33,035 nucleotides of DNA, taken from positions 1-33,035 of the forward strand of contig CAXXUA010000012.1 in NCBI GenBank assembly GCA_963663765.2, written 5' to 3'. This document shows positions 1 through 33,035 of the stretch, piece after piece. The notes under the pieces are model-generated. The model was given only the letters and a program-made list of their open reading frames with translations, was not told the DNA's origin and did no database searches. Position numbers and translations under genes: made by a program. Origin of the DNA: Candidatus Poribacteria bacterium (GTDB lineage: Bacteria; Poribacteria; WGA-4E; WGA-3G). How positions within the stretch are numbered: the first letter of the stretch is position 1; each line of letters opens with the position of its first letter.

Positions 1-284
1 TCTGCTACAAGTGTGCGATTCAAAAAATGTGTGTGGCATTTTAGCATACCTACAAAGCCGCAAGTTGTTCAAGTGTATCCAGTGTGTCGTTTTCGCTGGG
101 ATGTCCTTCTATTTCGCTTCTCTCTACGGCATTTTCACTGATGGCTGTTTATTCTTATCTCGTTGTGTATTCTACCCACAGGGGCGTATCAATAAATGTG
201 TTCTGGAGCAATCTGAACATCTTTTTATTTTCTCATTCACAAAATAAACGGTGTTCTTCTCAAAAATCGGTATTATCAGGCATA

Positions 285-543
285 CGGTATAAAGGCACGT
301 GCGGTGCAAAGCGGTGGCACAGCAGGGTTGCAAGTGCCGTGCAAGCGAAGCGAAGCACCAAACGCAGCAACAAGCGACGCGCATGTGGATGTGTGGTAAG
401 TGTAGCGAAGTGTAGCACATCGTCACGTCAAAGCGGAGCCACGCGAAGCGTGACGATGACGACTGCGAAACGGAGCGAAACGACACACTACCACAGAGCG
501 CAAGCTTCTGCCTGCCAACGCAAGCAGTGCACGCCTTATACCG
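285..543 (+). other. Branched hairpin element A (ssi/sso-like single-strand signal or structured ncRNA)
   Basis: Closing stem cggtataaaggcacgtgc (285-302) / gcacgccttataccg (529-543). Inner stems catcgtcacg (418-427) / cgtgacgatg (449-458) and tgtggtaagtgt (392-403) / acactaccaca (485-495). Loops rich in GCGAAGCG/GCGGAGC/GCAAGC. Confidence 0.65.
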
Positions 544-564
544 AACGCCGATCGTTGCGGTATG

Positions 565-2295
565 TTATCCGTCACTTACAACAGGGAGTGGCGGTTGATA
601 TGGTGTTTCTCGGAGTGTTTGGACTAAAAGGGATCGCGTCCATGACAAAGCAGCTTGGAGGTCTATCGCTTCGCCCGGTTGGATATATCCTTCTTTTTTG
701 TTTTGTCTACGTAGCGAGGTGAGACTCATCGTATTAGATTTTTTGCTATTGCACGGTTGGCATAAGAGCGCACGATTGTCTATGTCGTTGGTGCCGCCAT
801 CACTTTTCGGGACGATATGGTCAAGGTGTAAATAGCGTTTGTCGGGTGGCTCAAAGCTGCATCCCCAACATTTCAATCCGAACTGATCTACAAGGATTTG
901 GTGCATCTCGGCATGGCTGTGCAGCGGTTCGAGATGGTGTTGATAGACATGGGATAATTCTGGGACTGTGGGAACGTCTTGATCGGGGCGGGGCGGAGGC
1001 TCGGTTTGATAATAGTGGATTCCTCTCTTTTCTGTTTGTTCGTCAAGATATTTTCTTAGGTCCGCAGTGTCTGAATATTTATTCAGAAGTAGATCGCGAG
1101 CTTTGCGGTCAATTTTCATCAGACGCGTGATAATATGGTAGCGTGCATCTACGCGTCTGTCTATGCCTACCCACCGACGTTTGAGGTTGTCTGCTGCGAT
1201 TATCGTTGTTGCACAGCCACAGAACGGGTCTAATACGAGGTCGCCTTCATTGCTGCTTGCTTTGATAATGCGTTCATAGAGAGCAATCGGTTTTTGATCG
1301 GGCGAGCCTGTCCATTCATCTCCTTTGTTATAATTTGTGAAACCAGAAATATCTATGAATAGAGATTGAACTGGATTGCCAGAGTCTGCTTCAGCGTACC
1401 GCTTAAGCCCAGGCCATCCAGAACGACCTTTTTTTGGATGGTGAATTAATCCTACAGAATCAAGAATATCTAATCTATCATGAACGCCTTTTATAGATCT
1501 ATAGTTCGGAATGAGATTGTCTTCAATCCATTTGGCATAATTTCCAGTTAACGGGGCTGACCAAACGCGACCTTTAGCTCTTACATCATACCCTGACCAA
1601 GGTTGTGAGCTTTCCCCGCCACTATAACCGTGAGATGGGCCTGTCAAGTTATCCGATCTATACCTACCACGCTCGTCCTGGAGGGGATACGCCCTATCAA
1701 TTTCTTCTGGGGTTTTCGGAACTGCGATGGCAGATCCGTTCCAAGTTGTCTTTCCGGCTCCGGAGTAATACAACAATCTATCTGAGTTATTACCATATTT
1801 CTTTGGATCATTGTGAGCAATAGCTCTGCGCCACACGATTTCGTTTTTAAAGTTTTTTCTACCAAATATGGCATCCATACACATTTTGATGTAGTGGCTT
1901 GCGGTGGGATCGCAATGCAAATATATGCTTCCTGTCTCTTTTAGGATACGGTGCATTTCAATGAGCCTGACGCTGAGAAAGCATAAAAACGCTGCGGTAT
2001 CTTCGCCTTGACAATGTTTGGCAGCGTCTATGGCATGGTATAGTTCGGTGTGGTTGTCTTTGATTTCTTCAAGCCATTTGGGATGCACCTCGTTCCATTT
2101 CCATTGGTCTGGCAGTATGCCGGTGTCTCCCCATTTCCAGTTGTCTACATACTGTCCGGCTGTGCCGCTTCGGTTGCGTTTGATGTTGAAGGGCGGATCG
2201 GTGGCAATGAGGTCTACGGTGTCGCTGTTCATGCCGCGTAGCACTTCAAGGTTGTCCATTTCGTATAATGCGTTGTCGGGAAAGTTTTGTGTCAT
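565..2295 (-). CDS. Beta-class N6-A/N4-C DNA methyltransferase fused to C-terminal HNH endonuclease
   Basis: Motif IV DPPF (IATDPPFN) precedes motif I (LDPFCGCATT). C-terminal CWGC...LDHIVPKSDGGTNDIDNRALLCQPCNSKK is HNH. Start moved to MTQNF (2295) because a promoter lies at 2326-2355. Confidence 0.93.
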   Translation of the reverse strand: MTQNFPDNALYEMDNLEVLRGMNSDTVDLIATDPPFNIKRNRSGTAGQYVDNWKWGDTGILPDQWKWNEVHPKWLEEIKDNHTELYHAIDAAKHCQGEDTAAFLCFLSVRLIEMHRILKETGSIYLHCDPTASHYIKMCMDAIFGRKNFKNEIVWRRAIAHNDPKKYGNNSDRLLYYSGAGKTTWNGSAIAVPKTPEEIDRAYPLQDERGRYRSDNLTGPSHGYSGGESSQPWSGYDVRAKGRVWSAPLTGNYAKWIEDNLIPNYRSIKGVHDRLDILDSVGLIHHPKKGRSGWPGLKRYAEADSGNPVQSLFIDISGFTNYNKGDEWTGSPDQKPIALYERIIKASSNEGDLVLDPFCGCATTIIAADNLKRRWVGIDRRVDARYHIITRLMKIDRKARDLLLNKYSDTADLRKYLDEQTEKRGIHYYQTEPPPRPDQDVPTVPELSHVYQHHLEPLHSHAEMHQILVDQFGLKCWGCSFEPPDKRYLHLDHIVPKSDGGTNDIDNRALLCQPCNSKKSNTMSLTSLRRQNKKEGYIQPGEAIDLQAALSWTRSLLVQTLRETPYQPPLPVVSDG

Positions 2296-2325
2296 CGGTG
2301 TTTTCCACGTCGTGTTTTGGGGAAA

Positions 2326-2355
2326 AGGATAGCATGGGAAGGGGGATTGTGTCAA
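2326..2355 (-). promoter_or_regulatory. Sigma70-type promoter of the MTase-HNH gene
   Basis: Minus strand TTGACA-18 nt-TATCCT with TG extended -10, about 30 nt upstream of the ATG at 2295. Confidence 0.6.
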
Positions 2356-2433
2356 GTGGGGTCTGAATAGGTCAATACACTGACCTAAGGTGATGTTAAT
2401 CGCATTTGGGAGTAATGTCAATGCTATTTGAGT

Positions 2434-2727
2434 TTATATAATATCAAAATGAACTTCTATATTATCCTCTCCTGCTTCATTAAATGCTTTGACTTCAATC
2501 ATCCCATTGTCCCTTTTATCAGCACTATCCTCTTTTAATGGTATTTCTCCATATATGCGAATTTTATTACCATCCCTGCTATGTGCTAGACCGATCCAAG
2601 GACCGATAACACTACATTTAAACGCAGCAGTATTCTTTACATATACAATAATTTCGTTATAATCACCCCACTTAAGTGTTTGGCGAGGCATAGGTGATAT
2701 AATAGGGCATTCTGCTAAATTACTCAT
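2434..2727 (-). CDS. Small protein, possible single Ig-like (He_PIG/cadherin-like) domain
   Basis: RBS AAGGAG 7 nt before ATG (MSNLAEC). Beta-rich pattern GL...G.IRIYG.IP...IEVKAFNEAG...FDI. Confidence 0.6.
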   Translation of the reverse strand: MSNLAECPIISPMPRQTLKWGDYNEIIVYVKNTAAFKCSVIGPWIGLAHSRDGNKIRIYGEIPLKEDSADKRDNGMIEVKAFNEAGEDNIEVHFDII

Positions 2728-2944
2728 TGATATTCTCCTTACATAATTTATATTATTCAAACTTTTTCATCTTTAAATTCAAAAAAACGACCTAATAAAT
2801 GTAATTGTAACAAAGGGATTTGGGATTATCAAATGTCTTTTGGAATTGGCGTTTGGGACAAGACTGTCCCATTCAATCCAAACTATCTTGGCTAATCCAT
2901 CTAATCTTAACAGCGGCGAAAGTTTACAACTTCTCCGTTCTCTT

Positions 2945-3256
2945 TTAACGATAATGCAGTTCAATTTCATTTGGATAGAGTGGGGAACTTGCACCAACTA
3001 TCCGATCAAATATAAGTATACAGTTATCCCCAAGTCTGAAGTATTGATCGACCTTAATTGCTAAAGGACCATAAACTTCCACCTTTAATTCTTCTTTTGA
3101 TTTACCATCCCGACAAAAACTAAAGGTGACTTTTTTGATTTTTGAAGAGTTGTAATCATGAGGAATGTACTTATCTATTGCTTCATGGGTTGGAACTTCT
3201 TCAAAATAGGGGTCGGTTATTAGTTTACCACGTAAATTATAGCCTTGCATCTTCAT
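2945..3256 (-). CDS. Divergent SSB-like OB-fold protein
   Basis: LRGKLITDP ... VEVYGPLAIKVDQYFRLGDNCIL mirrors the SSB consensus L.G.L..DP ... V..WG.LA....Y.RKG..V.I. GAGGG RBS; no acidic C-terminal tail. Confidence 0.55.
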   Translation of the reverse strand: MKMQGYNLRGKLITDPYFEEVPTHEAIDKYIPHDYNSSKIKKVTFSFCRDGKSKEELKVEVYGPLAIKVDQYFRLGDNCILIFDRIVGASSPLYPNEIELHYR

Positions 3257-3334
3257 TTTCCCTCATGGTCTCAGTATAATTGCCATGAAAATAGTTGTAT
3301 AACCTATGCCAAATTTGGTCTTACTGAGGTATTC

Positions 3335-3487
3335 TATTATTAGGACTTACGCGAAATGCTTAATTATTCCCTTCATATGAAATGGGTCAAACGCTTTATC
3401 AAGTCAAACATAGTACGTTGCCTGATTTTCTATGTCAACAATTTTAAACCTACTCTTAAAATGGATTATGCGCAAGTTTTAATATTA
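3335..3487. mobile_element. Possible degenerate MITE / IS-end remnant
   Basis: Imperfect terminal inverted repeat tattattaggacttacgcg (3335-3353) / tgcgcaagttttaatatta (3469-3487) around an AT-rich non-coding core. Confidence 0.3.
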
Positions 3488-3876
3488 TATCATGTCCGCA
3501 AAACAAACATCAAATCGTTTCGTCTGGGGTGTGTAAAGTTCTTGGCAAAACAGCAATTATTCAACGATTGCATACCTCTGCGTATGTCATGAATGTTTGC
3601 ATTAATTGCATTAATTACTATTATAATTTGGATTTATTTATGAAAAACCTTCGCGAAAAAATAGAGTTAGCTTCAGTCATAATAAGAGATTATCAATGAG
3701 CTGGGTGTATTTCTGAGACTGAAAGAATGCGGGGCACGGAGACTCCGCAAGACAATGGTTGGTGAGAACTTAGTGCCCAAAACTTTACACACCCTTTCGT
3801 CTGTTCAGGTGCTAACAGTGTTTGCAGTTAAGATAAGTTTCAGTTGTAAATGAAGATTCTTTTCTGTTACCACCAT

Positions 3877-4380
3877 TTACCGCCACACCCTTTCTATAAC
3901 TCTCATAAATATATCTTCACTCACAGGGGCTTGGTCAGGGGCAATAATTTTTAAAAGCGACGTGTAAGCTTCATAGGGCATATATCCCCCTGGATAATTA
4001 TTACCACTGCATATCTCTGAATTTAACTCAAATCCCCACCAACTAATCAATTTTTGGGTTTTGTTGAGGTCGTCTTCTGGATCCCAAATCCCGTTGACTG
4101 CTTCTTCCTTTTCCCATATTTCCCGAACAATATCAGACGCTTCAACAGGGGTTATTTCACTGCGATTATAAATCCTACCGCACCCGTTACACCTGCATTC
4201 ATCACCATACTCAAGAAGAATGCCGTCACAAGAAATAGTGCTTGGACAATCACCATATTCATATATCTGTTCCCCTTTTCTAAATCCTCTCGCGAAAATA
4301 TCAATACTCACAAATACTCTCCTTTTTTTGTTCAACTGGCGATTTTCCGCCAGTTCAAAATTAAATACGGAACATATCAC
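3877..4380 (-). CDS. Hypothetical protein with Cys cluster (possible Zn ribbon)
   Basis: 167-aa ORF co-oriented with all other genes; CPSTISC...CRCNGCG. Confidence 0.7.
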   Translation of the reverse strand: MICSVFNFELAENRQLNKKRRVFVSIDIFARGFRKGEQIYEYGDCPSTISCDGILLEYGDECRCNGCGRIYNRSEITPVEASDIVREIWEKEEAVNGIWDPEDDLNKTQKLISWWGFELNSEICSGNNYPGGYMPYEAYTSLLKIIAPDQAPVSEDIFMRVIERVWR

Positions 4381-4398
4381 ATGGTTAATTTTAATATT

Positions 4399-4477
4399 GT
4401 TACTGATGCAAAACGTGGGTCAATTTATAAGTACGTACTCTTTAATTAGAAATTGACCCACGTTTTGCATCAGTAAC
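4399..4477. repeat. Perfect 28-bp inverted repeat with 23-bp spacer, overlapping the rep stop codon
   Basis: gttactgatgcaaaacgtgggtcaattt (4399-4426) / aaattgacccacgttttgcatcagtaac (4450-4477). Confidence 0.95.
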
Positions 4478-7400
4478 TCCATTTTTTTGATAATATCCGC
4501 GCTTTGGTTTAGACACCTTGCCTGCTTCCAAAAGTGCTTTAATAGCACTCCAAACATTTCGCTTCGCAAATCTTGCGTGTTTGACAATATCATTTGTTTT
4601 CCACACTTCACCATCACCGAGTATATCCAAGACATTCTGCTGAGCAGGCGGTAATGGTTTGATCCCTTTACACCACTTTCCAACAGTCTGTGGGTGTATC
4701 TCTAAATCTTCAGCGATTGCTTTTATAGTTTCACCGGCATGTCTGCGGAATTGTGCAGTTTCTTTTAGATCAGCGTTCTTTTCTGGCGGTGCGATAGTAT
4801 CATAGGTGTCGAGTGTGATCTCTGTCCCCTCCGGTGTGCTGGGTTGATTGAGAAGCCACCTTTTGAAAGACGCAAGCCGTAAATCCATGTGTTCTGTATC
4901 GGTCAAGTAGTAGTTTTCACCCAATTTTGCGATACGTTGTGGATACCATTCTTGAATGAATGCCCGCACCCATTCAACGACCATAGCGTCTGTAGCTATT
5001 TTCAAAAATCTTGCTTTACGGTATCCAGATGCTCTAAACGCTCCGTTTTGTAGTTCTGTTATGAAAGGTTTACCAGTGGAAGTCTCTGAATGCAAAACTT
5101 CACGAACGGTTGTTGCGAGTGCTTTCTCATCAAACACTTCTTTCGTAAGTCTATCCAGTAGGCAGGTAAGCAATTCTCCTGTCCGCCTATCATCACATAT
5201 TGATGTGATTTCAACACCACCACCGGACATCACCAGTTCAGCATCTACGCATTCAAGTTCGGCTTGTAATTGGTTTGCTGTCCATTTCGGTTGATGCACA
5301 GCGAAATATCCGCGTCGTTGTTTCGCAAGGTTCTTGGCGGAAATGTCATTTGTGACAAGTCCATTGTCAACTAATTTGACAGCAAGCAACATATCCTCAA
5401 CATCCAGTGCGGTATCATCGGCATTGGTGCGTGTATCATCCCAACCGACCGACTGCGACGCAGCGTTGGCAGCTTCATAAGCAAGCCGCATGATTGGTGT
5501 GAGTCGTCCTTTGTTGCTTTGGATGCGTATTTCTGAGGATGTCAACAACTTGGATTTTTCTATAAATTCTATTGCCTTCGGTATGTATGCATCTTTTTCT
5601 TTGTTGCGGAGTTCTTTTCGTATTGTCGACATAGATGTAAGCGTTTCGGGTGCGTGTGGTATAGATGATGCGTGAGACACCGGCATATTTGCCAACTTAG
5701 TGAGATGATGCTCTACAAACTGCTCAAATTGAAGATCCGCTAATGAGTTGAGTGCTTGGGCATAAGCAACTTTTTGTAAGCCGTTAGTGGATATATGTGC
5801 GTTTTCAGACTCTATCTGTTTCAATATTTCGTGATATAAACTCACATCGTAATTTTCTGTGGGTCTAACAGGGAGTGCCAGGTTGTAGTCGGTATAATGA
5901 ACGGACACACCGCAGCGTCCCCGATCTCTCACACATTGCTGCACCGTCATGCTTGCATCTCGCGCCCCGTGTTTAATACCAGTCAAAACCACCGTGCGCG
6001 CTTTTGGGTCTAAGATTGAGAGCCCAACACCTGCAGCGGATGTTCCGACAAAGACTCTTGTGTCCGTAAGTTTCTGGTTTCGTAGCACAGCATCGGCACG
6101 TGGCATGCCTTTCGTATAGGCAGAATACACTACTGGGGATTCCTCTCGAAACTCGTTAGCGATCAGTTCAGCATCTCTGCGTGTGTTGGTAAACACATAA
6201 GCGTTGAACCCTTGCTCAAGGATGTCGGTTATATCCTGTATACCCGATGCGACAATAGCGTTCTGTTTTCCTTTTGTGTTTTCGTGTTTGTGTAAAACCA
6301 CAGAACCTTGTGCTTGTGTAGCAGTGTTGTAAAATCCTTGAACGTTATCTGTTTCTAATTCCTCAGCAAATGCTTCCAATGCAAGCGTGGACTCGGTTTG
6401 TCCGCTCACAACCAATCCAGTAGATTCCAAAACATCCCGCAGACATTTTTTTACAGCTGTAGCATTGTCAATGGACAGTGCAAGTAATCCATAAGAGAAA
6501 TCCAGTTCGTCTATAGCAACATATAACTGTTCTGCTCCGTTATCCTGTGCGTGGCGAACGATACTTGGCAAGGATGGTAAACAAGCGATTGCACCACAAT
6601 CACCGATAAATCTGTCATCTCGGTCAACACCTTCATGCCATAAGCCCCATGCATTGCGTCCATATTGTTTACGCAACTGGTGTGCGAGGAATCTCGCGAC
6701 AGCAATGTTAGGCGTGGCAATAACACCCTTCCCAAGCCCAGCATTTGCAAGCATGACTAAATCTTTACAAATCTCTGTAGTCTTCCCTGTAGACATCCCT
6801 GACCCCATGTGAGTCAACATACCAGGTTCAAACAGCCTAAAATCAGCAAACTCAGGATCATCACCGATAAAACCTTGATGATCTGAGATGATAGAGTTTG
6901 GCAATGTGCGGTTAAGTTCATATTCCAGATACGAACCTATCGGATAGTCCTTGTGACACCCATCGCAATACACCCCAGCTGTCAACAAATACCTATCTAT
7001 CCATTTTGCAGTATCAGCTCCGCAGTGTTGACAGCTGCCAAACAGCGTTGACCACACGCGCCGTTTTTCAACCTCTGTAGGTTGTCCGTTCATAGCAAAT
7101 GTGTTGGTGAGTGGATGTAGGTATTTGTATTTAGGTGTCCAAACAGGTGTTGTGCCATGCCACCCCGCATCAGGCGACATCGCTAAGTACTCACGCACGA
7201 CACTGCGCGCCTCTGTAGAGAAATACGGATATGATGCTATTTCACGAACTTCTATTGTGGGTGCTGCTTTGATTATTGGGTGATCAGGTGGCAGTGTTGT
7301 GACAGGTTCTATGGGAACTCCTGGCGTTGTCATCTCTTCGTCTATCGGAACATTAGATTTCAACAGTCCTTCTTTGCGTGCGAATGCATCGCGTTGCTTG

Positions 7401-8686
7401 GCGGCTTCTTTGAATATGTCAGGATGTGTGCCTATACCGGCATCTGCCAAAGCACAACGCAATGCATGTCTTTGGCTTTTCTCTGTCATGTCATGACCAT
7501 AGATGTGCCATGCTAAAAATCTGTGAGCGTTGATGGTGTTTTGGTCGGCTGTTGAGGGGAATTCAGACTGCATTGTGTTGGAGTAGACTTTGAGCACCCC
7601 GTCATCAAGTTCAAAAGACCGATCTACATCAGACGCATGCCAATGCCATACATTATCGCGAATGTTTGTTGCTAAACCATGTTCAACAAATAAAGCAGCA
7701 GGATCAAGTTTGTTGAATGTTGAGATGGGTTCTTGGAGATCTGACACACTGAGATCATACCCTCGCTGTGTCAAAGTTTCGTTTATTTCTCTATTCCGTT
7801 CGCTGTTAGCTTTGTGATGTTCTTTGCGTTCTGTATCCTTTTTCTGCTGTTGTTTCTGGTGCTGTGTTTTTGTCATAACTGCGGCTTTGGCTACTTCCAA
7901 AGCAGACGCAAGCCACACCGTATCAACATCATAGTTATAAAAAGCATCCATTGCATTGTGTGTGTTTCCAAACCCTACCGCGACTGGGTTCTTCGTGACA
8001 TTTTTAGGTATACAATCAAGTTCTCCGCAGAGAATATCACCCAAAGCTCTAAACACTCGTTGATCTGTAATGGGTTGTGATAATATTACAACGCCACGCG
8101 CCTTGAAAGGTCTACCTTCATGGAGCGAGGATGCGGAAGGGATAAGGTAAGAGCAGATACGCTGCAGTAAGGGATAACGTTCAAAGAGTTCAGCTTGAGA
8201 AGAAACAGGTTCAGGGGCATCCAGGTGTTTCTCATCTCGAAACACATCTATATCCAGCAAGACACCAGAGACACCACGCCATGTGTTGGAATTGCGGATA
8301 TACTGATGACACCTCTCTCCAAACATCAACGATACGCCATATCCATCAGTAAGTCTTCTAAACACGGCATCGGGTGTATCAACACGTTGTATCCAGTGTC
8401 TCGCTCCTTGCATACCTGCTTGAGAATGTTTTGTCTGTGGAGATGTGCATTTCTCGGCAGTGTTTTCAAGGAATGCTATCTGTCCATCGGGGAGTGGTAC
8501 ATCGATAGAGACAAGCGTGTCCTGCTCTCTCGCTGCTGCTTCCATCTCTTTGTATGGAGGCACCGGGTGAAAATCAGATTTCAAAGCATGCAGAGCGTCT
8601 TTCTCTTGCGGGGGACACGGATAAAGCAGTTCAGGTAGTGTCCAGTGCTTGAAGGGATACCTAAAATCAGACTCTTTCCACTTCAT
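4442..8686 (-). CDS. Large replication protein: AEP-like primase + Zn finger + UL9/OBP-like SF2 helicase + C-terminal HTH/wHTH
   Basis: N-terminal GVLLDID and SASS...KARGVVILSQPI; CQHC...CDGC; Walker A GSGMSTGKTT; Walker B VAIDELD; FVGTSAAGVGLSI; QQCVRDRG; HTH GETIKAIAEDLEIHPQTVGKW; terminal wHTH-like segment; RBS AAGGAG. Confidence 0.85.
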   Translation of the reverse strand: MKWKESDFRYPFKHWTLPELLYPCPPQEKDALHALKSDFHPVPPYKEMEAAAREQDTLVSIDVPLPDGQIAFLENTAEKCTSPQTKHSQAGMQGARHWIQRVDTPDAVFRRLTDGYGVSLMFGERCHQYIRNSNTWRGVSGVLLDIDVFRDEKHLDAPEPVSSQAELFERYPLLQRICSYLIPSASSLHEGRPFKARGVVILSQPITDQRVFRALGDILCGELDCIPKNVTKNPVAVGFGNTHNAMDAFYNYDVDTVWLASALEVAKAAVMTKTQHQKQQQKKDTERKEHHKANSERNREINETLTQRGYDLSVSDLQEPISTFNKLDPAALFVEHGLATNIRDNVWHWHASDVDRSFELDDGVLKVYSNTMQSEFPSTADQNTINAHRFLAWHIYGHDMTEKSQRHALRCALADAGIGTHPDIFKEAAKQRDAFARKEGLLKSNVPIDEEMTTPGVPIEPVTTLPPDHPIIKAAPTIEVREIASYPYFSTEARSVVREYLAMSPDAGWHGTTPVWTPKYKYLHPLTNTFAMNGQPTEVEKRRVWSTLFGSCQHCGADTAKWIDRYLLTAGVYCDGCHKDYPIGSYLEYELNRTLPNSIISDHQGFIGDDPEFADFRLFEPGMLTHMGSGMSTGKTTEICKDLVMLANAGLGKGVIATPNIAVARFLAHQLRKQYGRNAWGLWHEGVDRDDRFIGDCGAIACLPSLPSIVRHAQDNGAEQLYVAIDELDFSYGLLALSIDNATAVKKCLRDVLESTGLVVSGQTESTLALEAFAEELETDNVQGFYNTATQAQGSVVLHKHENTKGKQNAIVASGIQDITDILEQGFNAYVFTNTRRDAELIANEFREESPVVYSAYTKGMPRADAVLRNQKLTDTRVFVGTSAAGVGLSILDPKARTVVLTGIKHGARDASMTVQQCVRDRGRCGVSVHYTDYNLALPVRPTENYDVSLYHEILKQIESENAHISTNGLQKVAYAQALNSLADLQFEQFVEHHLTKLANMPVSHASSIPHAPETLTSMSTIRKELRNKEKDAYIPKAIEFIEKSKLLTSSEIRIQSNKGRLTPIMRLAYEAANAASQSVGWDDTRTNADDTALDVEDMLLAVKLVDNGLVTNDISAKNLAKQRRGYFAVHQPKWTANQLQAELECVDAELVMSGGGVEITSICDDRRTGELLTCLLDRLTKEVFDEKALATTVREVLHSETSTGKPFITELQNGAFRASGYRKARFLKIATDAMVVEWVRAFIQEWYPQRIAKLGENYYLTDTEHMDLRLASFKRWLLNQPSTPEGTEITLDTYDTIAPPEKNADLKETAQFRRHAGETIKAIAEDLEIHPQTVGKWCKGIKPLPPAQQNVLDILGDGEVWKTNDIVKHARFAKRNVWSAIKALLEAGKVSKPKRGYYQKNGVTDAKRGSISN

Positions 8687-8687
8687 G

Positions 8688-9179
8688 TCAAAATCTCCTT
8701 ACACGACGTTGTAAAGGAGATTTGTGAAAAAATAGCATGCCCAAAAAAGTTTGACAATCTCTTGCGTTTTTTGGTATACTATACACGTCAATGCACGAAG
8801 GCTTTACAATGTCGTTTTTTGGTATACTATACACGTCAATCCACGAACTCTTTACAATGTCGTTTTTTGGTATACTATACATGTCAATCTGCGAAGGCTT
8901 TACAATGTCGTTTTTTGATATGCTATGAACGTCAATCTGCGAACTCTTTACAGCGTCGTGTTTTGATACATCAATCCGCGAAATTCTCCTCACAAAGAAA
9001 TCGTGTTTTGATATGCTCGTATAAGACACTGTAGCATTTGTCTTATATACAAAATCCACGAAACTATGTGTCCAACAAAGCTCGTGATTTTTTGGGGTTG
9101 CCTGAAGGCAACCCTTCACTTTTTTATCTGACCACATTTTACCATTCCCATCTGTATTTGTCAACAAAAAGTTTGTCAT
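8688..9179 (-). CDS. Putative leader ORF with 16-aa repeats, stop codon adjacent to rep start
   Basis: GGAG upstream of ATG. DVYSIPKNDIVKPS-type repeats stay in frame. Junction reads TGA-C-ATG into rep. May be an incidental frame through the repeat array. Confidence 0.4.
   Translation of the reverse strand: MTNFLLTNTDGNGKMWSDKKVKGCLQATPKNHELCWTHSFVDFVYKTNATVSYTSISKHDFFVRRISRIDVSKHDAVKSSQIDVHSISKNDIVKPSQIDMYSIPKNDIVKSSWIDVYSIPKNDIVKPSCIDVYSIPKNARDCQTFLGMLFFHKSPLQRRVRRF
8691..8723 (-). promoter_or_regulatory. Hairpin sequestering the rep ribosome-binding site
   Basis: mRNA reads aaatctcctt(t)aca-acgtcg-tgtAAGGAGattt-tgac-ATG: a 13-bp stem with one bulge containing the SD. Confidence 0.75.
8751..8780 (+). 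promoter_or_regulatory. Near-consensus antisense promoter
   Basis: TTGACA (8751-8756)-18 nt-TATACT (8775-8780) with TG extended -10, directed opposite to the helicase-rep operon. Confidence 0.7.
8765..9020. repeat. 48-bp tandem repeat array (4 good copies plus 1-2 degenerate), iteron-like
   Basis: Units start at 8765, 8813, 8861 and 8909 (cgttttttggtatactatacacgtcaat..cgaa..ctttacaatgt), with degenerate units at 8957 and 9002. gaaggc/gaactc alternate, giving a 96-bp higher-order period. Confidence 0.95.
8787..9125 (+). ncRNA. Predicted ~340-nt antisense RNA to the rep leader
   Basis: Bounded by the promoter at 8751-8780 and the intrinsic terminator at 9095-9125; inferred, not observed. Confidence 0.45.
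9095..9125 (+). terminator. Intrinsic terminator on the antisense strand
   Basis: gggttgcc-tgaa-ggcaaccc followed by ttcactttttt; no U-tract on the minus strand. Confidence 0.65.
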
Positions 9180-9219
9180 AATTTGTCATCTCCGACCGAG
9201 AATCACACAGATTTTTCTT

Positions 9220-10953
9220 CTACCGCGAAGGTCGTAATTGCGTTCTTGTTTGTGCAGACATCTTTTTAATTTTTTCGCTTGCTGCTTTTTTGGTGGTTGG
9301 CGTATCTTCCTGAGAAACACCCCGCCAACGTAGCCAGCCGAGTTGTTTAGGAGTCGGTGGTTCAAAATCAATGAGCGTTGAAATGAGTGCTGAGGCATCT
9401 GCACAGTTCAACAGGTCTAACTCAGCGAATTCAAAATCAAACTTATCAGATAGTAGTTTTTTCTGTTTGTGAGTAGCTGATCTGGATCGCATTGAAAACG
9501 AAGTGCGAGATAAGGCTTGCATCAATCGTTTCCAAACAGCTTGAAAGTCGTGAGCTTCACCACAAATCCGTCTCAGTAGTTTTGTGTCAACTAACAAGAG
9601 CAGCCCTTCTGACAGACTTTCTGCGTCAATGTCGTCAGGCAATATGTCGTATTCAGCTTCTTTTTTTGCTATGAGTGCCTGTTTCGCATCTACTTTTACA
9701 CTTTCAAGTCTCTGTGATAATACGCTATGCAACGCTTGCAGGTGTGGTGCGCGGGCTTTCTGCCACTCAATCAACTCCAGTATAGACAGGTCTGGTCTGG
9801 TGAAGTGTAAATTCGCATACCCGCCAAAGATGCCGGATGCTGCCACAGAGATCAAATCACTCTGTCTGCGTTTGAATGCGAGATCAAGAATTAAGCAATC
9901 CTGTTTACCGGGTGCTTTCCGCAGTCCTCGCCCCACCATTTGTTGAATAAGTAATCCGCTCTTGGTAGGTCTTGCCACGACCAATGCGTCTATACAGGGA
10001 CAATCAAAACCTTCCGTCAAAACCATGCAATTGACAAGGACGCGTAGTTTTCCGTTTTCAAAATCGTGTAGTGTTTGTCTGCGTTGCTCCGTTGGTGTTG
10101 ATCCAAGCACACACCCTGAAGGGATACCCGCATCATTCAATATGTTTGTAGCTTCGGTAGCAGATGCTACATTTGGCAGGAATATCAGGATGTGTTTACG
10201 GTCGTTGAGTCTGTCAGCAATTACATGTGGGAGATTGTCTAAAAGTCCTCCCTCAGACATCGCTTCACCGAGTTGGTTTTTGTTGAGATCACCGACACTG
10301 CTTCGCACATGTGATATATCCACTCCAGCGTCATGTGTCTCGCACCGAAAATCTGAAAGATAATCGGGGATTAGGTCAGCAATAGAAAGACGGTATACCA
10401 CTTCGTCATAAATCTTATCAAGGCTTTCACCGTCCGTCCGTTCTGGTGTCGCGGTAACACCGAGCAAGGTTCGGTCAGGGTGGTGGTTCGGTTCTATTTC
10501 TTCAGCGTTAGAGACACCACAAGTGAACAGGTCTATCAAGCCGTATCTGTAGAACAATCTTCGGTATGAATCGGCTGTGCTGTGATGTGCTTCATCGCAA
10601 ATAATGAGGTCGTAATCGGTGGGGAGTTGGTGAAGTCGCGACCTGCGGGCAAGTGTCTGAACAGATGCGATTGTGATCTGTGTGTTGGTTTCGTTCTGCT
10701 GCCCCATCACTATCCCAACATCGCAAGACGGATCAAGATTTAGAAATGTGTTTTTAGTTTGTTGAATCAGTTCTTGACGATGTGCCAACACCAAAGTTTT
10801 GAGGTTGTGCTTACGAGCGTAAGACGCAAAGATCACCGTCTTACCGCCGCCTGTAGGGATAACGATTGATTTTCGGGTGGCTTCGGAATTGTTAATAAGG
10901 TCTACACACTCATGCTGATATCCTCTCAGTTCGAGTGTTTTGTCTGTGTTCAT
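9220..10953 (-). CDS. SF2 DEAD/DEAH-box helicase (ResIII + Helicase_C; Irc3/RadD-like)
   Basis: LRGYQ, PTGGGKT, DEAHH, TATPER, LTEGFD, QMVGRGLR; C-terminal paired (A/P)T.KQ...AS..I repeats; RBS AGGAG before MNTDK. Confidence 0.93.
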   Translation of the reverse strand: MNTDKTLELRGYQHECVDLINNSEATRKSIVIPTGGGKTVIFASYARKHNLKTLVLAHRQELIQQTKNTFLNLDPSCDVGIVMGQQNETNTQITIASVQTLARRSRLHQLPTDYDLIICDEAHHSTADSYRRLFYRYGLIDLFTCGVSNAEEIEPNHHPDRTLLGVTATPERTDGESLDKIYDEVVYRLSIADLIPDYLSDFRCETHDAGVDISHVRSSVGDLNKNQLGEAMSEGGLLDNLPHVIADRLNDRKHILIFLPNVASATEATNILNDAGIPSGCVLGSTPTEQRRQTLHDFENGKLRVLVNCMVLTEGFDCPCIDALVVARPTKSGLLIQQMVGRGLRKAPGKQDCLILDLAFKRRQSDLISVAASGIFGGYANLHFTRPDLSILELIEWQKARAPHLQALHSVLSQRLESVKVDAKQALIAKKEAEYDILPDDIDAESLSEGLLLLVDTKLLRRICGEAHDFQAVWKRLMQALSRTSFSMRSRSATHKQKKLLSDKFDFEFAELDLLNCADASALISTLIDFEPPTPKQLGWLRWRGVSQEDTPTTKKAASEKIKKMSAQTRTQLRPSR

Positions 10954-11044
10954 TGATAATCTCCTGTTGATAGAAAATAGGAGAACCAATGCACTGCCAC
11001 CAGTTTACTATAAGTAAATATTTTTCTGCTTGGTGAAAATTCAT
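10910..11044 (-). CDS. Small 44-aa ORF upstream of and overlapping the helicase start
   Basis: AAGGAG-7 nt-ATG (MNFHQAEKYLL...), first ORF after the promoter at 11113-11141. Confidence 0.4.
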   Translation of the reverse strand: MNFHQAEKYLLIVNWWQCIGSPIFYQQEIINEHRQNTRTERISA

Positions 11045-11112
11045 TGTTTTTCTCCTTAAACTTAAATATACTTGAATATTGTCAGTATCCAAAGTTCCAT
11101 TAAACTAATACC

Positions 11113-11141
11113 ATTATACCATTATCTTGTTTCATAGTCAA
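11113..11141 (-). promoter_or_regulatory. Consensus sigma70 promoter of the helicase-(leader)-rep operon
   Basis: TTGACT-17 nt-TATAAT with TG extended -10. Confidence 0.8.
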
Positions 11142-11558
11142 GGAGAAAATTGCATCAGACGCATAATATAACAATCAAATACAACTTATCATAACGTGAA
11201 CCTATCACGCATGTATACCTAAACAAAAAACCGCATCGGATTACCGACACGGTTCTTTGTAAGTTTAAGGCACGACTAGGGGTCGTGTTAGGCGGTTGTG
11301 AGGTTTTAATACAACCTTGACGAGTTGCGTGTATAGCGGCTGACAAAGTCCGCGACAAATCGTCTACAACATAGTATGCCATAACCACCCCACTGTTGCA
11401 ATCCAATTTTTTCGTTATTTCTGTCGTATACCATGCATTTTTATGACAAAACATGCTCATTTTCCGTGTTTTTGATGTGTGTCTACACCCTGTTATGAAA
11501 TGTATAATATAGCCATGATACCAGTTGTTTGGTGCGTGAACCTTAGCCACAAAAAATA

Positions 11559-11579
11559 TTTGTTAAGAAACTTAACAAA
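11559..11579. promoter_or_regulatory. Palindromic site, possible operator
   Basis: tttgttaag-aaa-cttaacaaa. Confidence 0.35.
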
Positions 11580-12067
11580 GTTCAGATTCGCACTCACGGA
11601 AATCCGTTATTGTTCTGTGGAATCGTCCACTCTCGCGCGGTTAGGCGGACGTGCTGCCATCCAAACAAGGAGTCAGAGCAGCGCGCTTTTGACTGCGTAT
11701 CTTTGACAATGGGGGTGTCTATTAGGAGTCCGTTGTATCGTTTTTCTGATGGGGGCATTGGTTACCTCACGGTAATCGTCACAGAATTCTTTGAGTTCAA
11801 AATTGACAGATTTCGGGTAATTATTGGAATCTGGGTACTCAAATTGTCCCATTTTAGCAAACTACCACATGCTATCCATCCCAAAGCGTCAACGTATGTA
11901 AAATTAGTGTTTTAGTAAAGGGGTGTTCTAATAAAAGCGTTGTAGGGCATTCTGAGCATTTTTAATTTCGGGACAAACTTTGCGAAAAGTGGGTTAGATA
12001 CAGGGGACTGCCGGGCGGCTTTTTTTATCTGCGTGAACAAAAAAGTAGAGTTGCAAGTCTACAATTG

Positions 12068-12441
12068 GATATAAGGCGGGCGGAGGTGAGCCGCAAAAGC
12101 ACGCTTTAGTGTGTGTTGCGTGCGAGTCGTAGCCCGCCGAAGCAGCGAGGCGGTGTGTGTGCAGTGTGCAGCAAGCCCGCAGCGTTTGCGTAGTCTGCCT
12201 GCTGGTGCAAGGGTGCGTTGCGTATTCTCGCATCTAAACCCGCAGCAAGCGTCGCGTCTGTGGAGTTGCCGTAGTGTAGTGGAGCGAGTCCCCGCAGTCA
12301 AAGCGCAGCGGTGCCAAGGGGACGAAAAGCGGAACGAAACGGAGGCTATGCCACATAGCGCAAGCGTCCAGCACAGCAGACGGAGCAATAAGCAAGTGGC
12401 GCAGCAAACCTGCTAAGCACGCGCCGTCGCGGTGATGTATC
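12068..12441 (+). other. Branched hairpin element B, homologous to element A
   Basis: Stems ggcgggc (12075-12081) / gcccgcc (12132-12138), gcacgc/gcgtgc, gtcccc (12288-12293) / ggggac (12318-12323). Shares ordered motifs with A: caagcgWcgcg..tgtgga, gtgtag, gtcaaagcgSagc, cggaRcgaaacg, ccacaKagcgcaagc. Confidence 0.65.
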
Positions 12442-12453
12442 AGGAGAATTGAC

Positions 12454-12630
12454 ATGTCAGAGGAAAAGAAAAGTACTCTTAGTGATAAGGATATAGATCG
12501 TATAATTAGAAGAGTTGCCGTGGACTCCAATTACTCTAAGGTGGAGATAAACGCGGATGCCGGTAGTAACAGACGAGAGAATACACTACTAAAACTTTGG
12601 ATACGCCAAAATACGTGCCTTGTGTGCTAA
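12454..12630 (+). CDS. Small 58-aa protein (below ORF-track cutoff); only credible plus-strand gene
   Basis: AGGAG-7 nt-ATG; MSEEKKSTLSDKDIDRIIRRVAVDSNYSKVEINADAGSNRRENTLLKLWIRQNTCLVC*. Confidence 0.45.
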   Translation: MSEEKKSTLSDKDIDRIIRRVAVDSNYSKVEINADAGSNRRENTLLKLWIRQNTCLVC

Positions 12631-12655
12631 ACACGCGCTGTCGTGATACTTTCAC

Positions 12656-12967
12656 CTAATCATCTGTCGGTTCACTTAATCTTGATGTTTGCAATTCGTC
12701 TATTTTTCCGACATCTGATGTCGCTACCTTCCAGCTTACTTTGATGAACACAACGAATAAGACAATTGGAATGATGATATCTACCATAGCATGCAATATG
12801 TGGTACATGTGATATCCTAAGTTGTAAAGCCCTGATGTCCAATGATCTATTTCTTCTTCCGTAGGCACCATGACTTGCTTCTGAATTTTGACTGCTGTGA
12901 TATGTCCAACGTATTTTAGATAAAGATTGGCGTCATTTGTTATAGTTTTTAACCATCCTTTGCCCAT
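12656..12967 (-). CDS. Hypothetical single-pass membrane protein
   Basis: Strong RBS AAGGAGGTG; hydrophobic stretch IIIPIVLFVVFI. Confidence 0.75.
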   Translation of the reverse strand: MGKGWLKTITNDANLYLKYVGHITAVKIQKQVMVPTEEEIDHWTSGLYNLGYHMYHILHAMVDIIIPIVLFVVFIKVSWKVATSDVGKIDELQTSRLSEPTDD

Positions 12968-13055
12968 GGTACACCTCCTTTGCGCTTGAAACGCCCAAAG
13001 GGTATTGTTTTTCTCTCCATTACGCGGTCATTTCAAATTTCCTTTCAAATACCAT

Positions 13056-13598
13056 TTACCAAATTATATGCGGATCACCCGGAGCTATAAACGGGTCGGA
13101 TGATCTGAAAAATGAATTAGTCGGTTTGCTCCAATCGGGTATATTAACAGATATTAGATCTACATCTTCAGGTAAACGCTTATTTAACACAGGATTAAGT
13201 ATAAGCCCGAGATATTTTTCTATACCGGGAAGTGGATTCGTAGATTTCAATAGTTCTGTTGCACTGAATCGGTTTAGAGTGGGGTATCTGGATGGATTTG
13301 CGCGCACGGGATGCAATGGTGGAATTGCCCACGTTGCATATAGTCCATAATCTTGAAATTCTGGTTTACTGAGATGTTCTCTGAATCTCTGTTTAATATA
13401 CCCGCTTCCTACATACAAGGTTTTGTCGTTATGAAGACCTTCCCAAATGATATAAACGCCGCTAACATCAAGTTCAAGGATTTTAAACCCGATCTGAAAC
13501 TTATGTGTAAGACGTGGATCGTTTAAGAGTTCTGAATTGAAGCGGCACCAAAGCAAATTATATTTATCCTTTTTCCAATTTACGTTCATAGATTCCAT
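13056..13598 (-). CDS. GIY-YIG-like nuclease
   Basis: SGVYIIW...LYVGSG.IKQRFREH...GIE...P..N; strong RBS AAGGAGGTG. Confidence 0.75.
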   Translation of the reverse strand: MESMNVNWKKDKYNLLWCRFNSELLNDPRLTHKFQIGFKILELDVSGVYIIWEGLHNDKTLYVGSGYIKQRFREHLSKPEFQDYGLYATWAIPPLHPVRANPSRYPTLNRFSATELLKSTNPLPGIEKYLGLILNPVLNKRLPEDVDLISVNIPDWSKPTNSFFRSSDPFIAPGDPHIIW

Positions 13599-13621
13599 GA
13601 GGGCACCTCCTTAAAAGTTGC

Positions 13622-13647
13622 GGGTCGCCAGTTTGAACTGACGACCC
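13622..13647 (-). terminator. Intergenic hairpin / probable terminator
   Basis: gggtcgccagtt-tg-aactgacgaccc, just after the stop codon at 13661. Confidence 0.5.
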
Positions 13648-13660
13648 ATTTGTAATACCT

Positions 13661-14101
13661 TTATTCTTTTGAGTTCTCCAGTGATTTCTCCTGCGGTTGT
13701 GTTGGCGGGGGTTCTGTGAACTCCTCGCCCCGAGCTTCCGCTTCTTTTCGCCTATGTTCCCACGCTGCGATCTCGCGGTAAACCTCCGCTTTGGCTTCTG
13801 CTTTAGCTGCTTCTATCCGTTTCTCACGTCTTGCTTCAATAAAGTCTGATAATAACATGATCAGGTCTATGCCTCCGATTATCATTGCGGCGAATGCCGC
13901 ACCCACAGGTATAAATGCGGAAATATCTTTTGTGACATTTTGAACGGATACGTGTCCCTTCCAGCCTTGTGTGAGTTCAAAGTCCAGTGCAATGTATCCG
14001 TATATGAGAGCAAATAGAGAAATTAGGAATAGAGCAACGCCTGTTTTTCCTGTTCTCCAGAAGTCTCGGACAGCTTTCCAGAAGGTTCTAATCTGTTTCA
14101 A
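13661..14101 (-). CDS. Hypothetical membrane protein, two TM segments and charged C-terminal tail
   Basis: TTG start with GGAG RBS; two hydrophobic helices; AKAEAKAEVYREIAAWEHRRKEAEARGEEFTEPPP. Confidence 0.8.
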   Translation of the reverse strand: MKQIRTFWKAVRDFWRTGKTGVALFLISLFALIYGYIALDFELTQGWKGHVSVQNVTKDISAFIPVGAAFAAMIIGGIDLIMLLSDFIEARREKRIEAAKAEAKAEVYREIAAWEHRRKEAEARGEEFTEPPPTQPQEKSLENSKE

Positions 14102-14125
14102 AATGTGCTCCGCTGTGTTGTGTAC

Positions 14126-14154
14126 AATATAACATATTTTAGATTTTAAATCAA
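14126..14154 (-). promoter_or_regulatory. Promoter of the membrane protein gene
   Basis: TTGATT-17 nt-TATATT with TG extended -10. Confidence 0.55.
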
Positions 14155-14250
14155 GGTGAATTCCAGTTGTCGTTTGTTGCCCATCTGCGTATTGTGCGTG
14201 GTGCCCCGTCTTTTTGGAGTCATAAGCAGTATTTGAACATTGATAGCCTT

Positions 14251-14988
14251 TTATGCGGTGCGTGTTATCCGCTGTATCTTGTCCTTTTCCAGTGAGGTTA
14301 AGTCGTAGCCTCTGGTGGCAAGTTCAAGGAATAGTTTTTCGTCGCTGAAAGTCTTGAGTGAACTGCCTAAAATGTCCCTTATGTGCAGTTCAGAACTTAT
14401 TGCCATCGCTTCAACAGCAGCACGGACATTTTGATAGTTGACACCGAGATATTTCTGAGTTGTCGTGATGTTCTTATGCCCAAGCATCTCTTGCACCGCA
14501 TAAATATCACCGGTGCGATCATAAAGCCGTTGAGCAAATGACTTACGCATTGAATGTGTCGCGAGTTTTCCGTTCAATCCAGCCAACTCAAAAGCCTTTT
14601 TCAAAACATCATGAGCAGCGCGTCTTGACATCTTGGTGCTGCCTTGTCCGTTACGAGAGGGGAATAATGGTCGTTGCTTTGCGATGCTCTTGTATGTCTT
14701 GCGATGCCATTTCACAACATCACTGATCGCTGCTCTACCATCAGAATTCACCGGGACAGCACGGGAGTGTTCCTTGCCCTTGACTATAGATTTATCAAAA
14801 AGCATGTCTCTCACCGGGGATCCATTCTGGTAGACATCTCCGATACATAGGCTTAGCAGCTCACTGATCCGTCCGCCTGTAGACACGCCAATAAGAAAAA
14901 GCGAACGGTTGCGAATTTGGTAAATGCCGTCAAAACATTCAGAGACCTGCCGAATTTCATTGTTGTCAAGAGGTCTTGTGCCTTTCAT
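14251..14988 (-). CDS. Tyrosine recombinase (resolvase-type, catalytic domain only)
   Basis: GGRISELL (R), HSMRKSFA (HxxR), LGH, TQKYL (Y); GAGG RBS. Confidence 0.95.
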   Translation of the reverse strand: MKGTRPLDNNEIRQVSECFDGIYQIRNRSLFLIGVSTGGRISELLSLCIGDVYQNGSPVRDMLFDKSIVKGKEHSRAVPVNSDGRAAISDVVKWHRKTYKSIAKQRPLFPSRNGQGSTKMSRRAAHDVLKKAFELAGLNGKLATHSMRKSFAQRLYDRTGDIYAVQEMLGHKNITTTQKYLGVNYQNVRAAVEAMAISSELHIRDILGSSLKTFSDEKLFLELATRGYDLTSLEKDKIQRITRTA

Positions 14989-15129
14989 GTTTACCTCAAT
15001 GTATTCTGTGTGTGATTCATGATCACAGACCTGAATAATTACGAATCCTTAAAACTAAATACCCTGAGCTGTTTCTCGCTATAGGGATGTACTAAAAAAG
15101 TGAAATTTGAAAACATGCCGTAAAGCCTA

Positions 15130-15306
15130 TGCCTACGCAATTCAGTCAAAAATGCCGATGGTCACTTTTTTAGTACCCTCCCCTAATTTGATACCTATAA
15201 ATCGGGGTTGGAAACCCCTCCAACATTTGGTGGGAACTGCCTACGCAATTCAGTCAAAAATGCCGATGGTCACTTTTTTAGTACCCTCCCCTATTTTGAT
15301 ACCTAT
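15130..15306. repeat. 69-bp direct repeat (1 mismatch) flanking a REP-like hairpin
   Basis: tgcctacgcaattcagtc...gatacctat at 15130-15198 and 15238-15306; spacer contains ggggttggaaacccc. Confidence 0.9.
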
Positions 15307-15368
15307 TATATTTTGTCAAATTACAACTATTCTAACCAAATCTGATCGGCACTGTCTGTGAAGCACAA

Positions 15369-15392
15369 GCCCCAACCTTTAGGTTGTGGGGC
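15369..15392. terminator. Hairpin at the end of the HTH gene; resembles an IS200/IS605 subterminal hairpin
   Basis: aagccccaacc-ttta-ggttgtggggc. Confidence 0.4.
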
Positions 15393-15393
15393 A

Positions 15394-15792
15394 CTATGAC
15401 GATTCTTTGGCTAAACCTAAAAAGCGAACCAAATTAAAAGGCGGCTTTGGCAACATCAGCATTTTGCTTTTTTCTTGCTCTATTTTTAGCATATTCATCA
15501 GCTGGTTCTCTCGTTCATTTGACTGTTCAAGCTGAGATTTCAGATCCCTTACCTGCACTTCCAGTAAATCAACAACTTTTGCTGTGTCATTACCTGCCAT
15601 TTCATTGTCATTGACCTGTTCATTGACAGGTTTTAATCTCCCATACACACGTTCAAGCTCTGCGGGATCTATCAGGTTTCTCCCTTTCTCGTCTTTGGTA
15701 GCTGACAACTCACCCTCACGGATAGCACGTCGCAGCGTTGATTCCGACACGTCTACCAGTTCCAGCGATTCTTTGATCGTTATTTTTGACAT
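15394..15792 (-). CDS. HTH + coiled-coil plasmid DNA-binding protein, copy 1
   Basis: ITIKESLELVDVSESTLRRAIREGELSA..IDPAEL (HTH_17/MerR-like); coiled coil LLEVQVRDLKSQLEQ; amphipathic end FNLVRFLGL. Confidence 0.85.
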   Translation of the reverse strand: MSKITIKESLELVDVSESTLRRAIREGELSATKDEKGRNLIDPAELERVYGRLKPVNEQVNDNEMAGNDTAKVVDLLEVQVRDLKSQLEQSNERENQLMNMLKIEQEKSKMLMLPKPPFNLVRFLGLAKESS

Positions 15793-15806
15793 ATCCAATA
15801 CCTGCC

Positions 15807-15825
15807 ATTCAAATAGTATTTGAAT
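15807..15825. promoter_or_regulatory. Palindromic operator upstream of the HTH gene (also present before copy 2)
   Basis: attcaaata-g-tatttgaat, overlapping the -10 of a minus-strand TTGACA-18 nt-TACTAT promoter. Confidence 0.55.
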
Positions 15826-15957
15826 ATATCAACGTCTGTCAATGCCATTTGATACATATTCTATGAGTGTGATGCACAGGGAGTATGTCAGCGCATCAAA
15901 ATGTCGGCTGAAAAGGTAGTGTAATATTACCAATTATTGCGTAAATGCCACTAATTA

Positions 15958-16194
15958 GAAATAAATGTTGTATATCAACTGAATAAATGTTGTCTTTCAA
16001 CTGAAATAAATCAGTTGACAGCAGTGAGCAAAAGATGCGTTTGGTTGTATCAACTGAAATAAATCAGTTGACATATTTCAAAATGTCGGACTCTATGCTA
16101 TCAGGACTCAAAATGCAGTTTGTAGGGTATCAATTAAAAAAGGGGTCCGATCTTACAACTACAGGTGAGCAAAAAGTATATTTGGGTGTATCAT
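15958..16194. repeat. AT-rich cluster of direct and inverted repeats (centromere- or origin-like)
   Basis: tcaactga-aataaa-tcagttga at 15997-16018 and 16050-16071; ataaatgttgt...tcaactga twice; gtgagcaaaa...tttggKtgtatca twice. Confidence 0.75.
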
Positions 16195-16454
16195 CACACT
16201 TTCGCTTGTTGAACATATTTGAGAAACTCTTTCGCGTATTCTACAATCTCATCGATTTCTGCCCAATCCATGATCTCTTCGTCATCATTAGCAGTGTAGT
16301 TATACATATATTCCTGCTCATCCGCGGAAGTCTGCACAGAGAAGAACAACACTTGCCCTGTAGCGTCTTCTCCTTGTAGCCATTTCCAAACCGTCTCGCC
16401 ATCTTCTTCAGTGATCACGTCGGGGTCCCCCAGCACAGTTATTAACCTTTTCAT
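16194..16454 (-). CDS. Small highly acidic protein (86 aa)
   Basis: GGAG RBS before MKRLIT; 21 D/E versus 6 K/R by hand count. Confidence 0.75.
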   Translation of the reverse strand: MKRLITVLGDPDVITEEDGETVWKWLQGEDATGQVLFFSVQTSADEQEYMYNYTANDDEEIMDWAEIDEIVEYAKEFLKYVQQAKV

Positions 16455-16526
16455 GTGAATCTCCATTTTAGGAAGCATGTTAATATTTCTTGGCAATCTT
16501 CTATTATTTTAACTGATGTCCTACGA

Positions 16527-16960
16527 TTAAGCAACAATCGCTCGTTTTGGCACGTTCCACGCGACGATGCCCCAGAAATCACTCATTTGCTCAAATAAGG
16601 TGCGTTTGCATGGCTTTGGCAACAGCAGCATTTTGCTTTTTTCCTGCTCTATCTTTAGCATATCCATCAACTGTCTTTCTCGCTCGGCTGATTGTTCAAG
16701 TTGAGACTTTAGATCACTGACCTGCACTTCCAATAAATCAACAACTTTTGCTGTGTCATTACCTGCCATTTCATTGTCATTGACCTGTTCATTGACAGGT
16801 TTTAATCTCCCATACACACGTTCAAGCTCTGCGGGATCTATCAGGTTTCTCCCTTTCTCGTCTTTGGTAGCTGACAACTCACCCTCACGGATAGCACGTC
16901 GCAGCGTTGATTCCGACACGTCTACCAGTTCCAGCGATTCTTGATCGTTATTTTTGACAT
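16527..16960 (-). pseudogene. HTH + coiled-coil protein copy 2 with 1-bp deletion at about codon 6 (real frameshift or read error)
   Basis: ~16610-17004 duplicates ~15440-15836. gattcttgatc here versus gattctttgatc in copy 1 breaks the MSKITIKES frame; C-terminus diverged. Confidence 0.65.
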
Positions 16961-17004
16961 ATCCAATACCTGCCATTCAAATAGTATTTGAATATATCAA
17001 CGTC

Positions 17005-17045
17005 CTTCACTTCTACATGATATACAGAATTATGTAGAAGTGAAG
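17005..17045. repeat. 14-bp perfect inverted repeat at the boundary of the HTH duplication
   Basis: cttcacttctacat (17005-17018) / atgtagaagtgaag (17032-17045). Confidence 0.9.
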
Positions 17046-17358
17046 TTGGCACACGTGGAAGAGACTTGGCAAACTCTGCTACAAGTGTGCGATTCAAAAA
17101 ATGTGTGTGGCATTTTAGCATACCTACAAAGCCGCAAGTTGTTCAAGTGTATCCAGTGTGTCGTTTTCGCTGGGATGTCCTTCTATTTCGCTTCTCTCTA
17201 CGGCATTTTCACTGATGGCTGTTTATTCTTATCTCGTTGTGTATTCTACCCACAGGGGCGTATCAATAAATGTGTTCTGGAGCAATCTGAACATCTTTTT
17301 ATTTTCTCATTCACAAAATAAACGGTGTTCTTCTCAAAAATCGGTATTATCAGGCATA

Positions 17359-17617
17359 CGGTATAAAGGCACGTGCGGTGCAAAGCGGTGGCACAGCAGG
17401 GTTGCAAGTGCCGTGCAAGCGAAGCGAAGCACCAAACGCAGCAACAAGCGACGCGCATGTGGATGTGTGGTAAGTGTAGCGAAGTGTAGCACATCGTCAC
17501 GTCAAAGCGGAGCCACGCGAAGCGTGACGATGACGACTGCGAAACGGAGCGAAACGACACACTACCACAGAGCGCAAGCTTCTGCCTGCCAACGCAAGCA
17601 GTGCACGCCTTATACCG
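17359..17617 (+). other. Branched hairpin element A, second copy
   Basis: Same as 285-543 at +17074. Confidence 0.65.
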
Positions 17618-17638
17618 AACGCCGATCGTTGCGGTATG

Positions 17639-19369
17639 TTATCCGTCACTTACAACAGGGAGTGGCGGTTGATATGGTGTTTCTCGGAGTGTTTGGACTA
17701 AAAGGGATCGCGTCCATGACAAAGCAGCTTGGAGGTCTATCGCTTCGCCCGGTTGGATATATCCTTCTTTTTTGTTTTGTCTACGTAGCGAGGTGAGACT
17801 CATCGTATTAGATTTTTTGCTATTGCACGGTTGGCATAAGAGCGCACGATTGTCTATGTCGTTGGTGCCGCCATCACTTTTCGGGACGATATGGTCAAGG
17901 TGTAAATAGCGTTTGTCGGGTGGCTCAAAGCTGCATCCCCAACATTTCAATCCGAACTGATCTACAAGGATTTGGTGCATCTCGGCATGGCTGTGCAGCG
18001 GTTCGAGATGGTGTTGATAGACATGGGATAATTCTGGGACTGTGGGAACGTCTTGATCGGGGCGGGGCGGAGGCTCGGTTTGATAATAGTGGATTCCTCT
18101 CTTTTCTGTTTGTTCGTCAAGATATTTTCTTAGGTCCGCAGTGTCTGAATATTTATTCAGAAGTAGATCGCGAGCTTTGCGGTCAATTTTCATCAGACGC
18201 GTGATAATATGGTAGCGTGCATCTACGCGTCTGTCTATGCCTACCCACCGACGTTTGAGGTTGTCTGCTGCGATTATCGTTGTTGCACAGCCACAGAACG
18301 GGTCTAATACGAGGTCGCCTTCATTGCTGCTTGCTTTGATAATGCGTTCATAGAGAGCAATCGGTTTTTGATCGGGCGAGCCTGTCCATTCATCTCCTTT
18401 GTTATAATTTGTGAAACCAGAAATATCTATGAATAGAGATTGAACTGGATTGCCAGAGTCTGCTTCAGCGTACCGCTTAAGCCCAGGCCATCCAGAACGA
18501 CCTTTTTTTGGATGGTGAATTAATCCTACAGAATCAAGAATATCTAATCTATCATGAACGCCTTTTATAGATCTATAGTTCGGAATGAGATTGTCTTCAA
18601 TCCATTTGGCATAATTTCCAGTTAACGGGGCTGACCAAACGCGACCTTTAGCTCTTACATCATACCCTGACCAAGGTTGTGAGCTTTCCCCGCCACTATA
18701 ACCGTGAGATGGGCCTGTCAAGTTATCCGATCTATACCTACCACGCTCGTCCTGGAGGGGATACGCCCTATCAATTTCTTCTGGGGTTTTCGGAACTGCG
18801 ATGGCAGATCCGTTCCAAGTTGTCTTTCCGGCTCCGGAGTAATACAACAATCTATCTGAGTTATTACCATATTTCTTTGGATCATTGTGAGCAATAGCTC
18901 TGCGCCACACGATTTCGTTTTTAAAGTTTTTTCTACCAAATATGGCATCCATACACATTTTGATGTAGTGGCTTGCGGTGGGATCGCAATGCAAATATAT
19001 GCTTCCTGTCTCTTTTAGGATACGGTGCATTTCAATGAGCCTGACGCTGAGAAAGCATAAAAACGCTGCGGTATCTTCGCCTTGACAATGTTTGGCAGCG
19101 TCTATGGCATGGTATAGTTCGGTGTGGTTGTCTTTGATTTCTTCAAGCCATTTGGGATGCACCTCGTTCCATTTCCATTGGTCTGGCAGTATGCCGGTGT
19201 CTCCCCATTTCCAGTTGTCTACATACTGTCCGGCTGTGCCGCTTCGGTTGCGTTTGATGTTGAAGGGCGGATCGGTGGCAATGAGGTCTACGGTGTCGCT
19301 GTTCATGCCGCGTAGCACTTCAAGGTTGTCCATTTCGTATAATGCGTTGTCGGGAAAGTTTTGTGTCAT
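17639..19369 (-). CDS. DNA methyltransferase-HNH fusion, second copy
   Basis: Identical translation to 565-2295. Confidence 0.93.
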   Translation of the reverse strand: MTQNFPDNALYEMDNLEVLRGMNSDTVDLIATDPPFNIKRNRSGTAGQYVDNWKWGDTGILPDQWKWNEVHPKWLEEIKDNHTELYHAIDAAKHCQGEDTAAFLCFLSVRLIEMHRILKETGSIYLHCDPTASHYIKMCMDAIFGRKNFKNEIVWRRAIAHNDPKKYGNNSDRLLYYSGAGKTTWNGSAIAVPKTPEEIDRAYPLQDERGRYRSDNLTGPSHGYSGGESSQPWSGYDVRAKGRVWSAPLTGNYAKWIEDNLIPNYRSIKGVHDRLDILDSVGLIHHPKKGRSGWPGLKRYAEADSGNPVQSLFIDISGFTNYNKGDEWTGSPDQKPIALYERIIKASSNEGDLVLDPFCGCATTIIAADNLKRRWVGIDRRVDARYHIITRLMKIDRKARDLLLNKYSDTADLRKYLDEQTEKRGIHYYQTEPPPRPDQDVPTVPELSHVYQHHLEPLHSHAEMHQILVDQFGLKCWGCSFEPPDKRYLHLDHIVPKSDGGTNDIDNRALLCQPCNSKKSNTMSLTSLRRQNKKEGYIQPGEAIDLQAALSWTRSLLVQTLRETPYQPPLPVVSDG

Positions 19370-19507
19370 CGGTGTTTTCCACGTCGTGTTTTGGGGAAAA
19401 GGATAGCATGGGAAGGGGGATTGTGTCAAGTGGGGTCTGAATAGGTCAATACACTGACCTAAGGTGATGTTAATCGCATTTGGGAGTAATGTCAATGCTA
19501 TTTGAGT

Positions 19508-19801
19508 TTATATAATATCAAAATGAACTTCTATATTATCCTCTCCTGCTTCATTAAATGCTTTGACTTCAATCATCCCATTGTCCCTTTTATCAGCACT
19601 ATCCTCTTTTAATGGTATTTCTCCATATATGCGAATTTTATTACCATCCCTGCTATGTGCTAGACCGATCCAAGGACCGATAACACTACATTTAAACGCA
19701 GCAGTATTCTTTACATATACAATAATTTCGTTATAATCACCCCACTTAAGTGTTTGGCGAGGCATAGGTGATATAATAGGGCATTCTGCTAAATTACTCA
19801 T
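19508..19801 (-). CDS. Possible Ig-like small protein, second copy
   Basis: Identical to 2434-2727. Confidence 0.6.
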   Translation of the reverse strand: MSNLAECPIISPMPRQTLKWGDYNEIIVYVKNTAAFKCSVIGPWIGLAHSRDGNKIRIYGEIPLKEDSADKRDNGMIEVKAFNEAGEDNIEVHFDII

Positions 19802-20018
19802 TGATATTCTCCTTACATAATTTATATTATTCAAACTTTTTCATCTTTAAATTCAAAAAAACGACCTAATAAATGTAATTGTAACAAAGGGATTTGGGAT
19901 TATCAAATGTCTTTTGGAATTGGCGTTTGGGACAAGACTGTCCCATTCAATCCAAACTATCTTGGCTAATCCATCTAATCTTAACAGCGGCGAAAGTTTA
20001 CAACTTCTCCGTTCTCTT

Positions 20019-20330
20019 TTAACGATAATGCAGTTCAATTTCATTTGGATAGAGTGGGGAACTTGCACCAACTATCCGATCAAATATAAGTATACAGTTA
20101 TCCCCAAGTCTGAAGTATTGATCGACCTTAATTGCTAAAGGACCATAAACTTCCACCTTTAATTCTTCTTTTGATTTACCATCCCGACAAAAACTAAAGG
20201 TGACTTTTTTGATTTTTGAAGAGTTGTAATCATGAGGAATGTACTTATCTATTGCTTCATGGGTTGGAACTTCTTCAAAATAGGGGTCGGTTATTAGTTT
20301 ACCACGTAAATTATAGCCTTGCATCTTCAT
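20019..20330 (-). CDS. SSB-like protein, second copy
   Basis: Identical to 2945-3256. Confidence 0.55.
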   Translation of the reverse strand: MKMQGYNLRGKLITDPYFEEVPTHEAIDKYIPHDYNSSKIKKVTFSFCRDGKSKEELKVEVYGPLAIKVDQYFRLGDNCILIFDRIVGASSPLYPNEIELHYR

Positions 20331-20950
20331 TTTCCCTCATGGTCTCAGTATAATTGCCATGAAAATAGTTGTATAACCTATGCCAAATTTGGTCTTACTG
20401 AGGTATTCTATTATTAGGACTTACGCGAAATGCTTAATTATTCCCTTCATATGAAATGGGTCAAACGCTTTATCAAGTCAAACATAGTACGTTGCCTGAT
20501 TTTCTATGTCAACAATTTTAAACCTACTCTTAAAATGGATTATGCGCAAGTTTTAATATTATATCATGTCCGCAAAACAAACATCAAATCGTTTCGTCTG
20601 GGGTGTGTAAAGTTCTTGGCAAAACAGCAATTATTCAACGATTGCATACCTCTGCGTATGTCATGAATGTTTGCATTAATTGCATTAATTACTATTATAA
20701 TTTGGATTTATTTATGAAAAACCTTCGCGAAAAAATAGAGTTAGCTTCAGTCATAATAAGAGATTATCAATGAGCTGGGTGTATTTCTGAGACTGAAAGA
20801 ATGCGGGGCACGGAGACTCCGCAAGACAATGGTTGGTGAGAACTTAGTGCCCAAAACTTTACACACCCTTTCGTCTGTTCAGGTGCTAACAGTGTTTGCA
20901 GTTAAGATAAGTTTCAGTTGTAAATGAAGATTCTTTTCTGTTACCACCAT

Positions 20951-21454
20951 TTACCGCCACACCCTTTCTATAACTCTCATAAATATATCTTCACTCACAG
21001 GGGCTTGGTCAGGGGCAATAATTTTTAAAAGCGACGTGTAAGCTTCATAGGGCATATATCCCCCTGGATAATTATTACCACTGCATATCTCTGAATTTAA
21101 CTCAAATCCCCACCAACTAATCAATTTTTGGGTTTTGTTGAGGTCGTCTTCTGGATCCCAAATCCCGTTGACTGCTTCTTCCTTTTCCCATATTTCCCGA
21201 ACAATATCAGACGCTTCAACAGGGGTTATTTCACTGCGATTATAAATCCTACCGCACCCGTTACACCTGCATTCATCACCATACTCAAGAAGAATGCCGT
21301 CACAAGAAATAGTGCTTGGACAATCACCATATTCATATATCTGTTCCCCTTTTCTAAATCCTCTCGCGAAAATATCAATACTCACAAATACTCTCCTTTT
21401 TTTGTTCAACTGGCGATTTTCCGCCAGTTCAAAATTAAATACGGAACATATCAC
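20951..21454 (-). CDS. Hypothetical Cys-cluster protein, second copy
   Basis: Identical to 3877-4380. Confidence 0.7.
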   Translation of the reverse strand: MICSVFNFELAENRQLNKKRRVFVSIDIFARGFRKGEQIYEYGDCPSTISCDGILLEYGDECRCNGCGRIYNRSEITPVEASDIVREIWEKEEAVNGIWDPEDDLNKTQKLISWWGFELNSEICSGNNYPGGYMPYEAYTSLLKIIAPDQAPVSEDIFMRVIERVWR

Positions 21455-21472
21455 ATGGTTAATTTTAATATT

Positions 21473-21551
21473 GTTACTGATGCAAAACGTGGGTCAATTT
21501 ATAAGTACGTACTCTTTAATTAGAAATTGACCCACGTTTTGCATCAGTAAC
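21473..21551. repeat. 28-bp inverted repeat, second copy
   Basis: Same as 4399-4477. Confidence 0.95.
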
Positions 21552-24500
21552 TCCATTTTTTTGATAATATCCGCGCTTTGGTTTAGACACCTTGCCTGCT
21601 TCCAAAAGTGCTTTAATAGCACTCCAAACATTTCGCTTCGCAAATCTTGCGTGTTTGACAATATCATTTGTTTTCCACACTTCACCATCACCGAGTATAT
21701 CCAAGACATTCTGCTGAGCAGGCGGTAATGGTTTGATCCCTTTACACCACTTTCCAACAGTCTGTGGGTGTATCTCTAAATCTTCAGCGATTGCTTTTAT
21801 AGTTTCACCGGCATGTCTGCGGAATTGTGCAGTTTCTTTTAGATCAGCGTTCTTTTCTGGCGGTGCGATAGTATCATAGGTGTCGAGTGTGATCTCTGTC
21901 CCCTCCGGTGTGCTGGGTTGATTGAGAAGCCACCTTTTGAAAGACGCAAGCCGTAAATCCATGTGTTCTGTATCGGTCAAGTAGTAGTTTTCACCCAATT
22001 TTGCGATACGTTGTGGATACCATTCTTGAATGAATGCCCGCACCCATTCAACGACCATAGCGTCTGTAGCTATTTTCAAAAATCTTGCTTTACGGTATCC
22101 AGATGCTCTAAACGCTCCGTTTTGTAGTTCTGTTATGAAAGGTTTACCAGTGGAAGTCTCTGAATGCAAAACTTCACGAACGGTTGTTGCGAGTGCTTTC
22201 TCATCAAACACTTCTTTCGTAAGTCTATCCAGTAGGCAGGTAAGCAATTCTCCTGTCCGCCTATCATCACATATTGATGTGATTTCAACACCACCACCGG
22301 ACATCACCAGTTCAGCATCTACGCATTCAAGTTCGGCTTGTAATTGGTTTGCTGTCCATTTCGGTTGATGCACAGCGAAATATCCGCGTCGTTGTTTCGC
22401 AAGGTTCTTGGCGGAAATGTCATTTGTGACAAGTCCATTGTCAACTAATTTGACAGCAAGCAACATATCCTCAACATCCAGTGCGGTATCATCGGCATTG
22501 GTGCGTGTATCATCCCAACCGACCGACTGCGACGCAGCGTTGGCAGCTTCATAAGCAAGCCGCATGATTGGTGTGAGTCGTCCTTTGTTGCTTTGGATGC
22601 GTATTTCTGAGGATGTCAACAACTTGGATTTTTCTATAAATTCTATTGCCTTCGGTATGTATGCATCTTTTTCTTTGTTGCGGAGTTCTTTTCGTATTGT
22701 CGACATAGATGTAAGCGTTTCGGGTGCGTGTGGTATAGATGATGCGTGAGACACCGGCATATTTGCCAACTTAGTGAGATGATGCTCTACAAACTGCTCA
22801 AATTGAAGATCCGCTAATGAGTTGAGTGCTTGGGCATAAGCAACTTTTTGTAAGCCGTTAGTGGATATATGTGCGTTTTCAGACTCTATCTGTTTCAATA
22901 TTTCGTGATATAAACTCACATCGTAATTTTCTGTGGGTCTAACAGGGAGTGCCAGGTTGTAGTCGGTATAATGAACGGACACACCGCAGCGTCCCCGATC
23001 TCTCACACATTGCTGCACCGTCATGCTTGCATCTCGCGCCCCGTGTTTAATACCAGTCAAAACCACCGTGCGCGCTTTTGGGTCTAAGATTGAGAGCCCA
23101 ACACCTGCAGCGGATGTTCCGACAAAGACTCTTGTGTCCGTAAGTTTCTGGTTTCGTAGCACAGCATCGGCACGTGGCATGCCTTTCGTATAGGCAGAAT
23201 ACACTACTGGGGATTCCTCTCGAAACTCGTTAGCGATCAGTTCAGCATCTCTGCGTGTGTTGGTAAACACATAAGCGTTGAACCCTTGCTCAAGGATGTC
23301 GGTTATATCCTGTATACCCGATGCGACAATAGCGTTCTGTTTTCCTTTTGTGTTTTCGTGTTTGTGTAAAACCACAGAACCTTGTGCTTGTGTAGCAGTG
23401 TTGTAAAATCCTTGAACGTTATCTGTTTCTAATTCCTCAGCAAATGCTTCCAATGCAAGCGTGGACTCGGTTTGTCCGCTCACAACCAATCCAGTAGATT
23501 CCAAAACATCCCGCAGACATTTTTTTACAGCTGTAGCATTGTCAATGGACAGTGCAAGTAATCCATAAGAGAAATCCAGTTCGTCTATAGCAACATATAA
23601 CTGTTCTGCTCCGTTATCCTGTGCGTGGCGAACGATACTTGGCAAGGATGGTAAACAAGCGATTGCACCACAATCACCGATAAATCTGTCATCTCGGTCA
23701 ACACCTTCATGCCATAAGCCCCATGCATTGCGTCCATATTGTTTACGCAACTGGTGTGCGAGGAATCTCGCGACAGCAATGTTAGGCGTGGCAATAACAC
23801 CCTTCCCAAGCCCAGCATTTGCAAGCATGACTAAATCTTTACAAATCTCTGTAGTCTTCCCTGTAGACATCCCTGACCCCATGTGAGTCAACATACCAGG
23901 TTCAAACAGCCTAAAATCAGCAAACTCAGGATCATCACCGATAAAACCTTGATGATCTGAGATGATAGAGTTTGGCAATGTGCGGTTAAGTTCATATTCC
24001 AGATACGAACCTATCGGATAGTCCTTGTGACACCCATCGCAATACACCCCAGCTGTCAACAAATACCTATCTATCCATTTTGCAGTATCAGCTCCGCAGT
24101 GTTGACAGCTGCCAAACAGCGTTGACCACACGCGCCGTTTTTCAACCTCTGTAGGTTGTCCGTTCATAGCAAATGTGTTGGTGAGTGGATGTAGGTATTT
24201 GTATTTAGGTGTCCAAACAGGTGTTGTGCCATGCCACCCCGCATCAGGCGACATCGCTAAGTACTCACGCACGACACTGCGCGCCTCTGTAGAGAAATAC
24301 GGATATGATGCTATTTCACGAACTTCTATTGTGGGTGCTGCTTTGATTATTGGGTGATCAGGTGGCAGTGTTGTGACAGGTTCTATGGGAACTCCTGGCG
24401 TTGTCATCTCTTCGTCTATCGGAACATTAGATTTCAACAGTCCTTCTTTGCGTGCGAATGCATCGCGTTGCTTGGCGGCTTCTTTGAATATGTCAGGATG

Positions 24501-25760
24501 TGTGCCTATACCGGCATCTGCCAAAGCACAACGCAATGCATGTCTTTGGCTTTTCTCTGTCATGTCATGACCATAGATGTGCCATGCTAAAAATCTGTGA
24601 GCGTTGATGGTGTTTTGGTCGGCTGTTGAGGGGAATTCAGACTGCATTGTGTTGGAGTAGACTTTGAGCACCCCGTCATCAAGTTCAAAAGACCGATCTA
24701 CATCAGACGCATGCCAATGCCATACATTATCGCGAATGTTTGTTGCTAAACCATGTTCAACAAATAAAGCAGCAGGATCAAGTTTGTTGAATGTTGAGAT
24801 GGGTTCTTGGAGATCTGACACACTGAGATCATACCCTCGCTGTGTCAAAGTTTCGTTTATTTCTCTATTCCGTTCGCTGTTAGCTTTGTGATGTTCTTTG
24901 CGTTCTGTATCCTTTTTCTGCTGTTGTTTCTGGTGCTGTGTTTTTGTCATAACTGCGGCTTTGGCTACTTCCAAAGCAGACGCAAGCCACACCGTATCAA
25001 CATCATAGTTATAAAAAGCATCCATTGCATTGTGTGTGTTTCCAAACCCTACCGCGACTGGGTTCTTCGTGACATTTTTAGGTATACAATCAAGTTCTCC
25101 GCAGAGAATATCACCCAAAGCTCTAAACACTCGTTGATCTGTAATGGGTTGTGATAATATTACAACGCCACGCGCCTTGAAAGGTCTACCTTCATGGAGC
25201 GAGGATGCGGAAGGGATAAGGTAAGAGCAGATACGCTGCAGTAAGGGATAACGTTCAAAGAGTTCAGCTTGAGAAGAAACAGGTTCAGGGGCATCCAGGT
25301 GTTTCTCATCTCGAAACACATCTATATCCAGCAAGACACCAGAGACACCACGCCATGTGTTGGAATTGCGGATATACTGATGACACCTCTCTCCAAACAT
25401 CAACGATACGCCATATCCATCAGTAAGTCTTCTAAACACGGCATCGGGTGTATCAACACGTTGTATCCAGTGTCTCGCTCCTTGCATACCTGCTTGAGAA
25501 TGTTTTGTCTGTGGAGATGTGCATTTCTCGGCAGTGTTTTCAAGGAATGCTATCTGTCCATCGGGGAGTGGTACATCGATAGAGACAAGCGTGTCCTGCT
25601 CTCTCGCTGCTGCTTCCATCTCTTTGTATGGAGGCACCGGGTGAAAATCAGATTTCAAAGCATGCAGAGCGTCTTTCTCTTGCGGGGGACACGGATAAAG
25701 CAGTTCAGGTAGTGTCCAGTGCTTGAAGGGATACCTAAAATCAGACTCTTTCCACTTCAT
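21516..25760 (-). CDS. Primase-helicase replication protein, second copy
   Basis: Identical translation to 4442-8686. Confidence 0.85.
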   Translation of the reverse strand: MKWKESDFRYPFKHWTLPELLYPCPPQEKDALHALKSDFHPVPPYKEMEAAAREQDTLVSIDVPLPDGQIAFLENTAEKCTSPQTKHSQAGMQGARHWIQRVDTPDAVFRRLTDGYGVSLMFGERCHQYIRNSNTWRGVSGVLLDIDVFRDEKHLDAPEPVSSQAELFERYPLLQRICSYLIPSASSLHEGRPFKARGVVILSQPITDQRVFRALGDILCGELDCIPKNVTKNPVAVGFGNTHNAMDAFYNYDVDTVWLASALEVAKAAVMTKTQHQKQQQKKDTERKEHHKANSERNREINETLTQRGYDLSVSDLQEPISTFNKLDPAALFVEHGLATNIRDNVWHWHASDVDRSFELDDGVLKVYSNTMQSEFPSTADQNTINAHRFLAWHIYGHDMTEKSQRHALRCALADAGIGTHPDIFKEAAKQRDAFARKEGLLKSNVPIDEEMTTPGVPIEPVTTLPPDHPIIKAAPTIEVREIASYPYFSTEARSVVREYLAMSPDAGWHGTTPVWTPKYKYLHPLTNTFAMNGQPTEVEKRRVWSTLFGSCQHCGADTAKWIDRYLLTAGVYCDGCHKDYPIGSYLEYELNRTLPNSIISDHQGFIGDDPEFADFRLFEPGMLTHMGSGMSTGKTTEICKDLVMLANAGLGKGVIATPNIAVARFLAHQLRKQYGRNAWGLWHEGVDRDDRFIGDCGAIACLPSLPSIVRHAQDNGAEQLYVAIDELDFSYGLLALSIDNATAVKKCLRDVLESTGLVVSGQTESTLALEAFAEELETDNVQGFYNTATQAQGSVVLHKHENTKGKQNAIVASGIQDITDILEQGFNAYVFTNTRRDAELIANEFREESPVVYSAYTKGMPRADAVLRNQKLTDTRVFVGTSAAGVGLSILDPKARTVVLTGIKHGARDASMTVQQCVRDRGRCGVSVHYTDYNLALPVRPTENYDVSLYHEILKQIESENAHISTNGLQKVAYAQALNSLADLQFEQFVEHHLTKLANMPVSHASSIPHAPETLTSMSTIRKELRNKEKDAYIPKAIEFIEKSKLLTSSEIRIQSNKGRLTPIMRLAYEAANAASQSVGWDDTRTNADDTALDVEDMLLAVKLVDNGLVTNDISAKNLAKQRRGYFAVHQPKWTANQLQAELECVDAELVMSGGGVEITSICDDRRTGELLTCLLDRLTKEVFDEKALATTVREVLHSETSTGKPFITELQNGAFRASGYRKARFLKIATDAMVVEWVRAFIQEWYPQRIAKLGENYYLTDTEHMDLRLASFKRWLLNQPSTPEGTEITLDTYDTIAPPEKNADLKETAQFRRHAGETIKAIAEDLEIHPQTVGKWCKGIKPLPPAQQNVLDILGDGEVWKTNDIVKHARFAKRNVWSAIKALLEAGKVSKPKRGYYQKNGVTDAKRGSISN

Positions 25761-25761
25761 G

Positions 25762-26253
25762 TCAAAATCTCCTTACACGACGTTGTAAAGGAGATTTGTG
25801 AAAAAATAGCATGCCCAAAAAAGTTTGACAATCTCTTGCGTTTTTTGGTATACTATACACGTCAATGCACGAAGGCTTTACAATGTCGTTTTTTGGTATA
25901 CTATACACGTCAATCCACGAACTCTTTACAATGTCGTTTTTTGGTATACTATACATGTCAATCTGCGAAGGCTTTACAATGTCGTTTTTTGATATGCTAT
26001 GAACGTCAATCTGCGAACTCTTTACAGCGTCGTGTTTTGATACATCAATCCGCGAAATTCTCCTCACAAAGAAATCGTGTTTTGATATGCTCGTATAAGA
26101 CACTGTAGCATTTGTCTTATATACAAAATCCACGAAACTATGTGTCCAACAAAGCTCGTGATTTTTTGGGGTTGCCTGAAGGCAACCCTTCACTTTTTTA
26201 TCTGACCACATTTTACCATTCCCATCTGTATTTGTCAACAAAAAGTTTGTCAT
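25762..26253 (-). CDS. Putative leader ORF, second copy
   Basis: Identical to 8688-9179. Confidence 0.4.
   Translation of the reverse strand: MTNFLLTNTDGNGKMWSDKKVKGCLQATPKNHELCWTHSFVDFVYKTNATVSYTSISKHDFFVRRISRIDVSKHDAVKSSQIDVHSISKNDIVKPSQIDMYSIPKNDIVKSSWIDVYSIPKNDIVKPSCIDVYSIPKNARDCQTFLGMLFFHKSPLQRRVRRF
25839..26094. repeat. 48-bp tandem array, second copy
   Basis: Same as 8765-9020. Confidence 0.95.
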
Positions 26254-26293
26254 AATTTGTCATCTCCGACCGAGAATCACACAGATTTTTCTT

Positions 26294-28027
26294 CTACCGC
26301 GAAGGTCGTAATTGCGTTCTTGTTTGTGCAGACATCTTTTTAATTTTTTCGCTTGCTGCTTTTTTGGTGGTTGGCGTATCTTCCTGAGAAACACCCCGCC
26401 AACGTAGCCAGCCGAGTTGTTTAGGAGTCGGTGGTTCAAAATCAATGAGCGTTGAAATGAGTGCTGAGGCATCTGCACAGTTCAACAGGTCTAACTCAGC
26501 GAATTCAAAATCAAACTTATCAGATAGTAGTTTTTTCTGTTTGTGAGTAGCTGATCTGGATCGCATTGAAAACGAAGTGCGAGATAAGGCTTGCATCAAT
26601 CGTTTCCAAACAGCTTGAAAGTCGTGAGCTTCACCACAAATCCGTCTCAGTAGTTTTGTGTCAACTAACAAGAGCAGCCCTTCTGACAGACTTTCTGCGT
26701 CAATGTCGTCAGGCAATATGTCGTATTCAGCTTCTTTTTTTGCTATGAGTGCCTGTTTCGCATCTACTTTTACACTTTCAAGTCTCTGTGATAATACGCT
26801 ATGCAACGCTTGCAGGTGTGGTGCGCGGGCTTTCTGCCACTCAATCAACTCCAGTATAGACAGGTCTGGTCTGGTGAAGTGTAAATTCGCATACCCGCCA
26901 AAGATGCCGGATGCTGCCACAGAGATCAAATCACTCTGTCTGCGTTTGAATGCGAGATCAAGAATTAAGCAATCCTGTTTACCGGGTGCTTTCCGCAGTC
27001 CTCGCCCCACCATTTGTTGAATAAGTAATCCGCTCTTGGTAGGTCTTGCCACGACCAATGCGTCTATACAGGGACAATCAAAACCTTCCGTCAAAACCAT
27101 GCAATTGACAAGGACGCGTAGTTTTCCGTTTTCAAAATCGTGTAGTGTTTGTCTGCGTTGCTCCGTTGGTGTTGATCCAAGCACACACCCTGAAGGGATA
27201 CCCGCATCATTCAATATGTTTGTAGCTTCGGTAGCAGATGCTACATTTGGCAGGAATATCAGGATGTGTTTACGGTCGTTGAGTCTGTCAGCAATTACAT
27301 GTGGGAGATTGTCTAAAAGTCCTCCCTCAGACATCGCTTCACCGAGTTGGTTTTTGTTGAGATCACCGACACTGCTTCGCACATGTGATATATCCACTCC
27401 AGCGTCATGTGTCTCGCACCGAAAATCTGAAAGATAATCGGGGATTAGGTCAGCAATAGAAAGACGGTATACCACTTCGTCATAAATCTTATCAAGGCTT
27501 TCACCGTCCGTCCGTTCTGGTGTCGCGGTAACACCGAGCAAGGTTCGGTCAGGGTGGTGGTTCGGTTCTATTTCTTCAGCGTTAGAGACACCACAAGTGA
27601 ACAGGTCTATCAAGCCGTATCTGTAGAACAATCTTCGGTATGAATCGGCTGTGCTGTGATGTGCTTCATCGCAAATAATGAGGTCGTAATCGGTGGGGAG
27701 TTGGTGAAGTCGCGACCTGCGGGCAAGTGTCTGAACAGATGCGATTGTGATCTGTGTGTTGGTTTCGTTCTGCTGCCCCATCACTATCCCAACATCGCAA
27801 GACGGATCAAGATTTAGAAATGTGTTTTTAGTTTGTTGAATCAGTTCTTGACGATGTGCCAACACCAAAGTTTTGAGGTTGTGCTTACGAGCGTAAGACG
27901 CAAAGATCACCGTCTTACCGCCGCCTGTAGGGATAACGATTGATTTTCGGGTGGCTTCGGAATTGTTAATAAGGTCTACACACTCATGCTGATATCCTCT
28001 CAGTTCGAGTGTTTTGTCTGTGTTCAT
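26294..28027 (-). CDS. SF2 DEAD/DEAH helicase, second copy
   Basis: Identical to 9220-10953. Confidence 0.93.
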   Translation of the reverse strand: MNTDKTLELRGYQHECVDLINNSEATRKSIVIPTGGGKTVIFASYARKHNLKTLVLAHRQELIQQTKNTFLNLDPSCDVGIVMGQQNETNTQITIASVQTLARRSRLHQLPTDYDLIICDEAHHSTADSYRRLFYRYGLIDLFTCGVSNAEEIEPNHHPDRTLLGVTATPERTDGESLDKIYDEVVYRLSIADLIPDYLSDFRCETHDAGVDISHVRSSVGDLNKNQLGEAMSEGGLLDNLPHVIADRLNDRKHILIFLPNVASATEATNILNDAGIPSGCVLGSTPTEQRRQTLHDFENGKLRVLVNCMVLTEGFDCPCIDALVVARPTKSGLLIQQMVGRGLRKAPGKQDCLILDLAFKRRQSDLISVAASGIFGGYANLHFTRPDLSILELIEWQKARAPHLQALHSVLSQRLESVKVDAKQALIAKKEAEYDILPDDIDAESLSEGLLLLVDTKLLRRICGEAHDFQAVWKRLMQALSRTSFSMRSRSATHKQKKLLSDKFDFEFAELDLLNCADASALISTLIDFEPPTPKQLGWLRWRGVSQEDTPTTKKAASEKIKKMSAQTRTQLRPSR

Positions 28028-29141
28028 TGATAATCTCCTGTTGATAGAAAATAGGAGAACCAATGCACTGCCACCAGTTTACTATAAGTAAATATTTTTC
28101 TGCTTGGTGAAAATTCATTGTTTTTCTCCTTAAACTTAAATATACTTGAATATTGTCAGTATCCAAAGTTCCATTAAACTAATACCATTATACCATTATC
28201 TTGTTTCATAGTCAAGGAGAAAATTGCATCAGACGCATAATATAACAATCAAATACAACTTATCATAACGTGAACCTATCACGCATGTATACCTAAACAA
28301 AAAACCGCATCGGATTACCGACACGGTTCTTTGTAAGTTTAAGGCACGACTAGGGGTCGTGTTAGGCGGTTGTGAGGTTTTAATACAACCTTGACGAGTT
28401 GCGTGTATAGCGGCTGACAAAGTCCGCGACAAATCGTCTACAACATAGTATGCCATAACCACCCCACTGTTGCAATCCAATTTTTTCGTTATTTCTGTCG
28501 TATACCATGCATTTTTATGACAAAACATGCTCATTTTCCGTGTTTTTGATGTGTGTCTACACCCTGTTATGAAATGTATAATATAGCCATGATACCAGTT
28601 GTTTGGTGCGTGAACCTTAGCCACAAAAAATATTTGTTAAGAAACTTAACAAAGTTCAGATTCGCACTCACGGAAATCCGTTATTGTTCTGTGGAATCGT
28701 CCACTCTCGCGCGGTTAGGCGGACGTGCTGCCATCCAAACAAGGAGTCAGAGCAGCGCGCTTTTGACTGCGTATCTTTGACAATGGGGGTGTCTATTAGG
28801 AGTCCGTTGTATCGTTTTTCTGATGGGGGCATTGGTTACCTCACGGTAATCGTCACAGAATTCTTTGAGTTCAAAATTGACAGATTTCGGGTAATTATTG
28901 GAATCTGGGTACTCAAATTGTCCCATTTTAGCAAACTACCACATGCTATCCATCCCAAAGCGTCAACGTATGTAAAATTAGTGTTTTAGTAAAGGGGTGT
29001 TCTAATAAAAGCGTTGTAGGGCATTCTGAGCATTTTTAATTTCGGGACAAACTTTGCGAAAAGTGGGTTAGATACAGGGGACTGCCGGGCGGCTTTTTTT
29101 ATCTGCGTGAACAAAAAAGTAGAGTTGCAAGTCTACAATTG

Positions 29142-29515
29142 GATATAAGGCGGGCGGAGGTGAGCCGCAAAAGCACGCTTTAGTGTGTGTTGCGTGCGAG
29201 TCGTAGCCCGCCGAAGCAGCGAGGCGGTGTGTGTGCAGTGTGCAGCAAGCCCGCAGCGTTTGCGTAGTCTGCCTGCTGGTGCAAGGGTGCGTTGCGTATT
29301 CTCGCATCTAAACCCGCAGCAAGCGTCGCGTCTGTGGAGTTGCCGTAGTGTAGTGGAGCGAGTCCCCGCAGTCAAAGCGCAGCGGTGCCAAGGGGACGAA
29401 AAGCGGAACGAAACGGAGGCTATGCCACATAGCGCAAGCGTCCAGCACAGCAGACGGAGCAATAAGCAAGTGGCGCAGCAAACCTGCTAAGCACGCGCCG
29501 TCGCGGTGATGTATC
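29142..29515 (+). other. Branched hairpin element B, second copy
   Basis: Same as 12068-12441. Confidence 0.65.
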
Positions 29516-29527
29516 AGGAGAATTGAC

Positions 29528-29704
29528 ATGTCAGAGGAAAAGAAAAGTACTCTTAGTGATAAGGATATAGATCGTATAATTAGAAGAGTTGCCGTGGACT
29601 CCAATTACTCTAAGGTGGAGATAAACGCGGATGCCGGTAGTAACAGACGAGAGAATACACTACTAAAACTTTGGATACGCCAAAATACGTGCCTTGTGTG
29701 CTAA
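29528..29704 (+). CDS. Small 58-aa protein, second copy
   Basis: Same as 12454-12630. Confidence 0.45.
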   Translation: MSEEKKSTLSDKDIDRIIRRVAVDSNYSKVEINADAGSNRRENTLLKLWIRQNTCLVC

Positions 29705-29729
29705 ACACGCGCTGTCGTGATACTTTCAC

Positions 29730-30041
29730 CTAATCATCTGTCGGTTCACTTAATCTTGATGTTTGCAATTCGTCTATTTTTCCGACATCTGATGTCGCTA
29801 CCTTCCAGCTTACTTTGATGAACACAACGAATAAGACAATTGGAATGATGATATCTACCATAGCATGCAATATGTGGTACATGTGATATCCTAAGTTGTA
29901 AAGCCCTGATGTCCAATGATCTATTTCTTCTTCCGTAGGCACCATGACTTGCTTCTGAATTTTGACTGCTGTGATATGTCCAACGTATTTTAGATAAAGA
30001 TTGGCGTCATTTGTTATAGTTTTTAACCATCCTTTGCCCAT
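29730..30041 (-). CDS. Hypothetical membrane protein, second copy
   Basis: Identical to 12656-12967. Confidence 0.75.
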   Translation of the reverse strand: MGKGWLKTITNDANLYLKYVGHITAVKIQKQVMVPTEEEIDHWTSGLYNLGYHMYHILHAMVDIIIPIVLFVVFIKVSWKVATSDVGKIDELQTSRLSEPTDD

Positions 30042-30129
30042 GGTACACCTCCTTTGCGCTTGAAACGCCCAAAGGGTATTGTTTTTCTCTCCATTACGCG
30101 GTCATTTCAAATTTCCTTTCAAATACCAT

Positions 30130-30672
30130 TTACCAAATTATATGCGGATCACCCGGAGCTATAAACGGGTCGGATGATCTGAAAAATGAATTAGTCGGTT
30201 TGCTCCAATCGGGTATATTAACAGATATTAGATCTACATCTTCAGGTAAACGCTTATTTAACACAGGATTAAGTATAAGCCCGAGATATTTTTCTATACC
30301 GGGAAGTGGATTCGTAGATTTCAATAGTTCTGTTGCACTGAATCGGTTTAGAGTGGGGTATCTGGATGGATTTGCGCGCACGGGATGCAATGGTGGAATT
30401 GCCCACGTTGCATATAGTCCATAATCTTGAAATTCTGGTTTACTGAGATGTTCTCTGAATCTCTGTTTAATATACCCGCTTCCTACATACAAGGTTTTGT
30501 CGTTATGAAGACCTTCCCAAATGATATAAACGCCGCTAACATCAAGTTCAAGGATTTTAAACCCGATCTGAAACTTATGTGTAAGACGTGGATCGTTTAA
30601 GAGTTCTGAATTGAAGCGGCACCAAAGCAAATTATATTTATCCTTTTTCCAATTTACGTTCATAGATTCCAT
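30130..30672 (-). CDS. GIY-YIG-like nuclease, second copy
   Basis: Identical to 13056-13598. Confidence 0.75.
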   Translation of the reverse strand: MESMNVNWKKDKYNLLWCRFNSELLNDPRLTHKFQIGFKILELDVSGVYIIWEGLHNDKTLYVGSGYIKQRFREHLSKPEFQDYGLYATWAIPPLHPVRANPSRYPTLNRFSATELLKSTNPLPGIEKYLGLILNPVLNKRLPEDVDLISVNIPDWSKPTNSFFRSSDPFIAPGDPHIIW

Positions 30673-30734
30673 GAGGGCACCTCCTTAAAAGTTGCGGGTC
30701 GCCAGTTTGAACTGACGACCCATTTGTAATACCT

Positions 30735-31175
30735 TTATTCTTTTGAGTTCTCCAGTGATTTCTCCTGCGGTTGTGTTGGCGGGGGTTCTGTGAACTCCTC
30801 GCCCCGAGCTTCCGCTTCTTTTCGCCTATGTTCCCACGCTGCGATCTCGCGGTAAACCTCCGCTTTGGCTTCTGCTTTAGCTGCTTCTATCCGTTTCTCA
30901 CGTCTTGCTTCAATAAAGTCTGATAATAACATGATCAGGTCTATGCCTCCGATTATCATTGCGGCGAATGCCGCACCCACAGGTATAAATGCGGAAATAT
31001 CTTTTGTGACATTTTGAACGGATACGTGTCCCTTCCAGCCTTGTGTGAGTTCAAAGTCCAGTGCAATGTATCCGTATATGAGAGCAAATAGAGAAATTAG
31101 GAATAGAGCAACGCCTGTTTTTCCTGTTCTCCAGAAGTCTCGGACAGCTTTCCAGAAGGTTCTAATCTGTTTCAA
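30735..31175 (-). CDS. Hypothetical membrane protein, second copy
   Basis: Identical to 13661-14101. Confidence 0.8.
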   Translation of the reverse strand: MKQIRTFWKAVRDFWRTGKTGVALFLISLFALIYGYIALDFELTQGWKGHVSVQNVTKDISAFIPVGAAFAAMIIGGIDLIMLLSDFIEARREKRIEAAKAEAKAEVYREIAAWEHRRKEAEARGEEFTEPPPTQPQEKSLENSKE

Positions 31176-31324
31176 AATGTGCTCCGCTGTGTTGTGTACA
31201 ATATAACATATTTTAGATTTTAAATCAAGGTGAATTCCAGTTGTCGTTTGTTGCCCATCTGCGTATTGTGCGTGGTGCCCCGTCTTTTTGGAGTCATAAG
31301 CAGTATTTGAACATTGATAGCCTT

Positions 31325-32065
31325 TTATGCGGTGCGTGTTATCCGCTGTATCTTGTCCTTTTCCAGTGAGGTTAAGTCGTAGCCTCTGGTGGCAAGTTCA
31401 AGGAATAGTTTTTCGTCGCTGAAAGTCTTGAGTGAACTGCCTAAAATGTCCCTTATGTGCAGTTCAGAACTTATTGCCATCGCTTCAACAGCAGCACGGA
31501 CATTTTGATAGTTGACACCGAGATATTTCTGAGTTGTCGTGATGTTCTTATGCCCAAGCATCTCTTGCACCGCATAAATATCACCGGTGCGATCATAAAG
31601 CCGTTGAGCAAATGACTTACGCATTGAATGTGTCGCGAGTTTTCCGTTCAATCCAGCCAACTCAAAAGCCTTTTTCAAAACATCATGAGCAGCGCGTCTT
31701 GACATCTTGGTGCTGCCTTGTCCGTTACGAGAGGGGAATAATGGTCGTTGCTTTGCGATGCTCTTGTATGTCTTGCGATGCCATTTCACAACATCACTGA
31801 TCGCTGCTCTACCATCAGAATTCACCGGGACAGCACGGGAGTGTTCCTTGCCCTTGACTATAGATTTATCAAAAAGCATGTCTCTCACCGGGGATCCATT
31901 CTGGTAGAACATCTCCGATACATAGGCTCTAGCAGCTCACTGATCCGTCCCGCCTGTAGACACGCCAATAAGAAAAAGCGAACGGTTGCGAATTTGGTAA
32001 ATGCCGTCAAAACATTCAGAGACCTGCCGAATTTCATTGTTGTCAAGAGGTCTTGTGCCTTTCAT
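31325..32065 (-). CDS. Tyrosine recombinase, second copy, broken by three 1-bp insertions (probable read errors)
   Basis: tagaacat vs tagacat, ggctctag vs ggcttag, gtcccgcc vs gtccgcc at ~31908-31951. Confidence 0.85.
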
Positions 32066-32473
32066 GTTTACCTCAATGTATTCTGTGTGTGATTCATGAT
32101 CACAGACCTGAATAATTACGAATCCTTAAAACTAAATACCCTGAGCTGTTTCTCGCTATAGGGATGTACTAAAAAAGTGAAATTTGAAAACATTGCCGTA
32201 AAGCCTATGCCCTACGCAATTCAGTCAAAAATGCCGATGGTCACTTTTTTAGTACCCTCCCCTAATTTGATACCTATAAATCGGGGTTGGAAACCCCTCC
32301 AACATTTGGTGGGAACTGGCCTACGCAATTCAGTCAAAAATGCCGATGGTCACTTTTTTAGTACCCTCCCCTATTTTGATACCTATTATATTTTGTCAAA
32401 TTACAACTATTCTAACCAAATCTGATCGGCACTGTCTGTGAAGCACAAGCCCCAACCTTTAGGTTGTGGGGCA

Positions 32474-32872
32474 CTATGACGATTCTTTGGCTAAACCTAA
32501 AAAGCGAACCAAATTAAAAGGCGGCTTTGGCAACATCAGCATTTTGCTTTTTTCTTGCTCTATTTTTAGCATATTCATCAGCTGGTTCTCTCGTTCATTT
32601 GACTGTTCAAGCTGAGATTTCAGATCCCTTACCTGCACTTCCAGTAAATCAACAACTTTTGCTGTGTCATTACCTGCCATTTCATTGTCATTGACCTGTT
32701 CATTGACAGGTTTTAATCTCCCATACACACGTTCAAGCTCTGCGGGATCTATCAGGTTTCTCCCTTTCTCGTCTTTGGTAGCTGACAACTCACCCTCACG
32801 GATAGCACGTCGCAGCGTTGATTCCGACACGTCTACCAGTTCCAGCGATTCTTTGATCGTTATTTTTGACAT
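32474..32872 (-). CDS. HTH + coiled-coil protein copy 1, second unit
   Basis: Identical to 15394-15792. Confidence 0.85.
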   Translation of the reverse strand: MSKITIKESLELVDVSESTLRRAIREGELSATKDEKGRNLIDPAELERVYGRLKPVNEQVNDNEMAGNDTAKVVDLLEVQVRDLKSQLEQSNERENQLMNMLKIEQEKSKMLMLPKPPFNLVRFLGLAKESS

Positions 32873-33035
32873 ATCCAATACCTGCCATTCAAATAGTATT
32901 TGAATATATCAACGTCTGTCAATGCCATTTGATACATATTCTATGAGTGTGATGCACAGGGAGTATGTCAGCGCATCAAAATGTCGGCTGAAAAGGTAGT
33001 GTAATATTACCAATTATTGCGTAAATGCCACTAAT

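Follow-up and report, generated by a model that had tools for sequence, protein, structure and literature searches.

Two homologous branched imperfect palindromes on a small Poribacteria plasmid belong to a modular family that may act as a folded purine-rich strand

Two intergenic stretches of a small plasmid from a Candidatus Poribacteria genome, element A (positions 285-543, 259 nt) and element B (12068-12441, 374 nt), fold into branched hairpins on the + strand. The sequence-only reading of this locus left open whether they are priming sites for the plasmid's own primase, single-stranded DNA (ssDNA) promoters or an undescribed family of non-coding RNA. The window analysed here, 33,035 nt at its full length, consists of about 1.93 head-to-tail copies of a 17,074-nt circle; identical second copies of A (17359-17617) and B (29142-29515) are therefore found in the second pass of the circle. 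On the circle the two elements are separated by 5.3 and 11.8 kb, both of them intact and at equivalent places between the plasmid's two gene blocks, and the + strand is the template strand for nearly all plasmid genes. The plasmid was found in five DNA-type sequencing runs and in no RNA run; the contigs of the DNA runs were used only for joints and variants, and the intact joint at 17,074 was seen in contigs from 4 of 4 runs. Poribacteria are uncultured sponge symbionts in which plasmids, non-coding RNAs and replication signals are almost undescribed.

We determined that A and B are homologous, as had been claimed. Their local alignment (360-508 vs. 12236-12368) has a score of 50 and exceeds all of 1000 dinucleotide shuffles of B (mean 22.0, sd 2.8, maximum 36), and A scored only 23 against the reverse complement of B. 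In nhmmer searches of the 6.35-Mb host genome, A recovered B with an E-value of 3.4e-6 and B recovered A with 1.6e-4. The five motifs reported as common to both elements do occur in identical order, and four of the five (caagcgWcgcg, gtcaaagcgSagc, cggaRcgaaacg and ccacaKagcgcaagc) are absent elsewhere in the 17-kb unit. The homology continues upstream into a conserved box (181-232 at A, 11920-11970 at B, both +), a separate module that is also present at loci without any element.

Searches for relatives revealed a small family of about six full-length and about ten short (~100 nt) copies, located on plasmid and chromosome contigs of a single genus at about five copies per genome. Further copies in the same genome lie at C3:132329-132604, C3:438452-438563 and C5:500014-500464. 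By blastn, part of B matched 10 of 61 relatives and A matched 4 of 61, all within the genus; a covariance model (R1) gave matches in 4 of 151 genomes of the phylum (22 genera), again all in this genus, and an exact pattern searched in one genome per GTDB species returned five loci, Poribacteria MAGs throughout. A lone metagenome pattern match was rejected as an unrelated GC-rich stretch of coding appearance. No match was obtained when A with its flanks (150-560) and B were compared by blastn (word size 11) with 72,556 PLSDB plasmids, so that no sequence similarity to known Frpo or ssi elements was seen. A phage collection likewise gave no blastn match to the elements, and a scan of viral contigs gave 0 matches. 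An Rfam 15 cmscan of positions 1-17500, both strands, at E<=1 placed nothing on A or B, and together with the blastn results this agrees with the suggestion that the family is undescribed. The only matches in the same scan, both irrelevant, were mir-302 at 4403-4473 and snoTBR5 at 8886-8972.

The copies swap modules by recombination, and pieces are gained or lost at fixed break points. In the G002C15 copy an A-like core is flanked on its 5′ and 3′ sides by B-like parts, and REP-like insertions are present; the C3 copy corresponds to A minus 354-473. In all four runs examined for joints, contigs connect position 12378 with 557 and loose contig ends start before 12332, and 12332/12339 is a repeated site of homology breaks. 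In one run 11971 is joined to 12409, so there is a related replicon without B. A-type copies share the ends GGTATRAAKGCACGTGCG and GCACGCCTTATACC, which pair with each other. The target-site duplications expected of a MITE were not seen flanking A, the C3 copy or G002C14b. The copies are also few and diverged, where a MITE would have many near-identical ones. Active exchange of modules between plasmid and chromosome is thus documented in these symbionts, whether the elements work as RNA or as DNA.

Both intergenic stretches fold into the multi-stem structures described for them, rods that share a branched core. In our model a full-length copy would form a rod of 240-370 nt closed by long-range pairing, with a side hairpin, a core that runs from helix P4 through a large internal loop, rich in purines, to terminal hairpin P5, and a conserved 3′ module of about 45 nt; the outer shells are of at least three kinds. 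All of the following features lie on the + strand. The closing helix of A pairs 285-303 with 528-543; two further A-type copies, G002C14b and C3:132k, have the same ends. Helix X/Y pairs GGCAcAGCAG (315-325) with CUGCcUGCC (508-517), and the side hairpin with its GCGAAGC tip (327-371) forms the rod's branch. The 5′ strand of P4, UGUGGUAAGUGU (392-403), has its partner at 485-495, and this 3′ strand followed by a conserved motif, CCACAGAGCGCAAGC, occupies 485-507. P5 (418-458) is a 10-bp hairpin whose loop contains gtcaaagcggagc. Element B has an additional, B-specific 5′ hairpin (12075-12138) and an outer helix (12149-12164 with 12410-12428) in which 4 of 12 pairs are G-U. In its helix X/Y, GUCUGCcUGCUGG (12193-12205) pairs with CCAGCAcAGCAGAC (12368-12381), the arms being swapped relative to A. 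Then come the side hairpin that forms the branch (12206-12247), P4 with its 5′ strand UGUGGAGUUGCC (12259-12270) and partner at 12344-12355, and a 6-bp P5 (12288-12323) with gtcaaagcgcagc in the loop. No piece of the family is more widespread than the conserved 3′ module (12332-12378), the sole part retained in the mini copies of about 100 nt; break points recur at its start.

The stem swap on which the earlier argument for selection on structure was built proved genuine. In A the conserved loop is enclosed by CATCGTCACG/CGTGACGATG (418-427/449-458) and in B by GTCCCC/GGGGAC (12288-12293/12318-12323), and such replacement of stems around conserved sequence is seen across the versions of the family. 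P5 occurs in four distinct versions of unrelated sequence (10 bp in A, 6 in B, 7 in the C5 copy and 8 in G002C14b); it is replaced outright in each, with new perfect stems rather than decay. P4 pairing is kept via compensatory changes in four distinct versions, the sole independent versions behind the covariation. A complement to the 12 positions of P4 is located 85-100 nt upstream in A (p 0.03), B (0.124), the C5 copy (0.052) and G002C14b (0.052; 500 shuffles each). When the partner was slid by 1-3 nt, pairing fell from 10/12 to 3-9 in B, the C5 copy and G002C14b; this ungapped control says nothing for A and G002C15, in which P4 is bulged. A helix-anchored alignment, built on the proposed helices, gave -22.25 kcal/mol in RNAalifold vs. 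-0.10±0.39 for 200 column shuffles. With a MAFFT alignment of six copies RNAalifold found nothing beyond a 2-bp hairpin, and MAFFT failed to bring the P4 5′ strands into register. Model-fitted alignments were left out of the pair counts, since short copies are forced onto the model. The P4 5′ strand was not found in the mini copies (p 0.4-0.9), indicating that these are 3′ modules only.

Folded as RNA, the + strand of A reached -115.1 kcal/mol (z -4.7), and its - strand was also a rod (-106.2 kcal/mol, z -2.8). For B, z was -2.2 on the + strand and -0.2 to -0.6 on the - strand, no better than shuffles. DNA parameters gave z -4.1 for A and -0.3 for B. Within the family significant folding z-scores were obtained only for A, B and G002C14b; values for G002C14a, G002C15, the C5 copy and the minis were near 0, and in 3 of 8 members the - strand fold was lower in energy. 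The + strand preference claimed earlier for G-T pairs is only partly borne out: it was seen in B (15/122 G-U pairs on + vs. 4/105 on -) and not in A (6/89 on each strand). An unbiased palindrome self-alignment of five copies contained 24 G-T vs. 33 A-C mismatches. With this balance, wobble pairing points to neither strand in particular, and its asymmetry was dropped as a strand test.

Word content, on the other hand, is strongly strand-specific. The element strand is purine-rich (T = 15.8%); TAGCG, AGCGC, GTAGC and similar words are enriched 10-20 times, and their reverse complements are near zero. Pairs of AGC at 5-nt spacing were seen 24 times vs. 2.7 expected. Across eight copies the mini-hairpin words GCGNAGC and GCGNNAGC numbered 28, where shuffles gave 6.48±2.24; the opposite strand had none. 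Strand-specific words are retained even in copies beyond the reach of blastn (the C5 copy, G002C14a and G002C14b). GCGNAGC words are described as unusually stable DNA hairpins, with words of this type placed at the G4 and St-1 priming sites, RSF1010 ssiA and the N4 hairpin promoters (PMC13037366).

Neighbouring signals and reading frames were then considered. The earlier remark that neither element has a clear promoter was confirmed: A has no -35/-10 hexamer pair at 16-18 nt spacing on either strand (0 sites), and B has a single 9/12 site on the - strand (12301->12273), a chance-level match given that shuffles expect 1.2±1.0. A candidate + strand promoter, TATTAT at 264-269, was rejected, having no -35 partner and being absent at B; at two related loci this hexamer appears as TATAAT or TATGAT. 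These results also leave the suggestion of Frpo-type ssDNA promoters unsupported. Frpo sequences are described as imperfect hairpins of about 300 nt that serve as ssDNA promoters of conjugative plasmids (PMC11541004), and A and B resemble them, as described there, in being long imperfect hairpins on the template strand of the downstream genes; also like them, each element precedes, in the direction of the - strand, a one-way block of genes that includes a methyltransferase. They differ in having stems without -35, -10 or UP elements. Frpo promoters are located in the leading region of conjugative elements beside oriT; no oriT, relaxase or type IV secretion system (T4SS) was found on the circle among the sequences and ORFs scanned.

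The 41-aa open reading frame after A (600-725) was rejected as coding on account of its variant positions: of nine listed variants in 621-694, six fall at wobble positions of the - strand methylase and one at that of the frame itself. A good AGGAG accompanies the 58-aa frame that follows B (12454-12630), yet no homologue was seen at other loci, and this frame was likewise set aside. A TnpB omega-RNA or IS605 end was discarded because none of 43 genomic TnpB matches adjoins an element copy. Of the sites of the upstream box on plasmid and chromosome, only one (C3:94.5k) is downstream of a TnpB. Group II introns, retrons, integron attC sites and type I or III toxin-antitoxin RNAs were considered from the sequence and dropped, there being neither a reverse transcriptase nor an integron integrase, and neither a tandem array nor an Rfam match.

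Taken together, we tentatively favour the view that A and B represent an undescribed, ERIC/BOX-like family of modular imperfect palindromes of one Poribacteria genus whose purine-rich + strand acts folded, probably as RNA. The ERIC/IRU elements known from enterobacteria and the BOX elements known from Streptococcus pneumoniae are intergenic imperfect palindromes, 100-350 nt long, restricted to particular lineages and present in tens to hundreds of copies. Like them, A and B are modular, intergenic and non-coding, have stable predicted single-strand folds, vary in size through internal insertions and deletions, and are confined to a narrow lineage. They are unlike ERIC and BOX in being plasmid-borne and without sequence similarity to either, in their branched core, covarying or replaced stems, large purine-rich loop and strong strand-specific GCGNAGC content, and in one helix with arms swapped between subtypes. 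If active as RNA, the single-stranded + strand would constitute a structured non-coding element between transcription units. Its GCGNAGC/NAGCG words could form a protein-binding or nuclease-resistant surface, and the element might mark or insulate transcript ends. Several results count against this interpretation. There is no sigma-70-like promoter upstream of the elements and no intrinsic terminator after them; folding is significant only in A, B and G002C14b; the balance of G-T and A-C mismatches does not single out a strand; about five copies per genome is far under the numbers of classical ERIC/BOX; the minis have no P4 5′ strand; and the covariation comes from only four independent versions. 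Moreover, the stability of GCGNAGC words is known in DNA, which points to DNA rather than RNA (PMC13037366). Should the RNA reading be true, the elements would form a family of structured RNAs carried on a plasmid, perhaps with a repeat that binds protein. The family is in any event a compact object, uniting a branched core, replaced stems, a GCGNAGC load and a replicon with a predicted RepB′-like primase-helicase.

That replicon protein is central to another interpretation, rather unlikely in our judgement, in which A and B are ssDNA initiation signals modelled on ssiA/ssiB for RepB′ of RSF1010 or on G4-type origins. The exposed + strand would fold, and its capped stems would exclude SSB and recruit the plasmid's AEP primase-helicase or the host primase to begin synthesis of the complementary strand. 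The primase-type domain that had been postulated for the plasmid stands as a structural prediction: residues 68-279, near the N-terminus of a 1414-aa protein, are predicted to adopt an AEP primase fold closest to RepB′ (3h20: Z 7.1, rmsd 3.5, 148 aligned), followed by the S-2L PrimPol (6zp9: Z 6.0; next best 4.3), in an AF2 model of residues 1-620 with mean pLDDT 74.5 and weak Foldseek E-values of 0.013-0.014. A conserved DxD motif, LDIDVF, is also present in the protein, as are a helicase C-terminal domain and an HTH at the C-terminus. The plasmid would thus resemble RSF1010 in encoding a RepB′-like primase. The initiation-signal reading is further favoured by the 28 mini-hairpin words on the element strand and 0 on the opposite one, by the good folding of A as DNA and by the + strand being the template for nearly all plasmid genes. 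As described in PMC13037366, such words are placed at known priming sites, and ssiA/ssiB and G4-type sites are, like A and B, strand-specific hairpins with mini-hairpin words.

The arrangement of the elements fits this reading less well. The RSF1010 sites are described as two inverted copies of 40 nt within oriV, one on each strand (PMC8567376), whereas A and B, at 259 and 374 nt, are branched, share one strand at distances of 5.3 and 11.8 kb, and are far from the probable iteron/AT-rich region (15.1-16.2 kb). In 12 contigs with related Rep genes no A/B-like island was seen within ~10 kb of the gene. The conserved structure that is linked to Rep is a different one, a 35-bp inverted repeat (4399-4477) at the Rep stop codon, conserved there in two related replicons (35-37 bp), and large palindromes in related Rep contigs map to the same codon. 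Element A lies 3.9 kb beyond this repeat and B upstream of the block. An origin of the pRN1 type is described as a large stem-loop just 3′ of rep, conserved in structure and poorly so in sequence (PMC4234260). A and B are likewise large stem-loops of conserved structure, and Rep has the same PrimPol-helicase-wHTH order as described there, but the place 3′ of the Rep gene is taken by the 35-bp inverted repeat. No relaxase or T4SS was matched in ORFs of at least 100 aa by Pfam, NCBIfam, PADLOC or PHROGs, several of these ORFs being matchless. Unlike rolling-circle replicons with an sso, the plasmid gave no Pfam match to an HUH Rep (Rep_1, Rep_2, Rep_trans) among the scanned ORFs, and the scans thus point to no source of long ssDNA. 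The copies on chromosome contigs, the related replicon without B and the DNA-fold z of B also argue against initiation signals. The specific proposal of a new class of large branched ssi, recognised by the plasmid's RepB′-like primase-helicase so that exposed + strand DNA becomes duplex, with the chromosomal copies marking integrated or decayed replicons, we regard as unlikely. Were it true, it would be the first ssi-type system described beyond classical proteobacterial plasmids and coliphages, and would make GCGNAGC mini-hairpins a general priming-site device. The DNA reading as such, if right, would carry the concept of ssi sites into another phylum and give it a different architecture.

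Could the elements have no function at all? A selfish or decaying repeat, its structure the residue of a palindromic origin spread by recombination and then eroded, would be in keeping with the mosaic, truncated, REP-invaded or deleted copies, the replicon that has no B, the several z-scores near 0 and the balanced mismatches; moreover, no conserved partner gene was seen across loci. We nevertheless hold this to be improbable: the changes in P4 are compensatory and P5 is renewed as perfect stems, the word composition persists in copies invisible to blastn, and both plasmid elements are intact and equivalently placed between gene blocks.

Our preferred reading assigns the activity to the + strand. 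REP/BIME elements are known for roles at 3′ ends, and the - strand of A and B could similarly supply the pyrimidine-rich 3′ untranslated end of a convergent operon, as a factor-independent terminator, insulator or 3′-exonuclease block. Of the seven longer copies, six are followed downstream by a convergent gene whose stop codon is ~20-450 nt away, a position that also speaks for the preferred reading, and in A, G002C15 and the C5 copy the opposite-strand stop lies ~20-40 nt from the element end. The - strand rod of A and the lower - strand energies of the minis and the C5 copy are also consistent with such a role. It is made quite improbable by the conserved words and mini-hairpin motifs, all of which are on the + strand, by the - strand fold of B, which equals shuffles, by the lack of a T-run after the elements on the - strand, and by the G003/G020 mini, which sits between two genes that are both on the element's strand.

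A role as att-like sites for a 245-aa tyrosine recombinase (14251-14988) and its HTH_17 partners is very improbable: two HTH_17 genes with an excisionase-family match lie near the recombinase gene, an HTH_17 homologue adjoins the C5 copy as it does A, and break points recur at 12332/12339, but the recombinase has no N-terminal DNA-binding domain, two direct copies would split a circle whose 17,074 joint is intact in 4 of 4 runs, and no core of the recombinase type was found, the sole candidate being a 6-3-6 mini-palindrome at odds with the usual layout of arms flanking a 6-8-bp overlap.

The non-coding elements A (285-543) and B (12068-12441) are members of a new family of narrow range, shown here to share a conserved branched core and a sequence code specific to one strand, and to evolve through the exchange of modules. 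Both belong to a 17,074-nt unit that is present about 1.93 times head to tail in the window, one of 15 contigs of a 6.35-Mb assembly, with ORFs and repeats reappearing at +17,074. The two unit copies are 99.96% identical (six 1-nt gaps, 0 mismatches) and A and B have identical letters in both; one of the gaps, probably a read error, leaves copy 2 with a recombinase ORF of 195 aa instead of 245. Circle closure (17074->1) was found in contigs from all four public runs. Nearly all plasmid genes are encoded on the - strand and fall into two blocks. Block 1 (16976->12656) encodes two HTH_17 paralogues, a 245-aa tyrosine recombinase and small membrane or unknown proteins. Block 2 (10989->565) encodes a ResIII/RadD-like helicase, a 163-aa repeat protein, a 1414-aa protein, small unknown ORFs and an N6/N4 DNA methyltransferase with a C-terminal HNH nuclease (565-2421, - strand). 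A and B occupy the two gaps between the blocks, each on the + strand. The 163-aa ORF (8688-9179) contains four 48-nt tandem repeat units (8717-9016). Two 108-nt direct repeats adjoin the duplicated HTH_17 gene (15132-15347, 15394-15854, 16527-17022), a 1.17-kb repeat of 91-94% identity whose product is assigned by NCBIfam to plasmid replication DNA-binding proteins; together with a 34% GC stretch at 15.8-16.2 kb of the window, these form the likeliest iteron-type origin region. Beginning 13 nt past the end of B is a 58-aa ORF (12454-12630, +) that has an AGGAG site; no homologue of it was seen at other element loci.

The sequence-only reading had described A and B as homologous, with five motifs in common order. 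All five are present in both in that order, four of them are absent elsewhere in the unit, and the exchange of the stem around gtcaaagcgSagc is seen as claimed. Local alignment of 360-508 with 12236-12368 scored 50, beyond chance expectation: shuffles gave 22.0±2.8 with a maximum of 36, and 0 of 1000 dinucleotide shuffles reached 50. With A as query against the whole genome, nhmmer recovered B (E 3.4e-6). Both elements are GC-rich (57-59% vs about 42%) with a purine excess on the + strand. Compared with shuffles, A folds at z -4.7 to -5.4 on the + strand and -2.2 to -2.8 on the - strand, and B at -2.2 to -2.4 and -0.2 to -0.6, respectively. At minimum energy both elements form a rod that long-range pairing closes, with an outer helix, a helix X/Y (two 4-6-bp segments flanking an internal C/CA loop), a side hairpin, a helix P3 in which the conserved CAAGCGNCGCG and AGCGCAAGC motifs pair, a helix P4, a large internal loop rich in purines with GTGTAG and CGGARCGAAACG on its opposite strands, and a terminal hairpin P5. 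The X/Y arms are exchanged between subtypes (GGCAcAGCAG...CUGCcUGCC in A, GUCUGCcUGCUGG...CCAGCAcAGCAGAC in B). The proposal that G-T pairs favor the plus strand held for B (15 vs 4 G-U) but not for A (6 on each strand). Unbiased self-alignment of palindromes in five copies gave 24 G-T vs 33 A-C mismatches, and a stricter count 10 vs 9; the wobble argument is weaker than originally stated.

Selection on the structure, also proposed from the sequence, was borne out in part. P4 occurs in four distinct versions: UGUGGUAAGUGU with ACACUACCACA in A (identical in the G002:C15 copy of a related genome), UGUGGAGUUGCC with GGCUAUGCCACA in B, UGUGCCUCUGGC with GCCUGUGGCACA in the copy on contig C5 of the same genome, and UGUUGAGUUGAC with GUCUAUACAACA in G002C14b. 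At positions 4, 5, 10, 11 and 12 pairing is preserved through changes on both sides. In every version the best 12-mer complement within 230 nt upstream lies 85-100 nt away (p = 0.03, 0.124, 0.052 and 0.052, 500 shuffles each; about 0.003 by Fisher combination). Sliding the partner by 1-3 nt lowers the pairs from 10 to 3-9 in B, C5 and G002C14b, this ungapped control being uninformative for A and G002C15 owing to the P4 bulge. The P5 stems of A, B, C5 and G002C14b (10, 6, 7 and 8 bp) are perfect or near-perfect with unrelated sequences. RNAalifold on a helix-anchored alignment recovered P4 and P5 at -22.25 kcal/mol (covariation term 3.7), with column shuffles at -0.10±0.39 and 0 of 200 as low; since the alignment was constructed on the proposed helices, this is a consistency check rather than an independent test. 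On the other side, the compensatory changes and replacements come from only four independent versions, automatic MAFFT alignment with RNAalifold did not recover the shared fold, and whole-element z values were near zero for G002C14a, G002C15, C5 and the approximately 100-nt short relatives (minis). No P4 partner strand was found in the minis.

Full-length relatives are the G002:C15, G002:C14a and G002:C14b copies and the diverged C5:500014-500464. On chromosome contig C3, the copy at 132329-132604 corresponds to A minus 354-473, deleted between AGCGAA repeats, and sits inside a chromosomal copy of plasmid 78-2295; a chromosomal methyltransferase-HNH paralogue (C3:129.6-131.1k, 85-92% identical) lies alongside it. 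The copy at C3:438452-438563 retains B from 12339 to its 3′ side and adjoins a homologue of the 146-aa gene. About 10 copies are minis with the 3′ module alone (~12332-12378), followed by ...ACACCGCCACACCGA. By blastn, part of B matched 10 of 61 relatives and A matched 4 of 61, all of the same genus, and a 17-nt pattern matched 6 of 40 genus genomes (control, 2). A covariance model (R1) seeded with A and the G002:C15 copy, including P4 and P5, recovered B at 44.8 bits; at E<=0.01 it matched 4 of 151 phylum genomes (22 genera), all within the genus. In a one-genome-per-species collection, matches to the family-specific pattern were all Candidatus Poribacteria MAGs. Searches of Rfam, PLSDB and a phage collection gave no match, in agreement with the suggestion of an undescribed family, and no genuine member emerged when JGI metagenomes and IMG/VR were scanned by pattern.

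We favor, at somewhat below even probability, a structured intergenic element active as RNA, similar to ERIC and BOX. The element strand would fold as RNA, as the G-U-rich helices of B, the purine-rich loops and the chromosomal copies suggest; that there is no known route to ssDNA would also speak for RNA.

The element strand contains 15.8% T, and TAGCG, AGCGC, GTAGC, AAGCG and GCAGC occur 10-20 times above genome expectation with their reverse complements nearly missing. AGC...AGC at 5-nt spacing (24 observed vs 2.7 expected, z 12.8) corresponds to the heptamer GCGNAGC. Counted across eight copies, GCGNAGC/GCGNNAGC words number 28 on the element strand and 0 on the opposite one (dinucleotide shuffles 6.48±2.24, maximum 14; genome background 0.089 per kb per strand). 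The Kimoto and Hirao review describes these words as extraordinarily stable DNA mini-hairpins that bind SSB poorly and are found at the G4, St-1 and alpha3 primase sites, in RSF1010 ssiA (as CCGAAGG) and in phage N4 hairpin promoters (GCGGAGC) (PMC13037366). A single-stranded DNA initiation signal is the nearest rival, doubtful yet supported by these mini-hairpin words, the rod shape, a resident predicted primase and the folded strand being the template of the plasmid genes. For likeness to Frpo and ssi sites (PMC11541004), the comparison consists of the PLSDB search, which returned no match.

The predicted primase is the 1414-aa protein (4442-8686, - strand): its N-terminal part has the fold of an AEP primase, and it also carries a helicase C domain and, at the C-terminus, an HTH. 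Residues 1-600 had 0 Pfam hits; the remainder showed Helicase_C and weak C-terminal HTH hits. A weak NCBIfam hit pointed to CyRepA1 plasmid replication proteins, and a language-model look-up pointed weakly to the RepB_primase and BT4734-like families (0.89). The AF2 model (mean pLDDT 74.5) matched AEP primases best, with modest but consistent scores: by Foldseek, RepB′ (E 0.013) and S-2L PrimPol (E 0.014, probability 0.97); by VIA-align, RepB′ (Z 7.1, rmsd 3.5, 148 aligned) and PrimPol (Z 6.0), the next at 4.3. An LDIDVF (DxD) motif is conserved in a 26-sequence alignment. On these matches the plasmid does have its own RepB′/PrimPol-like primase, as presumed from the sequence. Of 176 Poribacteria genomes, 13 encode homologues, and metagenome assemblies contain 333. 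Against the initiation signal, none of 12 contigs around such homologues carries an A/B-like AGCG-rich island, and the structure conserved beside the gene is a separate 35-bp inverted repeat (4399-4477, 94% complementary, 9-nt spacer) straddling its stop codon. Counterparts of 37 bp lie at the Rep stop in two of six related loci examined (L083:7403-7484, L084:7521-7601; shared core TGATGCAAA..TTTGCATCA). In pRN1-type plasmids an essential stem-loop lies at the corresponding position (PMC4234260); here the inverted repeat, and not A or B, occupies it, making it a candidate origin or terminator by analogy. An Rfam mir-302 match was spurious, produced by this repeat.

The G002:C15 copy is a mosaic, B-like at both ends with an A-like core, and REP-like hairpins are inserted in it and in C5. 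The joint 12378->557 (B-type 3′ module with the flank after A) occurs in 4/4 runs at a depth above the plasmid. Varied 5′ parts lie ahead of 12332 in 4/4 runs; the deleted A form (343->474) occurs in three of four. One run holds a relative with 35 other letters in place of 11972-12408 and hence lacks B. Homology of C3 to the plasmid begins at 12339. REP-like hairpins in or beside copies (L018:~1290-1390, C5:~500180-500230, flanks of L003 and L011) are small and include GGTATGAATGCC..GGCATTC units, similar to the 5′ end of A-type elements, and GTAG-tagged GGAGCGACC units.

The next downstream gene is convergent in 6/7 longer copies (G002C14a being unclear), the distance to its stop being ~21 nt for A (methylase-HNH), ~20 nt for G002:C15, ~35-40 nt for C5, 149 nt for G002C14b, 214 nt for B and ~450 nt for C3:438k. 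Neither a sigma-70-like promoter nor an intrinsic terminator was found at A, and the single sigma-70-like match at B (- strand) is at chance level, consistent with the earlier impression of no clear upstream promoter. Of the remaining readings, functionless decaying repeats are improbable, a - strand terminator or 3′-end element less probable still, and a recombination site very improbable. In all, 43 TnpB (Cas12f1-like Zn-ribbon) and 6 IS200-type Y1 transposase hits were counted in the genome, 0 of them adjoining an element copy.

No partner gene common to all element loci was found. A is preceded by a divergently oriented HTH_17 gene, and the C5 copy has a homologue of that gene upstream. 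A box of ~50 nt (...AATGYGTTSTGGRGCAWTCTGAACAT...) with an internal ATGC-N8-GCAT repeat, which may be an operator, occurs at 181-232 and 11920-11970, and further sites are C3:94482-94505, C3:132537-132560, G002:C14 (L043 ~2110-2170) and G033:C64 (L035). It is a separate module, as the G002:C14, G033:C64 and C3:94.5k sites have no downstream element. At A, the box belongs to a longer conserved upstream region of ~200 nt.

Follow-up and report, generated by a model that had tools for sequence, protein, structure and literature searches.

The window analysed here, a stretch of 33,035 nucleotides, most likely holds the origin and control region for replication of a plasmid-like element, small and circular, that comes from a sponge-type bacterium, and that control region is most likely an unusual arrangement of parts whose types are already known, the RNAs among them being predicted. 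An earlier note on this DNA had drawn attention to four features, namely a rep Shine-Dalgarno (SD) sequence buried in a stem, an open frame of 163 codons running through that stem, and a promoter and a terminator on the opposite strand; all four are present where it had placed them, and jointly they exceed chance. Our own reading, for which we would put the chances at about even, is that the spacer between rep and the next gene (8687-9219) would be the origin and copy-control region of the ~17 kb circular plasmid-like element, acting through the mechanism proposed below.

Self-comparison of the contig revealed ~1.93 copies of a unit with a period of 17,074 bp, and because of this a circular element is probable. 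Identity between the two copies is 99.96%, with 6 gap openings, and no further copies of the unit were found elsewhere in the 6.35-Mb genome. The minus strand carries all of the unit's genes with a coding signal. They include, in addition to rep, genes for a tyrosine recombinase and excisionase-like helix-turn-helix (HTH) proteins; two HTH_17 proteins are encoded in the unit, no phage structural genes were found in the element, and no ParA/ParB/ParM-type gene was among the ORFs scanned. Mean GC of the unit is 0.43, with an AT-rich stretch of GC 0.34-0.36 across 2401-3800, and GC skew along the unit was uninformative. The origin might alternatively lie at 15958-16075, where there is a second cluster of repeats. 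The gene upstream of the spacer encodes a ResIII/DEAD-type helicase, and no terminators lie between its stop (9220) and 9179, where the 163-codon frame begins (Table 1).

The earlier note's placing of a copy-control region ahead of rep is supported in that the 1414-aa product is plausibly a replication initiator, because it appears to combine an AEP-like fold with a helicase core and an HTH. Its layout comprises an AEP-primase-like N-terminus, Zn-finger-like Cys pairs, a P-loop/Helicase_C core (Helicase_C at 24.7 bits against a cut-off of 23.5) and a C-terminal HTH, the last a weak match to HTH_23 at 19.1 bits, under its cut-off of 24.6. In a structure model of the N-terminus (pLDDT 85.8), residues 68-279 are the region that aligns to RepB' and to S-2L PrimPol, i.e., to the AEP catalytic fold. 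VIA-align gave Z 7.9 for RepB' (rmsd 3.2, 148 residues aligned), 7.6 for full-length RepB' and 6.7 for S-2L PrimPol, where a Z below 8 may mean merely a common arrangement; only 3 of 48,161 chains reached Z of at least 5, and the next row had 4.7. The top Foldseek rows for the N-terminus were nearly all AEP primases (best 6zp9_A, E 5.7e-3, probability 0.98), with none at E 0.001. Three residues, D145, D147 and H243, show no or almost no variation among 41 and among 25 family sequences, D145 and D147 being invariant in both sets, and they may correspond to the AEP catalytic positions (the DxD acidic metal-binding motif and the conserved His). The product had no Pfam or NCBIfam match to a winged-helix Rep of the Rep_3/RepA/pi type. 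Membership in CyRepA1 (NF042913) was considered and rejected, as the product scored 23.2 bits, in the helicase part only, far below the curated cut-off of 200. Its family, which counts 130 metagenome homologues, has no name.

Table 1. Features in and around the spacer upstream of rep; positions are those of the window.
Feature	Position	Strand	Basis
rep candidate, 1414 aa	4442-8686	-	ORF; hexamer score 0.48-0.49
163-codon open frame, probably not a gene	8688-9179	-	ORF scan
Hairpin pairing the rep SD with an anti-SD arm	8691-8723	-	folding
Inverted repeat part-copy, CTTTACAACGTCGTGT on the rep strand; candidate autorepression operator	8701-8716	-	complementarity
Weak proximal sense promoter-like site, TTGTCA-17-TATTTT	8729-8757	-	9/12, TG
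Promoter-like site for the predicted countertranscript, TTGACA-18-TATACT	8751-8780	+	11/12, TG before -10
48-bp tandem repeat, 4.2 copies, candidate iterons	8765-8965		88% matches
Predicted countertranscript, 339 nt	8787-9125	+	start inferred 7 nt past -10; end at T run
Degenerate repeat sub-motif copies (CGTGTTTTGATA..., ATCAATCCGCGAA, AAAATCCACGAA)	8957-9062		repeat search, sequence inspection
Intrinsic-terminator-like hairpin and T run	9094-9125	+	stem 9094-9115, 9 pairs, 6 G-C
Strong distal sense promoter-like site, TTGACA-17-TAAAAT	9136-9164 (9164-9136)	-	11/12, TG
TTTGTCA, three copies, at and upstream of the distal -35	9157-9163, 9172-9178, 9182-9188	+	sequence inspection
Upstream ResIII/DEAD-type helicase gene (RadD-like)	9220-10989	-	profile matches
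Promoter-like site of the upstream helicase gene	11141-11113	-	11/12 match

The 48-bp array has a 96-bp higher-order alternation, and its units 1-3 each hold the 11-bp palindrome GTATAnTATAC together with TGGTATACT. Counting the 2-3 degenerate copies, within which a hairpin with a 9-bp stem is inserted at 9020-9048, the repeats lie 79-376 nt 5' of the rep ATG, and across the whole unit the three repeat sub-motifs (at most 2 mismatches) are confined to the spacer, save for one A-motif match at 7999. In a ~98% identical relative the array is two units shorter (2 units rather than 4). Missed by the earlier note was the inverted part-copy at 8701-8716, which is 15/16 complementary to repeat unit 4 and 13/14 to units 1-3; it lies inside the SD hairpin and is the sole reverse-oriented repeat copy in the unit with at most 1 mismatch. 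Two points count against reading the repeats as iterons, namely that a period of 48 bp does not correspond to an integral number of helical turns and that the initiator is different from the winged-helix kind bound to classical iterons, and the repeats could instead be mere promoter copies or RNA elements. Allowing 1 mismatch, TTATCCACA, which we take to be the DnaA box motif, had 8 matches in the window against a chance expectation of 9.75, with none in 8600-9300, and the spacer has no marked AT-rich block (lowest 60-bp GC 0.317).

At the rep start, the 13-bp stem of the earlier note was recovered in full. On the minus strand the arm AAAUCUCCUU (8723-8714) is perfectly complementary to AAGGAGAUUU (8700-8691), and 3 extra pairs beyond a 1-nt bulge bring the hairpin to 13 pairs around a 6-nt loop; AAGGAG (8700-8695), within the AAGGAGAUUU arm, is 8 nt 5' of the rep ATG (8686-8684). 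The 33-nt hairpin itself has a folding energy of -12.4 kcal/mol, and the start window from -45 to +3 has -14.7 kcal/mol. Long ORFs of this genome provided 1020 SD-bearing starts for comparison; their mean is -4.51 (sd 2.86), and only 0.0020 of them (~2 of the 1020) fold as stably. AAGGAG was unpaired with a probability of 0.007-0.025 in all five transcript models, i.e., the SD was paired at 0.975 or more, and in the folding model nothing pointed to an effect of the leader or of antisense RNA on SD access, which blocking of the countertranscript's target moved only from 0.015 to 0.007. Since the SD is at least 97% paired in every model, some opener would be needed for Rep synthesis, and the obvious candidate is the open frame that ends 1 nt 5' of the rep ATG.

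The spacer is also rich in transcription signals. Promoter sites matching at 11/12 or better occur at 0.102 per kb genome-wide (746 kb scanned), the chance of two falling in the 533-bp spacer is ~0.0014 (Poisson), and two of the unit's four 11/12 promoter-like sites are found there, facing each other. One of the pair is the near-consensus opposite-strand promoter that the earlier note had described. Its -10 is part of the repeat unit (TGGTATACT, units 1-3) and its -35, TTGACA, belongs to a diverged 'copy 0' in which 4 extra bases give the 18-nt spacer; in the true repeats, TATACT is 14 nt away from a TTTACA. The facing site is the distal sense promoter, for which a start at ~9129 would give rep a leader of ~443 nt. 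At the proximal sense site the -35 overlaps that of the plus-strand promoter, back to back, and from its putative start at ~8722 an mRNA would begin at the SD hairpin. Neither sense promoter-like site (9164-9136, 8757-8729) had been remarked on in the earlier note.

The opposite-strand terminator, previously given as 9095-9125, has a stem that starts at 9094 and a T run to 9125, and it is the first-listed terminator-like site of the whole 17-kb unit, with the most pairs. It would work on the plus strand only, because reading on the minus strand then meets A, not U, and since the genes with a coding signal are all on the minus strand, it serves no gene. With the plus-strand promoter it predicts an RNA of ~340 nt, beyond what chance would give. 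The length proposed earlier for this countertranscript is thus matched by the 339 nt predicted; of these, 179 nt fall inside the clean array, and degenerate copies extend to ~9062. The RNA is predicted to fold more stably than any of 100 shuffles (MFE -85.1 kcal/mol, z -3.71); it had no Rfam match at the gathering score, the sole row at E<1 being snoTBR5 with 27.5 bits versus 44. An antisense action on the leader start or the rep start is not supported: the predicted RNA overlaps neither the leader start (9179-9193) nor the SD hairpin (8691-8723), and its pairing with the rep start region, at -30.0, was no better than that of shuffles (-32.1, sd 3.5; 74.7% of 300 as low). The repeat motif within the hairpin reads in the sense of the plus-strand RNA itself and is therefore not its target.

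The 163-codon frame exists as reported, spanning 165 codons stop to stop, reading through the SD hairpin and ending on a TGA (8690-8688) one base 5' of the rep ATG, although its standing as a coupled leader ORF is weakened by a composition that looks non-coding and by an ATG located 5' of the strong sense promoter. Its hexamer score is -0.05, compared with 0.31-0.68 for the unit's other genes; none of 300 held-out pieces of true genes scored as low (mean 0.584, minimum -0.043), and 28% of 606 spurious open frames scored at least as high. It has no Pfam or NCBIfam family, and among 704 candidates its 163-aa translation had one database match, from a near-identical element, a relative in which gene callers predict a 131-aa form. 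The length of the frame is only mildly unusual, since among 20,000 shuffles preserving the 4.2x repeats, 2.05% had a frame of at least 163 codons. Its survival in the relative despite a 96-nt deletion is automatic because the repeat period is 48 nt, and that relative has no substitutions here. Between repeat units the encoded residues differ (KPSC, KSSW, KPSQ, KSSQ). The frame's ATG (9179) has a GGAG 10 nt 5' of it and is upstream of the sense -35 (9164-9159), so it would be present only on transcripts reading through from the helicase gene; both the strong sense promoter and the terminator hairpin are inside the frame, and the in-frame starts downstream of 9129 (GTG 9119, ATG 8882, ATG 8741) are without an SD. 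On a read-through mRNA the frame could still have a role as a translated leader.

On conservation upstream of rep homologues, which the earlier note had named as a check, the 48-bp array is common to none of the relatives examined, and their antisense signals are weak. Two of the relatives with readable upstream DNA have unrelated short direct repeats of their own, 170-280 nt 5' of rep, L006 with a 19-nt repeat present twice and an inverted 11-mer, and L011 with three copies of AAAAGTTGAT. L011 has an antisense-strand terminator 163 nt 5' of rep and a promoter that matches at only 8/12, and L006 has an 11/12 antisense-strand promoter inside the leader set by a 10/12 sense promoter, together with a 'terminator' that has a 57-nt loop. 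In two relatives there are well-formed ORFs upstream, 36 and 39 codons long, whose SDs are of the GGAGG type and whose ends overlap rep as ATGA; a TGA past an ATG-A start is automatic.

In the mechanism that we propose, the 48-bp repeats and their degenerate copies would be iteron-like binding sites on which the AEP-primase/helicase/HTH initiator assembles, whereupon replication starts, and the inverted part-copy, which has the proximal promoter on one side and the rep ATG on the other, would allow the initiator to repress its own gene. Transcription of rep would come mainly from the distal promoter, and the promoter at 8751-8780 with the terminator at 9094-9125 would yield a countertranscript complementary to nearly the whole ~443-nt leader, stopping ~4 nt short of the sense start. 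This countertranscript may lower rep expression, through either duplex formation or transcription collision, and may also affect a primer role of the sense RNA, as was proposed for plasmid pSYSA, while the anti-SD/SD hairpin would keep Rep translation constantly low. The 163-codon frame would be the by-product of a stop-poor repeat with a period divisible by three, and not a gene.

A simpler reading, unlikely in our judgement, is that of a plain iteron origin that is autorepressed and has a hairpin throttling the SD, in which the plus-strand promoter and terminator are unused for control and would be chance matches or an insulation of the origin from transcription. It agrees with direct repeats accompanied by an inverted part-copy where rep begins, with a plus-strand -10 that is simply repeat sequence, with a plus-strand RNA lacking special pairing to the rep start region, and with the very small change in SD access on target blocking; it sits poorly with two facing 11/12 sites in 533 bp given their genome-wide density, with a TTGACA -35 in the diverged 'copy 0' at a spacing that the true repeats lack, and with the unit's best terminator-like site being right before the sense start on a geneless strand. 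We consider quite unlikely the full circuit of the earlier note, in which ribosomes translating the 163-codon frame on read-through mRNA from the helicase gene melt the SD hairpin and hand over to rep, and the countertranscript blocks this. Known leader ORFs have tens of codons, not 163, the frame's hexamer score is under that of all 300 true pieces, its ATG precedes the strong sense promoter, a promoter and a terminator hairpin are inside the would-be gene, its downstream starts have no SD, and the antisense RNA misses the leader start site. On the other side, the frame passes through the hairpin, ends a single nucleotide 5' of the rep ATG, has a GGAG before its own ATG with no terminator from 9220 to 9179, and is longer than nearly all repeat-aware shuffles would give; the heavily paired SD calls for an opener, and leader peptides require no conserved sequence according to PMC5304414. 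That the frame is retained in the shortened relative and that two relatives have short upstream ORFs overlapping rep also speak for it, but less so given that retention comes automatically with a 48-nt period, that the relative has no substitutions and that the TGA after ATG-A is equally automatic. To the same degree doubtful is a double role of the array, as DNA iterons and as the RNA body of both the leader and the ~340-nt countertranscript, joined to a rep site unlocked by ribosomes; were it true, the repeat number (2 versus 4 units) would tune initiator titration as well as antisense strength, and iteron, antisense and leader-coupling logic would be united in one copy-control circuit.

A shade less probable again is that the repeats bind another protein, as a partition centromere or as HTH operators, with the origin elsewhere, e.g., at 15958-16075 or 2400-3800. 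Plasmid centromeres can consist of long tandem repeats (43 bp in F sopC), the palindrome in units 1-3 would suit a dimeric HTH protein, two HTH_17 proteins are encoded in the unit, and the second repeat cluster and the AT-rich stretch offer sites for an origin; against this, the scanned ORFs include no ParA/ParB/ParM-type gene, the array immediately precedes rep, whose 5' end contains an inverted part-copy, and direct repeats before rep recur in two of the readable relatives. Very improbable indeed is that the 163-aa frame is a genuine repeat protein. Its 165 open codons (p ~0.02), the GGAG before its ATG and the calling of the 131-aa form as a gene would favour one, while its hexamer score, the lack of a family, a single match that comes from a near-identical element, unit-to-unit differences that alter the residue, and strong promoter and terminator signals inside the frame all argue the other way.

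If the spacer is indeed an origin with copy control, a primase/helicase initiator and a control region of ~530 bp would make up a compact, self-contained replicon. Its family is known to date from metagenomes and from genomes titled Candidatus Poribacteria alone, and in named collections the element's relatives bear that title too. Candidatus Poribacteria has neither cultured members nor genetic tools, and a defined minimal replicon whose copy control is understood would offer a base from which to build vectors. Such a replicon would also give insight into origin recognition by primase-helicase initiators, and an antisense pair over an iteron array would extend the control of the cyanobacterial pSYSA type.

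Each part has counterparts in known systems. The iteron-controlled theta replicons, such as F, P1, R6K, pPS10 and RK2, have iterons of 17-22 bp and a winged-helix Rep. Like them, the present element has tandem direct repeats by rep, a reverse part-copy at the rep promoter or 5' end and a repeat number that varies among close relatives, but its period is 48 bp (96 bp at the higher order), its candidate initiator is an AEP-primase/helicase/HTH fusion, its spacer has no DnaA boxes, and its array lies inside a predicted sense/antisense pair. In RSF1010 (IncQ) the RepB' primase, the RepA helicase and the iteron-binding RepC are three separate proteins, and oriV has 20-bp iterons; RepB' (PDB 3h20, 3h25) is the best structural match of the rep N-terminus, with 9-10% identity over the aligned part, and both elements would pair a plasmid-borne primase and helicase with iterons (here candidates), although here within one polypeptide of 1414 aa. 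Primase, helicase and origin binding are united in one protein, as proposed here, in phage P4 alpha and SaPI Pri-Rep, which have iteron origins and act on short repeats near their own gene. The present element also carries a tyrosine recombinase and excisionase-like HTH proteins, but the primase and helicase classes differ, and in our element there is no sign of a helper phage.

For antisense control, the classical cases are R1 (CopA/tap-repA) and IncI/IncB (Inc RNA/repY-repZ), with leaders of tens of codons and antisense RNAs of <100 nt, which in R1 and IncB are aimed at the leader start or a loop. As in those plasmids and in REx-C, the rep ribosome site here is sequestered in a stem, an upstream frame runs up to the rep start, and the opposite strand has a promoter and a terminator; unlike their RNAs, the predicted RNA misses both the leader start (9179) and the hairpin and has no Rfam match. 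PMC5304414 describes plasmids in general as controlled by iterons or by antisense RNAs, and the REx-C modules of Pseudomonas plasmids as coupling a leader with an antisense RNA. Also comparable is pSYSA of Synechocystis 6803, with ssr7036 mRNA, asRNA1 and CyRepA1, in which, according to PMC9978351, a cis-antisense RNA is found upstream of a primase-helicase Rep and overlaps the sense transcript there. In both, a primase-plus-helicase Rep lies behind a region read from both strands (here by prediction), and the start sites are 304 nt apart in pSYSA and a predicted ~342 nt apart here. The likeness of the proteins themselves is weak and limited to the helicase part, and asRNA1 is 153 nt long over a real 64-aa gene (same source), whereas the RNA predicted here would be ~340 nt long, with tandem repeats making up half, and would lie across a frame of apparently non-coding composition. 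The earlier note had called the circuit unusual, and for the layout, with its 48-bp period and an antisense body built of repeats, this is right; the principle is already known, with precedents in PMC9978351 and PMC5304414.

The contig under study (C12) is one of the 15 of a 6.35-Mb genome, and the window takes in all of it. Its comparison with itself revealed a 17,074-bp unit that is present about 1.93 times, head to tail, the copies being identical over the first 14,834 overlap positions and 99.96% identical over 15,961 aligned bases, with six gap openings (small indels). The element is probably a small circle, over-assembled nearly twice round from long reads, and through the repetition at 17,074 the control region is present twice (8684-9179 and 25758-26253), with no further copy in the genome. 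One indel between the copies reduces the recombinase ORF from 245 aa to 195 aa (31325-31912). All ORFs of the unit that combine a coding-like hexamer score with a match to a known family lie on the minus strand (see the table), and the unit also holds several small genes of no assigned function. The scanned ORFs of the unit included none for a phage structural protein, a partition ATPase or a relaxase, there was no DNA or protein match among the PLSDB plasmids, the GC skew of the unit was uninformative, and literature searches on 48-bp iterons and on plasmids or circular elements of Poribacteria turned up nothing pertinent among the titles listed.

Features of the 17,074-bp unit and of the spacer between rep and the helicase gene
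Feature	Position	Strand	Basis or remark
DNA methylase (N6/N4) fused to HNH nuclease, 618 aa	565-2421	-	family match
rep, 1414 aa	4442-8686	-	ORF
SD hairpin	8691-8723	-	
Weaker promoter-like site	8757-8729	-	-35 overlaps that of the plus-strand promoter back to back
Plus-strand promoter-like site	8751-8780	+	TTGACA-18-TATACT, TG in front
Array of 48-bp direct repeats	8765-8965		
Predicted countertranscript, ~340 nt	8787-9125	+	
163-codon frame	8688-9179	-	
Plus-strand terminator-like hairpin	9094-9125	+	T run
Sense promoter-like site	9164-9136	-	TTGACA-17-TAAAAT, with TG; equal in quality to the plus-strand site
ResIII/DEAD helicase	9220-10989	-	family match
Short tyrosine recombinase	14251-14988	-	family match
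Two paralogous HTH_17/excisionase-like genes	duplicated stretch: 15449-15842, 16612-17004	-	family match

Several other observations were made on the unit. The HNH part of the methylase fusion is weakly like the HNH regions of IscB/Cas9, and the two HTH_17 genes stem from a 394-bp internal duplication with 95% identity. About 1.66 kb (10990-12655) is without coding signal, reaches a GC of 0.53 at 12001-12600, and had no match in Rfam or in a tRNA scan; within it, the 96-nt segment 12339-12434 has a 94% match between genes of chromosome contig C3 and two matches of 83-84% on contig C5, making this stretch a candidate for either an attachment site or a dispersed short repeat. A second repeat cluster, at 15958-16075 between an excisionase-like HTH gene and a small gene, consists of 2.4 copies of 22-bp units (GAAATAAATGTTGTATATCAACT) with further copies of TTGTATCAACTGAAATAAATCAGTTGACA and a palindrome, TCAACTGA...TCAGTTGA, and could represent recombinase arm sites, an operator or a second origin.

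The long gene downstream of the spacer had been called rep in the earlier note, and the domains of its product bear on that name. Pfam identified Helicase_C only, at 22.4 bits for the whole protein and 24.7 bits (cut-off 23.5) when the middle part was scanned alone, the NCBIfam model CyRepA1 scored 23.2 bits, far below its cut-off of 200, and the C-terminus produced a stack of weak HTH matches, the best of them HTH_23 (19.1 bits versus 24.6). The best conserved part is the first ~420 residues, which no Pfam model covers. Searches with the first 460 residues retrieved 130 metagenome homologues (E ≤0.001, among 6506 candidates) at 34-97% identity, none of them named and most without a Pfam domain; proteins of the family are 880-1677 aa long and are encoded on contigs of 5-165 kb, several of which (those of P0001, P0021 and P0067) are 16-17 kb and may represent complete circles, and D145 and D147 are invariant in the family alignments. 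An AlphaFold model of the N-terminal part, built with 25 sequences, had a mean pLDDT of 85.8. Foldseek returned no match for it at E ≤0.001, and its top rows were nearly all AEP primase-polymerases, with the S-2L PrimPol first (E 5.7e-3, probability 0.98), followed by RepB' and poxvirus D5/E5. An independent structural aligner ranked RepB' of plasmid RSF1010 first (Z 7.9, rmsd 3.2 over 148 residues; also Z 7.6) and the S-2L PrimPol third (Z 6.7; next row 4.7). The AEP-like fold, the Helicase_C match and the weak HTH matches therefore make rep a reasonable label: the predicted product joins an AEP-like primase to a helicase core and an HTH in one polypeptide, a composition that by analogy would suit a self-sufficient initiator of a plasmid or satellite.

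Among the GTDB genomes, only two loci with a rep homologue were found, both titled "Candidatus Poribacteria", and this is therefore the likely kind of host for the element. Homologues were present in 4 of 61, 2 of 40 and 5 of 176 kin genomes, each count including genome G000, and the JGI metagenomes contributed one locus; of 15 pattern matches in IMG/VR, none was confirmed.

All four features that the earlier note had described upstream of rep are where it placed them, and its observations stand; its interpretation is supported in part, the supposed leader scoring as non-coding. The rep AAGGAG is indeed buried, in ten perfect pairs followed by three more after a one-base bulge (-12.4 kcal/mol). 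Against 1020 SD-bearing starts of long ORFs of the same genome, the rep window from -45 to +3 folds at -14.7 kcal/mol versus a mean of -4.51, about two of the 1020 being as stable, and all eight SD-region positions are paired in only 2.2% of these starts. Scans also recovered the promoter-like site of the plus strand and its terminator-like hairpin, which has the most pairs and is the first-listed terminator-like site of the unit. Promoter-like sites of the 11/12 grade number only four in the whole unit, two of them in the spacer; with 0.102 such sites per kb in 746 kb of chromosome, two in 533 bp are unlikely by chance (p ~0.0014). Other short motifs lie at the promoters: TTTGTCA occurs three times at 9157-9188 (spacing 15 and 10 nt), at or just upstream of the distal sense promoter -35, and AAAAAGTTTGACA / AAAAAGTTTGTCA were found at both promoters (8744-8756 and 9166-9178). 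The spacer has no DnaA box, and neither Rfam nor a tRNA scan gave a match.

Tandem Repeats Finder resolved the array into 4.2 copies of 48 nt with 88% matches. The units alternate between GAAGGC and GAACTC, which sets the true period of the most recent duplication at 96. Each of units 1-3 has the palindrome GTATAnTATAC, and three sub-motifs can be distinguished (CGTTTTTTGGTATAC, GTCAATCCACGAA and CTTTACAATGTCGT), the first two of which run on in degenerate form to ~9062, a hairpin of 9-bp stem (9020-9048) taking the place of one repeat spacer. At up to two mismatches the sub-motifs are confined within the unit to the array region, except for a match of the first at 7999. A reverse-oriented part-copy of the repeat (8701-8716) lies within the SD hairpin, in its loop and the upper part of its stem. 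On the plus strand, a very hydrophobic frame of 45 codons (8791-8928; MSFFGILY... three times) starts 4 nt after the presumed start of the countertranscript, and it may be another by-product of a stop-poor repeat.

The number of repeats appears to vary. An element ~98% identical, from a run of another study (X6), has two repeat units fewer, its contig skipping 96 nt (8795 to 8892). The skip is possibly a short-read collapse, but contigs from the strain to which the window belongs are broken at the array and do not skip it, which counts against this. The sole database homologue of the 163-aa frame (P0121, 131 aa) lacks exactly 32 array residues and is otherwise identical. The X6 relative differs from the window by 71 substitutions, of which the 40 listed are all at or below 8288, with none between 7320 and 7906, and the 31 differences in the 1414 residues of Rep all fall within residues 99-781. 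Because divergence is this patchy, the unchanged 131 residues of P0121 were discounted as a sign of constraint.

At the RNA level, the predicted countertranscript folds at -85.1 kcal/mol (z -3.71), a stability that none of 100 shuffles reached, and its non-repeat half is a row of stem-loops with the terminator last. The 10 sequencing runs listed included no RNA run that contains the element. It is complementary to nearly the whole of the predicted sense leader, which would start near 9129, and stops short of both the SD hairpin and the ATG at 9179. Measured against shuffled targets, its pairing in trans with the rep start showed no advantage. The motif in the SD hairpin that derives from the repeat has the same sense as the countertranscript, which therefore cannot bind it. 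The duplex of the sense leader with that motif reached -25.1 versus -18.35 for shuffles (sd 2.87; 1.7% of 300 as low); the idea that leader repeats open the hairpin was dropped, as the SD stayed paired at 97% or more whether the leader was included or not. The probability of AAGGAG being unpaired was 0.007 in a short transcript, 0.015 in the full leader, 0.007 with the antisense target blocked and 0.025 in a read-through transcript, and such values in every model therefore lend no support to a switch. As modelled, the hairpin looks like a constant brake, and its release would fall to a factor outside the folding model, e.g., a ribosome arriving from upstream.

That a brake of this kind would be releasable only by an outside agent is the one real argument left for leader coupling, and so for the full circuit envisaged in the earlier note, in which the 163-codon frame is a translated leader coupled to rep and acting together with the antisense RNA. 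The geometry on which that proposal was built is accurate, the TGA of the frame lying one base before the rep ATG, and a frame as long arose in only 2.05% of 20,000 repeat-preserving shuffles. Its hexamer score, however, is -0.05, lower than in all 300 of 300 held-out true-gene pieces of equal length (mean 0.584, minimum -0.043) and equaled or exceeded by 28% of 606 spurious open frames; the other genes of the unit score 0.31-0.68. Pfam and NCBIfam scans gave no family match for the frame, its residues change where the units differ, it encloses both a terminator hairpin and a strong promoter, and the plus strand is likewise open across the array, with frames of 129, 55 and 45 codons. In addition, its ATG lies upstream of the -35 of the strong sense promoter, and thus it would be present only on mRNA that reads through from the helicase gene. 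The frame is probably not a gene, and we consider the full leader-coupled circuit possible but improbable. The most likely reading, to which we would give about an even chance, is a region serving as both origin and replication control, in which iteron-like repeats are combined with a permanently acting SD brake and a predicted countertranscript.

Upstream of rep homologues, where the earlier note had suggested a check for conservation, repeats of their own and some opposite-strand signal recur in relatives, but the 48-bp array is in none of them. The loci with obtainable upstream DNA were few; the sample is small and its signals are weak. In L006, whose rep is 64% identical over the first 92 residues, a 36-codon upstream ORF (278-388, minus strand) is accompanied by a 19-nt tandem pair and an inverted 11-mer ~170-270 nt upstream of rep, an 11/12 promoter on the antisense strand and a 10/12 sense promoter further up. 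L011, with a rep 58% identical at full length, has a 39-codon upstream ORF (378-497), three copies of AAAAGTTGAT upstream of rep, an antisense-strand terminator 163 nt before rep and only a weak antisense promoter. Both ORFs have a GGAGG-type SD and an ATGA overlap with rep, in which the stop is automatic because an A follows the ATG, and their peptides are unrelated to each other. The SD hairpin was not significant in L011 (z 0.32), L006 (z -1.73) or L009 (z 0.45), the last a frameshifted chromosomal locus, and neither L009 nor L010 has upstream repeats. Repeats at a fifth locus, L005 (5014-5565), were rejected as iterons, being a CRISPR-like array (eight copies of a 26-nt core in ~37-nt repeats, spacing 72-78 nt) ~900 nt upstream of an N-terminally shorter, 906-aa rep homologue on the chromosome of kin genome G002. 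The spacer itself had no blastn match below E 0.05 in five relatives' loci and only short matches (E 4e-4 or worse) in 176 genomes of the phylum. The recurrence of own repeats and opposite-strand signal would fit iterons that co-evolve with their initiator.

Parts of this arrangement have counterparts in known plasmids. In R1 and IncB, leader and antisense modules feature a coupled short ORF and stem-loops, R6K reportedly provides a precedent in its "silencer RNA", and iteron plasmids use direct repeats plus inverted copies, the same logic that is followed by the repeats and inverted part-copy of the window. The RSF1010 primase is the best fold match of the rep N-terminus. For Pseudomonas plasmids, too, modules of this leader-and-antisense kind have been described, again with stem-loops and a short coupled ORF (PMC5304414). 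The closest functional parallel is pSYSA of Synechocystis, where the ssr7036 transcript lies upstream of CyRepA1, an initiator that has primase and helicase domains. An abundant antisense RNA of 153 nt overlaps this transcript, with 304 nt between the two start sites, and the sense RNA is proposed to act as the replication primer (PMC9978351). The locus departs from each known family on at least one defining point. What appears unusual is the layout, in which a long-period, iteron-like array makes up about half of a long predicted antisense/sense pair, and array and pair together precede a putative fused primase-helicase initiator of an unnamed family. As predicted from sequence, the region is a plausible variant of known plasmid control.
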